In this document: positions 1 through 64,000 of the stretch, in pieces
How positions within the stretch are numbered: position 1 is the first letter of the stretch
Layout of the letters: every line of letters starts with the position of its first letter
Assembly: GCA_963663865.1 (NCBI GenBank)
Contig: OY760686.1
Coordinates: forward strand, 2,720,001-2,784,000
DNA from: Spirochaetota bacterium
GTDB lineage: Bacteria > Spirochaetota > UBA4802 > UBA5550
Length of the DNA stretch: 64,000 nucleotides
Reading direction: 5' to 3'
Notes under the pieces: model-generated
Database searches by the model: none
The model's input: only the letters and a program-made list of their open reading frames with translations
Told to the model about the DNA's origin: nothing
Position numbers and translations under genes: made by a program

Positions 1-859
1 GCTTCAATGTAACTGTCTTGCCTGAAGCCCCTGCGCCCTTAAGCCTCCTGGAAACAGAACCCGCAAGCCCGCGCAGCACCTCGTGTATTACCCTTACATC
101 TAAAATGTCCTCGCCGAATGTGCGTTCACGTCCGAATGACTTTCGCTCATGGGAGGGTTCAACCTCTCTGGGGTCGTTTCCGCAGGCAAGGCTGTAGTAA
201 AAGGCGCCGCTCTTTCCGAAGCTGCTGACAAGCGCGTCAAGCCCGGCGCGCTTCAGGTCGGCACCGGTCATAAGCCCCATCTCCTTCATGCGCGCCTCGG
301 TGACCTTCCCTACCCCGTAAAACCTTCCAACCGGCAATGCCTCAATAAAGCCCTGCGCGCGCTTCGGCGTAACCACGGTGAGTCCGTCAGGCTTCCTGAA
401 ATCGGAAGCAACCTTTGCGAGGAACATGTTGTAGGAGACACCGGCTGACGCGGTAAGCCTGATCTCGTCTTTGATTCTGCGCCTTATCTCTTCAGCAACC
501 TCTGTTGCTGGGCGGCCGCCAAGGTAGTCTGTCACATCAAGATATGCCTCGTCGAGCGAGAGAGGCTCAATCAGGTCAGTATAGTCTCCCATAATAGACC
601 TTACACGCTGTGAGATATCTATGTAACGGTCAAAGCGGCCCGGCAAAAAGACCGCGTGAGGACATAGCCTGTAAGCTCTTGACGAGGGCATTGCCGAGCG
701 CACACCGAACCTTCTCGCCTCGTACGAACATGTGGACACTACTCCCCTGCTGTCAGGAGGCCCTCCCACTATAACGGGCCTGCCCCGCAGAGACGGGTTG
801 TCGAGCTGCTCAACCGCCGCGAAAAAGGCGTCCATGTCTATGTGAATAATCTTGCGCAT
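1..859 (-). CDS. dinB: DNA polymerase IV (Y family), runs off the left edge of the window
   Basis: Not in the ORF track. My translation from ATG 859 gives MRKIIHIDMDAFFAAVEQLDNP...RGVVSTCSYEARRFGVRSAMP...EPLSLDEAYLDVT...SAGVSYNMFLAKVASDFRKPDG, which are canonical DinB motifs. Confidence 0.96.
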   Translation of the reverse strand, partial: MRKIIHIDMDAFFAAVEQLDNPSLRGRPVIVGGPPDSRGVVSTCSYEARRFGVRSAMPSSRAYRLCPHAVFLPGRFDRYIDISQRVRSIMGDYTDLIEPLSLDEAYLDVTDYLGGRPATEVAEEIRRRIKDEIRLTASAGVSYNMFLAKVASDFRKPDGLTVVTPKRAQGFIEALPVGRFYGVGKVTEARMKEMGLMTGADLKRAGLDALVSSFGKSGAFYYSLACGNDPREVEPSHERKSFGRERTFGEDILDVRVIHEVLRGLAGSVSRRLKGAGASGKTVTLK

Positions 860-881
860 ATAATGTCCGTTAATTGGACAA

Positions 882-910
882 AGCATATCAGGGGCATGGT
901 TTTATGTCAA
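882..910 (-). promoter_or_regulatory. sigma70-type promoter for dinB
   Basis: Minus strand reads TTGACA-N17-TATGCT with a TG extended -10, just upstream of the dinB ATG. Confidence 0.6.
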
Positions 911-979
911 CATTTGTTTAGCTTCTAAACACTAAAGCAATATTACAAGAACAAGTTGCTCTTTTGTTGCGTTTTTATC

Positions 980-1007
980 TTGACACAATCGTTATTGTTG
1001 TTATACT
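980..1007 (+). promoter_or_regulatory. sigma70-type promoter for the lipoprotein islet
   Basis: TTGACA(980-985)-N16-TATACT(1002-1007) with TG at 999-1000. Confidence 0.6.
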
Positions 1008-1176
1008 GTACAGTTCGCTTTCAATTTTCACAAAATTAGTAATTATTTCTCAGCCGTGGTACTCTTTGGAACAGTATCAAAACTGTTGATGGGCATATTG
1101 ACACCATGCACCAATCATATGCTGGTTCTGTTGGAATAATTACTGAAATAAATACAATTATTTGCGGAGGTTTCCC

Positions 1177-2662
1177 ATGTTCACTAAAAACATCAAGGGA
1201 AGGAAGGAAGGAAGGAAGGAAGGAAGGAAAATTTATAACCTGCTCGTGTAACCCACAACTTGTTTTTATGCTTTTCATTATTCTTCTCACATCGTGCTGG
1301 GACTCAGCAATCAGTTCAAAATCTTCAAGCGGTGCCGTAATCAGCGGCAATCTTGTTATTGGCCACAATCAGAAAGTAACGTTTAATGTGAAAGAGATGG
1401 ACACTAACCGCAGAGCAGCACTATCCCGATGCCGTGCCGCCGGTGATGAAGACCAGCTGACCTTCGAAGAAGCCCTATCCGAGGCTTATGATGAAGCAAT
1501 TACTGAAATTTTATCAAAAATCACAGATGAAAAAGAAAGGGCTGAATTCCTTGAAAATGGGACACTTGAAGCTGATGTTTCTGTGGGGATGGAGTTAACT
1601 GAAGAAGAAATGAAATCCGTTACGAGATCAGCTGATGGAACTGAAACAATTGACAACAACTTCTACAAAAGCTATCAAATTCACGGCAAAATGACCGATT
1701 ACCTCGGAGAGGTTTTTGGAGACACTTCGCTGGAAAAAACACAAATGAGCGAACTTGTCACGGAAGAATTCTACAACAACATTGATGAAACGGTAAAGGC
1801 CTCTGAACTCGCAAATTTTTACATTGCCTCAATGGATTATGACAGGGTACTGAATCTCGCTTCTTTCTGCGGCCTGACAATAGACGAAAAATACTTCAGC
1901 GAATTATGCGGAGAGATACAGGCGCTTTCAGAGACAGCGGACGAAGCGGAAGAAGCCTCCGATACAGCAGAAGCAAGGGGAGCAGCCCGCAGCGGTGAAG
2001 GAGGCGGTTCATGCCCGTCATGGTTTATACCTTCGAGCAGGGGCGGCAAGATCAAGGATGGAACGGTGCTGCTTGAGCGCGGCGGGAATAAATTTCTACA
2101 GTGGACTGGTACCTACACTCACGCCGGGATGTTTTCGCAGGCTGAATTTGAAGAATCCTGGGATGGACAACCATATCAAAAAAGCTATCAATCAGCAAAA
2201 TGCATTCAGACAGCAACTGAACCGAGAGCATGCCTGCAGGCGCTCAACAAGTTCGGAGGTGCAAGTAAATACGCAGGGCTTCTTCCCAAAAAGTGGTCAA
2301 ACTCCAAAGCTATTGCGGCCGGTCAATACAATGAGACTACATTCAACTGTTCTCAAAGAAACGGGAAAGGTGCAGACTACTGCTGCCCGTGGTGGGAGTC
2401 TTTCATGTTCTGGAAGGACACAAGCCACAACCTCAAGTCTTCAAACGCGTACTGTTCAAAAGTCGCGTACACAGGCTGGAAGAAGCAGGGAATCAACGTT
2501 GACGGCAATACAAGACTCGGGAACCTGATTCATCCTTACGAGATAATGGCCAGCTCAAAAGACCGTTACATCAGGATCGCTACAATAAAATGGTTTTTCG
2601 GAAAGATAACTATCAGGAAAAAAACATACAGTGCTAAAACAAATGTAATATTCGAAGAATAA
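1177..2662 (+). CDS. Lipoprotein with C-terminal permuted NlpC/P60 (YiiX/YebB-like) peptidase domain; frameshifted relative to its RBS-led start by the (GGAA)8 tract (ORF track gives 1106..2662)
   Basis: GGAGG at 1166-1170 and ATG at 1177; hydrophobic stretch plus lipobox LFIILLTSC; His-before-Cys motifs DGTVLL..YTHAGMF and AYCSKVAYTGWKKQGINVD..IHPYEI. Confidence 0.7.
1198..1229 (+). repeat. Tetranucleotide simple sequence repeat (GGAA)8
   Basis: Eight perfect GGAA units counted directly, starting 21 nt after the first base of the RBS-preceded ATG at 1177. Confidence 0.97.
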
Positions 2663-2670
2663 ACCTTTAT

Positions 2671-2703
2671 TGGTTTCCGGCCCCTGATGGGGCCCGGAAA
2701 CCA
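2671..2703 (+). other. Intergenic GC-rich hairpin (possible terminator or mRNA processing/stability element)
   Basis: TGGTTTCCGGCCCC-TGAT-GGGGCCCGGAAACCA with one bulge, followed by only a short T run. Confidence 0.5.
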
Positions 2704-2721
2704 TTTAACATGGAGAAAATA

Positions 2722-3792
2722 ATGAAATACATATACATATTTTATCTGACTGTCCTTGCGGCCATGTCTTCGTGCTCGTGCGGATGTTCAAACGATATCA
2801 ACTTCACTTATCCAAAATCATTCGAGCCTGTTACAGTTGATAGAAATACAATTTTTCTGTACCTCCCTGATTTCATGGGCCCATATGTCTTTGACACTAA
2901 ATCAAAAAAATGCATATACAAATATGATTTCACCGGATACTCTTTTGTTTCGAATATTGAACAGTTTTCTGACTATATATTTATAATGCTTAACGAAGAT
3001 GATGTCGATAGACAGGTAACCGTCAGCAAACTTATTCAAATTACCATTTCTACGGGAAAGGTTAAGGAAATTCCATTCTACGACGACATGCCATCAACCA
3101 TTGAAGTGATTGACAATAAGCTCTGGATTGACAGCGCCTATACCGACATGTACCCCAGAAAAATTCAGATCTATGATCCGGCAACTGGTGAGTATAATTA
3201 CATGAGTATTCCTCACCGTTTTACTGGTCAACCCGGGGGAAGAGTAGAAGGAGTCTTCTATACAAGCGTAGCGGCATCAGAACACGCACCTATTCTTGAC
3301 TGTTCTACCGGCGATACAATTGATACAATAGGCATATTCGGAGATACACTCTCTTCATTTCGTCAGACTTATCCTATTTTCTGCAGAGACCTCGGAAACA
3401 GCAACAGCGCTTATTTAGGTTTTTTATCGCATCACGCAACAGATGAGTCAAAAAATAAATACCCACTATTTAAGGTGGATTCACTGTCAAATAAAGAGTT
3501 CACACTACTGATGAATGGGCTTACCAGTGAAACAGGATCATACAGATATGCCCTTGAATATAACGACTACATCTATGTATTTTCTGTTGGAATGACACTG
3601 GGTGCCCCCTGCAGATTGTTCAAGTTTGATACAACAAACTACGAACTCGTTTATAAGATGGATGTTCCTGACATTGCCAGTTATATGAAATTCATCGACA
3701 ACACATTCTGGTTTGAAAAATCAGACCTGAAAAATGTATATTCAATAGACATCGAAACCCTGACAATCACAGAACATAAGGTCGATTTTTAA
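2722..3792 (+). CDS. Lipoprotein of unknown function, beta-rich (propeller-like), paralog 1
   Basis: GGAG RBS then ATG at 2722; signal MKYIYIFYLTVLAAMSSC; clearly similar along its length to 3903..4979. Confidence 0.75.
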   Translation: MKYIYIFYLTVLAAMSSCSCGCSNDINFTYPKSFEPVTVDRNTIFLYLPDFMGPYVFDTKSKKCIYKYDFTGYSFVSNIEQFSDYIFIMLNEDDVDRQVTVSKLIQITISTGKVKEIPFYDDMPSTIEVIDNKLWIDSAYTDMYPRKIQIYDPATGEYNYMSIPHRFTGQPGGRVEGVFYTSVAASEHAPILDCSTGDTIDTIGIFGDTLSSFRQTYPIFCRDLGNSNSAYLGFLSHHATDESKNKYPLFKVDSLSNKEFTLLMNGLTSETGSYRYALEYNDYIYVFSVGMTLGAPCRLFKFDTTNYELVYKMDVPDIASYMKFIDNTFWFEKSDLKNVYSIDIETLTITEHKVDF

Positions 3793-3814
3793 TCGTTGTT
3801 ATCATGAAAAACTC

Positions 3815-3881
3815 AACTGAACAGGTTGACTCATAAAGCATATAGTGTAAAGGAAGCATGGTTCGACAGCGGGGCTTGAGA
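3815..3881 (+). repeat. 67-bp direct repeat, copy 1
   Basis: AACTGAACAGGTT-nnn-TCATAAAGCATATAG-nnnnn-AGGAAGCATGGTTCGACAGCGGGGCTTGAGA, also present at 4958-5024. Confidence 0.9.
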
Positions 3882-3902
3882 TACTTCCTCATGGAGAAAA
3901 TA

Positions 3903-4979
3903 ATGAAATACATGTACATATTTTATCTGACTATCCTTGCGGCCATGTCTTCGTGCTCATGCGGATGCTCTGAGGATATAAGATTCACATATCCAAAATA
4001 CTTTGAGCCATTAAAGGTAAATGAAAACACTGCTTTTTTTTCACTTCCCGGTTTCAAAGGTATTTTCTCATTCAACACCGATACAAAGAAGATTCTTTAT
4101 AAATACGGTTTTACCGGATACTCTGAGATATCATATTATCAATTTACCTCCAATAATGAATTTATATTCATTATAATTGATGAAAATGACAACAACAGGG
4201 AGGTTACAGTAAGCAAGATCATTCAGATAACCGTCTCAACCGGAGAAGTAAAGGAGGTGCCCTTCTATGATGATATGCCTTCATTTATCGAGATGATTGA
4301 CGGCAAGCTCTGGGTTGACAGCGCTTACACCGATATATATCCGAGAAAAGTTCAGATATATGATCCGTTAACTGGTGAGATTAATTATATGAACATTCCA
4401 CACCGTTTTACAGGTCAGCCGGCAGGCCATGTCGAAGAGAATTACTACACGAGCGTATCCGCATCGGGTCACGAACCGCTGCTCAACTGCAGTACAGGTG
4501 AAATGGTTGACACTGTTTCAATATTCGGGGAATACCTTTCAAAGTACAGCTCATCATATCCTAAATTCTGCAGCGATCTGAACAACAAATCAAGCGCCTA
4601 TCTCGGATTCTATACATATAATACAACTAAAACAAACAACTTCCCGCTTTTTAAAATCGATTCGATTGACAGGAAAGAATTTAAACTGATTATAAACAGC
4701 CAGCTTACCAATACTGGAAGATTTTATTCTGCTTGTGAGCTTAACGGCTATCTCTATCTTGTATCATATACTGAATACACAGTAAAAAATCTGCTAATAA
4801 AGATGAACACAGAGAACTACAGCATTGAGTCAACTACCGTTCTTCCTGAAATGGGTGGGGGCTTTCAGTTCAAAAATAACAAATTCTGGTATCGAAAAAC
4901 TGATTCAACAAATGTCTACTCGGTTGATCCGGAAACCCTTGTAATTACAGAACATGTAACTGAACAGGTTAGTTCATAA
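3903..4979 (+). CDS. Lipoprotein of unknown function, beta-rich (propeller-like), paralog 2
   Basis: 5' DNA nearly identical to paralog 1; shared blocks PFYDDMPS, LWxDSAYTDxYPRKxQIYDP, IPHRFTGQP. Confidence 0.75.
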   Translation: MKYMYIFYLTILAAMSSCSCGCSEDIRFTYPKYFEPLKVNENTAFFSLPGFKGIFSFNTDTKKILYKYGFTGYSEISYYQFTSNNEFIFIIIDENDNNREVTVSKIIQITVSTGEVKEVPFYDDMPSFIEMIDGKLWVDSAYTDIYPRKVQIYDPLTGEINYMNIPHRFTGQPAGHVEENYYTSVSASGHEPLLNCSTGEMVDTVSIFGEYLSKYSSSYPKFCSDLNNKSSAYLGFYTYNTTKTNNFPLFKIDSIDRKEFKLIINSQLTNTGRFYSACELNGYLYLVSYTEYTVKNLLIKMNTENYSIESTTVLPEMGGGFQFKNNKFWYRKTDSTNVYSVDPETLVITEHVTEQVSS

Positions 4980-5024
4980 AGCATATAGCTAATAGGAAGC
5001 ATGGTTCGACAGCGGGGCTTGAGA
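4958..5024 (+). repeat. 67-bp direct repeat, copy 2 (overlaps the 3' end of paralog 2)
   Basis: Matches 3815-3881 except in two short variable patches. Confidence 0.9.
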
Positions 5025-5238
5025 CAACTATGATATGGTTGAACGATAGCCCAATTATACAGTATGAACAAGCTGGAATAATATGATTCTATTCCAACGT
5101 CATATCTGAAACATAAATGGTCAACAGTATGAACAGGAACAAGCGGTTGTCGAAACGTGTGCAATCCTGTCCAGTTCAAGACCTTAAAAGGCCTTGAACT
5201 GCTCTATTGTTAACTTTACATCTATAAATATTTACGGT

Positions 5239-6168
5239 ATGAAAATGAGATTAAAAAGACTAATATACAAACTGATCCTCTTGGTGCTTCTTATAACAGC
5301 ATCACAAAATCATGGATGGGCAAAAAAGGAATCCGAATACCCGGTAAAGATAGAAACATCTCTGAACTCAAGTCTCGTGTATGGATCCCTGGGCGAATAC
5401 GTATATTCAGGAAGCCGTACCGTCAGCCGCCTCGACTGGGACATGCAGGGCATAGTGTTTACCGGATTCAGTATAAACGCGGAGATATCAAAGTCCTGCA
5501 TCATTCACGCTGAATTTAATTATGGGATTAGCGATGACGCGGGGCGGATCAGGGATTACGACTGGGAAAACTCAGACAGCCTTACAAACTACTCCAACCA
5601 CAGATGTATTCTCGAAAAAGCCTTTACCTTCAAAGCATCAGCCGGATACAGGCTTAGTCTGTCAGACAGCATAACTTTAACGCCAGACTTATTTATTTCA
5701 GCTTTCGATATAAAGCTTACGGCGCTTGACGGTTACTACCAGTATCCTCCTGATTCGGCGCCCATCGACCTGTACGGCACTGTTATCTCCTACCGGCAGC
5801 GTTATCTGATTCAGGGCATAGGAATCACCGCGGCTCTCTCTCTTAAAAAAATCAAGGTGAGTGCGGAACTTGCATATGGTTTCTGTGGGAAATGCAGGGC
5901 TGTTGACAGCCATCATCTTAGAGATACTGATTTTTACGACAGCTTCGATTCCGTCAAAATGTTTTCCGCGCGTGCAGCGGCGCAATTCAGCTTAACAGAA
6001 CATCACTTTGCCGGCCTATTCACCGGCCTTATTTCAATGCCGGAAACAAAAGGTGATGAATATCACATCGACACATCGAGCGGCGCCAGGTCCAACACGC
6101 TCCAGGACTCGGCAGGCGTTAAACTGAAACTGTATCAAACGGGCATCTACGCCGGCCTCAAAATCTGA
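5239..6168 (+). CDS. Omptin-family outer membrane protease
   Basis: Signal peptide; SRLDW, DYDW (Asp pair), NYSNH and DSHHLR (Asp-x-His) motifs; alternating beta-strand pattern. Confidence 0.8.
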   Translation: MKMRLKRLIYKLILLVLLITASQNHGWAKKESEYPVKIETSLNSSLVYGSLGEYVYSGSRTVSRLDWDMQGIVFTGFSINAEISKSCIIHAEFNYGISDDAGRIRDYDWENSDSLTNYSNHRCILEKAFTFKASAGYRLSLSDSITLTPDLFISAFDIKLTALDGYYQYPPDSAPIDLYGTVISYRQRYLIQGIGITAALSLKKIKVSAELAYGFCGKCRAVDSHHLRDTDFYDSFDSVKMFSARAAAQFSLTEHHFAGLFTGLISMPETKGDEYHIDTSSGARSNTLQDSAGVKLKLYQTGIYAGLKI

Positions 6169-6197
6169 AAGCCCCGGCTCTTTCATTTCCGGGGCTT
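6169..6197. terminator. Hairpin between convergent omptin and hydG genes, probable terminator
   Basis: AAGCCCCGG...CCGGGGCTT inverted repeat. Confidence 0.5.
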
Positions 6198-6209
6198 ATC
6201 TGCCACCTG

Positions 6210-7610
6210 TTAAAAGTAAATGTCCCTCTTCCCTTCGTCTATCTCGCTTAAGACACCGGACATTTTCTCCCTGAGAGGGTCCTTATCCACCCCTGAAAGA
6301 AGTTCCTGGATCAGTTTCTCGCCTTTTTCCCTGGTGGAGGGCGACGCGAAGTCGTTCAAATACTCTTTAAAGGTAAAAACCGCGTTTGGCATGCAGTACT
6401 GTTTTATGAGCCCCGGCTTAGCCAGGTCCATGAAATCATGTCCAACGCGGCCCTTGCGGTAGCAGCCGGTGCAGAATGACGGAATGTAACCCTGTTCGGT
6501 TATGGCGGATATGACCTCATCGAGGTTACGGTGATCGCCGAGTGAAAACTGGCTTCCGGTCTTTCCTTCGCCCTCGGCGTAGGCCCCAGGGTTTGTTCGT
6601 GAGCCGGCCGATATCTGGCTAATGCCGTACTGGAAAAGCTCGGAGCGCATCTGCTCGTTTTCGCGTGTGCTGAGGATGATTCCGGTATAGGGCAGCGCGA
6701 TGCGTATTATTGCCACGATCTTTTTAAAGTCTTCGTCACTGACAGGGTATGGGATACTGCTTGTGAGCGGAGCATTGTCGGCGGGCTCAATCCTCGGGAC
6801 GCTTATCGTGTGAGGCCCGCAGTTGTACGTCTTCTCAAGATGGGCCGCGTGCTCCATAAGGGCGAGAACCTCGAATCGGTAATCGGCCAATCCAAACAGC
6901 ACACCCAGTCCGACATCGTCAATTCCCGCCTGCATGGCCCTGTCCATTACAGTGAGGCGGTAATCGTAGTCGGCCTTTGGCGTCCCCTTCGGATGATACT
7001 TTTTATAAAGCTCAGCATCGTATGTTTCCTGGAAACAGACATAGGTCCCTATTTTCTCGCTGTGAATCTTCCTGAAATCTTCGACTTCCATGGGCGCGAG
7101 CTCAACATTGATGCGTCTGATATAGTGGGCGTTTTCACGCACCGCGTACGTTGTCCTGATAGCCTCACACATATAGTCCGTATCGTTCTCGGGAGTCTCC
7201 CCGCAGATGAGAAGCGCCCTCTTGTGGCCGTCGCGCAGAAGTATCCGCACCTCCTGCTCTATCTCGCTCATGCTGAGGATCTTGCGTTTAAGCTCTCTGT
7301 TTGAAGTACGGAACGCGCAGTAAACGCAGTTGTTCACGCACTTGTTTCCTGTGTATATCGGCGCGAAAAGGACGAGCCTTTTTCCGTAGATGTTCTCCTT
7401 CACCTGATGTGCAGCGTTCATTATTCTGGATATCTGAGAGCTGTCCTCAACACGCAGAAGCGCGGCAACGTCCTCAAAGCCAAGCCCCTTCATCCTGAGC
7501 GAACGATTTAGTATTTCGTCAAGCTCAGCCGGTGTCGGCGGAGCGCCCTCTACGAGACTGTAAAGCTTATCCCTGTCTATAAATGTCTTTTCACGCGTTG
7601 ATGTGTTCAT
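6210..7610 (-). CDS. hydG: [FeFe]-hydrogenase H-cluster maturation radical SAM enzyme HydG
   Basis: CxxxCxxC (CVNNCVYC), FQETY, GPHTISVPRIEPA, and C-terminal CxxC-x22-C (CTGCYRKGR...YCMPN), which distinguishes HydG from ThiH. Confidence 0.93.
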   Translation of the reverse strand: MNTSTREKTFIDRDKLYSLVEGAPPTPAELDEILNRSLRMKGLGFEDVAALLRVEDSSQISRIMNAAHQVKENIYGKRLVLFAPIYTGNKCVNNCVYCAFRTSNRELKRKILSMSEIEQEVRILLRDGHKRALLICGETPENDTDYMCEAIRTTYAVRENAHYIRRINVELAPMEVEDFRKIHSEKIGTYVCFQETYDAELYKKYHPKGTPKADYDYRLTVMDRAMQAGIDDVGLGVLFGLADYRFEVLALMEHAAHLEKTYNCGPHTISVPRIEPADNAPLTSSIPYPVSDEDFKKIVAIIRIALPYTGIILSTRENEQMRSELFQYGISQISAGSRTNPGAYAEGEGKTGSQFSLGDHRNLDEVISAITEQGYIPSFCTGCYRKGRVGHDFMDLAKPGLIKQYCMPNAVFTFKEYLNDFASPSTREKGEKLIQELLSGVDKDPLREKMSGVLSEIDEGKRDIYF

Positions 7611-7866
7611 GCAGCTCCTCCCTGTATTTCGTCAGAACCGATTTAACCTCGGCCCCCTGAAGTCTGCCGATTTTTCCGGAAAGAGCGCCTATCTCGTCGG
7701 TTGTTCCCTCAACTATCAGGGATATTATATGGATGCCCCTGCCCCGTATGGGTATGCCCTGTCTTCCGATTATTGCGTCTGAATGATCGGACAGAATGGT
7801 ATTAAGCCTTGGGACGGCCGACTTGTCGGTCAGGAGTACGGCGAGAACGCCGAGTCTCTTTTCCAT
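7591..7866 (-). CDS. TM1266-family ACT-like putative iron-only hydrogenase system regulator
   Basis: LNTILSDHSDAIIGRQGIP...IISLIVEGTTDEIGALSGKIGRLQGAEVKS; overlaps the hydG start. Confidence 0.85.
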   Translation of the reverse strand: MEKRLGVLAVLLTDKSAVPRLNTILSDHSDAIIGRQGIPIRGRGIHIISLIVEGTTDEIGALSGKIGRLQGAEVKSVLTKYREELHEHINA

Positions 7867-7993
7867 CAGAATGCTCCTCTGGATCGGTCTGTTTTTGAAT
7901 CCTCACGCCTGCGGCCCGCTGAGGACGGCCGGCATTCAGATAGTTACAATGTATTTTAACAACCTCAGCTGGTCAAGAATATAAACGCAATTC

Positions 7994-9748
7994 TTACAGA
8001 TTGATTGACGCCTGAGCCCTGAGCAGATCGTGTAGAGTCAGAATCCCGTGGACTGAGAGGGTCTTCCTGTCCAGAACTACGAGGGCGTTTGCAGTGGAAC
8101 CCACGAATCTGTCCCCGACCTCCCTGACCGTCTCGTCGCTGTAGCAAAAAACCGGGCTGTGCAGAACCGGCAGCTGCCTTGATTCAAGCGACGCCTGAAT
8201 CTCCTCCCTCGTCACGAATCCCTTCACCTTTGAACGCGAGAAAACAGGAAAAACATTGTATGGATAACGCGAAAGCTTTTCCTTCATTTCCTTTCTGTTG
8301 AGTCCCCTTAGCCCTACTAAATTCGGATTGGCTATTACGGATATTGACAGATTCTGCCAGCTCTGAAGGTCCTGCGGCGGTTTAATCTTATGAAGTTCAT
8401 TGCCGTCCTGAATAAGGATTTCATCATAGAAGTTCAGCCTGCTGAAGCGCTTTGACACGGCAAGACTGATTATCGTTCCAAGCATAAGCCCCGGCACAAG
8501 GGCAAACTGGTGAGTCATTTCAAACACAATGAGCATCGCCGTTAAGGGGGCATGAACAATCGCTCCCATACAGGCGCTCATTCCGACAGCGGCAAGCACA
8601 ATGTGGTCTTCAGCTCCCAGCGGTATGACCTGGCCGGTCAACCCGGCAATAAAGAATCCGGTCAGCCCTCCGATAAAAAGGGACGGCGCAAATATTCCGC
8701 CGCATCCCCCGAAGCTGTAACCGGCGATAGTGGCGATAAGCTTTCCGCATACCAGCAGTCCCGCGATCTTCCACTCGAACTGATTATTGAGGACGTCAGA
8801 GAGGTCCTGATATCCAAGCCCGAAGATGCCGATTTTGCCTGTCGCCGCAAAAATACCGCTTCCGATGACCCAGGTTATAAAGCCGCCGATTACAGGGAGC
8901 ATCCATCGCGGAATCCTTTTCTGGTTTTTAAGAATTCCCCTCCACGAAAGTGTCGTCCTGTGAAAGACCACCCCGGCGAATGAAGCCGCAAGGGCGACAA
9001 GCGGCACAACTGCGTAATGGACCCAGCTGATATTTTCAACCGACGGAATCGAAAAGGCGGGATGTCTTCCGAGCACAGCATGCACTGTAAAGGCTCCGAT
9101 AAGGGCTGAAAGAACAACGCGTCCGAGATACCTGTTGTTGATATCCCCCACCACCTCTTCAATAATAAAAGCAATGGCAGCCAGCGGGGTATTGAACGCG
9201 GCGGCAAGGCCGGCCGAGGCCCCTATAAGATTGGCCCCCCTGCGCTGACGTCTGCCTGTTCCGAAAAGCCCGCTAAGGTTTGAAGCAACCCCGCTTCCAA
9301 TATAAACAGAAGGGCCCTCTCGGCCGAGGCTGTTGCCCCCTCCAATACTCAGCGTGCCCGCGATCAGCTTCACAATGACCGGCGTCTTAGGGATATGCCC
9401 CAGCTCCTTCCAATATGCCATCTTCGCCTGGGGGATGCCACTCCCTGCTGCCTCGGGGCTGAACACATTCAGGAGGTACCCGACCATGGCCGAAGTGGTC
9501 ATTATCAAAATAAAGCTTGCAGTTATAAAAAAAAGAGGAGATTTCTGAGCAAATACCGTATAGGTTCTGGTAAAAATGAAGTTTGTCATGAAAAGAAAGG
9601 CTACAGCCGAAAGACCCGCCCCGAGGCTGAGAATACATGTCAGAATCACTGAACGGATATTTTCAGGAAATAGATTCAAAAAGCTCACGAATATTTTTTG
9701 GGAAAGCCCTGATACCTTTTTTACAACTCCGTCCATTTTATATCTCAT
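7994..9748 (-). CDS. CLC-family chloride channel / Cl-/H+ antiporter with C-terminal CBS domains
   Basis: GSGIP, GREGP, GLAAAFNTPLA and GGIFAPSL motifs, plus a CBS-like tail. Confidence 0.92.
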   Translation of the reverse strand: MRYKMDGVVKKVSGLSQKIFVSFLNLFPENIRSVILTCILSLGAGLSAVAFLFMTNFIFTRTYTVFAQKSPLFFITASFILIMTTSAMVGYLLNVFSPEAAGSGIPQAKMAYWKELGHIPKTPVIVKLIAGTLSIGGGNSLGREGPSVYIGSGVASNLSGLFGTGRRQRRGANLIGASAGLAAAFNTPLAAIAFIIEEVVGDINNRYLGRVVLSALIGAFTVHAVLGRHPAFSIPSVENISWVHYAVVPLVALAASFAGVVFHRTTLSWRGILKNQKRIPRWMLPVIGGFITWVIGSGIFAATGKIGIFGLGYQDLSDVLNNQFEWKIAGLLVCGKLIATIAGYSFGGCGGIFAPSLFIGGLTGFFIAGLTGQVIPLGAEDHIVLAAVGMSACMGAIVHAPLTAMLIVFEMTHQFALVPGLMLGTIISLAVSKRFSRLNFYDEILIQDGNELHKIKPPQDLQSWQNLSISVIANPNLVGLRGLNRKEMKEKLSRYPYNVFPVFSRSKVKGFVTREEIQASLESRQLPVLHSPVFCYSDETVREVGDRFVGSTANALVVLDRKTLSVHGILTLHDLLRAQASINL

Positions 9749-9965
9749 TGTCCTGTTTTATTTTCGGCCAAAACGCTGATTGCCTGGGCCTGCCCAGCCA
9801 GAGCCTCTAATGAGCGGCAAATATAGTTTTCCGGCCCGGCTCTCTTATTTTTTCATGTCTCACTTCGGCAACTACTATATGATCCGTCTCCGGTCAATAA
9901 GATTTAATGAGCTGTCCTAAAACATGGTCACATACGGATTAAACCGTCCACAAGACAGCTTCTGT

Positions 9966-12965
9966 TCAGCCGTTGATGCACTCCCAGACCTTCTTTGAAA
10001 GCTCTTCGATGCTGTAGGGCTTATTTATGAAACCGGCCGCTCCCTTTTGCATAATCGAGGCTATATTCTCGTGGCGGGTGAAACCCGAAGAAAGAAGAAC
10101 CTTAACATCAGAATTGATCTCTTTAAGCAGATGAAACGTGTCGACTCCGCTGATCTCAGGCATAATCAGGTCCAGAACAACAAGTTTGACTGCCGCGCTG
10201 TTCTCCCTGTAAAAATCGGCCGCGTCATAACCGCTGCTGAAAGCCTCAACGCTGTAGCCAAGACTTTTCAGTATTTTAGCTGCAGTGTTCCTCAGGATAT
10301 CCTCATCATCAACAACCATGATAAGCCCCTCGCCCTTATGGATCGGGGGCACGGCAGAGACCGTCACAGCCTCAGCACCGCCCGACTCGGCGATAGGCAA
10401 CATAATGCGAAAGACACTTCCTTTGCCGGGTTCTGATTTCACATCAATACTGCCGTTATGACTCTCAATGCAGCCGTAAACCGCGGCAAGGCCCAATCCG
10501 GTCCCTTTGCCGGAAGGCTTGGTTGTGAAATACGGCTCAAATATCCTGCTGAGGGTATCCGGCCCCATTCCCTTTCCGTTGTCTTCAACTGTCACAAGTA
10601 TATACTCTCCCGGCTGGAGCTCAAGACCCGCCGTCTCTCCGCCAATTACTGTGATGTTTTCAGTCGAGTAGGTTATTTCCCCTGAGCCTTCGATAGCATC
10701 GCGGGCGTTTATCCCCAGATTAAGAAGAGCGCTCTGCAGAGATACCGGATCGCCCATTACTCGGCTCTGTGCGGCGTGAAGGCTTTTTTTCACCGCAATC
10801 TGCCTGTCAATGCTTCTTGATAGAAAACGAACAGCCTCATCGATTATATTGTGGATATCAACCGGAACAGACAGAAGCCTCCCCTTTCTTGAAAAGCTTA
10901 GCAGACGCGCAGTCAGCTCAGCAGCCTGAGTTGATGAAAAAACAATATCGCGCACAAGTCCCCTTTTTTCCTCGTCGTCTGAAAGCATATTTTCGAGTAT
11001 CTGGGCTGAGCCAAGTATCACGGTCAGTATGTTGTTAAAGTCATGTGCAACGCCTCCGGCAAGCTGCCCTATTGTCTCCATTCTCTGCGACTGATGAAGC
11101 TGTTCCTGCAGCCTTATTTCCTCTGACATGTCTCTGAGGACAAGCACTACCCCCACGAGCATACCGTCAGTGTTTCTTATAGGAGCCGCACTTCCGGCTA
11201 TATTCGTAAGGCTACCGTCTCTGCAGACAAGGTAATAGTCCCTCCCCGCGAAGGCCGCAGGCCGGCCTGTTTCAATTACCTCTGTCACTGGATCAAGAAT
11301 ATCATCGCAGGACGGATTGCCGCATATTCTGACAAATTCCCGAAACATCTTTCCATGAATGTCATCGTGGTCCCAGCCTGTGATATCAAGCGCCCTCTGA
11401 TTGACCCTTGTAGTTATCCCGCTGGCATCGGTGGAGATGACACCCTCGCCTATTGATTCAAGCGTTATACGCAGATTTTCCTCGCTCTGTGCTACTATCT
11501 CCTGAATTTTTTTCTGTTCGACAATGTCCCTCATTATCAGAGATACGAATCCGCTTTTCATCCTGGTTTCGGAGTGGATCATAGCAGTAACTGAAACAGG
11601 GATTTCATTACCGGAAGACGTCTTAATTCGAAGTTCCCCGCTCCAAATCCCGTCAAGTCTTACGTACTCAAGAATTCTTTCCACAGCTGACCGTTCATCG
11701 GCAGGAAACAAGCGGTAGATATCAAAGCCCGGTACAGCATCTTCGCCGAGAGAAAAAGCTGCCCGCCCGGCCCTGTTGATATAGACAGGCATCAGATCCA
11801 TGCCTATGGTACAGACTATGTGATTCGTAGCTTCAAGAATATCAGCGAGACGTTTGAGCTTTGATTCGGCATTTGCTTTCAAAACACGGCTCACGATAAG
11901 AAATAGAGTCAACGCGACAAGCACAGGAAATAGAAATACTATCGTCCATATCTGGTAGAAGTATCGGTGATAGAAGGATGCCGGCATGTTAACCACATGT
12001 GCATCTGAGGGAATTCTGGAGACAGGTATTTTAAACTTTTTAAGCGCTTCGTAGTCAACCATGAGATGCCGGACTGGATTGTCTATCACGGGAATACTGT
12101 CGGCGGCAACCCCCGTTAATATTTGGCTCGTCATCTCCGCTGCCTTTATGCCCTGAACTGTACCTGAGAGAAGGCTGCCCCCCGCCACGCCCCCGCTGAA
12201 TCGGGTCTCGTCAATTGTGTAAACCGGAACATTGGCTCCTGAAGCGAAATATGGCCCGGTGCGTCCCGAGTCAAAGACCCTGCCTTCACTGTCAGTATTG
12301 TACCCGAGAAGAAGGACAGCCGTATCACGCGGCAGGGATGATATTCTACTGAGCGTTTTTTTTGAGCTTTCTTCAGGCAAAAATCTGAACCTGAACTGCT
12401 TATAAAAAGGCATTACATCAACGAGATTTTTTTTTGTTCCAATACCGCTTTCGGTGTAGTCGTGAACAACGACAATCTCTCTGACCTCAGGCTGCAGTAT
12501 CCCGATGAGATCAAGGGTGCCCGATGGGTCCCACTTTTCAGTAATGCCCGTTACGTTTTTCCTTCCCCTGACAATCCCGGAAGGCGGCCCGTTGATTCCG
12601 CAGAAAACAACCGGCACCCCCGGAAAGAGCCATTCCCTGTAATCGAGGGCAAACGACAACGCGGCGTTGTCCGACGTGATAATGACTGAAAATTTATGTT
12701 TGAGAGTTTTGCTTTTAAGGTACGCAAGAAAGGCCTTACGGACGTCATTATCGGTATGACGTTTGACGTCCATATACTCAATGTGCAGTTCCGGAGAAAC
12801 TCCTCTTTCCCTGAACCCTCTGTTTATTCCGTCCATTACAAGGCCGGTCCAGGTAAATCCCGGATGGTAGGAGTGAAGTACCAGAACATCCGGCCACTGA
12901 CCGGAATAAAGCGCCCCTGAACACAGCAGAGATATTAGAGCTGTCAGAATGACCCCGCATTTCAT
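9966..12965 (-). CDS. Hybrid sensor histidine kinase (ABC-substrate-binding-like sensor, 2 PAS, HisKA, HATPase, REC)
   Basis: VLVLHSYH sensor start; [13 protein letters not shown]; NLGINARDA; [14 protein letters not shown]; REC motifs VVDDE..LDLIMP..KPY. Confidence 0.93.
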
Positions 12966-13027
12966 TTACTTGCCCTTTCTTGCGGCTGCATTCCCTCTTC
13001 TCCCCCCTGTGCACAGCAGTTGAGCAC

Positions 13028-13056
13028 ATTCTACCACCGTACCGCCGTCATGTCAA
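13028..13056 (-). promoter_or_regulatory. sigma70-type promoter for the hybrid kinase
   Basis: Minus strand reads TTGACA-N17-TAGAAT with a TG extended -10. Confidence 0.65.
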
Positions 13057-13112
13057 TATGTGAGCTGCCGTTTACCGCTGCAGGCCAGGAATCAGTTCCT
13101 TTACAATCAGGG

Positions 13113-14345
13113 CTACTCTATATCACGGTCCCTGAATCCCATAAGGTAGAGGACAGCGTCAAGGCCTATTGTTGATATTGCGTGTTTTGCCGTCTCCTGG
13201 ACCTTCGGCTTTGCGTGAAAGGCAATACCGAGGCCCGCTATGTTAATCATCGGAAGGTCATTGGCCCCGTCGCCTATGGCGACCACCTGCTCAAGGTGAA
13301 TATCTTCTTTAAAAGCTATCTTTTTGAGCCACTCGGCCTTGGCCTCGCCGGTAACCACCTCTCCCAGGTAATTGCCGGTCAGCTTTCCGTCAACTATCTC
13401 AAGATCGTTGGCAAAGACGTAGTCAATGTCGAACTTTCTCTGAAGGTGTTTTCCAAAGTAGGTAAACCCGCCTGACAGAATCGCAGTCCTGAAACCGTAC
13501 TTTTTAAGGGTTTTAAACAGCCTTTCGGCCCCCTCAGTCACGGGGAGATTTTCAGCGATCTCCTGCATTACGCTTTCATCGAGCCCCTTGAGGAGCGAGA
13601 CCCTTTTAGCAAAGCTTTCCTTGAAGTCAATCTCACCGCGCATTGCCGACTCGGTTATGCGGTCAACCTCGTCTCCGACACCGGCCCTCTTCGCCAGCTC
13701 AACAATGACCTCTGTCTGAATAAGCGTGCTGTCCATATCAAAGCAGACAAGCCTTCTGTTTCTTCTGTAGATATTGTCGTACTGAAAGGCTATATCCGCC
13801 CCAACCTCTTTTGAAACATCAATAAAACTTCCGCGCATCTCGACTGTATCGCGGGGAGTCCCCCTGACAGAGAACTGGACGCAGGCCTTGCTTGACTTAT
13901 CGTCGGTCTCGGGTACTGAATCAAGCGGAACCCGGCCCGTCAGACGCGTTATTCCGTCGATATTGAGTCCCTGTTCGTATATTATCTCCGCGACTTTGGA
14001 AAGCTGGTGAGAGGTTATCTTCCTGCTGATAAGGGTTATAATGTACCTGTCCTTGCCCTGCAGCGAAACCCAGTGATTGTACCTTTTCTCGGTAATGGGA
14101 GTAAACTTGACTGAAACGCCGAGCTCATATCCCTTGAAGAGAATGTCCTTGAGAACAGGCGACGTCTCAGCGGCGCCCGAAAGCTCGAAGAGAATACCTA
14201 ATGAAAGATGATCGTGAATAACCGCCTGACCGATGTCGAGAATATTGACATCGTAGTCAGCCAGAACCGATGTAAGCGACGATGTGACACCGGGTCTATC
14301 GGCGCCGGATATACTCATCAATATAACTTCACGCCCTTTTGCCAT
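13113..14345 (-). CDS. serB: Phosphoserine phosphatase with two ACT domains
   Basis: GADRPGVT ACT start; HAD motifs FDMDSTLI, SGGF, GDGANDL; start moved to ATG 14345 after a GAGG RBS. Confidence 0.93.
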   Translation of the reverse strand: MAKGREVILMSISGADRPGVTSSLTSVLADYDVNILDIGQAVIHDHLSLGILFELSGAAETSPVLKDILFKGYELGVSVKFTPITEKRYNHWVSLQGKDRYIITLISRKITSHQLSKVAEIIYEQGLNIDGITRLTGRVPLDSVPETDDKSSKACVQFSVRGTPRDTVEMRGSFIDVSKEVGADIAFQYDNIYRRNRRLVCFDMDSTLIQTEVIVELAKRAGVGDEVDRITESAMRGEIDFKESFAKRVSLLKGLDESVMQEIAENLPVTEGAERLFKTLKKYGFRTAILSGGFTYFGKHLQRKFDIDYVFANDLEIVDGKLTGNYLGEVVTGEAKAEWLKKIAFKEDIHLEQVVAIGDGANDLPMINIAGLGIAFHAKPKVQETAKHAISTIGLDAVLYLMGFRDRDIE

Positions 14346-14396
14346 AAACCTCACTCCATAAAAAGATGAGCAAGCCTAAAACTGTACGGACCTCTG

Positions 14397-15410
14397 TCAA
14401 GACTTTTGGCTCGTCTGAAGATTAATGCCTAACATCCCTGCTGCCCTCCTGACAAGCTCGGGATTATCTTCAGAGGTGGTCTTATGCAGGGCCTCTTCGC
14501 GGCTCATCGCACCGGCCCTTACTATGCCGGCATTTTCCCAGGCGTAAGGATGAAAACCGAACTCCCTTCGGTGCAGATGATTAGCCAGGGCGTTCAGAGT
14601 GCAGTTAGTGGAATTTGGATCCGTGTCGTCAGGCTTCTCCCAGCCGGCCCCGGTGATCTCTCTGAGAATATCGTCTTCTGAATAATCCATGAATGCGAGA
14701 GGATGAACATTGAGAGGCCACCTTTCAGGAGGTGCGCTCATCTCTTCCTCAGAGAGAAAGAGCCCGGCTGTCCGTGGTCCGCACTTTGAGACCAGCGGAT
14801 CGCGTATGCTTCTGTTCGAAAAGCTCTGAATGCCGGGACCCGTCTTCATAATTGATGAAGAAATAGGGGCCTGACCCGGCGACCATCCATAGGCTGCAAG
14901 CGGGATGCCGTACCTGATAGCCGCTCCGGTAACCAGAGACTTCACCATACCAATGCAGGCAGTACATATTGAACTGGCTCTGTCAAGTGTCTTGGGACTG
15001 AATATACCGCCCCCGGCGGCAGCCCGGAAAATGTCCGAAATCAGGGGAAAGGGCGGCCTGATTATCCACGAAACAGCGCCGGCCCTGTCAGTCATCTTCT
15101 TTATGTTATCAAGTGACTTACTGGAGAGGAAGCCGTTGTCAAATGTCAGCGCCAGAACACTCAGCCCGAACCTTTCAGTCAGCTTCATGAGGGTGTAAGT
15201 AGAGTCCTTGCCTCCGCTGTAGGCTATAACAGCGTCAAAACGCTGTTTCCCCCTGACTTCATCGGCAATTCTTTCGAACCTTTCGAGATACTCTTCCTTT
15301 TTGGCTTTATCGGGCTGTTGAGTATTCCGGCAGTAGTTGCACACTCCCTCTTTGTCGAATTCTATTCCGGGGAAGGTTTCAGGAAGAACGCATTTTTTAC
15401 AGTAAATCAT
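14397..15410 (-). CDS. PP-loop (N-type ATP pyrophosphatase) protein resembling N-acetyl-sugar amidotransferases (WbpG-like)
   Basis: N-terminal CKKC...GVCNYC, AYSGGKDS PP-loop, ICTAC, STNC. Confidence 0.7.
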   Translation of the reverse strand: MIYCKKCVLPETFPGIEFDKEGVCNYCRNTQQPDKAKKEEYLERFERIADEVRGKQRFDAVIAYSGGKDSTYTLMKLTERFGLSVLALTFDNGFLSSKSLDNIKKMTDRAGAVSWIIRPPFPLISDIFRAAAGGGIFSPKTLDRASSICTACIGMVKSLVTGAAIRYGIPLAAYGWSPGQAPISSSIMKTGPGIQSFSNRSIRDPLVSKCGPRTAGLFLSEEEMSAPPERWPLNVHPLAFMDYSEDDILREITGAGWEKPDDTDPNSTNCTLNALANHLHRREFGFHPYAWENAGIVRAGAMSREEALHKTTSEDNPELVRRAAGMLGINLQTSQKS

Positions 15411-15414
15411 GACA

Positions 15415-15666
15415 TTACCCCTCAACGCCCTTCCGCCTCAGAAAAGCGGCAATCCGGTCTATACTGTCAAGGTTCTCAGGGACAAGCTCGTCATCCTCAA
15501 CGGTTATGGAGAACGTCTCCTCAAGAAACATCACAAGCTCAAGAACCCCCGTCGAATCAATGACGCCGCTCTCAATAAGGGAATCTTCCGGAGCAAGACC
15601 GGTATCGGTTCTCCCCGCGATAAAGTTTTCTCTTATAAACTTAAGGATATTTTCGCTAACAGACAT
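15415..15666 (-). CDS. Acyl/aminoacyl carrier protein
   Basis: Acidic 83-aa protein with GVIDSTGVLELV phosphopantetheine-Ser motif and ELVPENLDS. Confidence 0.88.
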   Translation of the reverse strand: MSVSENILKFIRENFIAGRTDTGLAPEDSLIESGVIDSTGVLELVMFLEETFSITVEDDELVPENLDSIDRIAAFLRRKGVEG

Positions 15667-15687
15667 GAATTCCTCCGCAAATTGTAT

Positions 15688-17643
15688 TCAGATTTTATCA
15701 GAACGCGCAGCAACCGCTGCGCCTCTTGCCGCACCCGAGGCATGCATATAATAAAGCATCTGTGTTGATGATATCGCGGCCAGGGCCATATCGTCTCTCT
15801 CGCTTATGAGAGCATCGGGGTTTTCAGCCTTTCGAAGCAGATTGATCGCCGCAGCCTCCTCGAAAACACCCGCCGACCTGATATTCTCCTCTGAGCATGA
15901 TTCCCGGGCGCTCCCATCAAGGCCCGCAACAACGCCCGCTATCGGAGCCCTGTAGGGCTGCTTGCTTCTTGAACAAACCTCATCGGGAAGCATGCCCTCG
16001 AACGCCCTTTTTAAGATGTATTTTTCATTCAGAACGTTCAGCTTATATCGCGGGGGGATGGATGCGGCGTACTCGATTACCCTGTGGTCAAGGAAGGGAA
16101 AGCGGCCCTCGACCGAATGCCCCATAAGCACCCGGTCTCCCTGCGAAGACAGAAGATAACCCGGCAGAAAGAGTTTGCTTTCTATGTACTGCGCCCTGCA
16201 TAGCGGATTCCACCTGCTGATGTCAGGGCTTATATATGAGTCAAGCCTTTCCCGCTGAGCAGTATCACTGAGCAGCTCCCTTATTTCAGGCCTTAGAAAG
16301 TGCTTTATACTCGATGTATTCTTCCATCTTATCGTGTGGGAATAATAGGGATTGTCAGTGTCCTCAAGCCCATATTTGAAGAAAGACTGCCAGAAGCGGA
16401 AAACCCTCGGATCCCGCGTGATGTACGGATAAAGCGTCGAGAGAAGCTTGGGCCTCCTGTGCGATGACGGCACCTTCGCCCAGAACCGCCTTATGCAGTC
16501 CTCCTTGAAGATATTGTAGCCCCCGAAAATCTCATCGGCGCCCTCGCCCGTAAGAACTACTTTGAGGCCGTTTTCTCTCACCAGACCGGAGAGTAGGTAT
16601 AGCGGCGCGGGCGCGCTCCTGGTCAAAGGCCTCTCACCAAACCACACCGCCTCTTCAAACGCCCTTGCGGTGTCCTGCAGTGAGGCGCGAACCGAGCTGT
16701 GCTCAGTTTTCAGCATACCGGCCATGAGCTCCTGATATGAAGATTCGTCATATTCTGAATCATCAAAGGTCACGGAAAAAGTCCTGAGCCCGTTCCCCTT
16801 GATTCGCCCGGCAATCATAGATATTATGGATGAATCCAGACCCCCGCTCAGATATGAGGCAACCGGAACATCAGCCCTCAGCCTGACAGACACAGCATCG
16901 TAGATCAGCTCATTCAGCCCCGCAATGTAATTCTCGACAGGCGCGTCATCGTAGTTACCATCATCCGGAAATGTGAAATCCCAGTAACGGCGAGAGGCGG
17001 TTCCCCTGGGACTGACGGTGATGTGTCCTCCGGGCTCTACCTCCTGAACCACTTTATAAGGTGTCATGGGGGGGATATTGACCCACATTGTCAGTATATC
17101 CTCAAGCCCCTGTTCCGAAAATTCAGGACTGACGCTGCCCTCCGCGAAGAGAGCCTTCATCTCGGAAGCAAACACAATACCTTCAGGGACCTGAGCAAAA
17201 AAAAGCGGGACAATACCGACCCTGTCCCTTACGAGATGCAGCTCCCTTCTCATCGAATCCCACAGGGCAATCGCGAACTGTCCGTTCAGCTTATCCATAA
17301 AATAAGGTCCGTACTCCTCAAAGAGATGCACAATGACCTCAGTGTCGGATTTTGTTTTAAATACATGCCCCTTTTGAACAAGAAAGTCCCTGAGCTCAAT
17401 GTAGTTGAATATCTCTCCGTTGAAGACGACACAGACGGTTCCGTCCTCATTGTAAATCGGCTGGGTGCCGCCGCTGATATCTATAATTGAGAGGCGGCAG
17501 CTCCCCAGAGCAAGAGGGCCGTTTACGTGAAAGCCCGTCTCATCGGGTCCTCTATGCCTGAGTGACGCTATCATCGTCTCAACGGCTCCGTTTTGAGCCG
17601 GAGCCATTTTTCTATAGTTGTATATTCCTGCAATTCCGCACAT
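15688..17643 (-). CDS. asnB: Asparagine synthase (glutamine-hydrolysing) family amidotransferase
   Basis: MCGIAG (Cys1), HRGPD, RLSIID, NGEIFN, YLSGGLDSS, TGEGADE, EGRFPFLD. Confidence 0.9.
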   Translation of the reverse strand: MCGIAGIYNYRKMAPAQNGAVETMIASLRHRGPDETGFHVNGPLALGSCRLSIIDISGGTQPIYNEDGTVCVVFNGEIFNYIELRDFLVQKGHVFKTKSDTEVIVHLFEEYGPYFMDKLNGQFAIALWDSMRRELHLVRDRVGIVPLFFAQVPEGIVFASEMKALFAEGSVSPEFSEQGLEDILTMWVNIPPMTPYKVVQEVEPGGHITVSPRGTASRRYWDFTFPDDGNYDDAPVENYIAGLNELIYDAVSVRLRADVPVASYLSGGLDSSIISMIAGRIKGNGLRTFSVTFDDSEYDESSYQELMAGMLKTEHSSVRASLQDTARAFEEAVWFGERPLTRSAPAPLYLLSGLVRENGLKVVLTGEGADEIFGGYNIFKEDCIRRFWAKVPSSHRRPKLLSTLYPYITRDPRVFRFWQSFFKYGLEDTDNPYYSHTIRWKNTSSIKHFLRPEIRELLSDTAQRERLDSYISPDISRWNPLCRAQYIESKLFLPGYLLSSQGDRVLMGHSVEGRFPFLDHRVIEYAASIPPRYKLNVLNEKYILKRAFEGMLPDEVCSRSKQPYRAPIAGVVAGLDGSARESCSEENIRSAGVFEEAAAINLLRKAENPDALISERDDMALAAISSTQMLYYMHASGAARGAAVAARSDKI

Positions 17644-17805
17644 AAGCATCCACTTTACGGGTATTAAACCGGCTTTTCTTTCGGCTCATCGTCCTGAGAC
17701 AGGGCATGATTACACGCGAATTTCTTTCACCTCCCGGCCGGCATGTCAAGCTATCTTTATAAAAGAGCACTTTTCAGGATAATTTCACTTTACTCTGAAA
17801 TGTTC

Positions 17806-17834
17806 TTGAAAAAAAATATGATGCAGGGCATAAT
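17806..17834 (+). promoter_or_regulatory. Possible sigma70-type promoter for the rml operon
   Basis: TTGAAA-N17-CATAAT upstream of rfbA. Confidence 0.4.
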
Positions 17835-17886
17835 GAGTGTCTTATTATTTGAATAACCTCATATCTTTTTACCACACGGAGTCTTT

Positions 17887-18753
17887 ATGAAAGGAATTAT
17901 ACTTGCAGGAGGCAGGGCAACCCGCCTTTACCCCGTAACAAAAGCGGTAAGCAAGCAGCTTCTGCCTGTCTATGACAAGCCGATGATCTATTATCCCCTG
18001 TCCGTTCTCATGCTCTCAGGAATAAAAGAAATTCTTATTATATCAACGCCGGACGCGCTGCCGCTGTTCAGGCTCCTTCTCGGTGACGGTTCATGGCTCG
18101 GCATCTCAATCGAATACGCCGAGCAGGAATCCCCCAGGGGACTCGCGGACGCCTTCATCGTCGGCGAAAAGTTTATCGGCAGCTCGGCTGTCAGCCTGAT
18201 TCTTGGAGACAACCTGTTTTACGGCCAGAACCTCAGCGAGAAGCTGCAGAAGGCTGCATCATGCGAATCAGGCGCTTCCGTTTTCGGATACTTTGTACAC
18301 GATCCGGAAAGATACGGCGTTGTCGAGTTCGACGCTGAAGGCCGGGCAATCTCCATTGAAGAGAAGCCCTCTAAACCCAGGTCCAACTGGGCGGTAACCG
18401 GCCTTTACTTCTACGACAACCGCGTCGTCGACATAGCAAAGAACATTAAGCCCTCAGCGCGCGGCGAGATAGAGATCACAGATGTAAACAAAACATATCT
18501 TAACATGAATGAACTTATGGTGCACAGGCTCGGCCGCGGATACGCCTGGCTTGATACCGGAACTCACGACTCCCTCATTGACGCTGCTATGTTCATCAAG
18601 ACAATCGAATCAAGACAGGGGCTCAAGGTTGGCGCCATTGAAGAGATTGCCTTCAGAATGAATTACATAGATTCAGACCAGCTGATGAAAACAGCCGGGA
18701 ACGCCGACACGGAGTACGCCGCGTACCTGAGATCAATAGCAGGAGAAGCCTGA
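17887..18753 (+). CDS. rfbA: Glucose-1-phosphate thymidylyltransferase (RmlA)
   Basis: [41 protein letters not shown]. Confidence 0.96.
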
Positions 18754-18754
18754 A

Positions 18755-19324
18755 ATGCCCTTTAACTTTACGCCTTTAAATATACCTGACATTATGCTCA
18801 TTGAACCGAGGGTTTTCAGGGACGAACGGGGCTACTTTTTCGAGTCATTTAAAACCTCTGACTTTCACAGTGTAGGAATCGCCGGCACTCCCGTGCAGAT
18901 AAACCATTCAACGTCTTCCAGAGGGGTTATCCGCGGGCTGCACTATCAGAAAAACCCCCGTGCCCAGGCAAAGCTTGTAAGGGTAATATCAGGCAGCATA
19001 TTTGATGTCGGAGTCGATATAAGGGAGAACTCTCCTCACTACGGAAAGTGGGCAGGAGCGGAGCTGACAGCCGAGAACCGGAAAATGCTCTATCTTCCGA
19101 GAGGTTTCGCGCACGGCTTCTGTGTTCTTTCAGAAACAGCAGAGGTTGAATACTGCGTCTTCGGTGGCGAATATTCGCCCGATAACGACAGAGGCATCAT
19201 CTGGAACGACCCTGACATAGGCATTGACTGGCCGGAAGAAAACCCTGTCTTATCGCCGAAAGACTCGGCCTTACCAGCGCTTAAAAACGCTGAAAACAAC
19301 TTCATATACCTTAAAATTGACTGA
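18755..19324 (+). CDS. rfbC: dTDP-4-dehydrorhamnose 3,5-epimerase (RmlC)
   Basis: DERGYFFESF, RGLHYQ, QAKLVRV, GFAHGF, WNDPDIGIDWP. Confidence 0.95.
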   Translation: MPFNFTPLNIPDIMLIEPRVFRDERGYFFESFKTSDFHSVGIAGTPVQINHSTSSRGVIRGLHYQKNPRAQAKLVRVISGSIFDVGVDIRENSPHYGKWAGAELTAENRKMLYLPRGFAHGFCVLSETAEVEYCVFGGEYSPDNDRGIIWNDPDIGIDWPEENPVLSPKDSALPALKNAENNFIYLKID

Positions 19325-19342
19325 TAATTACGGGAATTAATA

Positions 19343-20188
19343 ATGACCAGGAAAATACTCATAGCTGGGGCCGGCGGCCAGCTCGGAAAGGAATTTGCAG
19401 CCAGACTCAGTTCGGAAGGCTCAGACTTCGTTGCGCCTCCCGAAGGCGAGTTCAACATCACCAATCCCACAACCGCAGAAAACATGATAAAGAGTCACAG
19501 GCCTTCAGTGCTTATAAACTGCGCCGCTTTTAACGCCGTTGATGCCGCCGAAGACGATCCCGGCACAGCCATGCTCGTCAACAGAGACTCGGTCGGCTAC
19601 ATGGCCGAAGCGTGCAGAAAACACGGGGTATTCTTCGTCCACTACAGCACAGACTATGTCTTTGACGGAACAAAGCAGAACCTCTACCTTGAGGAAGACA
19701 AGCCTGCCCCCGTCAATGTTTACGGTAAAAGCAAGCACGAGGGAGAACAGAGAGCGGCGGAAGCACAGGACTGCCTCATATTACGCCTGTCCTGGGTGTA
19801 CGGGTCCGGAAAGCAGAACTTTCTGTACAAGCTCTCACAGTGGGCTGAAACTAATCCGGTCCTAAAGGTAAGTTCTGACGAGGCCTCAGTCCCAACATAC
19901 ACCGAAGACATCGTTACGGTCACGCTCAGGTCACTCGACAGAGGGCTCGGCGGGCTCTATCACCTTACAAACAGCGGTTACGCGTCAAGATACGAACTTG
20001 CCCGTTTCTATCTGAAACAGAGGGGACTGTCCACCCTCGTCATTCCGGTACCTATGGACTCCTTTGCGACAAGGGCACGAAGGGCGCCCTTCCTGGCCAT
20101 GTCAAACAGCAAAATATGCGCTGATGCCGCGATCGAGATTCCCTGCTGGGAAGATGCAGTCAGCAGATTTGTCAAAAAAAACGTCTGA
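19343..20188 (+). CDS. rfbD: dTDP-4-dehydrorhamnose reductase (RmlD)
   Basis: GAGGQLG, NCAAFNAVDAAE, STDYVFDG, YGKSK. Confidence 0.93.
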   Translation: MTRKILIAGAGGQLGKEFAARLSSEGSDFVAPPEGEFNITNPTTAENMIKSHRPSVLINCAAFNAVDAAEDDPGTAMLVNRDSVGYMAEACRKHGVFFVHYSTDYVFDGTKQNLYLEEDKPAPVNVYGKSKHEGEQRAAEAQDCLILRLSWVYGSGKQNFLYKLSQWAETNPVLKVSSDEASVPTYTEDIVTVTLRSLDRGLGGLYHLTNSGYASRYELARFYLKQRGLSTLVIPVPMDSFATRARRAPFLAMSNSKICADAAIEIPCWEDAVSRFVKKNV

Positions 20189-20303
20189 CAGTCAGTACGC
20201 AATTCCAGGAGCCACACAAGCCAATGCTCTTAAAAGTATTGACTTTGGGCAGGCCGCGTATTCCAGTAAGTCTGCGTTCTGTTTATAATCTTGCTCATCC
20301 GGA

Positions 20304-21563
20304 TTGATCATGCTCAGTACAAATAATCTCGACGCTGAAGACCTGCTACTTCTGCAGCTGTTCTCACAACGGGCTGATGAATCGGCTGTCAGCACAATTG
20401 TCCATTCAGAGCGCTTCAGCGTGAAGCGTTTCATGTCCCTTGCCCGAAGACACCTTCTGGACGGGGAAGCGTCTGACGCTCTTTTAAGGCTGAAAATAAG
20501 GGATGGACTGCCTTTGAGCATTGAGAAGGCGTGCCTCAGAGAGGCCGCCCTTGCATCCGCAGCGGCCGTAAAGCTCAGGTACGAAACCCTTTCCGTTATG
20601 AGATTACTCACCGACAATGAATTAGAGTGCGCTGTCATGAAGGGGACGTCGCTTGACTTCTCCGGATTCCGCCGCGGGCGCGACATCGACATACTCATCA
20701 AACCTGAAGTCCTTGAAAGGGCCTCAGAACTTCTTTCTTCCGGAGGATTCAGCTCCGCTGGAGGACGCAGCAACCTCATGGTTACGAAATCCGAGATTGA
20801 CGATTTGCCCGGGCAGATGAAGTGGAACTGTCAGTTTCAGTTTGAACACCGGGAAGCAGGATATCTCGTCGAGCTTCACACCGGCCTATTCGAAAAATCA
20901 AGAATATACTCTGAGAGCCTGAAAAGCCTTCACAGCCATGAGAGCATGTTCCTCAAAGGAAGGGTGTTCGACGATGAATTGGGGACATGGCGTATGAACA
21001 ACGCGGATATGCTCTTTCTGATGTGCATGCATTCAGCCGTCAAAAGGCCCCCCTCTTCAGATGGATTTCTGCTGAGAAACACTGTTGATATTACAAGATT
21101 GGTTAATAAGCCATTTGACATGGAACGCTTCCTTGAGACCGTCAGGAAAACCGGAACTGCCTGCTATATCTTCTTTTCGCTCAAGCTTACCTCCATGCTT
21201 TTTAAAGGAAGCATTGATGAAAAATTACTCAGCTCCTTGAGAGAGATGACCCCCAGGCGCTGTACCGCAGCTAATTTTTTTCATTTCCGCTCATTCAAAA
21301 ACCTCTCCGGCAATTCGACCCTGTTCTCGAACATCTACCGGACACTGATTCCCCTCACCTCCGCCGCAGCTGGACCGGGAATGCTGAGAGCTCTTTTCCC
21401 TCCTCTCCTATTCCCGCGGCCTGTTGCTGTTTGCCAGGCCTTCAGATTAAGACTGTCAGGCATAACGCTCGCGGCCGGGTATCTGCTGTGGCCGCTGATG
21501 CTTCTTTGCAAGGGCGGCAAGCTTGTCTACAAAAAGCTCAATCATACAGGCAGGAGAAGCTGA
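20304..21563 (+). CDS. Uncharacterised nucleotidyltransferase family protein (NTP_transf_5-like)
   Basis: MKG...RRGRDIDILI (R..xDxD) and VELH motifs typical of the NTases found beside RRE/kinase cassettes. Confidence 0.75.
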   Translation: MIMLSTNNLDAEDLLLLQLFSQRADESAVSTIVHSERFSVKRFMSLARRHLLDGEASDALLRLKIRDGLPLSIEKACLREAALASAAAVKLRYETLSVMRLLTDNELECAVMKGTSLDFSGFRRGRDIDILIKPEVLERASELLSSGGFSSAGGRSNLMVTKSEIDDLPGQMKWNCQFQFEHREAGYLVELHTGLFEKSRIYSESLKSLHSHESMFLKGRVFDDELGTWRMNNADMLFLMCMHSAVKRPPSSDGFLLRNTVDITRLVNKPFDMERFLETVRKTGTACYIFFSLKLTSMLFKGSIDEKLLSSLREMTPRRCTAANFFHFRSFKNLSGNSTLFSNIYRTLIPLTSAAAGPGMLRALFPPLLFPRPVAVCQAFRLRLSGITLAAGYLLWPLMLLCKGGKLVYKKLNHTGRRS

Positions 21564-21566
21564 ACA

Positions 21567-22847
21567 GTGAACATAAATGAAAAAAGCGCTGAATGGCTTG
21601 AGATGGTCAGCGGAGGGCATCCGGTCGGCCCGGTGAAAATGGAGGTTCTTAGCGGGAGCATGCATCCGGCAATACGCGCTGGTGACACTGTAGTAATTGA
21701 CACCTCAGAGAACCGAAGACCGCGTATCGGTGAGATCGCTGTTTTTGCCGAAAAAAGACAACTGACCGCCCACAGGGTTCTATTCACCCTGCCCGGACGT
21801 ATATACCAAAAAGGTGATAGAAACAGCTTCGGAAGATTTTCTGCGACAAAAAATGTCGCGGGCGTCATCACTGGTATTATGAAGCCTGACGGAACCCTGC
21901 TTGAACTTGAAGATTCCGGCCGTATTGCGGCCTTCAGAGAAACGCTGAAACTGCTTTATTCCCTTGCGACAGAACCGGCGAGGAAGCTCAAAAGACGCCT
22001 CTTCCCGCGTCCTCTGGTCATTCAGTGCGGCGGCATCAGGTTAGGGCTCATTGTACCGGGAAAGCAGCTTCTTTCTTTTATGTCTGATTATTACAGAGGA
22101 TTTATCGTGCCGGAAAACCCAACATTCACACTCAAAATCAGTATCCGCAGAAGAAGCGGATCATTTGAAATCCCGGACTCTCTTTTCAACACCAAGACAG
22201 TAAACTCCAGCACCTTCAGCGCGGGCGGACTTGTTGATGGAAAGCTCTGCCGGGACGGCAAAGGCGCCGTTATTTCGGTCCCTGCCGGGCTTTTTGTGAA
22301 ACCGGTCGTAAGGGTATTCGAACAAATACTGTATCAGGCGTACTTCAACGCGGCGGCATTGTCTGATGAAGAGTCCTTCCTTATACACGCCTGCGGGGTC
22401 GAAGACGATGGAAAAGGCTATCTCTTCTGCGGGCCTTCCGGTTCAGGAAAATCCACAACAGCTGCCCTTTCAGTACAGACCGGGAAAAAGGTGCTGAACG
22501 ACGAAATATGCCTCATAAGGCGGTTAGACGGCCGCCTTATGCTGTCTTCAACACCGTTCAACGGCCTTTTCAGAGACAAGTATCTTGCTGAAGTCCCTCT
22601 AAAGGCCGTCTTTTTAATCGCTCATGGAGCAACAAACATGATCGAAGATATAGCTGAAAGCCACGCGGTAAAATCATTAGCTCGTGAAATTGTTCCGCCC
22701 ATTGGGCTCACGGAGAAAATCAGGCCGGCAACCTTTACCGGTATGCTTGATACGGCACAGAAGCTGACCAGAGAGATTCCGGTTAAGCGGCTGCGCTTCA
22801 GGCCGGACGCTTCGTTCTGGAAAACAATATCTGAACACTTTTCATAA
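21567..22847 (+). CDS. Fusion of an S24/S26 peptidase domain and an HPr-kinase-related P-loop kinase
   Basis: N-terminal SGSMHPAIRAGD..HRV..KGD; C-terminal IHACGV..GYLFCGPSGSGKST..LNDE..STPF. Confidence 0.75.
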   Translation: MNINEKSAEWLEMVSGGHPVGPVKMEVLSGSMHPAIRAGDTVVIDTSENRRPRIGEIAVFAEKRQLTAHRVLFTLPGRIYQKGDRNSFGRFSATKNVAGVITGIMKPDGTLLELEDSGRIAAFRETLKLLYSLATEPARKLKRRLFPRPLVIQCGGIRLGLIVPGKQLLSFMSDYYRGFIVPENPTFTLKISIRRRSGSFEIPDSLFNTKTVNSSTFSAGGLVDGKLCRDGKGAVISVPAGLFVKPVVRVFEQILYQAYFNAAALSDEESFLIHACGVEDDGKGYLFCGPSGSGKSTTAALSVQTGKKVLNDEICLIRRLDGRLMLSSTPFNGLFRDKYLAEVPLKAVFLIAHGATNMIEDIAESHAVKSLAREIVPPIGLTEKIRPATFTGMLDTAQKLTREIPVKRLRFRPDASFWKTISEHFS

Positions 22848-22860
22848 GGAGACAACAGCA

Positions 22861-23136
22861 ATGGAAATCAGTAACAAAAAGAGACCTCATAGTGTGGAAG
22901 GAATTACCGTAAAAGAAATCGGCGGCGAAACAATAATAGTTACTGACGAAGGGAACTGGATGCACACCCTCGACACAACCGCATCATTTATCTGGAAGCT
23001 CATCGAAGAGGGACGTGAATCTACTGATATTGCCCTCCTGGTGGCTGATAGATACAGCATCCCCGAGGAAAGAGCGTCATCTGACGTCCACGAATTTCTG
23101 GAGGAACTGCGCAAGAAGGGCCTCATTCATTTCTGA
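22861..23136 (+). CDS. PqqD-family RiPP recognition element (RRE) protein
   Basis: 91 aa with EIGGETIIV, HTLDTTASFIWKLI, RYSI...DVHEFLEELRKKGLI. Confidence 0.88.
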   Translation: MEISNKKRPHSVEGITVKEIGGETIIVTDEGNWMHTLDTTASFIWKLIEEGRESTDIALLVADRYSIPEERASSDVHEFLEELRKKGLIHF

Positions 23137-23169
23137 ACAGGCCCTGTATCTCAGTCTCTTAACGGCAGG

Positions 23170-23337
23170 CTACCTTCTTCCGAAGAAAGAAAAGAGCCAG
23201 CCCCAGAAACCGCCCATTCCGCCCCAGCCATGTCCATGATGACCGCCGTTTCCGCTGCCGCCCTGACCTCCGTAGCACCCGAAAACACCTATCGAAACCC
23301 TCTCTGAAAGAATTGACGGCTTACTATACTCAAGCAT
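23170..23337 (-). CDS. Candidate RiPP precursor peptide, 55 aa (YxxPxI leader, Gly-rich core, aromatic/hydrophobic tail ending RR)
   Basis: GGGAGAG RBS before ATG 23337; MLEYSKPSILSERVSIGVFGCYGGQGGSGNGGHHGHGWGGMGGFWGWLFSFFGRR; adjacent to the PqqD gene. Confidence 0.72.
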   Translation of the reverse strand: MLEYSKPSILSERVSIGVFGCYGGQGGSGNGGHHGHGWGGMGGFWGWLFSFFGRR

Positions 23338-23453
23338 ATCGCTCTCCCTGTGAAATAATATGGCATAACCCTTCACAACCTGCCAGATTCATCTTAAGTA
23401 CAATTTCGGGGGAAATCAAAATTTTTTTGTGCTTTTTTAAAAAAAAGCGATAG

Positions 23454-23608
23454 AATCCCCGCCGGTGGCGGGGATTTATTGTATCGATCTCGTTTCGTTC
23501 AACATTAACTCATGGATTCCCCGCCCCCAAGGTCTGGGTATGTTGCTTATAATCATATCCCACAATACTGAAAGATCTCCCCGCCTCAGGCGGGGAGATC
23601 TTTCAGTA
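23454..23608. repeat. Cluster of related CCCCGCC-nnn-GGCGGGG palindromes (REP-like or IS200/IS605-end-like)
   Basis: 10-bp-arm hairpin at 23454-23476, a half copy near 23514-23528, and a perfect 20-bp-arm hairpin at 23566-23608. Confidence 0.7.
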
Positions 23609-23705
23609 CAAAGGAATTACTCTTTTTTCATCTCAGCTTCAATATTTGCTGGCTTTTATTATTTTAATCTTAAAATATATCATAAAACACTATAGAACGG
23701 CTGCA

Positions 23706-24626
23706 ATGAATAATACCCTTAAAGTAGATAACATATCAAAGTCATTCCGAAGGATATCGCTTTTCGCTTCAGCAAGGATACCGGTTCACGCCCTGAAAGA
23801 AGTGAGCTTCCAATGCGGGGGAGGCTCAACCCTGTGTGTTCTCGGGCCGAACGGCGCCGGCAAGACAACCCTGATGAAGATTCTCGCCGGGCTCATATTC
23901 CCCGACTCTGGAAAAGTCCTGTTCAGCGGCAAACACGGTTCAGTCCGTTCCGGACTGGTGAGTCCCAACGACAGGTCTTTCTACTGGCGCCTCACCGGCA
24001 GGCAGAACCTCGACTTTTTCGCCTCGCTGCACGGTTACCGGGGCAGGGCAAGGAATAGTCAGGTAAGCGCGCTTCTTGAGCGCTGCGGCCTCGCAGATGA
24101 AGCTGACCGTCCCTTCAGGCTCTACTCTGCCGGCATGAAGCAGAAGCTCATGATCGCCCGTGCGCTTCTCGGCAACCCGCAGGCGCTTCTTCTTGATGAA
24201 CCAACGTCTCACCTTGACCCTGCCGCGAAGAAGAGCATTCATTCGCTCATTAAGTCCTTCACGGACAGGATTATCATTCTTTCAACTCACGACCTCACTG
24301 AGGCAGGCGCCCTGTCAGACGAAATAATTCTGCTGAACGGAGGAAGCGTTATCGCCAGGGGCAATGTAGATTCACTGCGCCTGTCCGAAGCAAAGGTTTA
24401 CACCATCAGGTTCGAGTCTGATCCGGTTCAGGGGTGGGATAATGGCCTTCTCTCAAAACCGGCCCGCAGCGCCGGCGGCGAACACCGCTTCATAATCCAT
24501 AAGGACGAATCCGCCTCCTGCATACTATCCAGAGCGCTGAATGCCGGAGGCCGGATAATTTCCTGCGGATTTGAAACCGAATCTCTTGAGGACATCTTCA
24601 CCAGAATCACTGAGGGTAAATCATGA
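23706..24626 (+). CDS. ABC-2 type exporter ATP-binding subunit
   Basis: GPNGAGKTT, YSAGMKQ, LLLDEP, STH. Confidence 0.92.
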   Translation: MNNTLKVDNISKSFRRISLFASARIPVHALKEVSFQCGGGSTLCVLGPNGAGKTTLMKILAGLIFPDSGKVLFSGKHGSVRSGLVSPNDRSFYWRLTGRQNLDFFASLHGYRGRARNSQVSALLERCGLADEADRPFRLYSAGMKQKLMIARALLGNPQALLLDEPTSHLDPAAKKSIHSLIKSFTDRIIILSTHDLTEAGALSDEIILLNGGSVIARGNVDSLRLSEAKVYTIRFESDPVQGWDNGLLSKPARSAGGEHRFIIHKDESASCILSRALNAGGRIISCGFETESLEDIFTRITEGKS

Positions 24627-25423
24627 TATTTCTTGCTTTCGTTAAAAGGGACATTCTCACAGCGCTAAGTTATCCCTTAAACATTGCCCTGCAGCTGATC
24701 AAGGTAAGCATTACCCTCTTTCTGATTTACTTCATCAGCCGGACATTCAGCGGGAGTGTATCTCCGCACCTGACAAAGTACAGCGGTGACTATTTCGCCT
24801 ACGTGCTGATGGGAATATCTGTATCAAGCTTTGTCTTCGCCGGGCTGGACGCCTTTGCCTCATCTGTAAGAACAGCCCAGGTTGAGGGCACGCTCGAAGC
24901 GGTTTTGACAACGCCAGTATCAATATTCACGGTTCTGCTGGGCAACTCTCTCTGGACTTTCATCCTGGCTTTTGGAAGCTCCATTGCTCTTCTCGGCGCC
25001 GGAATGCTTTTTTTGGGCATTACGCTTTCCCTTACGTCAGCCCTGCTCTGTCTGGCAGTGCTGCTGCTCACCTTTCTTTCGTTTCTTTCGGTTGGAATGC
25101 TTTCAGCTTCCTTTATCATGGTATTCAAGCAGGGAAACCCGATCGGAATGATTTTCGGCACATCAAGCTATTTTCTGGGAAGCGTCCTCTTCCCCGCCGA
25201 GGTCCTTCCCGGTTTTCTGCAGCAGGCGGCAAAGCTGCTGCCAATGACATACGCCGTAAGGTCTCTGAGGGATATCGTTCTTGCTTCAGCGGCTCCGGGC
25301 GATGTTTTTCCGGTTATGCTCCAGCTGGCCCTTTTCATAATTATCCTTGCTCCCGCGGGGCTTCTTTCGTTCAGCTTTGCCGTGAAAAGGGCCAGGATAA
25401 ATGGAAGCCTTGTGCAATATTAA
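24623..25423 (+). CDS. ABC-2 type exporter permease
   Basis: About 6 TM segments, EGTLEAVLTTP, FPAEVLP..LPMTY; overlaps the ATPase stop. Confidence 0.88.
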   Translation: MIFLAFVKRDILTALSYPLNIALQLIKVSITLFLIYFISRTFSGSVSPHLTKYSGDYFAYVLMGISVSSFVFAGLDAFASSVRTAQVEGTLEAVLTTPVSIFTVLLGNSLWTFILAFGSSIALLGAGMLFLGITLSLTSALLCLAVLLLTFLSFLSVGMLSASFIMVFKQGNPIGMIFGTSSYFLGSVLFPAEVLPGFLQQAAKLLPMTYAVRSLRDIVLASAAPGDVFPVMLQLALFIIILAPAGLLSFSFAVKRARINGSLVQY

Positions 25424-25557
25424 GCCATTATCCCCCCCTCAAAATAAAGCGTCGCGATTAATACCGTTTATTAGCCTTTCCGGGCGGAAATCCTCTTGAC
25501 ACTTTTAAAACGGCATGTTCCCCTTACTACACCCTTTTAATGGAGCAGTGAGGCCTG

Positions 25558-26673
25558 ATGGTTTACAGTAAAGCTTTCCCCGTTTTATTTCTTACATTGC
25601 TTTTTTTCCCGAATGGACTCTACGCCCTTGAAATTAACCTCCTGGCCGGTTTTGAGGGAATTTACGACAGCAATATCAATATGTCTCCGGATAATCCCGA
25701 GTACGATTTCTCGGGCCGAGTCATGGGCGGATTGGCGCTGCTCGAAAAAAAAAGAAAAATCGAGTATGGAATTACCGCCAGGGCTTACTATGACGCGTAC
25801 GTAAAAAATACCGGACTCAGCACACACACCGAAGATGCGGAAGCCTCTGTTTCAGCTCAGCTGACAGACAAGCTCTCTGTTGCTCTTGCTGACACCTTCA
25901 CGAGATATCAGGAAGCCCGATCCTATGAATCGCTTTTCGGTTCAACCGGTGAGAGGGCTATGATTTACAGCAACAGCTTTAGCGCATCGCTGCGCTACGA
26001 TTTGCTCAGAAGGATGTATTTCACCTGTAATTACGGCAACAGCTTTCAGTTTACCGACAGCGAGACATACCAGACTGCCGACACGCATGAAGGCGGCGGC
26101 AGGCTGACCTACGCGTTCAGCTCAATGAACATGATCTATTTTTCCTCGGGATATTCATTCTCGGATTACGAAGAGGGCATGGATGTTTCCGTGCTCGCGC
26201 TAAGCGCGGGCTATAGCCACTACTTCACACGAAAGCTCTACATGACGGCCGAAGGGGGCGCTGAGAGGCAGAAAAGCGGAGAGGCAAATACAAGCTGGAA
26301 CCCTGCAGGCTCCATTTCTCTGACAGATGACCTGGATGCAAAAAACCAGCTCTCTGCCAGGTGCGAATACTCAACATCAACTACGGGGCAATCCGATGAA
26401 GCCTTCACCTCGTGGACGACCTCGCTCTCGTACAGGCGTGAGGTCAGTCAGCGGATGTCCGTTTCGCAGGAGACATTCTACGGAAGAGGAACCTACTCCG
26501 TGTCGAAGCAGACAAGCGAGCTTTTTGGATTGACATTTGCTGTTTTTTATGCGATTGGAGAGGATATTGCCGCCGGGTTGCAGTATAGTTTCACAAGAAA
26601 CGACAGCCGTATCGATAACGCAGGCAAATACAACAGAAGCTTAATCACGATTTCATTGTCCGGCACATTCTGA
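25558..26673 (+). CDS. Outer membrane beta-barrel associated with polysaccharide export
   Basis: Signal peptide, YDSNI motif, amphipathic strands, C-terminal Phe; directly upstream of the OPX gene. Confidence 0.75.
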   Translation: MVYSKAFPVLFLTLLFFPNGLYALEINLLAGFEGIYDSNINMSPDNPEYDFSGRVMGGLALLEKKRKIEYGITARAYYDAYVKNTGLSTHTEDAEASVSAQLTDKLSVALADTFTRYQEARSYESLFGSTGERAMIYSNSFSASLRYDLLRRMYFTCNYGNSFQFTDSETYQTADTHEGGGRLTYAFSSMNMIYFSSGYSFSDYEEGMDVSVLALSAGYSHYFTRKLYMTAEGGAERQKSGEANTSWNPAGSISLTDDLDAKNQLSARCEYSTSTTGQSDEAFTSWTTSLSYRREVSQRMSVSQETFYGRGTYSVSKQTSELFGLTFAVFYAIGEDIAAGLQYSFTRNDSRIDNAGKYNRSLITISLSGTF

Positions 26674-26727
26674 TATTCAGCCGCTTTTCGGGCGGTAAAC
26701 GACGCAGGAATCTGGAGGTTCTTTTTT

Positions 26728-27306
26728 ATGCGTGTTTTGACAGTTTTACTTATTCTTTCCCTTGCCCTGCCGTCCCAATTGGCAAGCCTGAAAGTATACG
26801 CCCAGCAGTCTTATAAAGTCGGAGTTGGAGACATTCTTGACGTCAATATCATCAAACCGGATCAGGTTCGGAGTCAGGTCACCGTTTCACCCGGAGGTGA
26901 AATCTCTGTTCCATTCCTTGGCACTATTCAGGTTAAAGATAAAACCATAACCGAGATTCAGAAAATTATTCAGTGGCAGCTGTCCCAGGGGTATCTGAAA
27001 TATCCCGTGGTCACCGTCTCTCTTGTTGAGTCAAAAAGCCAGAATTACACCATTTCCGGAGAGGTCAACACACCGGGAACCTATCCTCTCAGCGACAACA
27101 CGACGGTTCTCAGAGCCATTGCCATCGCCGGGGGCTTTACCCGCTTCGGCTCATCAAGCAGAGTAAAGATACTGCGCCCGAGAAAGGACAGGCCCGGTTA
27201 CAGAAGCATAAATGTTGACCTGAAAGCGGTCGTTAACGGCGATGCCAGGGCAGACATACTCCTGGAAGCAGGCGATATTATCGTAGTCTCAGAGGGGCTT
27301 TTCTAA
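26728..27306 (+). CDS. Short polysaccharide export (OPX/Wza-family) protein, Poly_export + SLBB
   Basis: YKVGVGDIL..VSPGGEISVPFLG..YLKYPVVTV..GEVNTPG..AIAIAGG..GDIIVV. Confidence 0.88.
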   Translation: MRVLTVLLILSLALPSQLASLKVYAQQSYKVGVGDILDVNIIKPDQVRSQVTVSPGGEISVPFLGTIQVKDKTITEIQKIIQWQLSQGYLKYPVVTVSLVESKSQNYTISGEVNTPGTYPLSDNTTVLRAIAIAGGFTRFGSSSRVKILRPRKDRPGYRSINVDLKAVVNGDARADILLEAGDIIVVSEGLF

Positions 27307-27367
27307 TTCGAATATCAGTTAAAAAATACCTTAAACCTGAATTTGATCTCAACCGGAGGACGCTCAG

Positions 27368-28957
27368 ATGAAAACCCACAACTATGTGTCTGATTTCACA
27401 TTGAGGGACATTGTCATTATACTCTTCAGATACAAGATGCTGATTATATCAACCATCTTCATCATTATGGGACTGACCCTGCTGGGCCTGAAAATGAATA
27501 CGCCGATGTACGAAGCAAGCGTGAAAATTCTAATTAAAGGTCAGTCGGTATCAGCAGCGGAAACATATCAGAGCCTGGGTTCATTTCGTATTCACAACAC
27601 TCAGACCGAGATTGTAAATTCCACCCCGGTTCTGCGCAGGACAGTCATCGCCCACAAACTGCACGAGAGACCCCTTGATTACGAAAAGCAGTTCTGTTCA
27701 CCTATAAAAGCGCCTCTTGTCGAATTTATAGCTAAAAAGGATTTCCAGACGCTTGAAGAGGAAAAGCTGTCGCCTGAGGACAAAACAGAACGCCTTATAA
27801 GTATAGCGGTAAATAAGCTGAGAAAAAACCTCAGCACATCATTAATACCAAATTCCGACGTCTTTGTGATTAATGTATTAGACTACAGCCCTGAAGAAGC
27901 CGTAAGAATCGCCAATATTCTGAGCCGGTCATACGCGATTTTCGACCTGCAGTCACAGCTCGCAGAGTTGAACATGCGGTACGGAGTACTGCACCCTTCA
28001 GTACTTCAGCTCAAAGACAACATCGAAAACATGACCGAGAACCTTTCCGGAGACAGGCTTCCCGACATTGAGGCTATTGGAACTGCAAGCGTAAAGGTTA
28101 TTGAACAGGCTTCTTCAAACAGTCTGCCTGTAGGAAAATCTTCAAAGCTTGTCTTTATTATGGCTTTTTTCGCGGCCTGTTTTGTATCAATAGCTCTTGC
28201 ACTTCTATTTAATTCATTTAACAAAAAGTTCAGAAGTCCCCAGGACATAGTAACCACCCTCAACATACCCGTAATCGGTTCTGTCCCGAAGAAAAAACTC
28301 AAGGATGGGCTGCTTCTCTCCCACGATTCCAAACCGGGCATCTACTACTCCTTCTGTGAAGACCTTGCCGAGCAGGTCTACATTTTCATGAAAACACAGA
28401 ACATGAAGAAGATCATCATAAACTCCATAACCCGTCTGAAGAGCACTCAGGCCGTCAGTTCAAATATAGCATTCTGCATCTCTCAGCTCATGGGTCACAG
28501 AGTGCTGATTGTTGACCTCAATCTCAGCGCTCCTGTCTTATCAGTCATTCACCATACTGGAAAGGTGCCCTCCATTGACGAGCTGAAAGAATCTGAAAGC
28601 ATAGATGAGTACATTCAGCAGATTTATCCGGGGCTTGACGTCATTCCCTGCTCAAAAAGCCAGACGAGAGCATCGGCATTTTTAAAGCAGACAAGCCTTG
28701 GTGAAAAGATAGCCGCCGTTCAGGACAGATATGACGCGGTCTTTTTCGACTGTGTAAACATCACCAGCAGCGCTGATATTATTCTGATATCCGAATTCGC
28801 TGATGCCGTAATGCTTGTAATAAATGAAGGAAGGGATAAAAAGCAGGTGGTTAAGAAAACGGCGGGCATGCTCTCGGGAAACAACGTGAAACTGGTGGGA
28901 GGCGTACTGAACAACAGGACATTCCCTGTGCCAGGGTTGTTTTACAGGTATTTTTAA
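27368..28957 (+). CDS. Polysaccharide co-polymerase (Wzc/GumC-like) with degenerate tyrosine-kinase domain
   Basis: Two TMs, PMYEAS, LNIPVIGSVP, RVLIVDLNL, GGVLNN; Walker A region reads NSITRLKSTQ. Confidence 0.82.
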   Translation: MKTHNYVSDFTLRDIVIILFRYKMLIISTIFIIMGLTLLGLKMNTPMYEASVKILIKGQSVSAAETYQSLGSFRIHNTQTEIVNSTPVLRRTVIAHKLHERPLDYEKQFCSPIKAPLVEFIAKKDFQTLEEEKLSPEDKTERLISIAVNKLRKNLSTSLIPNSDVFVINVLDYSPEEAVRIANILSRSYAIFDLQSQLAELNMRYGVLHPSVLQLKDNIENMTENLSGDRLPDIEAIGTASVKVIEQASSNSLPVGKSSKLVFIMAFFAACFVSIALALLFNSFNKKFRSPQDIVTTLNIPVIGSVPKKKLKDGLLLSHDSKPGIYYSFCEDLAEQVYIFMKTQNMKKIIINSITRLKSTQAVSSNIAFCISQLMGHRVLIVDLNLSAPVLSVIHHTGKVPSIDELKESESIDEYIQQIYPGLDVIPCSKSQTRASAFLKQTSLGEKIAAVQDRYDAVFFDCVNITSSADIILISEFADAVMLVINEGRDKKQVVKKTAGMLSGNNVKLVGGVLNNRTFPVPGLFYRYF

Positions 28958-28987
28958 TACTCCGGCTCGCTTGCCGCTTCATTCATC

Positions 28988-30427
28988 TTATGAAGCGGCT
29001 GCACCATCTTCGTCTCTGCCGGCTGACTGCTTCTCCCGGTAAATAGTGATTAATCTCGAAATGATCCCCATATATATCCAGAAGATAAACTGGAAAGACT
29101 CAAGCGCGACAACCCCATTGATAATGAACATGGCAACCAGGCTGATCATAAGAAGCTGAAGAAGCTGATCATCCCTGACCGCCTTTCCCATAACAATAAA
29201 GGGCTTAATCATAGGTGAGATGAACATAAAAAGCCAGGAGAAAAGCCCTGCCAGACCGTAATAATAAGCAATTAAAAGATAGAGATTGTCGACCGTGTTG
29301 TGGTAGTTATCTCTCATATACCCCAGAAATCGCAGTCTCATAGGCGTTGGAATGAGTCCATGCCCGAATAGAATATTATTCTTAATATAGTCCTTTAAAA
29401 AATAGAACTGGTCAACCCTTGCGCTTGAGGAATCCTGGAGAACCGCGTCTCCGCTGAAAAAGGGATTGAGTGTTGACAGCCTGTATCTGAATGAACCCGA
29501 AAGCAGCAGAGGGAAAATCCCGAGAATATAGATAAATTTTTTATTTTTATCAACAACAAAAAGATAGTAAAGAATCACAATTATCGCCCCAATCTGGGCC
29601 CCTCTGGAATTAGTGCCGATAATCGTGTTAAAAACGAATCCTATAAGAAGGACTATCATCAGCTGATTGCGCCTGTAACGGTATAAAACCATGGCCAGAG
29701 TTCCTGCAAAATAGGTTCCGAAAGCTATAGGATGACTGAATGGACCAAGTATTCTTATTGCTCCTCCCCTTACGCTGTGTTCAAAAGCCCCCGTAAACTG
29801 GTCGCTGAATGTACCGAAAATTGAATACGGATTTGAGGTTGTTATGGTTTCGTACAGACCAAGAAAGCAAAGTACAACCACGGAACGGCTCATATTGACA
29901 ACAAGCAGTTCGATGTCATCCCTTGTCCTGAATGTTGAATAGACAATGACAGTCAGTATAAAGGACTCGAAAAAGTAACTGAAAAGGGCATTAAGTGTCG
30001 AACCTGCCGCGCCCGAGAAAAGAGCTGAGCCCAACACGCTAACAATGAAGCACAGTACAGGAACCCCGAAGGTCTTCGACCTGAAATACTCAGAGTAGTA
30101 CTTCAGGAAAAGCCCGCGCCTCAGCAGAAAAACTATGACAAGCAGCGCAAGAATTCTGTGAGCTCTCACTACCGGCATGCCGGGTGCCAGCCTTAGCCCC
30201 CAGAGAGACGGAAGAAGAGGATACAGAAAAATCAGAAATAAAATAAGGCTTTTAGCTTCAATCTTTTCTATATAGTACCAGTAAATAACGCCGCCAAGCA
30301 AAGCCGCACCAAGAACAGGAGATATAAGCGGATTTAATATGCTCACAGAAGAAAAAACTATACCGCATACGAGCAGAACAAAGAACTGAGCAGCAACGCC
30401 CGGAACAGAAATATCACGGACAGACAT
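28988..30427 (-). CDS. Wzy polymerase / O-antigen ligase family membrane protein
   Basis: Multi-TM; RILGPFSHPIAFG, TNSRGA, SSSAR, FGHG, VDNLYL. Confidence 0.8.
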   Translation of the reverse strand: MSVRDISVPGVAAQFFVLLVCGIVFSSVSILNPLISPVLGAALLGGVIYWYYIEKIEAKSLILFLIFLYPLLPSLWGLRLAPGMPVVRAHRILALLVIVFLLRRGLFLKYYSEYFRSKTFGVPVLCFIVSVLGSALFSGAAGSTLNALFSYFFESFILTVIVYSTFRTRDDIELLVVNMSRSVVVLCFLGLYETITTSNPYSIFGTFSDQFTGAFEHSVRGGAIRILGPFSHPIAFGTYFAGTLAMVLYRYRRNQLMIVLLIGFVFNTIIGTNSRGAQIGAIIVILYYLFVVDKNKKFIYILGIFPLLLSGSFRYRLSTLNPFFSGDAVLQDSSSARVDQFYFLKDYIKNNILFGHGLIPTPMRLRFLGYMRDNYHNTVDNLYLLIAYYYGLAGLFSWLFMFISPMIKPFIVMGKAVRDDQLLQLLMISLVAMFIINGVVALESFQFIFWIYMGIISRLITIYREKQSAGRDEDGAAAS

Positions 30428-30447
30428 TCAACCCCTCCCCTTTCATA

Positions 30448-31698
30448 TCACTGATTCCTTCGTCTACCAAAAATAAGCATGTATGACCCCGCTGTCCTGA
30501 AAGCCATTGAAGCTATTCCCGCAACTACAAATCCCTTCAGGCCGAAGCGGGCAAGCATGAAGATGCCCCCGATCCTTATGACAATACTTACGGCATTTAC
30601 GAGCTGCATCCATCTTTGCTGTGTGGATGAGCTTTTTGCGACAATGTAGCAGGCTGGCACCGCGTAAATCAGAATTACTGAGTGATAAAGACAAAACAGA
30701 GAAGTAAGGGCAATACCCGAGTGATACTTCCCGGCAAACAGAATATCAAGTATAATATCCGAAAAGATTAGATAAAATGACGAAAGCATCAGAGCAGCTA
30801 TCAGGACCTTTCGTATTAGTCCTGACAAAGACATCTCCGGATTTTGAGAAAGCTTTTGAGAATAGACGTTAAATATAGCGACATACGCGAACCCGAAAAT
30901 CTGCATGAGAGCGGTCATTATTCCGAAGAGGGCCATATCGCTGTAAGTCAGCAGCTTAACAATCAAAAAGCCGTCGACCCTGGTCAGCATCATCACAATT
31001 ATTCCAAGTTCCCACATGGCCAGGCCGTTCAAGAAAAAATGCCTGTTGATTTTTTTACTTCCCTCACCCCACCTGACGAGAAGGTAGACAAGAACCGGAA
31101 TTATAAAGAGATAAGATGAAAACTTTGCCGTAACCGCTGACGAAAGCGTTATTTTAGAGGTCAGCACCAGAACAACGAGAATGAAGCCAAGAATTACCGG
31201 TGCAGCTCTTTCGATCAACAGAGACATATTGAAACTGCCTTTGGACCTCAAAGCCGCTCCAACCAGAGTTGTAATGCAGTGCAAAAATGCCGCTGCGACA
31301 ATTATTCCAACAAAGCTTATTTGAATACCGTATAACTTCACAATCAGAAATGCTGGAATTGGAAGAGCTGCAAGAACCAGCATTGAATACACAAGAAATG
31401 TTTTTTTCCATTTGTAATTATTTATCGGATCAGCGGAGAAGAACCTCAAAATAGAAGAGGACTGGCCAAGAACACAGACGAAAGCCAAAACATCGATAAT
31501 ATTGAAAAATATAAAGGTATATCTCCCAAAATCGTCTTTCGAAAGGTATTTACCAAGGACCATATTGTTGCCGAGCTGAATGACAGCGATAGCGCCCAAT
31601 ATAATGAAATTCTGGAAAGCCTTATGTGCTATCAGATGGCGGACTTTATACTTCATAACATTCAGCCATTTTTTATTATTACAAACAGGAATATTCAT
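30448..31698 (-). CDS. Wzx-like flippase
   Basis: About 12 TM, KYLSKDDFGRY, TRVDGFLIVKLL; lies in the polysaccharide locus. Confidence 0.75.
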   Translation of the reverse strand: MNIPVCNNKKWLNVMKYKVRHLIAHKAFQNFIILGAIAVIQLGNNMVLGKYLSKDDFGRYTFIFFNIIDVLAFVCVLGQSSSILRFFSADPINNYKWKKTFLVYSMLVLAALPIPAFLIVKLYGIQISFVGIIVAAAFLHCITTLVGAALRSKGSFNMSLLIERAAPVILGFILVVLVLTSKITLSSAVTAKFSSYLFIIPVLVYLLVRWGEGSKKINRHFFLNGLAMWELGIIVMMLTRVDGFLIVKLLTYSDMALFGIMTALMQIFGFAYVAIFNVYSQKLSQNPEMSLSGLIRKVLIAALMLSSFYLIFSDIILDILFAGKYHSGIALTSLFCLYHSVILIYAVPACYIVAKSSSTQQRWMQLVNAVSIVIRIGGIFMLARFGLKGFVVAGIASMAFRTAGSYMLIFGRRRNQ

Positions 31699-31702
31699 GC
31701 TA

Positions 31703-32959
31703 TTAAGAGGGTATACTCCTGCAGCGTTTCCATAATCCCCTCACTACAGCTCTTTTCATGGTACCGGCAAGACTTCTAATTTTTTCGGACAGGGGAATTG
31801 TCATCCATAACCTCAAAAGGCGGTAACCAACAAAGCGCGGGACAGGAATCATCAGCATTTTCATCGCAGCAAGTCTTCCGAAAACAACGCTTTTTCTGTA
31901 ACACAGCCCCTGAGCCTTGACAATGTCCGCTGTTGAGGCCGATTCGGCTTCAATATATCCCGCCTGAACAGCCCGGTTGAAAAGCTTCTCACCATTACTG
32001 TTTCTTACAAGTATCAGAGACAGTCCCGGATTTTCATTGTCAGGCCTGTATCTATGCCAGGCGTCGCCACCGGTCAGGTCAGCGAGTTCGCCGAGTCCGT
32101 CAGGACATATCTGGCATCTGAATGTTCTGTACTTCTGAAGATACTTCCAGCTCTCCAGGTAGGGCATGAAGGCGGCAATATTGCCTGACATATCCCTGAC
32201 GCTGAACCCGCCGGGCCAGCCGTCTCCCCGGTAACGCAGAGATGAAACCTCTGAAGGATTCGCCCCAAGAGACTTCATAAGACTTAGCGTCCCCTCGGTT
32301 GAGGGAGTTCCAGCACACATGAACGACAGTACAAGCCCGAGTTTCATATCAAGGGCCGGACGTCTTTTCCGTAAGGCCTGAACCGCCGATACATCGCATG
32401 GCCTCCCGATAAAAACGCATGGCCGGCTGCTCTCTTCAATAACTCTGAGAAGCTCACATACTGATGAAGTCTGGTACCGCGATCCGCTGTTTGCCGCCAG
32501 CTCCTCTCTGTTTCTGCTTATTATTGTCCTGTTCAGCCATGGCCTCTCCGGATCCATGCCCACGTGAAGAACAGCCTCCATATTTTCCTTTTCGATGCAG
32601 TATAGAGCCATAGCGGTAATTATTCCGCCGGATGAGGCCCGCCTCCTCAGCTCAGGGTCTGCCGCGTTCCCCTGCCATACAGAAAGCAATGGACCTGCCA
32701 GCATCCCGTTAACATCCGCGTGTTTATATTTGTCGGGTACGATTCGTCCTTCCCCGCAGCTGCTCCCCGGACAGAACGACATACAGCTGTCTCCGCATTC
32801 GCGGCAGATACTACGGTCAAAGACCGGCCTTATACCGATATCGTCGTAGTTTTTCAACTCAACCGCCCCGTCCGGGCAATGGAAAGCACAGGCCCCGCAC
32901 CCGGTGCAAAGGCCCCAGTCAACAATATCGAATATGTGTCTCGCGCGGAACATCCTCAA
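31703..32959 (-). CDS. FrhB/FdhB-like (F420 hydrogenase beta subunit) Fe-S protein, polysaccharide-locus type
   Basis: CTGCGAC..CP ferredoxin motif, ASSGG, GSRY, GRPC, CAGTPS, YRGDGWPG, RCQICPD, GDAW. Confidence 0.85.
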   Translation of the reverse strand: MRMFRARHIFDIVDWGLCTGCGACAFHCPDGAVELKNYDDIGIRPVFDRSICRECGDSCMSFCPGSSCGEGRIVPDKYKHADVNGMLAGPLLSVWQGNAADPELRRRASSGGIITAMALYCIEKENMEAVLHVGMDPERPWLNRTIISRNREELAANSGSRYQTSSVCELLRVIEESSRPCVFIGRPCDVSAVQALRKRRPALDMKLGLVLSFMCAGTPSTEGTLSLMKSLGANPSEVSSLRYRGDGWPGGFSVRDMSGNIAAFMPYLESWKYLQKYRTFRCQICPDGLGELADLTGGDAWHRYRPDNENPGLSLILVRNSNGEKLFNRAVQAGYIEAESASTADIVKAQGLCYRKSVVFGRLAAMKMLMIPVPRFVGYRLLRLWMTIPLSEKIRSLAGTMKRAVVRGLWKRCRSIPS

Positions 32960-32969
32960 CTTAACCGAT

Positions 32970-34292
32970 CTAATCCTGCAGTGAAGCGGTGCACTTCATG
33001 GCATTCCGCTTCATCTCAGGGATTTTTTTACGTAGTTGGACCGAAATTGCCCGTCTGTTTTTAAAACAGTCACTTATCTTCTGCAGAATCATTTCCTGTG
33101 AATCACTGCGGAGATCGGCGACGTATTCTCCCAAACCAAGCTTTTCGGTTATTCCCGCAAACTTATAGCTGTAAGCTTGTGGGACTGTAGGGATATTCGA
33201 GGAGAGACTGCCGATACAGGCATGCATTCGGGCCCCGGTGAAAAAGGACAGCCTCCCGAGAATATACTTTATCTGCGGGGCCGTGTAACCGCCCTTAAGG
33301 ATGAACATTCTGCCCTTGAAGCCCTCTTTCTCAAGCTTGTCCATAATATCCCTGTTCGCAGGCAAATCCTGATCGGTGACATGTGAGATAAAAACTACCT
33401 TTATCCGCCTGTCCAACTTGAGAAGATGCCTGACTATGGCCTCCGACAGCGATGGATAGTCAGATCCGGAGGCAACCAGTCCGCTGCCCGAGCCGCCCCG
33501 ATAGAGAAAACCGCTGACATTGACTCCTGCGAGCAGTGCCCCTTCCGCGAACCTGTCAAGCCCAGGGCTTTTAACCTTCTCAGGTTCCATCAGGAAAGCC
33601 ATATCACAGGCATCCTCGATATTGCCGGTTTCTCCAAACCGTTCTCTAATATGCTTACGGCTCATCTCCTCGCGCACGTACACCCGGTCAGCCCCCGATA
33701 TAACCCGGCGGGCCAGAAATTTCGCGCAGGTTCCGTTAAAAGGCCCAATTGTCTGCGGGAAAATAACAGTCTTCCTTTTATACGATATGCAAATAAGCTT
33801 ATCCAGACAATGCCTTAAAAAGACATGAATTCCATAAATGTCGCTGAAGCTGTCTCCCTCAGCGAGGTTTATAAGGATGTCACAGGTTGTGAGCTTATTC
33901 AAGGTTTTTCCGCTGTGCTCAACCCTTTTCTTCCTCCAGGACGGGCGCAGAAGGAATAAGGGGAGATAATAGACCGGGAGCATTCGTACGAAAAGAAACC
34001 TTTTAAAGGCGCCTGGAAGAAAAAAGAAGACACTGTGAAGCAAGCCGCAAATAATGTACTTGCTGCTCCAAACATGGTTTTCGCATATTCGCAGCCTTTT
34101 CCCCGCGATCTGAATCAGATGCTCTTCTTTGTAATCCTCGTAAGAATTCTGGTTGAACAGCTCAATATGCGCCCCGGGAAGAGCCTCGAGCACTGCAGTG
34201 ACCGCGCCGATTGTCAGGGCATTTATGCCGAGATTAGTACTCGATAATGAAGCGCCTGTCAAAAGTACCTTTCTTTGACCATTGATGGACAT
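32970..34292 (-). CDS. Polysaccharide pyruvyl transferase family protein (WcaK-like)
   Basis: NLG..AL, GDSFSDIYG, PQTIGPF, VYVRE..S, DMAF, GARMHACI, YSYKF. Confidence 0.85.
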   Translation of the reverse strand: MSINGQRKVLLTGASLSSTNLGINALTIGAVTAVLEALPGAHIELFNQNSYEDYKEEHLIQIAGKRLRICENHVWSSKYIICGLLHSVFFFLPGAFKRFLFVRMLPVYYLPLFLLRPSWRKKRVEHSGKTLNKLTTCDILINLAEGDSFSDIYGIHVFLRHCLDKLICISYKRKTVIFPQTIGPFNGTCAKFLARRVISGADRVYVREEMSRKHIRERFGETGNIEDACDMAFLMEPEKVKSPGLDRFAEGALLAGVNVSGFLYRGGSGSGLVASGSDYPSLSEAIVRHLLKLDRRIKVVFISHVTDQDLPANRDIMDKLEKEGFKGRMFILKGGYTAPQIKYILGRLSFFTGARMHACIGSLSSNIPTVPQAYSYKFAGITEKLGLGEYVADLRSDSQEMILQKISDCFKNRRAISVQLRKKIPEMKRNAMKCTASLQD

Positions 34293-34693
34293 GGAGTTAC
34301 CGTTATCTAATTATTGTGCTTAAAAGTCTTATGCTGCGCGCATGTAAAGACAGGACCTCACCGGCACCATATGCTATTATTGTCATGTGTCAAGAAAGAT
34401 ATGCTCTATTTTTTGCATGGCACCGGATATTGTCTCAATCAACTGTTAAACAACATACATATCAGGCCAGTATCATTCCTGAGAAACTGCAAAAGTCAAC
34501 TCCTTCACAACCCAATCAGAATTTTTCGAAGAGTATTATCCTTGACAATTACACTTTTATTGTTATTAATCCTAATAAACTTCCCTGACATGAGACTCCG
34601 TTTCTTTTGGTTGAATGGGCGCCTTTGTAGTTTGTCTTGATTCATGGATTTAACCTGTTTCCAGTTTTTATAATCTTGATTAAGTGAGCGACT

Positions 34694-35653
34694 ATGAGGT
34701 TAACCGCAGCACTATCCCTTGACATGGACAACCAGTGGTCTTACATGAAAACCCATGGAGATTCTGGCTGGGAGTCCTATCCCTCGTACTATGACGTCCT
34801 CGTACCATCATCTCTGGAGCTGCTGGACAGACTCGGCGTCAAAATCACCTACTTCGTAGTCGGACGCGACGCTGTCGACAGGAAAAATGCGGCCTTTCTG
34901 AAAATGATAACTGACAACGGCCACGATGTAGGCAATCATTCATTCAACCACGAGCCATGGCTTCACCTGTATTCCAAAGAAAAAATCTCTGATGAAATCT
35001 CTCAGACAGACAAAGCTATAAAAAAAGCCTCCGGACGGAAACCTTCCGGATTCAGGGGCCCCGGATTTTCATGGAGCCGCGATCTTCTCGATGTTTTAAG
35101 CGGCATGGACTACGCTTACGACGCCTCCACCCTCCCGACATGGATTGGGCCGCTTGCCAGAGCCTACTATTTCAAATCGACCTCGTTCTCCGGGGAAGAA
35201 AAGGAACAGAGAAAAAAGCTTTTCGGCGGATTTTCAGACGGATTTCGAAGGAACAAACCCTATAGATGGGACCTGGGCAGCGGGAAGAGTATTCTTGAGA
35301 TTCCTGTTACCACCATGCCGGTAATGAGAATCCCATTTCACCTGAGTTACCTTCTCTATGTGTACAGACTCTCCCCCGGGCTGATGCGCATGTATCTTAA
35401 GACGGCCTGCAACCTCTGCCGTGCTGCCGGTTTTGGGCCCAGCTTTCTGCTGCATCCATTAGACATTATCAGCGGCGATGCCGTCCCTTCGCTATCATTC
35501 TTCCCCGGCATGGATATCCGCACAGAAGAGAAGTCAGCGGTATTTCTGGATGTAATAAAGATACTGTCTGAGCACTTTGAACTGCTTCCTATGGACCTCT
35601 ATTCCGCCGGGCTATCACCGAGGAAGCTGGCAACAAAACGGCCGGGAGTTTAG
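34694..35653 (+). CDS. Polysaccharide deacetylase (CE4/NodB-like)
   Basis: SLDMDN, TYFVVG, GNHSFNH, GFRGPG, YDAS, LLHPLD. Confidence 0.85.
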   Translation: MRLTAALSLDMDNQWSYMKTHGDSGWESYPSYYDVLVPSSLELLDRLGVKITYFVVGRDAVDRKNAAFLKMITDNGHDVGNHSFNHEPWLHLYSKEKISDEISQTDKAIKKASGRKPSGFRGPGFSWSRDLLDVLSGMDYAYDASTLPTWIGPLARAYYFKSTSFSGEEKEQRKKLFGGFSDGFRRNKPYRWDLGSGKSILEIPVTTMPVMRIPFHLSYLLYVYRLSPGLMRMYLKTACNLCRAAGFGPSFLLHPLDIISGDAVPSLSFFPGMDIRTEEKSAVFLDVIKILSEHFELLPMDLYSAGLSPRKLATKRPGV

Positions 35654-35657
35654 GAAT

Positions 35658-37331
35658 ATGCCTTTGAATAAAAATATACTTACGATTCAGCTGCAGGACT
35701 ATTTTCATCACCGGCTTTACAAGAGAGTTATCGGAGAAAGCCAGTGGAGCCGCTTTGAAAGCCGTCTGGACAAGAATGTTGATGAGCTGCTGAAGCTTCT
35801 TGACTCATACGGCGTCAAGGCTACATTCTTTACTCTCGGATGGATTGCTGACAAGAACCCTGCCCTCATCAGGAAAATCGTAAAAAGGGGACACGAGATA
35901 GCGAGCGCCGGTTATTACGGGAAATGCCCCGGTGAAGTAACACCTGAACAATTCAGAGAGGACATAGACAGAGCGAAGGAATCACTCGAACGAGCCGGGT
36001 CTAACCGGATAGTCGGATACAGAAGCATTGCCTGCTCTATCAGAGAAAAGGACCTGTGGGTGCTGGACATACTGGCCCAACAGGGATATCAGTACGATTC
36101 AAGCCTGATGCCCGGACCTTCAATTACGCCTTCAGGAAAAATCAAACGCTTCGTTCATGAATACAAATTTGGGAAAACACGCATCATGGAGCTGCCTCTT
36201 TCAGTATGGCCGGTTTTAGGCTTCAGCTTTCCGATAGGCGGAGGCAATTATTTCAGGCAGTTCCCTCACAGGCTGATGTTCAGGCTTTTTAAAAGATGGA
36301 TTTCCAGGCACAAATCACCCTTCATGCTCTACCTGCATCCATGGGAGCTTGACAGCCTTCTTCCCGACATAACAGCTTTTGATACGATTTCCAGGATCAG
36401 GCAATATCGCAACCTGGGCAAAATTAAGCAGATTCTTCCTGAATATCTGAAGGAAGGCAACTTCACCAGCATAAGCGGATATCTAGGGATTAAGCCCGGC
36501 AAACCGGCTGTTCTAAGAAAAAGTACACGTACGTCGATAAAGCCTGCAAAAAAGCAAAACTCTTCCGGCTTAATCGCGGCAACAGTAGTAATACCATGCT
36601 TCAATGAAACAGCATCAATCCCCTTTCTGCAGAAATCTCTGGAAGAGCTTGAGGCAGAAGCATGCGACATCTATAGATTTAACTTCATATTCGTTGACGA
36701 CCGCAGCACTGACGACACATACAGCGTCCTTCAGAAAACCTTCAGCAATAAAACCAGGCACCGTGTTATACAGCACAGCCGTAATATGGGTGTTGCCGGC
36801 GCCATCAGAACAGGGCTTATTGAGGCAAAGACCGAGATAGTCTGCTCTATCGATGCGGACTGCTCGTACGACCCGTTAGCCCTCATCAGAATGATATCAT
36901 ACCTCGAAGAAGGCGTTGATCTCGTAACGGCATCGCCCTATCACCCGGAGGGTTCTGTTTTTGCGGTACCGGCGTGGAGGCTTTTCCTTTCAAGGTCGCT
37001 TTCAGGAATATACCATTTTCTCCTGAAGCATAAGTTCTACACCTACACGTCATGCTTCAGGGTTTACAGAAAAAGCCGTGTCATCGACTACCTCAACAGC
37101 TATGACGATTTCCGGGGAATAGTTGAGCTTATAGCAAAGCTCGACATCAACGGATTGACTCTGCGCGAATTCCCGACAACGCTGCAATCCAGGATATTCG
37201 GCTACTCTAAAATGAAAACATTCAAGACAATCATTAGGCATATCAACCTGCTCAGAATCATATCGAAATATAAAAAGAATGTCCTCAGGACAAGAGCCGA
37301 GTCACTGTTGCGCTCTGCCAATACCATGTAA
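35658..37331 (+). CDS. Fusion of a DUF3473-type polysaccharide deacetylase and a GT2 (polyprenol-phosphate sugar transferase-like) domain
   Basis: N-terminal ATFFTLGW, GHEIAS, YDSS, GGGNYFR, YLHPWE; C-terminal VVIPCFNE, VDDRSTDDT, IDADCSY, TSCFRVY. Confidence 0.8.
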   Translation: MPLNKNILTIQLQDYFHHRLYKRVIGESQWSRFESRLDKNVDELLKLLDSYGVKATFFTLGWIADKNPALIRKIVKRGHEIASAGYYGKCPGEVTPEQFREDIDRAKESLERAGSNRIVGYRSIACSIREKDLWVLDILAQQGYQYDSSLMPGPSITPSGKIKRFVHEYKFGKTRIMELPLSVWPVLGFSFPIGGGNYFRQFPHRLMFRLFKRWISRHKSPFMLYLHPWELDSLLPDITAFDTISRIRQYRNLGKIKQILPEYLKEGNFTSISGYLGIKPGKPAVLRKSTRTSIKPAKKQNSSGLIAATVVIPCFNETASIPFLQKSLEELEAEACDIYRFNFIFVDDRSTDDTYSVLQKTFSNKTRHRVIQHSRNMGVAGAIRTGLIEAKTEIVCSIDADCSYDPLALIRMISYLEEGVDLVTASPYHPEGSVFAVPAWRLFLSRSLSGIYHFLLKHKFYTYTSCFRVYRKSRVIDYLNSYDDFRGIVELIAKLDINGLTLREFPTTLQSRIFGYSKMKTFKTIIRHINLLRIISKYKKNVLRTRAESLLRSANTM

Positions 37332-37346
37332 ATTCGGAGAGATAGT

Positions 37347-37712
37347 GTGATTAAATACTACGTCTCACTTGGAACATCGATTCTATGCAACTGCGCGAGC
37401 CTCATTCTCCTCAAAAAGGGGCTCTCTACAATGCCCGATTTCGCAGAAAAAATCGGAAAGCTTTCATCATGGATAGAGCTTTTAACCAGCGGATATGTCA
37501 TGGCCGGAATACTGCTATTCGGTATTTCATTCATCACCTGGGTCATATCATTGACTAAAATTGACCTCAGCCTGGCATATCCTACAGTGAGCTCAACATA
37601 CATAATCGTAGCCATTGCGGGGTATTATCTTTTTAACGAACAGGTCTCAGTATGGAGATGGGCCGGCATCGGTCTAATAATGGCAGGAATAATTGTTATG
37701 TACCGGAAGTAG
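37347..37712 (+). CDS. SMR/EamA-like small transporter (ArnE/ArnF-type lipid-linked sugar flippase)
   Basis: 121 aa, 4 TM, LSLAYP...LFNEQVS..WAGIGLIMAG. Confidence 0.78.
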   Translation: MIKYYVSLGTSILCNCASLILLKKGLSTMPDFAEKIGKLSSWIELLTSGYVMAGILLFGISFITWVISLTKIDLSLAYPTVSSTYIIVAIAGYYLFNEQVSVWRWAGIGLIMAGIIVMYRK

Positions 37713-37829
37713 TCCCGTAAACTATATATACTGCCCTATTCAAGCAGAATATTTCCAGAAACGCCCCTGGCTCACAGTAATGCCAGGTCACGCAGCACAT
37801 CCTGACAGGAGGCCAAACCCAGCGCCGAG

Positions 37830-39647
37830 ATGAAATCCATCAAGTGCTTGAATAAATCCCTGCCCCGGCCGGGCACGGCCCTGTCTACCGCCGCTATCAT
37901 AGTATGTGCTGCGGTGTTGATCCTTTCAAGGCTGCTCAATCCCGGAGCTGATCCACCGGTCTGGGCGGCCTCTCCGTGGATTTCAGACAGCGGCTGGTGG
38001 TCTGCCTCGGCACGAAGTTCAGTCATCGCGGGAAGCTATATGCAGGGAGATTTCGGGATGCCGCTTATCATCGCTCCGCTGTACACTCTTCTCCTTGAGC
38101 TTGTTTTCCGCGCAGCGTCGGTGACACAGTCTGCTTCAAACCTTCTCTCCGGATTCGCTCAGGCCGTAACGGCTGCTGTTGCGTCATACACTGTTTTCAG
38201 GCTCTCCGGAATAAAAGCCGGGGCCGCCGCACTAATAATGCTCAGCATCTGCCCTTTGTTCGCGGCATACTCGAAGGTCTCATTTCCCGAATCGCTTCAG
38301 GTAATGTTTCTAACAATATCTATATCACTCATGATTACCGGCCGCCCTGGAAATATAAGGCTGATATTTTCGGGCATTGTTTTAACATGCGCGGTTTTAG
38401 TTAAATTAAATAGTCTGGTTTACATCCTTGTGCCTCACAGCGCCGCTGTAATCACCGCATACATTAAGGGCAGAAACAGCAGTGAATCGCAAAGGCTTTT
38501 CCCGTCGCTAAAAAATGCCGCCCTGCCCGCCGCGTCCTGCGCTCTGTCCACATGTGTTGTTCTGATCGCAATGCTCGCGACTTTTGGAGGAACACTTGCT
38601 GCGCTTCTGTCTTCAGAATCAGGTACTGCCTCGGGACTTAAGGACATGGCTATCCATGCGGGTGCTTCACTGACATCGCAGCTCCTCGTCGACAATGAGG
38701 TAATCCCCGTCATCTGGACTCCATTCAAGTTTTCGCCTCTGATTCTTCTTGGCGGGTGGATACTTCTGATCCTAAGGGCATCCGGCTCAAAGCTGGAAAA
38801 CATTTTAACATTTCATGGCACATGGTGCATAACTTTTCTGCTGATATTCTTCACGGGAGGCTATCAGAATGACTACAGACTCATAACCCTGCTGCCAGTT
38901 CTTGCTCCCTGTTCAGCCGCCCTTTTCCCCCGTCTCGTTAGCAGCTTCAAGTCAGGGCTTTCTATGGTCCCGGGGGGGGATATAGCTCTCCGGAGAAGCT
39001 ATTGCCTGTGGTGTATTATCCTGCTTCCGGCGGTTATCACTGTGAAACCAGCCGCTGTATCGTTTCTTGTTGAGCTGTCACAGACTGTCAGCATCGGATC
39101 AAATCCCGGAATAAGCGCCGGCAGTGCCGGATATATATTCTTTGCGTGTTTTTTTATAATGGTCCTTCCTCTTTCAGCAGCCAGAAAGACGCTGCACATA
39201 CTTCTTTCTTTCATTCTCACGCGCGCTGTCATTCCTTTGTCGGTTCTGCTACTTTTCTATGAACTCGGCATTACAACATATCAGACAGTAACACCGGAAT
39301 ACACTCTTAAAAAAGCCCAGAGCTTCGCTGCCCGCATATCTGAAGGCCGCAGCGCCGGCGGCAGGTTCTCGGCGACGCTTTTTCTTGAATCAACAGGCAA
39401 TGTAATTCGAAGGTCTTCACCTTCTGAATCTCCCGACAGAGAAAATTTCGCTTCATTCGTTGACATGGCTCCGGAATTCCTTGTATATCCGGACATTGTA
39501 AACCATTCCCCGTATCCACCTGCCGCGATACCTGAAGGCTATTTCAAGGCCGAATCACTTGCGGTGGGTCCGTTCGCAGAACAGGTGCCAAGATTCAACA
39601 TAGTTATATATCGAAGGAGTCCGAGCCATGACAAAAAAAAGCAATAG
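37830..39647 (+). CDS. GT-C fold (ArnT/PMT-like) membrane glycosyltransferase
   Basis: Multi-TM with an N-terminal loop SDSGWW..AR, APLY, PES and LVK motifs; follows the GT2 and flippase genes. Confidence 0.55.
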   Translation: MKSIKCLNKSLPRPGTALSTAAIIVCAAVLILSRLLNPGADPPVWAASPWISDSGWWSASARSSVIAGSYMQGDFGMPLIIAPLYTLLLELVFRAASVTQSASNLLSGFAQAVTAAVASYTVFRLSGIKAGAAALIMLSICPLFAAYSKVSFPESLQVMFLTISISLMITGRPGNIRLIFSGIVLTCAVLVKLNSLVYILVPHSAAVITAYIKGRNSSESQRLFPSLKNAALPAASCALSTCVVLIAMLATFGGTLAALLSSESGTASGLKDMAIHAGASLTSQLLVDNEVIPVIWTPFKFSPLILLGGWILLILRASGSKLENILTFHGTWCITFLLIFFTGGYQNDYRLITLLPVLAPCSAALFPRLVSSFKSGLSMVPGGDIALRRSYCLWCIILLPAVITVKPAAVSFLVELSQTVSIGSNPGISAGSAGYIFFACFFIMVLPLSAARKTLHILLSFILTRAVIPLSVLLLFYELGITTYQTVTPEYTLKKAQSFAARISEGRSAGGRFSATLFLESTGNVIRRSSPSESPDRENFASFVDMAPEFLVYPDIVNHSPYPPAAIPEGYFKAESLAVGPFAEQVPRFNIVIYRRSPSHDKKKQ

Positions 39648-40965
39648 AAGATTAAAACTGGCTGTCGTCGGAGGCGGCATGAGCGGTATTGCTTCAGCGA
39701 TCAGACTCGCCCGCAGCGGCCGCTTCGATGTAACTTTGATAGAAAAGGATGAACAAGTCGGAGGCCTCTGCTCATCCTTTTCATGGAAAGACATAACATG
39801 GGACAAGTTTTATCACGTTATTCTTTCAGGCGATTCGTATACAATCGGACTTCTTAAAGAGCTTGGAATAGACAGCACACTGGAATACCGCAAAACCGCC
39901 TCCGGATTTTCAAGCGAAGGCAGGCTGGCTCCAATGGGTTCAGCGATTGATTTTTTGAGGTTTCCATTCCTGAACCTCTGGCAGAAGTTCAGGCTGGGAG
40001 CCGGCATTCTATACGCCGCGGGAATAAAAGACAGCCGAAGCCTGTCCGGGGTTTCAGCCGAAGACTGGCTTAAAACAGTTTTCGGGGGCTCGGTGTACAG
40101 CAAAATTTGGACGCCGCTTCTGAGAAGCAAGCTTGGCGGGGAAGCCTCTTCGATTCAGGCTTCATTTATACTTAAAACCATTCAGCGTCTTTACGGCGCC
40201 CGTGACGCTGGCGGCGGGGTGGAAAGAATGGGACAGGTATCCGGCGGGTACAGAGCTGTGATTGATGCCTCCCTCCGCCGAATGAGGGAGCTTGGAATAA
40301 AGGTCATGACCTCAACCGAGGCCGTAAAACTCGAAAAACAGAGATCTCGACGGTTTTATATCCTCCACACAAAAAAAGGCAGGAAACTAAGCTTCGACAC
40401 CGTACTTCTCGCCCTGCCCTCACCGGTTGCGGCCCGGTTAGCCCGCGGCGTTGTTAAGCCAGCCATATTTACAAGCCTGAGAGAAACTCAGTATCTCGGC
40501 GTAACGTGCGCGGTACTTATCAGCTCGCAAAGCCTGTCTCCGTACTATGTAATTAATCTGCTCGACGAAGGCCTTCCTTTTACAGGAATCATCGAAGGCA
40601 ACAATGCCTCCCCGGAGGGCGCTTTCGGCGGCAGATACATAATCTATCTGCCGCGTTACCGATCTTCAGGCGAAAAAAAACCATCGCCGCGGCAGTACAC
40701 GGATCAATGCCTTAATGCTCTTGAAAAGATGTTTCCTCATTTTGACAGAAAGTCGGTTCTACATTCGGCGGTTTTCCACGCCGAACATGTTCAGCCGATC
40801 CAGAGAGAAACTTCTCCAATGCCCTCGGGTTATTATATACATGCAGCCGATGGCCTCTACATATCAAACTCATCAATGGTACCCGATGTTGTCACCAATG
40901 TTAATGTAGCCGTTATGACGGCTGAATCCGTAAGCAGAGCAATTGAATCTGCTTATTCAGACTGA
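39628..40965 (+). CDS. FAD-dependent oxidoreductase (protoporphyrinogen oxidase/amine oxidase-like)
   Basis: VVGGGMSG..A, EKDEQVGGL, DKFYH, PLLRSKLG. Confidence 0.8.
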   Translation: MTKKSNRRLKLAVVGGGMSGIASAIRLARSGRFDVTLIEKDEQVGGLCSSFSWKDITWDKFYHVILSGDSYTIGLLKELGIDSTLEYRKTASGFSSEGRLAPMGSAIDFLRFPFLNLWQKFRLGAGILYAAGIKDSRSLSGVSAEDWLKTVFGGSVYSKIWTPLLRSKLGGEASSIQASFILKTIQRLYGARDAGGGVERMGQVSGGYRAVIDASLRRMRELGIKVMTSTEAVKLEKQRSRRFYILHTKKGRKLSFDTVLLALPSPVAARLARGVVKPAIFTSLRETQYLGVTCAVLISSQSLSPYYVINLLDEGLPFTGIIEGNNASPEGAFGGRYIIYLPRYRSSGEKKPSPRQYTDQCLNALEKMFPHFDRKSVLHSAVFHAEHVQPIQRETSPMPSGYYIHAADGLYISNSSMVPDVVTNVNVAVMTAESVSRAIESAYSD

Positions 40966-40974
40966 GGAGGCCGT

Positions 40975-41553
40975 ATGACTGAATTCTATGCTCATCCCAC
41001 ATCAGAAATTTCGGAAAAGGCTGTTATAAACAGCGGCGCAAAAATCTGGAACGGTGTCCAGGTCAGAGAGGAGGCATCAATTGGATTCGGCACCATTATC
41101 GGCAAGAACTCATACATAGACATGGGGGTTAATATCGGCAATAATGTTAAGATACAAAACAATGTATCTGTCTTTCATGGCGTCACAATCAACGACGGAG
41201 TCTTTATTGGCCCTCACGTTTGCTTTACCAATGATCGCGTGCCGAGAGCAATCACTCCGGATGGGCATCTGAAGGCAGCGGACGACTGGACAGTATCAGC
41301 AACAGTTGTGGACTACGGGGCCTCCATCGGGGCTAATTCGACTATTCTTCCAGGCGTGCATATCGGGACTTTCGCGATGATAGGCGCGGGAAGCGTTGTC
41401 ACTCACGACGTCCCTCCGCACGGGCTTGTCTTCGGAAATCCGGCACGAATGCACGGTATGGTCTGCAAATGCGGATCGCGTCTGGTGCCGGAAATAAACG
41501 TTCACAGATGCCCTGTATGCGGCTTTCTGCTAAATCCAATGGAGGAAAAATGA
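40975..41553 (+). CDS. Hexapeptide-repeat N-acetyltransferase (WbpD/WlbB-like)
   Basis: AHPTS, KIWN, KIQNNVSV, FTND, GASIGANSTI, GNPAR, C-terminal CxC..CxxC. Confidence 0.85.
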   Translation: MTEFYAHPTSEISEKAVINSGAKIWNGVQVREEASIGFGTIIGKNSYIDMGVNIGNNVKIQNNVSVFHGVTINDGVFIGPHVCFTNDRVPRAITPDGHLKAADDWTVSATVVDYGASIGANSTILPGVHIGTFAMIGAGSVVTHDVPPHGLVFGNPARMHGMVCKCGSRLVPEINVHRCPVCGFLLNPMEEK

Positions 41554-41554
41554 A

Positions 41555-42673
41555 ATGAAAGATTCAAAAATCGATTTCATCGACCTTAAATCCCAGTACG
41601 AGGCATACAGGAGCGAAATTGACTCTGAGCTTCACAGACATATGGCCTCAGCGAGTTTTATTATGGGAGAACCCGTCGCTCGAATTGAGAATGAACTTTC
41701 GGCTTATACCGGAGCTTCACACTGTATAGGCTGCAGCAGCGGAACCGATGCCATTATGCTCTGTCTCATGGCCCTTGGAATAGGACCCGGTGATGAAGTA
41801 ATCACATCACCCTTTACCTTTTTCGCGACAGCCGAAGTTCCGGCCTTCCTGGGCGCGCGGCCGGTCTTCGCCGACATCCTGCCCGGAACCCTCTGCATTG
41901 ATCCTTCAAAAATCGAAGAGCGCATTACACCTTCTACCAGGGCCATAATCCCTGTCGGGATATTCGGCCAGCCGCCGGACATGGATCCCATTCTTGAAAC
42001 AGCATCAAAGCACGGCATAGCCGTTATAGAAGATGCCGCCCAGTCCTTCGGCGCTGTTTATAAGGGGCGTAAAAGCTGCAATCTGTCCCGTTATGCCGCA
42101 ACAAGCTTTTTCCCGGCAAAACCTCTTGGCTGCTACGGCGACGGAGGCGCAGTCTTTACTGATGATGAATCAGCGATGAAAAAAATGCGCTCGCTTCTAA
42201 ATCATGGTCAGGGTGAAAGATACCGCCACAGGTACATAGGAATAAACGGCAGGCTCGACGCGCTGCAGGCCGCAGTGCTTTCTGTTAAGCTAAAACACTA
42301 TTCGGATGAGCTCAAAGCCAGGTCGCTCGCTGCATCGAGATACACTAAGGCCTTCACGCCTCCGCCGGAAATAAAAACACAGATTGTGCCTGAAGACAGA
42401 ACAAGCACATACGCTCAGTACACAATCATGACAGAGGAGCGGGAATCCCTCGCAGAGAGTCTGAGGGCCTCGGGCATTCCGACAGCCGTGCACTATCCCG
42501 TACCGGTTTATGCTCAGGAAGCGATGTCCTACCTGAAAGCCGATCCAGCGGAATATCCCGTGACTGAAGAAACATGCAAAAAGGTCATTTCGCTCCCGAT
42601 GGGCCCTTTTCTCGCTGAGGATGTCCAAAATTACATTATAGAATCAGTCCTATCATTCTTCGGAGGTGCATAA
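41555..42673 (+). CDS. DegT-family aminotransferase (WbpE/WlbC-like)
   Basis: FIDLKSQY, SGTDA, FTFFATAE, EDAAQS, TSFFPAKPLGCYGDGG, NGRLDALQAA. Confidence 0.88.
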   Translation: MKDSKIDFIDLKSQYEAYRSEIDSELHRHMASASFIMGEPVARIENELSAYTGASHCIGCSSGTDAIMLCLMALGIGPGDEVITSPFTFFATAEVPAFLGARPVFADILPGTLCIDPSKIEERITPSTRAIIPVGIFGQPPDMDPILETASKHGIAVIEDAAQSFGAVYKGRKSCNLSRYAATSFFPAKPLGCYGDGGAVFTDDESAMKKMRSLLNHGQGERYRHRYIGINGRLDALQAAVLSVKLKHYSDELKARSLAASRYTKAFTPPPEIKTQIVPEDRTSTYAQYTIMTEERESLAESLRASGIPTAVHYPVPVYAQEAMSYLKADPAEYPVTEETCKKVISLPMGPFLAEDVQNYIIESVLSFFGGA

Positions 42674-43587
42674 TGAAAACCGCTTTAATCGGATTCGGCT
42701 CAATGGGCCGGAATCATTATAGAATACTTAACTCAATTGAAGGAATAGACCTTGTGGCAGTATGTGACCCGGCCATCGGCGACGATTTGCCGGAGCAGGT
42801 ATACTACGATATTGACACAATGCTGGAAAAAATACAAATTGACAGCGCGGTTGTATGCGTCCCCACAAACCTGCACAGAGATATTGCGGTAAAGCTTGCC
42901 CACAGGGGAATTAATCTTTTCATAGAAAAGCCGGTCGCTCACACAGTCGAAGAGGCGGATGAAATTATTGAGGCCATAGAAGCAGCCGGTGTAAAATCGG
43001 CTGTGGGACATATTGAGAGATTTAATCCGGTAATCGCGGCCCTCATCAAGGAGCTTGACGGAAAGAACATTCTGAGCATTGATATTCAAAGAGTGGGCCC
43101 CTTCCCTCCAAGGGTATCTGATATTGGCATTCTGGTTGATCTTTCAGTTCATGATATCGACCTTATAAGGCTCCTTACGGGTTTCTCTAAAATCACGAGC
43201 TCAAGTATTTTCGGTTCGACCAAGGTGCAGGATAATGAATCCAGCGGCCTGCCAGATAATGCGGTTTTGTCCTTCAAGCTTGAGAATGAAACGGTCGCCA
43301 GTATAATGACCAACTGGCTGACGCCCTTTAAGAAGAGAAAAATCGAGGTTGCCACGAACTGCTCATATTACGAGGCCGACCTGATGACCCAGGAGCTGAC
43401 AGAGTTCTCGTCCTACAAGCTCAACAACTCCTATGTGGTCAGGAACTGCTACGTCAGAAAGAGCGAACCTCTTATGAATGAGCTCACCGCGTTTCTAAAC
43501 TACTTCAGAACCGGAGACAGGTCTAACCTTGCAACAGTCGAAGACAGCAGATACACACTTGAGATTCTGGCAGGTAACAATCATTGA
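42673..43587 (+). CDS. Gfo/Idh/MocA oxidoreductase (WbpB/WlbA-like sugar 3-dehydrogenase)
   Basis: IGFGSMGRNH, EKP, VGHIERFNP, DLSVHDID. Confidence 0.82.
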   Translation: MKTALIGFGSMGRNHYRILNSIEGIDLVAVCDPAIGDDLPEQVYYDIDTMLEKIQIDSAVVCVPTNLHRDIAVKLAHRGINLFIEKPVAHTVEEADEIIEAIEAAGVKSAVGHIERFNPVIAALIKELDGKNILSIDIQRVGPFPPRVSDIGILVDLSVHDIDLIRLLTGFSKITSSSIFGSTKVQDNESSGLPDNAVLSFKLENETVASIMTNWLTPFKKRKIEVATNCSYYEADLMTQELTEFSSYKLNNSYVVRNCYVRKSEPLMNELTAFLNYFRTGDRSNLATVEDSRYTLEILAGNNH

Positions 43588-44675
43588 AGCTGAAGATGAT
43601 GACAGTTATAGGCACCAGGCCTGAGATTATCAAGATGTCGCCTCTCATACCTCTGTTTGACAGTGAGTTCAGCCATGTACTGGTACACTCCGGACAGCAT
43701 TACTCCCCTTCGATGGACTCTGTCTTTTTTGAAGAGCTGAAACTCAGAAAGCCGGACTATGTTCTTGAGAGCGGCGGCCTGCCGCCTGCCGATCAGACAG
43801 GCGCAATAATGAGGGGCGTTGAAAAAATCATACTTGCCGAAAAGCCCTCCGCAGTCACTGTGCACGGCGACACAAACACTACACTGGCTGCCGCTCTGGC
43901 AGCAGCGAAACATCGCGAACATGTCAAAGCTATAATTCACATTGAAGCCGGCGTAAGATCTTTCAACAGGACACAGCCCGAGGAATTAAACCGCGTCCTC
44001 GTAGACCAGGCAGCAGATATTCTGTTCATCCCCTACGAACATGACAGAGAGAACGCTCTTCGGGAAGGAATACCGGACAGCCGTATCTTTGTAACAAACG
44101 GTAATACTGTTCTTGAAAGCGCGATTCGCACCGCCTCAATTGCGGACAGCGCCGCTATATGCGGCAATTACTCGGTGACGCCGCGTAATTTCGCGATAGC
44201 AACGTTTCACCGCCAGGAGAGTGTCGATTCCCCGGAAATTCTGAGCGGGATATGCAGAGCAATGACGGAGATTTCAGACTTAATACCTCTGATAATTCCT
44301 CTTCACCCGAGAACCGAAAAGAGAATCTCTGAATTCGGCATAAAACTTGAGGGAAGCCGGCTAATGCCAGTTCCGCCCATCGGCTATATCGACATGACAG
44401 GGCTTCTTCAAAACGCACGCTTCTGCATGACCGATTCAGGAGGTCTCCAGGAGGAGGCGGCCGCACTCGGTACGCCGGCGCTTGTACTTAGAAATGAAAC
44501 CGAACACATAAGATACCTGAAAAGCGGCCTTCACCGGCTTACAGGAATTCAGACGGAGACTATCGTCAGAGAAGCCCGAAGACTCATAGACAAAGAGCCT
44601 GATTCACAGAGTATTGAGATTAAAAGCGGCATTTCAGATTCAATACTTGAAGCCATTGTGAATTTCCTGAAGTAA
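43584..44675 (+). CDS. wecB: UDP-N-acetylglucosamine 2-epimerase, non-hydrolysing (WecB/WbpI-like)
   Basis: GTRPEIIK, HSGQHY, HGDT, HIEAGVRS, PEELNR, TDSGGLQEEA. Confidence 0.9.
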   Translation: MKLKMMTVIGTRPEIIKMSPLIPLFDSEFSHVLVHSGQHYSPSMDSVFFEELKLRKPDYVLESGGLPPADQTGAIMRGVEKIILAEKPSAVTVHGDTNTTLAAALAAAKHREHVKAIIHIEAGVRSFNRTQPEELNRVLVDQAADILFIPYEHDRENALREGIPDSRIFVTNGNTVLESAIRTASIADSAAICGNYSVTPRNFAIATFHRQESVDSPEILSGICRAMTEISDLIPLIIPLHPRTEKRISEFGIKLEGSRLMPVPPIGYIDMTGLLQNARFCMTDSGGLQEEAAALGTPALVLRNETEHIRYLKSGLHRLTGIQTETIVREARRLIDKEPDSQSIEIKSGISDSILEAIVNFLK

Positions 44676-44939
44676 GCAATGCATCCAGTTTATCTCCCTA
44701 TAACATCCGGCGCCTGTTGCCCGGGCAGCCCATATTTTCAGCTCTCCAATGGGCAATAGATCAACACAGGCAAACAGTAGTTTTTACTCTTTAAAACAGC
44801 TTGACATATCCGCGGAGTGTCATTTATTTTAGTGCAATTCCAACGAATTTGCGAAAAAAGCATTCTGCTTAATGAGCTTACAAAACAGTTTTTGATACGA
44901 TTTTTATACGATTATCATATTTTCAGATCAAAAGGAATA

Positions 44940-45554
44940 ATGATGAAACCCAGTCGGATTAAGCCCTGGAAAACTGACAGGGAAAAACTCTTCTACATCA
45001 AACAATGCTCTACCATTTTCAGCCGGGTTTACTGGATGCTTTCGACTGAGTTTAAGGCCGTAACATATTTCAGAGTTGAAGCTGCCGTCAGAAGAATATC
45101 AAAGAAAAACCTGATTGCCAGGATTCTGCTGAAAAACTTTCTGTTCATACCGCTATATCTTCATTTCAGACATTTTAGAATCAAACATAAAATCTTCATA
45201 GACAAGAACGCCGTGATAGGCCCAGGATTCTACATTGTCCACGCCTCGCAGATATTCATAGGCCCTGTAACAATAGGAGCCAACTGCATAATACACCACA
45301 ATGTGACGATGGGACAGGGTGTGGCAAAGCGCGAAAAAAGCGTCCCCAGGATAGGCGACAATGTATGGATAGGAACCGGCGTCATTCTCTCGGGAAACAT
45401 TGAAATTGGCAGCAATACCGTCATATCTTCAGGGAGCGTCCTGTCTAAAAGCGTCCCAGGCAACTGCCTCGTGGCAGGCAATCCGGCAAGAGTAATCCTG
45501 GCAGATTACGACAGCAGCGAGTACTGTACTTTCAGGCCCGTAGGAAAAGCCTGA
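44940..45554 (+). CDS. Serine-acetyltransferase-like left-handed beta-helix acyltransferase (polysaccharide associated)
   Basis: AVIGPGFYIVH, HNVTMG, PRIGDNVWIG, VAGNPARV; start moved to the ATG after AAAGGA. Confidence 0.75.
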   Translation: MMKPSRIKPWKTDREKLFYIKQCSTIFSRVYWMLSTEFKAVTYFRVEAAVRRISKKNLIARILLKNFLFIPLYLHFRHFRIKHKIFIDKNAVIGPGFYIVHASQIFIGPVTIGANCIIHHNVTMGQGVAKREKSVPRIGDNVWIGTGVILSGNIEIGSNTVISSGSVLSKSVPGNCLVAGNPARVILADYDSSEYCTFRPVGKA

Positions 45555-45585
45555 TTTGTACCCCCGGGCCTTTCCGCATTATCAG

Positions 45586-46407
45586 CTACTCGGACGCAAG
45601 CACCCTTAGCAGCTCAACAGCCAGCTCAACAGCGGCCTTCTCTGCGGGATGCCCTCCATCATGACTCTTGCCCGGGTACATAGACTCGTGTTTTTCACCG
45701 CCTTTAGAACTGACAAACACCCCTCCGGCCGGCCTTTTCGCTTCGATGAAAGCTATATCAAAAATATTTGTGCCTTGAAATTTATCCCTTATCAGTCTGT
45801 TATACCTGTTTCGCTGTATGTTGTCATAAACATCATCGTAAACCTCGCTGTAGGGTTTTCCGAGAACCTTTTTAACAATGACCTTAAGCCTCTGTACAAT
45901 CCCTGTTCTCTCCTCGGTTAGAGGTACCGTACAGTGAACAATTCTCAATTTCGGAAAGCTCTTGCTCAGGGTTTCACATGTTTTAGCATACTCCCTGAAT
46001 ACACTGTTAACGTCGGTTTTTCTGCCTATGTCGGCATAGCAGAGTTTCATCATCGCCGCGCTGTACCGACCGCCTTCTTCATCGAGGAGCTGCTTTTCAA
46101 ATGCCCTGAATTTTGATATCGGGTCGCCATTTTTTCCGACTGGGAATGACCTGATGAAAAGCCCATCACCCGACTTCCGTGGAGGAAGTTCTTTCGAAAC
46201 AGAAATACAGTCTCCATACTTTTCAATGACATTCAGTATAATTGCGCCCACCGACCTGTGAGCAAAGAGCAGCCTTACCTCTTTTAACATTTCTCCGCTC
46301 AGTCTCATGCCCTTCTCCGTTTCATTCTTCTTTTCCCCGTCTCCTGAACAGGAAGTCCCAACAGCGCAGCACAGAACAACAACGATTACAGCCGGCGATA
46401 TTCTCAT
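45586..46407 (-). CDS. Lipoprotein with SGNH-hydrolase-like motifs
   Basis: Lipobox VGTSC; FAHRSVG, MKLCYAD, NRYN, DGGH. Confidence 0.5.
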   Translation of the reverse strand: MRISPAVIVVVLCCAVGTSCSGDGEKKNETEKGMRLSGEMLKEVRLLFAHRSVGAIILNVIEKYGDCISVSKELPPRKSGDGLFIRSFPVGKNGDPISKFRAFEKQLLDEEGGRYSAAMMKLCYADIGRKTDVNSVFREYAKTCETLSKSFPKLRIVHCTVPLTEERTGIVQRLKVIVKKVLGKPYSEVYDDVYDNIQRNRYNRLIRDKFQGTNIFDIAFIEAKRPAGGVFVSSKGGEKHESMYPGKSHDGGHPAEKAAVELAVELLRVLASE

Positions 46408-46425
46408 AATTGCCTCCATTTAGTG

Positions 46426-47883
46426 TTACCTTCCGTGACCCTTTATTACAACGCGCAATGTCCGCCAGATCAGCTGGAAGTCAAGCAGCAGCGACCAGTT
46501 GTCAATGTACTCCAGGTCCATCTCCATCCACTTATTGAATGAAATATCATTTCTCCCCGGCGCAATCTGCCAGATACATGTAAGCCCCGGCTTCATGCTC
46601 AGACGCCTCCGCTGCCACACATTGTACTGTCTGACCTCGTCGCCAAGCGGGGGCCTTGGACCTACAAGGCTCATCTCTCCCTTGATAATGTTGAACAGCT
46701 GAGGCAGCTCGTCAAGCCCGGTCTTTCTGAGCAGACGGCCTATGAACGGTATGATTCGCGGATCATTTTTGATCTTGAACGCCGGCCCGTCTGCCTCATT
46801 GCTGCCCCTGAGTTTTTCAAGCATAGCCTCGGCGTCGGGTATCATCGTACGGAACTTGTAAAGATAGAATTCACGTCCGTAAAGCCCCATTCTCTTCTGT
46901 TTGAACAGCACCGGCCCTCGCGGTGAGATCAGCTTTATGAGAAGCGATATTACTATTAGCAGCGGCATAAGAACAATGATTCCAATGAAGGAGAGCACCA
47001 TATCCAGTATGTTTTTTATTAGCAGGTCTCTGTACTTTGATGTTGTAGCGGTTATAAGCATCGTAGGGACGCCATTGAAGTCGTCAAAGTACATTCGCGC
47101 GATTCCCGGCTGGTACAGCACTGAATAAATGTGCCAGTCCGGGAAAATCCTTACCGTCACTCCGGTAAGCTCAATAAGCACCATGTAGACCTGCACGGAC
47201 TCTATCTCTTTTAAAGGCATCGCGAAGATGATTTCATCAATTACGTACATCTGCATAATGTTTTTCAAATCGTCCATAGTTCCGATTACCTTGACGCCTT
47301 CAAGCACCTCTTTGCCCACTGAGTCAGCTCTGGTGTCAAGGCATCCTATTACGGTGTATCCGGTGCCGGACGATTTAATTAGCCCGATTACCCCTTCAGC
47401 GCGCCTCCTGCTTCCTACTATAAGGATATTGTGAAAGTTCTGCTGGTTCTGCTTATAGTTTTTGAGAAGCTCGAGAAATATCCTCTTAACGGCTGTCAGA
47501 GCAATTATATTGATGGTATAGAATATGCCGAGTAGAAGGCGGCTCACTTCGTGGATTTTGAAAACAAAGAGTGCGGCTATCAGTATCATCATGGAAAAGC
47601 TGACAGACTTGATAACGTCGCGTATAACCACGGGGAAAGACTTTTCAGCGAAGCCCGTGTAGACATTATTAATATGAAAGACCAGAGACCAGATGAGTAC
47701 TATCATCAACAGGACAACATAGTAGTTAGGACCGACTGCGAGATCGCTCATATTCATAAACGGCAGCACTACATTCCTGGAGTAGTAGCTGGCAACAAAG
47801 CTTAAGCAGGTCAGGAAAATATCTGACAGAAAATGAGACCTTTCAATAAACTTCTCTTTCTTTCTGATATCTTCGATCATCAA
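46426..47883 (-). CDS. Priming undecaprenyl-phosphate sugar-1-phosphate transferase (WcaJ/CpsE family)
   Basis: N-terminal TMs and CoA-binding-like domain; FKQKRMG, KFRTM, DPRI, LDELPQL, MSLVGPRP, KPGLT. Confidence 0.92.
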   Translation of the reverse strand: MMIEDIRKKEKFIERSHFLSDIFLTCLSFVASYYSRNVVLPFMNMSDLAVGPNYYVVLLMIVLIWSLVFHINNVYTGFAEKSFPVVIRDVIKSVSFSMMILIAALFVFKIHEVSRLLLGIFYTINIIALTAVKRIFLELLKNYKQNQQNFHNILIVGSRRRAEGVIGLIKSSGTGYTVIGCLDTRADSVGKEVLEGVKVIGTMDDLKNIMQMYVIDEIIFAMPLKEIESVQVYMVLIELTGVTVRIFPDWHIYSVLYQPGIARMYFDDFNGVPTMLITATTSKYRDLLIKNILDMVLSFIGIIVLMPLLIVISLLIKLISPRGPVLFKQKRMGLYGREFYLYKFRTMIPDAEAMLEKLRGSNEADGPAFKIKNDPRIIPFIGRLLRKTGLDELPQLFNIIKGEMSLVGPRPPLGDEVRQYNVWQRRRLSMKPGLTCIWQIAPGRNDISFNKWMEMDLEYIDNWSLLLDFQLIWRTLRVVIKGHGR

Positions 47884-47980
47884 ATACTCCGCAAAGAATT
47901 ATAAGGCGCTGGCCGTCCAGAATTATGTATTAAAGAACCTCAAAGCGCAAGTCAAGAGCAATTTGCCGTTTTCAGTTTCG

Positions 47981-49147
47981 TTATGAGAGCAATCCCCTTA
48001 TCATATCCTTCACTTTTTCGCAGACATACTCAAGCTGTTCGCTGGTCAATCCGGCATACAGAGGGAGCGAGATGTTCCTTCTGAATACCCATTCGCAGCC
48101 CGGAAAGTTCTCAGGCTCATTATCTCCGCCAGCGTACGCCGAAAACCTGTACAGAGGAATAAAGTGAACACTGGTTTTAATGCCCTCTTCTCCGAGCAGT
48201 CTGACTGCTTCGTCAAGTTCAATATTCAGCAGATCGAAATCAAGCCTCAGAGGATACAGATGGTGCGCAGACATACGGTCAGCTCCAATAATGTATGGTA
48301 TAATGCCCTCCAAATCGGAAAGCTCTCTCCCATAAACCGAAGCAATCCTTTCCCGTTCTGCCAGCATTGTGCCGGCTTTCTTCAGCTGTTCAATCCCGAT
48401 AGATGAAGCGATGTCGGTGGTATTATACTTGTATCCGGTCTCCGAAACATCATAGCGCCAGGACCCATCGTTTGAATAACGCTTCCAGGCATCCGCGGTG
48501 ATTCCGTGAAGCCTCAAGCGCTTCATCCTCTCAAGCCAGTCCTGCCTTGCCGTAACGACCATACCGCCCTCTCCAGTCGTTATCGTCTTGGTGGCATAGA
48601 AGCTGAAGCAGACAGCGTCGCCATGTCTGCCGACCGGCAGTCCCCTGTACGACGCAGGGAAGGCGTGAGCGGCGTCCTCTATCACGAACAGGCCGTTTCT
48701 GCGCGCTATACTCATTATTTCATCCATATCGCAGGGCTGGCCGGAGTAGTGAACAGGTATGATCACCTTAGTCCGGTCAGTTATCTTCTTCTCAATATCC
48801 GCAGGATCGACAAGATGAGTTTCCGGATTTACGTCCGCCAGTACCGGAACAGCGCCGCAGTATTTTACTACTTCAGCCGTCGATACAAAAGTGAGCGCAG
48901 GAAGAATCACCTCATCACCCGGACCGACACCCGCGCAGATCAGCGCCAGGTGCAGTGCGGCTGTACAGGAATTGACCGCTACAGAGCCTAATCCTCCCCC
49001 CAAATAAGAAGAGAATGCCCTCTCAAACTCAAATGTCCGCTCGCCCATGGTAAGCCAGCCGTTTTTCATGCAGGCCGTTACCGCTTCTATTTCGTCTTCG
49101 CCAATATAAGGCCTGTGAAAAGGTATTGTCATTTTATTGGAATTCAT
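47981..49147 (-). CDS. DegT/DnrJ/EryC1/StrS aminotransferase
   Basis: GWLTMG, NSCTAALHL, EDAAHA, FSFYATKTITTGEGG. Confidence 0.9.
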   Translation of the reverse strand: MNSNKMTIPFHRPYIGEDEIEAVTACMKNGWLTMGERTFEFERAFSSYLGGGLGSVAVNSCTAALHLALICAGVGPGDEVILPALTFVSTAEVVKYCGAVPVLADVNPETHLVDPADIEKKITDRTKVIIPVHYSGQPCDMDEIMSIARRNGLFVIEDAAHAFPASYRGLPVGRHGDAVCFSFYATKTITTGEGGMVVTARQDWLERMKRLRLHGITADAWKRYSNDGSWRYDVSETGYKYNTTDIASSIGIEQLKKAGTMLAERERIASVYGRELSDLEGIIPYIIGADRMSAHHLYPLRLDFDLLNIELDEAVRLLGEEGIKTSVHFIPLYRFSAYAGGDNEPENFPGCEWVFRRNISLPLYAGLTSEQLEYVCEKVKDMIRGLLS

Positions 49148-49162
49148 AGTGTATCGCGGCGT

Positions 49163-50941
49163 TCAGCCCCCCTTGTATTCATCGTCCTTCCAGGTCCCTT
49201 TCAGGACAGTCCCATCAATATATCTCTTGTAGACACCGTTTCCGTGCCTGAGTCCGTCGCGCCATTTGCCTTCGTAAACATCATGATTTGAATAGAACAT
49301 GCGCCCGTCGCCCTGCATGTTATCCTTGACCCACTGTCCCCTGTAGATATTGCCGTTTGAAAATTGGTACTCACCCCGGCCGTGCATCAGGTCATCCTTC
49401 CATTCTCCGTCGTAGCGGTTGCCGGCCCATCTTGACTTCGGCCCGTGGACATACACGCCTCGGCCGCTTCTTCGGCCATTGTCCCACTCCCCGGTATAGA
49501 TATCGCTGTTCGCATAGACCATCTTCCCGTTTCCGTGAGGCTTCCCATTTCTCCAGGCTCCCTCGTAATAGTCACCGTTTTCGAATTTGAAGGCATGTAC
49601 ACCTTCCGAGTACGTAGGCCTGATTATTTTACTGTTATCGCCTCCCGACATAACACCTGCGGACCACCTTCCCTTTATCTCTTCGCCATTCGCGTATTTA
49701 TAGACGCCCTCGCCGTGCATCTCTCCGTTAACCCAGCTTCCATTGTAAACATCGCCATTGGCAAATCTCATGGTACCCCGTCCGTGCATATTGTCTGCCG
49801 ACCATTCCCCCGTATAGCGGTTCCCATTGGAATAGGAGTAAGAGCCGTTGCCGTGCATCTTGTCTTCTCTCCACTCCCCTGTATATGCATTGCCGGCCCA
49901 CCGGGACCCTTCAAGGTATTCCAGTCTGCCCTTGCCGTTTCTTTTGCCGTCCTCCCACTCTCCGTTGTATACAGATTTATCGGAGTATGTCATTGTTCCA
50001 TTACCTCCCGGCTTACCGTTCTTCCACTCTCCGCTGTAGGTATTGCCGTTATCAAAGATAAAGGTGTGGATACCGCTCTCCCATTTCCCCGCGTCGTCGG
50101 GAACAACCTCGGAAAGCCTTACTCCATACTTCCAGATCCCTTTAATTGCCGAGCCATTGCTCATCGCAAGAACGCCTTCGCCATGCTCCATATCGTTTTC
50201 CCATATTCCGCGAAAAACATCACCGGAGGCATATCGCATTTCTCCCGGGCCGTTCATCATGCCGTTTTCCCACCGGCCGGTATACACATTTCCGTTTTTG
50301 AACTTATATGTACCGGAACCTTCCATAAGGTCTCTGTTCCATTCGCCCTCGTATCTTTCTCCGTTAGCGAACTCCATGACTCCCGTCCCGTTCTTAACAC
50401 CGTTTCTCCACTCCCCGGAATAGCGGTTGCCGTTTGAATAGAAGTATTCGCCCCGACCGTGCATTTTATCGTTCTTCCAACCGCCGGAATAGCGGTTGCC
50501 GGCCCAGCGGCTCTTCTCTCCCAGCACATACTCACCGGCAGTTTTCCATCCGCCTGACCACTGGCCCTTGTAGATCGAACCGTCATAGTAGGTCATTTCG
50601 CCATAACCGTCCATGAAGTCATTTTTCCAGCGCCCTTTATAAACTGTGCCGTCTGCGAAATAATATGTCCCGTACCCGTCGCGTTTATCCTCTTTCCATT
50701 CACCGGCGTATTTGTTTCCCGCCCATTGAGAATCGTAACCCAGGACGAAGACCCCGTAACCATGCCGCATATCGTCCTTCCAGTCACCGATATACTTATT
50801 GCCGTTGTGATAGAGATAGTAGCCCCGCCCGTGTCTGAGCCCTTTGTTGTATTCTCCAACATATCTGCCGGAACAGGAACACAGCACTGCCGTAAGAAAC
50901 AAAGCGCAGAGAAAAATTGCTCTGTATGCGTGGCTCTTCAT
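49163..50941 (-). CDS. MORN-repeat lipoprotein
   Basis: Signal ending VLCSC; about 20 YxGxWxxxxxxGxG MORN units. Confidence 0.88.
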   Translation of the reverse strand: MKSHAYRAIFLCALFLTAVLCSCSGRYVGEYNKGLRHGRGYYLYHNGNKYIGDWKDDMRHGYGVFVLGYDSQWAGNKYAGEWKEDKRDGYGTYYFADGTVYKGRWKNDFMDGYGEMTYYDGSIYKGQWSGGWKTAGEYVLGEKSRWAGNRYSGGWKNDKMHGRGEYFYSNGNRYSGEWRNGVKNGTGVMEFANGERYEGEWNRDLMEGSGTYKFKNGNVYTGRWENGMMNGPGEMRYASGDVFRGIWENDMEHGEGVLAMSNGSAIKGIWKYGVRLSEVVPDDAGKWESGIHTFIFDNGNTYSGEWKNGKPGGNGTMTYSDKSVYNGEWEDGKRNGKGRLEYLEGSRWAGNAYTGEWREDKMHGNGSYSYSNGNRYTGEWSADNMHGRGTMRFANGDVYNGSWVNGEMHGEGVYKYANGEEIKGRWSAGVMSGGDNSKIIRPTYSEGVHAFKFENGDYYEGAWRNGKPHGNGKMVYANSDIYTGEWDNGRRSGRGVYVHGPKSRWAGNRYDGEWKDDLMHGRGEYQFSNGNIYRGQWVKDNMQGDGRMFYSNHDVYEGKWRDGLRHGNGVYKRYIDGTVLKGTWKDDEYKGG

Positions 50942-50967
50942 TCTGAATCCCTGCCCGGAAACGGGGC

Positions 50968-52011
50968 TTAATTTTTGTAGTAGCTGATATACCAGTTTAC
51001 AAATTTTTCAACACCGTCTTCAATTCTCGTTGAAGGCCGATAGCCGAAATCCCTCTCAAGCGGGGAAACATCCGCGTAGGTAGCGTAAACATCACCGGGC
51101 TGCATCGGCATAAGGTTCACTTCCGCCTTACGCCCCATGGCTTTTTCTATGGCCGAAACAAAGTCAAGAAGCTTAACCGGCGAATTGTTGCCTATATTGT
51201 AGATCCGGTACGGAGCTGAGTGATCCTGAGAAGTCTTCCCGTCATTCGAGGCCTCTGATCCCGGCGGGCTGTCGATTACCCTTACTACCCCTTCAATGAT
51301 GTCATCAATATAGGTAAAGTCCCGCTTCATATCTCCGTAGTTATAGAGGTCAATTTTACGCCCTTCTGCAATAGCTTTGACAAAAAGAAAGCAGGCCATA
51401 TCAGGGCGTCCCCATGGGCCATACACGGTAAAGAATCTCAGACCCGTAGCCGGTACCGCGTAAAGATGGCTGTAGGTATGGGCCATTAGCTCGTTGGCCT
51501 TTTTAGTTGCGGCGTATAGACTCGCCGGTCTGTCAACGCAGTCCTCAACGGAAAAAGGAATTTTACTGTTGAGTCCGTACACAGAGGAGCTGCTGGCATA
51601 AACCAGATGCCCGGTTCCGTAATGTCTGCAGCATTCAAGAACATTCATGAATCCGATGATATTGGCGTCGATATAGGCATGAGGGTTTTGCAGGGAATAC
51701 CTGACTCCAGCCTGCGCGGCCAGATTGCATACCGCGTCAAAAGAGTGCTGCCGGAACAGCGACTCCATGGCCTCGCGGTCCTCAAGGTTGACTTTCATGA
51801 AGGAATAAGCGCTGTATTTTGAGGATGATACCGGCACACCGTATTCAAACGGACCCTCTATTCCAGCCTCTGTCAGTCTCGCGTGTTTTAGTAACACGTC
51901 GTAGTAGTCATTAATGCTGTCAACACCTACGACTTCATCCCCCCTTTCAAGAAGCCTTCGCGCAAGATAATATCCGATAAAACCGGCCGTCCCGGTAACA
52001 AGAATTTTCAT
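50968..52011 (-). CDS. NAD-dependent epimerase, UDP-glucuronate 4-epimerase type
   Basis: GTAGFIG, NLAAQAGVRYS, YAATKK, FFTVYGPWGRPDM, MQPGDV. Confidence 0.9.
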   Translation of the reverse strand: MKILVTGTAGFIGYYLARRLLERGDEVVGVDSINDYYDVLLKHARLTEAGIEGPFEYGVPVSSSKYSAYSFMKVNLEDREAMESLFRQHSFDAVCNLAAQAGVRYSLQNPHAYIDANIIGFMNVLECCRHYGTGHLVYASSSSVYGLNSKIPFSVEDCVDRPASLYAATKKANELMAHTYSHLYAVPATGLRFFTVYGPWGRPDMACFLFVKAIAEGRKIDLYNYGDMKRDFTYIDDIIEGVVRVIDSPPGSEASNDGKTSQDHSAPYRIYNIGNNSPVKLLDFVSAIEKAMGRKAEVNLMPMQPGDVYATYADVSPLERDFGYRPSTRIEDGVEKFVNWYISYYKN

Positions 52012-53339
52012 TTAACAGCAACACCTATCTGATAGTATTCAAAGCCGAGTTCTTCAAGACGGGATGTGTTAAACTGGTTCCTTCCGTCAAAAATAACCGG
52101 TTCTTTCATTCTCTTTTTAATTTCATCAAAGTCCGGACTTCTGAACTCCTTCCACTCTGTGATCAGAAGCATGGCATCGCAGTCGTTGACAGCGGTGTAC
52201 TTGCTGTCAAAGTACTCAAGGTTCTCAAGGCCCTTAAGATAGCATCGCCTGGCCTGCTCCACAGCCTTGGGATCGTGGGCTCTGATTTTGGCTCCTCTGG
52301 CAACAAGCTCTCTTATTATGTAGATGCTTGGAGCCTCTCTCATATCGTCTGTTCCGGGCTTGAAAGCCAGCCCCCACACCGCAAAGGTTTTACCCGCCAG
52401 GTTTTCACCGAAACGCCTGACGACCTTTTCAACAAGCACAAGCTTCTGGCGGGCGTTTACCTCTTCAACTGATTTGATAAGCGCCGGCGTATAACCTGTG
52501 TCAGCCGCGGCCTTGATGAGGGCCTGAACGTCCTTCGGAAAACAACTGCCTCCGTAGCCGCATCCGGGGTATATAAAGCTGTATCCAATCCTGCTGTCAC
52601 TGCCTATTCCAGCGCGCACCATGTTCACATCGGCGCCCAGCCTCTCGCAGATATTTGCTATCTCGTTCATAAAGCTAATTTTTGTAGCGAGCATTGCATT
52701 AGCTGTGTATTTCGTCATTTCGGCGCTTCTGACATCCATTGCGACAAACCTCGAATGGTTAACCGTAAACGGGGCATAGAGCTCCTTCATAATATCAAGC
52801 GCCCTCTCATTGTCCGAACCGATTATTACACGATCAGGCTTCATGCAGTCAGCCACCGCGGCTCCCTCTTTTAGGAACTCCGGATTGCTGACAACATCGA
52901 ACTTCAGTTCCGACTTCCTGATATCCAGCTCATCCTGCACTGTTTTTCTAACGAGATCGGCAGTCCCCACCGGAACCGTGGATTTATCCACAATAATCAT
53001 ATCATGAACCATAAATCTTCCGATAGACTTTGCCACCTCAAGCACATATTTCAGATCCGCGCTTCCATCCTCACCCATGGGAGTACCTACGGCAATAAAA
53101 GCTATTGAGGTTTTCTGAAGCGCCTCTGATATATCTGTCGTGAAATTGAGAGTTCCCTTCCGGGTGTTTTCCAGAACCATGTCCTCAAGCCCAGGTTCGT
53201 AAATGGGGATTACGCCTTTTTTCAGGCCTTCAATCTTTCCGGTGTCAGTGTCGACGCAAAAAACGGTGTTTCCCATCTCCGCGAAGCATGTCCCCGAGAC
53301 CAGCCCCACATAACCCGTGCCAACTATTGTGAGTTTCAT
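52008..53339 (-). CDS. ugd: UDP-glucose 6-dehydrogenase
   Basis: GTGYVG, KSTVPVGT, SNPEFLKEG, GYGGSCFPKD, AFKPGTDDMRE. Confidence 0.92.
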   Translation of the reverse strand: MKLTIVGTGYVGLVSGTCFAEMGNTVFCVDTDTGKIEGLKKGVIPIYEPGLEDMVLENTRKGTLNFTTDISEALQKTSIAFIAVGTPMGEDGSADLKYVLEVAKSIGRFMVHDMIIVDKSTVPVGTADLVRKTVQDELDIRKSELKFDVVSNPEFLKEGAAVADCMKPDRVIIGSDNERALDIMKELYAPFTVNHSRFVAMDVRSAEMTKYTANAMLATKISFMNEIANICERLGADVNMVRAGIGSDSRIGYSFIYPGCGYGGSCFPKDVQALIKAAADTGYTPALIKSVEEVNARQKLVLVEKVVRRFGENLAGKTFAVWGLAFKPGTDDMREAPSIYIIRELVARGAKIRAHDPKAVEQARRCYLKGLENLEYFDSKYTAVNDCDAMLLITEWKEFRSPDFDEIKKRMKEPVIFDGRNQFNTSRLEELGFEYYQIGVAVK

Positions 53340-53515
53340 GTTATATCTCCAATTTTCGTTTATTCAGTTAATTATATCCGGGAAATCCGCTTCTCATCCG
53401 CGCCCGGGTGAGAATATTCGGTTTGCCGATTTTGCCGGAAAATCCGTCAGCATCACGAATATTATACTCATATTTTGATAGGGAGGATTTGTAAACGATA
53501 TTTTCATGAGGGCCG

Positions 53516-55090
53516 TTAAGGGTGAAAGCAGTCCTGTTCAACGGCAAACTTGTATAAGCAGGCCTTTTTATCCAGTTTCCCGCTGCCTGTTTTGGGAAGC
53601 GTGGCGGCGATATAAATCACTGCAGGCATGGAATATGCCGGCAGCATCGGAGAAAGCGCCCTTTTCAGCTGTTCGCTGCCGGTTTCGGCCTCGACTGGAG
53701 AAGCAAACAGCAGAATTCTCTTACCCATAAGCTCGTCATTAACCGCGGCGGCTGCCGCCTCTACGACGAGCCCGGTTGCGTAAGCAGCGGCTTCAACGTC
53801 CTTCAGATTTACACGGTGGCCCCCGCATTTTATAAGGTCATCTGAACGGCCGGTTACGTATAAGAAGCCGTCTCCATCCTCATAACCGATATCGCCCGTA
53901 AAGTACCAGCCGCCCTTCAGGACTGACGCGGTAAGCTCCGGGTCATTCCAGTACCCCTTCATAATATTGGCACCCCTCGCGGCAAGCATGCCCTGTTTCC
54001 CTGCCGGACATTCCCGGCCGTCATCGCCGACTACTTTCACTTCAACCCCGTCAATCGGAATGCCTATCGACTCAATTTTTTCATTAAAATAACGCGGGGG
54101 CATAACTGTCAGCCTGGCTGAAGCCTCTGTAGCTCCGTACATTATGTATATATCCGTATGTTCAGGAAGTGCCTCTCTCAGGGCTTTTTTAACGTTCACC
54201 GGCATGTGTCCGCCGGCCTGAGAGCAGTATCGAAGACCGGGAAGCCTGTCCCTGTATGACCGCAGCGGAGACCTGTTGAGAAGATATGCATAAGTGGAAG
54301 GCACCCCCGAAAAGGCGGTAACTCCCTCCTCGGCCATTTCCTTAAGAACCGCTGCGGGATAGGCGAATGAGTTGTTTATTACGATTCTCGCTCCAGCGGC
54401 GATGTGGGTGTTTAGAAGCGATTTGCCCATAGCGTAGTAAAACGGAAGAACAACCATCTGCACATCATCCGGGGTAATATTGAGAGCAGATATTATTGAG
54501 CGGGTATTAGCCGACACCGCCTCATGTGTCAGCATAACTCCCCTGGGGCCTCCGGTAGAACCCGACGTGTAAAGAAAAGAGCACACAGAATCGGGCTCGC
54601 AGTCTTTCATCGGGTTCGCTGCCGGCATAGAACTTTCAAGCTCTCTGTATTTTATCACATCAGCGCCCTCAATATGGAGGGCTTCATCATCAGTAACGAC
54701 AGTGTTTATTCCTGACTCAGGCAAGAGCAGCTGAGGCAGCATCGCCGAAAAGGAAGCCGAAGTAAAGAGCACACGGGCCTGCAGGTCGGTTATAACAGCG
54801 CTGAGCCTTTCCGGAGGCTCTCCGGCATTCAGCGCGACCGCGATACAGCCCGCCTTCATAATCCCGTAGTATACCGCCATGTACCGGAAGCTGTTGTGGA
54901 GAAGGAAGGCCGCCCGCGAACCGGGTTCATAACCGTTCCTGATATGAAACCACGCATAGCTGTTTGCGAGTTCATTAAGCTCTCTATACGATATCCTTTG
55001 ACCGCCGCACACAGCCGCCGTCTTTTCCGGACAGGCTTCAGCGCTTTTTTCAAGGAAGCCGTGAACTCTCTCACCAGCGTTATTATGCAT
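53516..55090 (-). CDS. AMP-forming acyl/aminoacyl ligase (class I adenylate-forming enzyme)
   Basis: YTSGSTGGPRGV, YGATEA, TGD, GRSDDLIK, LPKTGSGK. Confidence 0.88.
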   Translation of the reverse strand: MHNNAGERVHGFLEKSAEACPEKTAAVCGGQRISYRELNELANSYAWFHIRNGYEPGSRAAFLLHNSFRYMAVYYGIMKAGCIAVALNAGEPPERLSAVITDLQARVLFTSASFSAMLPQLLLPESGINTVVTDDEALHIEGADVIKYRELESSMPAANPMKDCEPDSVCSFLYTSGSTGGPRGVMLTHEAVSANTRSIISALNITPDDVQMVVLPFYYAMGKSLLNTHIAAGARIVINNSFAYPAAVLKEMAEEGVTAFSGVPSTYAYLLNRSPLRSYRDRLPGLRYCSQAGGHMPVNVKKALREALPEHTDIYIMYGATEASARLTVMPPRYFNEKIESIGIPIDGVEVKVVGDDGRECPAGKQGMLAARGANIMKGYWNDPELTASVLKGGWYFTGDIGYEDGDGFLYVTGRSDDLIKCGGHRVNLKDVEAAAYATGLVVEAAAAAVNDELMGKRILLFASPVEAETGSEQLKRALSPMLPAYSMPAVIYIAATLPKTGSGKLDKKACLYKFAVEQDCFHP

Positions 55091-55165
55091 TGTAACCCCT
55101 TCAGGCATTTTTCAGGAATATTGAGCACCCAATAAATGCGGTCAAGATAAAAAGCCGGTGCACAA

Positions 55166-55852
55166 TCACTTGGTTTCCTTAAAGAGAAATTTTACCGGAT
55201 GTTTTTTCAGTTCGACTGAAATCTCATCGAGCGTGGCAGAGGTCTTCCTGAGCGTCTGAAGGGTTTCGATTATATCCTTCTGAGAACCGTCAAGGATTGT
55301 GTTGATACTTGTAATCCCCCCCACAAGTCCGTCCGTAATAGCTCTGATATTGGTTCTGCTTTCACCCAAAATTGAGTGAGCTTCCGAAGCAGTAAGGTTC
55401 AGCCTGACCAGAAGCTGCTCAAGGTGGACAAGGATGGCAGTCAGCCCGGCATATTCAATCCCCTCAATCACATCGCCGTTAAGAAGAGGGGCTGACCTGA
55501 TGTCAGGATTGCTAATCTCAATTGCCGGGTCACCTAGAACATTCTGGTTCTGAATAACGGCTGTGCAGTCTTCGTACAGTTCAATATCTCTGCTAATCCG
55601 CATGGTCGCGAGGAAGTGAAGCACAGGCTTGTAGACAGGCTTTGCTTCAACGACGCGGCCTATCTGATAACCCTTTATCATAACCGGGGTGCCTTTCTTG
55701 ACCGAAGAAAGGCTGTCGACTTTCAAATAGACATCTATCGTAGAAGTGAAAAGTGAATAACCCAGCTTCAGCATGACAATCATTACGATTGCCACGACAG
55801 GAATGAGAACAAAGAGTCCCACCCGGAGTTCATTTTTTTCTATTTTCCTCAT
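55166..55852 (-). CDS. mlaD: MCE/MlaD family protein
   Basis: ELRVGLF TM, GTPVMIKGYQIGRV, helical tail ending HPVKFLF. Confidence 0.8.
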   Translation of the reverse strand: MRKIEKNELRVGLFVLIPVVAIVMIVMLKLGYSLFTSTIDVYLKVDSLSSVKKGTPVMIKGYQIGRVVEAKPVYKPVLHFLATMRISRDIELYEDCTAVIQNQNVLGDPAIEISNPDIRSAPLLNGDVIEGIEYAGLTAILVHLEQLLVRLNLTASEAHSILGESRTNIRAITDGLVGGITSINTILDGSQKDIIETLQTLRKTSATLDEISVELKKHPVKFLFKETK

Positions 55853-55901
55853 ATTGTATTCCAGTAAATCAGCTCATTCTTATCGTTTCGATATGTGTGG
55901 T

Positions 55902-56669
55902 TCAAAGTATCACCATGGGGCCCTTTGCCGACCTTTCCCGGTACTGTTTAATGTACAAATTGTCAGATCCCAGAAATTCGTCCCTGTTACCCTCAAAAAC
56001 CACCCTGCCGGCAAAAAACATAACAAATCTATCTGAAATTTCAAGAAACTTTTCAGGCCTGAATGTAACAAAGATCATTGACTTGCTGCTGTCAGCCGCC
56101 CTCTCGGAAAGTTTTTCTCTGAATGAATGGACATTCAGCGGCGACTGCCCCTCAAGAATGTGCTGAAGGAAAAGGACATCGGGATCAAGCGCTATCGCCC
56201 TCGCGTAAGCCGTCCTCAGAGATTCCGAAGGGGATAAGTCAATAGGCCGGTTTTTCTTGCAGTAGTCAAGATTCATCTCGTCAATCAGGTGATTAACCCT
56301 GCTCTTGATCTCCGGAGCCATGAGGTTGGAGTGATACTGAAGAGGCAGTCCGATATTCGCTTCCACGCTCATGTTGCTGATAAGGCCGTATCCCTGGTGG
56401 ACGTAGCCTATCCTGCTCCTGTAGTTATACGTCTCAAGATAGTCAAAGTCCCTGATGCTTCGGCCCATAAAGAAAATATCACCAGTTATATCCTTCTCAA
56501 ATCCCATCAGAGAGACAAGAATCGATCCAATTCCGGAATTCTCAGTTCCAAAAAAAACAATTCGCTCTCCCCTCTTTAACGAAAAGCTCAGGTTCTTGAC
56601 GGCCTTGTTACCGTCTACTTTAATTGTAAGGTCCTCAGCCCTGATCAGTTCTTCATTTGCCACGCTCAT
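55902..56669 (-). CDS. mlaF: MlaF-like ABC ATP-binding protein with degenerate catalytic motifs
   Basis: ABC fold motifs (RIGYVHQ, LISNMSVEANIGLPL, ARAIALDPD) and position between mlaE and mlaD. Confidence 0.7.
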   Translation of the reverse strand: MSVANEELIRAEDLTIKVDGNKAVKNLSFSLKRGERIVFFGTENSGIGSILVSLMGFEKDITGDIFFMGRSIRDFDYLETYNYRSRIGYVHQGYGLISNMSVEANIGLPLQYHSNLMAPEIKSRVNHLIDEMNLDYCKKNRPIDLSPSESLRTAYARAIALDPDVLFLQHILEGQSPLNVHSFREKLSERAADSSKSMIFVTFRPEKFLEISDRFVMFFAGRVVFEGNRDEFLGSDNLYIKQYRERSAKGPMVIL

Positions 56670-56678
56670 TCTCCGTTC

Positions 56679-57485
56679 TCAGACATAAAACAACAGCGAA
56701 ACCGCCATATTTATAACTACGATCACGGCAAATGTCTTTATTACAGCGCTCGACACAAAGATCGGCACCTCGAATTTGGATTTAGGCTTGAATCCGTAGT
56801 AACAGCAAATCAGCGGTATAAGAATGCCGTATATCACACTCTTAAGCAAAGTCGCTATGAGATCTTTCAGGCTGAAAGAGTCAAGCAGCGCCTGAAAAAA
56901 AACATCAATCGGCATGTAGACCGATATCTTTGATATAAGAAAACCGCCCGCGAATGCAACAAGGTCAAAAAGCACAATAAGTGAAAAGATTGAGATTATA
57001 CTGGCCGCTATTCTCGGGAAGACTATGTAGAGCTTGGTGTCAATGCCCATTATCTCAAGTGAAAGTATCTCGCCGCTCTGCTTCTGTGTCGCCAGCTCGG
57101 CCGTGATGGCTGAACCGGAGCGTCCGACAACGATAAGAGCGGTTACAAGCGGCCCCAGCTCGCGCGCAATGATTATAACCATCATATTGCCGAGAAAGCC
57201 CTCAATGCCGAACTTGGGGAGCGATGTCATAGACTGAATAATTACTGTCGCGCCTGCAAGCAGCGCTATGAAAAAAACAAAAGGAAGCGCGTCTATCCCG
57301 GTAAACCTGGTCTGATTGAGAATGGTGCCGTAAACAGACCTGAACTTCAGATACCTGAAGGACCTGAAGGAAACAACAATGGACTTTAGATAGTCCCTGA
57401 AGTCCCTTACCCCCCTGTACGTCATGATGACCTTTCTGCCTGCGTACGCCGCCGTCCGAGTTAGTCCCATCACAAAATCCGCCAA
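56679..57485 (-). CDS. mlaE: MlaE-family ABC permease
   Basis: RELGPLVTALIVVGRSGSAITAELA, VFPRI. Confidence 0.88.
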   Translation of the reverse strand: MADFVMGLTRTAAYAGRKVIMTYRGVRDFRDYLKSIVVSFRSFRYLKFRSVYGTILNQTRFTGIDALPFVFFIALLAGATVIIQSMTSLPKFGIEGFLGNMMVIIIARELGPLVTALIVVGRSGSAITAELATQKQSGEILSLEIMGIDTKLYIVFPRIAASIISIFSLIVLFDLVAFAGGFLISKISVYMPIDVFFQALLDSFSLKDLIATLLKSVIYGILIPLICCYYGFKPKSKFEVPIFVSSAVIKTFAVIVVINMAVSLLFYV

Positions 57486-57647
57486 AGATTAATATTGGGA
57501 TACTCTATCGCGGCATCCGCTATCAGTAAAGAAATAAAACCCGGGGTTCAAATCAAAAATGTATTGATGAAAAAAACGCCTCCGGAGTAACCTCCGGACA
57601 GGTTTTAACAGAAAGCCTGAAATCTCATTCACAGACCGGGACTTTTA

Positions 57648-59093
57648 ATGAACTTCAACGATAGAATCAGGATTTTTACAGCCGTATCCGCAATCTGCCT
57701 TCTTTTGACAGTAGCCCTTCACATCAACAGAGCGCCTATACATCGGGGAGCAGAAAGCTTGATTTCCTCTGTTTTCGAGCTATACGAAACGGCCCGTTAC
57801 GGCAAACCGGACCGGCCTGCCGGGCCGCCACTCTACGAAAGCCCTTACCGCGGCATACCCGCCGCTTTCATGCGCGCAGGCAGCCTGCTGCTGTATCAGG
57901 TTGCGGAAGGGACAACACTTGACGAGGCTGTCACTAAGTGTATTGACTATACAGTCTACCCGGACAGAGGCACTCTGAGACGGGAGATTATAAAGGCAAA
58001 CGGGCTTTCATCAAAAACTCCGCTGCCGAAAGTCCTCATAATACCCGGAGCTTGGTCCCCTCTTGAGATTGCCATCTCAAACAGCGAACCGGCCCCCATA
58101 CAGGAAGTAAGAGCGATCTACCTGACAGGGCCGGCTACCGGCAGAAGCGCGCTTCTGAACAGGCTGAAGGCCCTCAAATCAATAGGGGTCAATGGAATAT
58201 GCTTTGACGTCAAGGATATTCCCGGAATCATTTCGTACAGGACTGAGATCCCGGAATCATTGAAATACGGAACATCCCCGCGCCGGACTTCAATCGACAA
58301 CCCCGGACTTCTTCTGCGGCGATGCGCTGAAGCAGGCATTTACACCATAGCAAGGATCGCCGTCTTTCACGATCACCTTCTCGCCAAACAGCAGCCCTCA
58401 TTTGCGATCAGGTCAAAACGCACCGGAGGAGTCTGGAACAAAGGAAGAAGGGAAATATGGTGCGACCCTACAAACAAATCGGTTCAGGACTACAACATAG
58501 CCCTCGCCGTGGAAATGGCAAAAATGGGAGCCGATGAGATACAGTTCGACTACATACGCTTCCCGACAACTGGAGATCTGAAGGACGCCTCCTACGCCTA
58601 TGACTTCGGCAAAATGAGCAATGAAAACGCGATAGCGCACTTTCTGAAACGTGCATCAGCTGAAATCAAAAAGCATAACACAAGGCTGTCCATTGACATT
58701 TATGGAGTCGTGGCCTGGGGCAAAGAGGTCGACATACGCGTTACGGGCCAGCAAATCGCTCTGCTCTCTCCGCACTGCGACTACATCTCTCCGATGCTCT
58801 ATCCGTCCCATTTCAATGATGGTTTCGACGGCTATGGGAACCCGGGTGATCATCCGTACCGCTTTATGAAAGAGGGAGTCGCGAGGGTCCTTGCAAGGGC
58901 CGGCAAGGGCAATGCCGCAATAAGGCCGTGGCTTCAGGCCTTCGGCTGGAGGGTCACTAACTATAACGCTGACTACATTCTGGAACAGATAAAGGCCGTT
59001 TACGATTCTGGCGGAACAGGCTTTCTCTTCTGGAACGCCTCAAGCAGCTATGATACGGTCTACCGGGCAATGATGCAGAGGTATAAACGGTGA
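57648..59093 (+). CDS. Putative glycoside hydrolase (DUF4015-like TIM barrel), membrane anchored
   Basis: AIYLT, FDVKD, IARIAVFHD, WCDP, DEIQFDYIRFP, SPMLYPSH, IRPWLQAF, FLFWNA. Confidence 0.75.
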   Translation: MNFNDRIRIFTAVSAICLLLTVALHINRAPIHRGAESLISSVFELYETARYGKPDRPAGPPLYESPYRGIPAAFMRAGSLLLYQVAEGTTLDEAVTKCIDYTVYPDRGTLRREIIKANGLSSKTPLPKVLIIPGAWSPLEIAISNSEPAPIQEVRAIYLTGPATGRSALLNRLKALKSIGVNGICFDVKDIPGIISYRTEIPESLKYGTSPRRTSIDNPGLLLRRCAEAGIYTIARIAVFHDHLLAKQQPSFAIRSKRTGGVWNKGRREIWCDPTNKSVQDYNIALAVEMAKMGADEIQFDYIRFPTTGDLKDASYAYDFGKMSNENAIAHFLKRASAEIKKHNTRLSIDIYGVVAWGKEVDIRVTGQQIALLSPHCDYISPMLYPSHFNDGFDGYGNPGDHPYRFMKEGVARVLARAGKGNAAIRPWLQAFGWRVTNYNADYILEQIKAVYDSGGTGFLFWNASSSYDTVYRAMMQRYKR

Positions 59094-59146
59094 TTTTTTT
59101 TTGGGGGGGGGGATAATAACCTTCCCCGCCCCGGCGCGTTACAAAC

Positions 59147-60679
59147 CTAACGGAACAGATTTTGCAGAAAAGGAAGCATCGATATATCGTTCAGAATAAC
59201 AGCAACTCCCAGCACGATCAGAATTAAAACCCCCGCAGTCTGAATCCGTTCCATAATCTCTTTTTTTAGGGGCTTCCCGCGAATGGCCTCAATCGTATAA
59301 AAGACAATATGGCTTCCGTCAACAGCTGGAATAGGGAGAAGGTTCATCACCATAAGGATAATAGAAATCTTGGCCATCAGAAGAATGAAAGCTGACAATC
59401 CCTTATAGTAAGCAACATCTCCGGCAATCTTCGCGATCCTTATCGGCCCCGAGACATTCTCTCTGACGCTCATCCCGCCAGAGAACATCATGCCAAGGCC
59501 TTTAAGGTTCATGACAATGAAGTCATAAGGCTCAACGACCGCCCTTGCCAGACCGGAGAGTGCTCCGTACTGAACCTCAACCATATCGGGCGCGAGAGCC
59601 GGGTATATTCCGGCGAAACCCCGGTCTTCAACCGACATTGGCCCCTTGAGTTCAGCATCTCTGATTTTGAGCTTCACCTCTTTGCCGGTGTTCTTTTCAG
59701 CCTCTTCCATAAGGCTGTCAAAGGAATACACAGTCTTCCCGTCAAGGGTCACATCCATTTCCTTGACTGCCTGCTTAAGCAGTCCTGAATATGCTACCGT
59801 TTCTCCGCCAATGATTAAAGACCTGTCCTTCCTCGGCGTAAGCTCAATGTCAACTTTCTCGTCTTCCCTCATAACGGCAACCTTAACAGTTTTGCCGGCC
59901 ATACCCTTTAAATACGAGGTAAAATCGTCCGGAGAACTAACCTTTTTCCCGTCCACCTCAAGAATATGGTCCATGTATGCAAGGCCGGCTTTTTCAGCCG
60001 GCTCGCCCGGCACGAGACCGCCGACAACAGTCCTGGAACCATACGGAAGCACGCCTATTACATAACGCCCTGAATCCGGAGACTTATCCGGAACGACAGA
60101 AAAGCTCAGAGTATTTCCGTCCCTGCTCACCTCTATTTCAAGGGCTTCTCCGCTGCTGAAAACAACGCCTGCCTGAATATCATCAAAGCCGGTTACCGTC
60201 TTCCCGTTGATTGCCGTAATTGTATCCCCGTCACGCATCCCGGCCTTATAGGCGCTTGAGATATATGAACCTGTTGTTATCTGCTCAGGTATTGATATTC
60301 GGTTGGTTTCCTTGGTATATCCTGTCAGATTCATTATGTAGAAGAGGATAATGCCAAAAAAAAGATTAAAAAGAGGGCCCATCAGAACAGTCACAATTCG
60401 TCTCCAGGGGGCTGCTGAAAGAAACTCAAAGCCCTTGCCTTCCCTCTTTTCCGAGGGATCCTCACCGTAAAACTGGCAATATCCACCGAAGGGAATAAGG
60501 GTAACCTGGTAGGTTGTATCGCCGATTTTCTTCTTTAGAATTCCCCGTCCATATCCCATTGAAAAAACCCTGGCCTTTATTCCGACCATTTTCCCGCCGA
60601 GAAGATGTCCCAGCTCATGAATAAATATGCAGAGTCCGAGTAAAATTACCGCCGAAGCGATATAAGTGATTATCATCAT
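59147..60679 (-). CDS. rseP: RIP metalloprotease RseP
   Basis: HELGH, PDZ domains, NLLPIPAVDG; downstream of dxr. Confidence 0.92.
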   Translation of the reverse strand: MMIITYIASAVILLGLCIFIHELGHLLGGKMVGIKARVFSMGYGRGILKKKIGDTTYQVTLIPFGGYCQFYGEDPSEKREGKGFEFLSAAPWRRIVTVLMGPLFNLFFGIILFYIMNLTGYTKETNRISIPEQITTGSYISSAYKAGMRDGDTITAINGKTVTGFDDIQAGVVFSSGEALEIEVSRDGNTLSFSVVPDKSPDSGRYVIGVLPYGSRTVVGGLVPGEPAEKAGLAYMDHILEVDGKKVSSPDDFTSYLKGMAGKTVKVAVMREDEKVDIELTPRKDRSLIIGGETVAYSGLLKQAVKEMDVTLDGKTVYSFDSLMEEAEKNTGKEVKLKIRDAELKGPMSVEDRGFAGIYPALAPDMVEVQYGALSGLARAVVEPYDFIVMNLKGLGMMFSGGMSVRENVSGPIRIAKIAGDVAYYKGLSAFILLMAKISIILMVMNLLPIPAVDGSHIVFYTIEAIRGKPLKKEIMERIQTAGVLILIVLGVAVILNDISMLPFLQNLFR

Positions 60680-61845
60680 AAAGAGTAACTCCTGATATTT
60701 TCTGCGGAAATCCGCCTTGTTTTATAGTCTACATCAAAGATATCTTCCAGCGATGGATTCTGTATGCTCATGTGGCTTTTCATCGCGTTTTCAATCACGC
60801 GTGTAATATCTGTAAAAGCAATATTCCCATCGAGAAAGGCTTCTACTGCCGCTTCATTAGCCGCATTAAGAACCGCAGGCATGGTCCCTCCCTGAATACC
60901 TGCCTCGTAGCAAAGCTCAAGCGCCGGGTACCTCTCCCTGTCGAACTCTCTGAAATTGAGTGAGCCTATATCTTCGAGTCTCAAACGCCCGAATTTGTTT
61001 CTAACTTTTTCGGGATATTTAAGCGCGGAAAGAATCGGGAGAGCCATGTCAGCAACTCCCATGTGAGCGAAGAGCGAACCGTCGACAGTCTCGACCAGCG
61101 AGTGAATCACGCTCTCAGGATGAATAAGGACTGAGATATCAGAATATGGAACATCAAACAGATAGTGAGCCTCAATGACCTCAAGGCCCTTATTGACAAG
61201 CGTGGCGGAATCGATGGTTATCTTTCTGCCCATGTCCCATGTTGGATGCGCAAGCGCCATCTCCGGTGTGACTTCAGAAAGGCTGCTTAGAGGGCAGTCG
61301 CGGAGACCTCCGCCTGATGCCGTGAGAATAATTCTTTCAAGAGAACCTTCCGGGACATTGCCGAGAAGCGAAAGGACAGCGCTGTGTTCGCTGTCGACAG
61401 GTATAAGCTCAGCTGCGCATTCAGCAGCTGTCTGCATCACTATGCCGCCGGCCATGACCAGCGTTTCCTTGTTGGCAAGAGCCACCCTGCGGCTGTTCCT
61501 GAGTGCGGAGAGCGACGGCCTGAGTCCAGCCGCGCCAACTACAGCCGAAACGCACACATCCACCGCCCTTGAAGCAAGCTCTTCCATTGCCCCGCTTCCG
61601 GCCAGAAACTCTACAGCGGGGAATTCCCTTCTGATAGAAGCGAACTCATCAGATACAGCAGCCTTTTCAGACTCGACGGCAGCGGCCGCCGGCGAGAACA
61701 CAGCGATCTGATCCCTCAAGAGCGCAAGGCTCCCGGAGCATCCGATTCCGTAAACTTCAAACTCTCCGCCCAGGGACTCGATTACCCTCAGAGTAGAACA
61801 GCCGATTGAACCGGTTGAGCCGAGTATTGATACAGATTTTCCCAT
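60676..61845 (-). CDS. dxr: 1-deoxy-D-xylulose-5-phosphate reductoisomerase
   Basis: LGSTGSIG, LANKETLV, PVDSEH, HPTWDMGRKITIDSAT, NAANE. Confidence 0.96.
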   Translation of the reverse strand: MGKSVSILGSTGSIGCSTLRVIESLGGEFEVYGIGCSGSLALLRDQIAVFSPAAAAVESEKAAVSDEFASIRREFPAVEFLAGSGAMEELASRAVDVCVSAVVGAAGLRPSLSALRNSRRVALANKETLVMAGGIVMQTAAECAAELIPVDSEHSAVLSLLGNVPEGSLERIILTASGGGLRDCPLSSLSEVTPEMALAHPTWDMGRKITIDSATLVNKGLEVIEAHYLFDVPYSDISVLIHPESVIHSLVETVDGSLFAHMGVADMALPILSALKYPEKVRNKFGRLRLEDIGSLNFREFDRERYPALELCYEAGIQGGTMPAVLNAANEAAVEAFLDGNIAFTDITRVIENAMKSHMSIQNPSLEDIFDVDYKTRRISAENIRSYSL

Positions 61846-61886
61846 TCTTTATCTCTACTGCCGCCTGAAATCAGCAGACAGCCCGA

Positions 61887-62753
61887 TTAAAATCCCCTCA
61901 AAACCAAATAGTAATAGAAAAAAGGCATTGTAAAAATGAGCGCGTCGAACACGTCCCACATTCCTCCGTGTCCGGGTATGATTGAACCAGAGTCCTTTAT
62001 GGAGCTGTCCCGCTTAACGGCTGACTCAGCCAGATCGCCAATGCTCGCAAGTACGCTGATAATTATACCCGCCGCAGCGGCCTCGGTCATGCTGAAAAGG
62101 TATCTGCCGAAAAAGCTCTGTGCCGCCTGCCCGCATATTATCATGGAAAGCATGCTGAAAAGCAGGCCAAAGAAATATCCTTCCCATGATTTCTTGGGCG
62201 ATACCGCAAAATTGGTCTTATGTCTTCCGAAAAATTTCCCCCCAAAATAGGCAGCAGAATCGTTTATCATGACAGTAATATTCAATATCATTATGTAGAA
62301 AAGTCCATTCTTCAAAGACTTCATCAGTATTACGTGCGAAAAAAACATAACGATAAAAACGACTCCGAAAACAGTAACAGCGAGAGAATAAATACCCCCG
62401 CTGATAGGACGCCTGAAAAGCTGAAGGGCAAACACAATGACAATCAGAGCGGCAAATATACCCATGAGGGCTCTTACCTCAAATGCCGGAAGAAATGTCA
62501 ACGCACCGCCGAAGGCGTAATAGTACATAAGAAGATTAACTGCCGTACCGGCGGCAAGTCCAACCGCTATGAACGGCCTTCCAGCCGTATCTTCTTTTAT
62601 CGATATCTGATAAAACTCGTAAAGGCAGGCGAGCGATATTACAAGAGAAACAAGCAGCAACGGCAGTCCATAAAAGCTGTCAGTTATTATCGCGAAAAAG
62701 TAAACAGGCAGAGCCACTGCCGCGCTGAGAATTCTTTTAACCGTTTCGTTCAT
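61887..62753 (-). CDS. cdsA: Phosphatidate cytidylyltransferase
   Basis: DSAAYFGG, SPKKSWEG, GDLAESAVKR..IKDSG.IIPGHGG. Confidence 0.93.
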   Translation of the reverse strand: MNETVKRILSAAVALPVYFFAIITDSFYGLPLLLVSLVISLACLYEFYQISIKEDTAGRPFIAVGLAAGTAVNLLMYYYAFGGALTFLPAFEVRALMGIFAALIVIVFALQLFRRPISGGIYSLAVTVFGVVFIVMFFSHVILMKSLKNGLFYIMILNITVMINDSAAYFGGKFFGRHKTNFAVSPKKSWEGYFFGLLFSMLSMIICGQAAQSFFGRYLFSMTEAAAAGIIISVLASIGDLAESAVKRDSSIKDSGSIIPGHGGMWDVFDALIFTMPFFYYYLVLRGF

Positions 62754-63463
62754 ATTCCTCCAAATCGTCTGTTTCTTCTTCTGAATTCATCGACCGCCTC
62801 ACGCAGGTGTCCCGGACCGAAATCAGGCCAGAGCACATCGGTAAAAACCATTTCACTGTAGGCAATCTGCCAGAGAAGAAAGTTACTGATACGAAACTCA
62901 CCGCTTGTGCGTATGAGAAGATCAACCGGGGGCATCCCGGCTGTGAAGAGGTGCTTCTCGAGCTTGGCCTCCGTAAGACGGCCAGTGCCTCCTGAAGCGA
63001 TCCAGCGGTTAACCGCCTCGACAATTTCCTGCCGCCCGCCGTAGTTTATACAGAAGTTTATTGTGATATTTCGATTTTTTTTTGTCAGTTCTACTGTTTC
63101 GTTTAAAACACGCCTTGTTCCCGCCGACAGGCGGCTGTTAAAACCGGAGTGAACAACCCTGACACCCTTCTCCATGAGAACAGCCCGTTTGTTCAGAAAA
63201 AACTCGTCCATAAGCTTCCAGAGTGAAACGAGCTCAAGCCTCGGCCTCGTCCAGTTTTCTGTCGAGAAAGCATACAGCGAAAGTACTGAAATCTTCATTT
63301 CCAGAGCAGCATCAAGAAGGCTTTCAATGACCTCGGCGCCGCGCCTGTGCCCTTCGCTTCTCGGCTGTGAATGCTGTTTTGCCCACCTCCCATTGCCGTC
63401 CATAATTATGGCGCAATGGGCCGGGCCGATGCCGGAAGAGCTTTTCTTTTTTTTCTGGTTCAT
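62750..63463 (-). CDS. uppS: Undecaprenyl diphosphate synthase (isoprenyl transferase)
   Basis: IIMDGNGRWA, YAFSTENW, NYGGR, IRTSGEFRISNFLLWQ. Confidence 0.96.
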   Translation of the reverse strand: MNQKKKKSSSGIGPAHCAIIMDGNGRWAKQHSQPRSEGHRRGAEVIESLLDAALEMKISVLSLYAFSTENWTRPRLELVSLWKLMDEFFLNKRAVLMEKGVRVVHSGFNSRLSAGTRRVLNETVELTKKNRNITINFCINYGGRQEIVEAVNRWIASGGTGRLTEAKLEKHLFTAGMPPVDLLIRTSGEFRISNFLLWQIAYSEMVFTDVLWPDFGPGHLREAVDEFRRRNRRFGGI

Positions 63464-63490
63464 TATCAGCGCGTCTCCGGGAGTTCAGCC

Positions 63491-64000
63491 TCAGTTGCTG
63501 AGAATTTCCTTCTCCTTATTGTCGCTGTAGGTCTGAACATTTTCAATATACTTATCAGTAACCTTCTGAATTCTCGCCTGACTGTCTCTTGAATCGTCCT
63601 CGGATATCTCTTTGTCTTTCTCAAGCGACTTGACCATTTCGTTACCGTCACGCCTGATATTTCTGATGGCGACCCTGCACTCTTCAGCTTTTGTCTTCGC
63701 AAGTTTTACATACTCTTTACGCCTCTCCTCAGTCAGCTCTGGAATCTGTATCCTTATCAGGTTGCCGTCATTTGCCGGATTAACCGAAAGATCAGACTTG
63801 AGAATGGCCTTTTCAATCTCGCCAAGATTTGTCTTGTCCCATGGCTGAATCACCACCATTCTGGGTTCGGGAATTGATATTGTAGCCACCTGATTGAGAG
63901 GCATCTGGGCCCCGTAAACGTTTACAAAAAGGCCCTCAAACATGGCCGGATTTGCCCGGCCCGTTCTTATTGACGCGAAATCCCTCTGAAGAGCAAGAAT
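63491..64000 (-). CDS. frr: Ribosome recycling factor, 5' end beyond the window
   Basis: Frame is open to the edge: ..FASIRTGRANP.., PELTEERRKE, RVAIRNIRRD, KEKEIL. Confidence 0.95.
   Translation of the reverse strand: MLALQRDFASIRTGRANPAMFEGLFVNVYGAQMPLNQVATISIPEPRMVVIQPWDKTNLGEIEKAILKSDLSVNPANDGNLIRIQIPELTEERRKEYVKLAKTKAEECRVAIRNIRRDGNEMVKSLEKDKEISEDDSRDSQARIQKVTDKYIENVQTYSDNKEKEILSN

Follow-up and report, generated by a model that had tools for sequence, protein, structure and literature searches.

A cyclase-free peptide-modification cassette from a Spirochaetota bacterium with the gene set of linear polyphosphorylated peptides and a conserved core tyrosine as predicted modification site

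The closest described system is that of the linear polyphosphorylated peptides (LPP), encoded by lppA/K/B/S/D/N of Paenibacillus alginolyticus, for which the roles of kinase, peptidase and RRE were shown by experiment (Popov et al. 2026, PMC13381572). Ser3 of the LPP core is phosphorylated, LppK does not phosphorylate an S3Y variant, deletion of lppN left phosphorylation unchanged, and core residues 1-5 are dispensable for cleavage. The LPP precursor motif is Px9Fx[T/A] (YxxPxVLxHQxIxFETxxS), and LPP are restricted to Bacillota according to the same study (PMC13381572). As far as the available parts of the sources describe them, the paeninodin and pseudomycoidin lasso clusters also have an HPr kinase homologue, a nucleotidyltransferase, a discrete RRE and a [YW]xxP leader, all of which recur in the locus studied here.

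The cassette was analysed in a window of 64 kb, meaning the whole stretch of DNA under study, from a genome with a completeness of 98%. All six cassette genes are real. They comprise five co-oriented genes and one convergent ORF of 55 amino acids, at the coordinates given in the first-pass annotation, and rmlA/C/D on one side and wza/wzc/wzy-type genes on the other confirm that the cassette lies inside a polysaccharide locus. The window and LPP have in common an archaeal-type SpI peptidase with Ser/His/Asp, a stand-alone RRE, an HprK-like kinase, a PF14907 nucleotidyltransferase, a YxxP leader with a variable core, an ABC exporter and the lack of a macrolactam cyclase; polysaccharide loci are frequent for LPP as well. 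The first-pass annotation had proposed a distinct RiPP class. A cyclase-free RiPP cassette it is, but the gene set (SipW-type peptidase, RRE, HprK-like kinase, NTP_transf_5, ABC exporter, no cyclase, polysaccharide locus) has already been published and tested as LPP (PMC13381572), and the gene composition alone is not news. What is new relative to LPP is, judged from the sequences, the predicted substrate, with Tyr in place of Ser at the acceptor register. Further differences are a leader ending in GVFG and not FET (the LPP motif is found in 0/46 precursors, the window's included), a two-gene ABC-2 exporter (ABC_tran and ABC2_membrane) where LPP has an MsbA-like one, a peptidase fused to the kinase, a precursor gene mostly on the opposite strand (42/48) and an optional radical SAM branch. 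An MsbA-type exporter as in LPP occurs only in some relatives, including two distant loci (L136 and L137). Whereas LPP were described from Bacillota only, the named relatives found here come from records of Spirochaetota, Krumholzibacteriota, Fibrobacteraceae and Latescibacterota.

The nucleotidyltransferase (20304..21563, forward strand, 419 aa, LppN/PsmN-like) matches PF14907 with 81 bits (cut-off 31, E 1e-22). Its Pol-beta-type residues D127, D129 and E190 are intact; D127 and D129 are present in 21 of 22 aligned rows, with a gap in one, and E190 in 21 of 22. The folds closest to its structure model (pLDDT 89) are MenT1 (Z 12.9), ANT(2'') (Z 11.4) and LnuA (Z 10.6), and its family profile found no match among the PDB sequences.

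A single forward frame (21567..22847) encodes peptidase and kinase, and all its matches to curated models lie below their cut-offs. The N-terminal domain (21567..22004) is a SipW/SEC11-type S26 peptidase and predicted leader peptidase resembling LppS; it matches TIGR02228 (archaeal-type signal peptidase) with E 8e-9, and the best PDB match of its family profile is SEC11A (E 2e-10). The S26-type peptidase suggested earlier was thus found, with its catalytic set intact: S31 in 64/64, H69 in 63/64 and D84 in 64/64 aligned sequences. The domain is without a membrane anchor, the highest 19-residue hydropathy of the fusion (1.55) being located outside it. The C-terminal domain (22005..22847) is a P-loop kinase of HprK/ScmC type, resembling LppK, with His274, the Walker A Lys295 and Asp312-Glu313; its homologues are assigned to PF27840 (ScmC). 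These His, Lys, Asp and Glu residues are invariant in 80/80 sequences, and the family shares a helix R-x-F-E-Q-x-L-Y-Q, although the loci were gathered by the kinase motif, a choice that by itself ensures a kinase at every locus and an unvarying RxFEQxLYQ. The kinase model (pLDDT 95.6) resembles PEPCK (Z 13.2 over 232 residues) and HprK/P (Z 11.5 over 117). A comparison by eye shows that the printed LppK sequence lacks R-x-F-E-Q-x-L-Y-Q in the helix that precedes its catalytic His, a difference consistent with a different acceptor pocket in the window family.

The stand-alone RRE of the PqqD family (22861..23136, forward strand, 91 aa) matches PF05402 with 66 bits (E 5e-18) and is the only PqqD-family gene in the genome. 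Its family profile matches TbiB1, PbaB1 (9x90) and LppB (9x8z; E 6e-13). In the HMM searches that the first-pass annotation had called for, PF05402, PF14907 and an S26-type domain were matched, while the HprK-related and ScmC models of NCBIfam stayed below their cut-offs. The exporter consists of a DrrA-like ABC ATPase (23706..24626, forward strand, PF00005; the longest ORF starts at 23646 and the first ATG is at 23706), whose best NCBIfam model is drrA, below cut-off, and an ABC-2 permease (24623..25423, forward strand, PF01061); homologues occur at 32 and 28 of 101 loci, respectively.

The precursor gene (23170..23337, reverse strand) converges with the RRE gene and diverges from the ABC genes, and a Shine-Dalgarno-like AGGGAG (23344..23349, reverse strand) is found 6 nt before its ATG. 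The leader, residues 1-19 or 1-20, contains YSKP and ends in GVFG. The core starts with (G)-C-Y-G, continues with a Gly/His-rich linker and a Trp/Phe/Arg tail ending Arg-Arg, and contains two Ser residues but no Asp or Glu. When a leader profile was made with the window's sequence left out and run against the 90,903 frames of the genome, this ORF was its only match (E 2e-7; the runner-up had 0.54), and the conserved leader and core residues of the precursors are encoded by varied synonymous codons; it is not a chance frame. The ORF belongs to a conserved family of 46 distinct sequences with the leader YxxPxIx[ST]ExxxxGVFG, which are matched by no NCBIfam model. Homologous ORFs stand beside the enzymes in 39/57 informative loci, and in genomes without an adjacent copy the ORF was present elsewhere in 5/5 tested. 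Its earlier assignment as precursor, which depended on similar small ORFs occurring in homologous cassettes, is upheld.

That the enzymes instead serve polysaccharide or protein modification, the small ORF not being their substrate, we consider very improbable. The cassette does lie inside a large polysaccharide locus, and polysaccharide markers flank 10/37 long loci, but kinase, RRE, peptidase and YxxP precursor co-occur across several phyla, mostly without such genes, and the type of core follows the presence of a radical SAM enzyme. With markers at only 10/37 long loci an obligatory link to polysaccharide genes was rejected, and the proposed use of the locus's NDP-sugars is left unsupported; in LPP, moreover, the lppN deletion changed nothing.

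The residue of most interest is Tyr22 (codon 23272..23274, reverse strand), the conserved core tyrosine and predicted modification site. It stands 18 residues after the YxxP tyrosine, which is the spacing between Y-16 and the phosphorylated S3 of LPP (PMC13381572), so that LPP and the window family share a conserved hydroxyl residue in this register. At +18, Tyr is found in 41/46 distinct precursors and Ser/Thr in 1; within one position of +18, Tyr occurs in 45/46, leaving one precursor with no Tyr from +17 to +19, and elsewhere in the cores Tyr makes up 9 of 1,154 residues. Precursors chosen by a pattern blind to Tyr had it in 32/35. Three further sets, found with profiles that include the Tyr position, had it in 9/9 new precursors encoded far from their enzymes, in both precursors from distant paralogous cassettes, and in 45/56 new database sequences, 6 of the 56 having no Tyr at +18 or +19. 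The expectation that Ser would be the phosphate acceptor is therefore not borne out by the precursor family. The dispensability of core residues 1-5 for LPP cleavage argues against a mere protease-site role of the tyrosine.

On balance the cassette probably works in the manner of LPP, with the kinase phosphorylating Tyr22, the S26 domain removing the leader and the ABC pair exporting a linear peptide. By analogy with LPP, the RRE would bind the YSKP leader and present the peptide, the kinase, with ATP as donor, would place one phosphate or several on the residue at +18 from the YxxP tyrosine, and the soluble Ser-His-Asp peptidase would cut near GVFG. The predicted site is ambiguous by one residue. 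Signal peptidases prefer a small residue at P1, and with Val at P3 this rule favours a cut after Gly20 over one after Phe19, the exact LPP register. The nucleotidyltransferase may then decorate the phosphate with an NMP or a sugar, which we put forward tentatively, and export by the ABC-2 pair is likewise a weaker part of the proposal. Counting against Tyr phosphorylation, the HprK-like RiPP kinases of LPP and, in the available parts of the sources, of the reviewed lasso systems are Ser-specific. When the peptidase domain, the RRE and the precursor were modelled as a complex, the score was 0.72, which a control with the peptidase replaced equalled; the model thus speaks neither for binding nor against it.

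Two other roles for the tyrosine were weighed. It could serve the peptidase or the kinase for docking, the phosphate being placed, as in paeninodin or LPP, on a Ser/Thr close by or at the terminus. Ser is indeed the commonest residue at +17 (12/46) and +20 (14/46), 12/46 cores end in Ser, and leader position +7 is Ser/Thr in 42/46. No Ser/Thr position of the core is conserved, however, both residues being absent from 3/46 precursor cores and from 12/56 of the new database cores; the window core ends Arg-Arg, and leader position +7, which would be removed with the leader, is occupied in several precursors by Val or Cys. We regard this docking role as unlikely.

The nucleotidyltransferase is of a fold shared with enzymes that place NMP on hydroxyl groups, and could itself be the Tyr modifier. 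It would then attach an NMP or sugar-phosphate to the Tyr hydroxyl, the kinase having as its target some other group or the moiety so attached. The modelled likeness to MenT1, ANT(2'') and LnuA is in line with this, and Pol-beta-type enzymes, GlnE and GlnD among them, are known to nucleotidylylate Tyr. A full or divergent nucleotidyltransferase also adjoins many loci; where the peptidase or nucleotidyltransferase was missing near the kinase it was found elsewhere in 5/5 genomes, with nucleotidyltransferase matches strong in 2 and weak in 3. Against this, the kinase of LPP acts at this very register, and the lppN deletion left phosphorylation there unchanged (PMC13381572); further, the pseudomycoidin enzyme, in the part of its source available, works on a residue already phosphorylated. 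Direct modification of Tyr by the nucleotidyltransferase thus appears distinctly unlikely, and phosphorylation of Tyr22 by the kinase is kept as the preferred reading.

An asparagine synthetase homologue, AsnB (15688..17649), lies 2.7 kb upstream of the cassette and qualifies the earlier statement that no cyclase is adjacent; it adjoins an ACP gene. Together with the lasso-like YxxP leader and the RRE, its 230 bits to the lasso-cyclase model could suggest a lasso peptide closed in trans. The cut-off of that model is 525, while the glutamine-hydrolysing AsnB model is matched with 489 bits (cut-off 267), and AsnB homologues stand beside only two other loci (L037 and L108). The absence of a lasso B2 protease noted before holds for the whole genome (no PF13471 match at 98% completeness), and a core without Asp or Glu for the ring is near-refuting. 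Closure in trans is extremely improbable, and a lasso peptide was rejected; in contrast to paeninodin and pseudomycoidin, the cassette has no cyclase and no B2, and the window's peptide has no C-terminal Ser.

Two catalogued cassettes were also compared. Like SynChlorMet (TIGR04248-TIGR04251; PF27840 ScmC), the window has a kinase falling in PF27840, and in many relatives the kinase and PqqD occur together with a radical SAM/SPASM enzyme. All Scm models nevertheless scored far below their cut-offs (ScmC 28 against 125 bits, ScmD 21 against 100), the window has no radical SAM enzyme, and its relatives have one and not an ScmE/ScmF pair, the radical SAM enzymes of six relatives scoring at most 120 against a cut-off of 400; membership was rejected. 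HPr-rel-A (TIGR04352, TIGR04353) likewise joins an HprK-related kinase to a PqqD-family protein, but with 33 bits against a cut-off of 200 and 17 against 35 it was rejected too.

As first described, the window cassette has no radical SAM gene, and no cognate enzyme was found genome-wide, the best match reaching 58 bits, where full-length members of the family score about 450-500. This absence does not hold as a class feature, since 40/101 related loci have one; the radical SAM enzyme is a variable add-on of the precursor family. It accompanies 27/46 precursors, of which 23/27 end in a Cys pair against 0/19 of the others (Fisher p 4e-9, which overstates the association as kin are not independent); a quick kinase tree yields only 4 independent pairs, of which none runs in the opposite direction (p 0.125-0.25). 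The radical SAM/SPASM enzyme of these relatives would join the two C-terminal Cys residues in a cross-link; the window version has neither this enzyme nor the Cys pair. Tyr is retained with the radical SAM enzyme (23/27) and without it (18/19), and is therefore not there for this enzyme.

A wider reading is plausible but falls just short of probable. With this family RiPPs would have a first class founded on phosphotyrosine. Its kinase, of HprK/PEPCK fold, would have switched from Ser to Tyr, the nucleotidyltransferase would attach a nucleotide or a sugar to the aryl phosphate, and in about half of the lineages an exchangeable module with radical SAM would bring this peptide, headed by its phosphotyrosine, into a Cys-cross-linked form. 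If the predicted Tyr phosphorylation holds, phosphotyrosine joins RiPP chemistry, bacterial tyrosine kinases gain a new fold, and a leader-guided enzyme placing phosphotyrosine on highly variable peptides becomes useful for making phosphopeptides. The logic of LPP is extended well beyond Bacillota, natural Ser and Tyr pairs in one register offer a handle on kinase specificity, and the family opens a second route to the function of the PF14907 enzyme. The literature searched, with subscription journals mostly outside its coverage, held no report of a Tyr-phosphorylated RiPP, no papers on SynChlorMet and no combination of HprK, RRE, radical SAM and signal peptidase; keyword searches of PMC10288494 and PMC7470986 gave nothing relevant.

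Searching for relatives with a single protein in 60 genomes gave one true orthologue (G007), the other 24 genomes with matches having only weak ones to the P-loop region (E 3e-5 to 9e-4). In the phylum sample strong matches were obtained in 6/401 genomes, the window's own included; three stretches from this sample, apparently duplicates of loci in the collection, are left out of the counts. A search of plasmids with the kinase gave 4 weak partial matches.

The cassette lies between rmlA/C/D and wza/wzc/wzy-type genes and comprises five genes on the plus strand together with a short ORF on the minus strand. The first plus-strand gene encodes an NTP_transf_5 protein (NTase). The second is a single 426-aa frame in which an archaeal-type signal peptidase domain precedes an HprK/ScmC-like domain. 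A PqqD-family RRE comes third, and the set closes with genes for an ABC ATPase and an ABC-2 permease. On the minus strand, a precursor of 55 aa with a YSKP motif is encoded at 23170-23337, preceded by a ribosome-binding site. In the genome, a single contig of 98% completeness, the RRE is single-copy, and the peptidase, kinase and NTase families likewise have one copy each. Neither a lasso B2 protein nor the radical SAM enzyme of this family was found in it, and its three SPASM proteins are different from that enzyme.

The first-pass annotation had proposed a distinct RiPP class with a linear phospho- or phosphoglycosyl-peptide as product. Both the gene composition and the predicted product class turn out to have been published already, in the description of linear polyphosphorylated peptides (LPP) from Paenibacillus alginolyticus (Popov et al. 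2026, PMC13381572). According to that article, core Ser3 takes up to four phosphates and the S3A, S3T and S3Y variants take none, the leader is cleaved after Thr-1 in an RRE-dependent manner, and deletion of the NTase is without effect. We are highly confident that the window holds a RiPP cassette working like LPP. The way of working is very probably the same, but the leader motif, Ser3 and the exporter type of LPP are not shared, and the window family is therefore filed as an LPP variant and not as an LPP member. The LPP motif Px9Fx[T/A] occurs in 0/46 precursors, and the strings 'Spirochaet', 'GVFG', 'Fibrobacter' and 'Krumholz' have 0 occurrences in six supplementary files of PMC13381572.

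A kinase alignment used as query gave 35 genome loci and 64 metagenome loci. One stretch from a relative genome (G007) and the window itself brought the analysed set to 101 loci, many of them short contigs and a few duplicates. The RRE was found in 84 of these and the peptidase in 74. A radical SAM/SPASM protein was seen in 40 loci and the ABC ATPase in 32; the permease and a full NTase were each seen in 28. Peptidase and NTase were both recovered in 5/5 genomes picked for having at least one of the two absent or divergent in the neighbourhood of the kinase. Where record titles were present, they named Spirochaetota, Krumholzibacteriota, Fibrobacteraceae and Latescibacterota. The kinase family forms a tight group of 177 representatives (E up to 1e-30) within a superfamily of 7,907 (E 1e-10), and is patchily distributed, with 6 of 401 sampled genomes of the window's phylum carrying it.

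A homologous small ORF was found in 48 loci (46 distinct sequences), on the strand opposite to the kinase in 42 of the 48. In 57 loci the sequence extends 800 bases or more beyond the last enzyme; the ORF was present in 39 of them and absent from 18, and in 5/5 genomes tested from these 18 it was located elsewhere, three of the copies adjoining an MsbA-type exporter. The expectation that cassette homologues are accompanied by a similar small YxxP ORF was thus borne out. The leader follows the consensus YxxPx[ILVM]x[ST]Ex[IVL]x[IVL]GV[FY]G; after it come x-Y-G and a variable core.

LPP numbering puts the YxxP tyrosine at -16 and the acceptor at +3, a spacing of 18 (PMC13381572). At this register, the core residue 18 positions past the YxxP tyrosine (+18; Tyr22 in the window precursor), 41 of the 46 distinct precursors have Tyr and one has Ser/Thr, and four of the five without Tyr carry it one position off. 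Among the remaining core residues Tyr is found 9 times in 1,154. A seed pattern that left Tyr unspecified gave Tyr at +18 in 32/35 precursors. With profiles that included the position, Tyr was seen at +18 in 9/9 remote precursors (counted by eye), in 2/2 precursors of distant paralogous cassettes and in 45/56 new database sequences. On this conservation, the kinase probably phosphorylates the core Tyr. The Tyr could instead be a docking residue with the phosphate placed on a variable Ser, which we regard as unlikely; LPP itself carries its phosphates on Ser, and cores without any Ser or Thr number 3/46 among the distinct precursors and 12/56 among the new database sequences. The catalytic motifs, Asp-Glu included, are common to the printed LppK kinase and the window kinase family (compared by eye). 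By the same comparison, the helix preceding the catalytic His is fixed in the window family, which partly reflects how the loci were collected, and was not seen in LppK. With the gene composition known already, the switch of acceptor from Ser to Tyr is a specific prediction that can be tested at low cost. No Tyr-phosphorylated RiPP was found in the literature searched, which covers few subscription journals.

The cassette enzymes appear intact. Human SEC11A is the top PDB match of the peptidase family profile (E 2e-10), and Ser31, His69 and Asp84 are conserved in 64/64, 63/64 and 64/64 aligned sequences, respectively; the equivalent residues are required in the peptidase LppS (PMC13381572). 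A structure model of the kinase (pLDDT 95.6) can be aligned with PEP carboxykinase across 232 residues (Z 13.2) and with HprK/P across 117 (Z 11.5); all 80 sequences compared keep the His, the Walker A Lys and the Asp-Glu pair. Fusion of peptidase and kinase is uncommon: it was seen in one frame in the window and in two related loci sharing one identical cassette (L021 and L061), and two database proteins span it whole (96% and 36% identity). The NTase model (pLDDT 89) is Pol-beta-like with MenT1, ANT(2'') and LnuA as nearest folds, and its acidic triad is conserved. Such an enzyme might itself modify the Tyr, a reading we hold to be rather improbable, deletion of the NTase having been without effect in LPP. 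By analogy with LPP, the RRE would bind the leader, the kinase would act on the +18 residue, conservation being what suggests Tyr as the acceptor, the peptidase would remove the leader and the ABC pair would export the peptide. Unmodified, the core of the window precursor would have a monoisotopic mass of 3669.6 Da if it begins with Cys21 and of 3726.6 Da if it begins with Gly20. The NTase step and its donor are the least certain part of this scheme.

Two core types were seen. Where a radical SAM gene is present, 23/27 cores have a C-terminal Cys pair (CC or CxC), in most cases following PxF; where the gene is absent 0/19 do, and Trp and/or Arg/Lys abound in the tail, as they do in the window peptide. 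Two short contigs counted as negative may not extend as far as the gene. A precursor of the Cys-pair kind occurs in the cultured species Spirochaeta isovalerica (WP_184745034.1). About 10 changes of radical SAM state are required on the kinase tree; only 4 independent contrasts of this state with the Cys pair are well supported, none of them reversed, and significance is beyond their reach. The radical SAM/SPASM proteins (e.g. L038:11125-12354 and L023:11124-12389) form an uncharacterised family that pairs with precursors ending PxFxxCC, and no NCBIfam model matched the six members tested at cut-off. In L101, close to a Tyr-type precursor, lies a second short ORF (6902-7021, minus strand) whose YxxP leader is of a different type and whose tail contains three Cys.

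Flanks were scanned in 37 loci, each 12 kb or longer, covering the first 420 residues of 333/342 ORFs (E up to 1e-12); the 9 omitted ORFs repeat families already sampled. Clear polysaccharide genes adjoin 10/37 (L028, L031, L033, L037, L038, L044, L055, L065, L095 and L110, with L065 counted by family membership), and three or four further loci have a single ambiguous one. Five loci (L021, L022, L023, L025 and L057), including the same-family relative G007, instead have hydrogenase maturation (hyp) and CBS-domain genes upstream, in gene orders differing in radical SAM content. The placement in a polysaccharide locus noted at first thus recurs, as it does in LPP, without being obligatory.

Two distant paralogous cassettes (L136:7125-12277 and L137:7812-12520) combine a kinase, an MsbA-type exporter, a divergent NTase, an RRE and a Tyr-type precursor. 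A peptidase was detected in L136, which so has the full LPP gene set with a Tyr substrate, and not in L137. In a clade of seven loci (L046, L048, L050, L052, L054, L094 and L122) a divergent NTase match lies upstream of the peptidase gene in 6/7, and the precursor is located elsewhere in all three genomes tested. These loci adjoin genes for GH38 mannosidase and/or GH130 mannoside phosphorylase, a possible source of sugar phosphate for the NTase.

Within the window, two related palindromes (23454-23476 and 23566-23608), one with perfect 21-nt arms, separate the precursor from the ABC genes. They look like REP-type repeats because their shared core has 7 occurrences genome-wide, including a cluster of four near C1:1,423,395-1,423,758. 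A minus-strand run (14397-17649) encodes an AsnB amidotransferase (15688-17649, of the ordinary glutamine-hydrolysing type), an acyl carrier protein and a WbuX-like N-acetyl-sugar amidotransferase; together with the AMP-forming ligase encoded at 53516-55108 (minus strand), where the polysaccharide locus has its other end, it probably serves carrier-based decoration of the polysaccharide. The Wzc-like protein (27368-28957) may be inactive: it scores under the tyrosine autokinase cut-offs and, by eye, has a degenerate Walker A and no long cluster of Tyr at its C-terminus. The GC content is reduced at 1106-6168 (38-44% against about 49%), and two tandem paralogous lipoprotein-like genes (2710-3792 and 3858-4979) lie inside this region.
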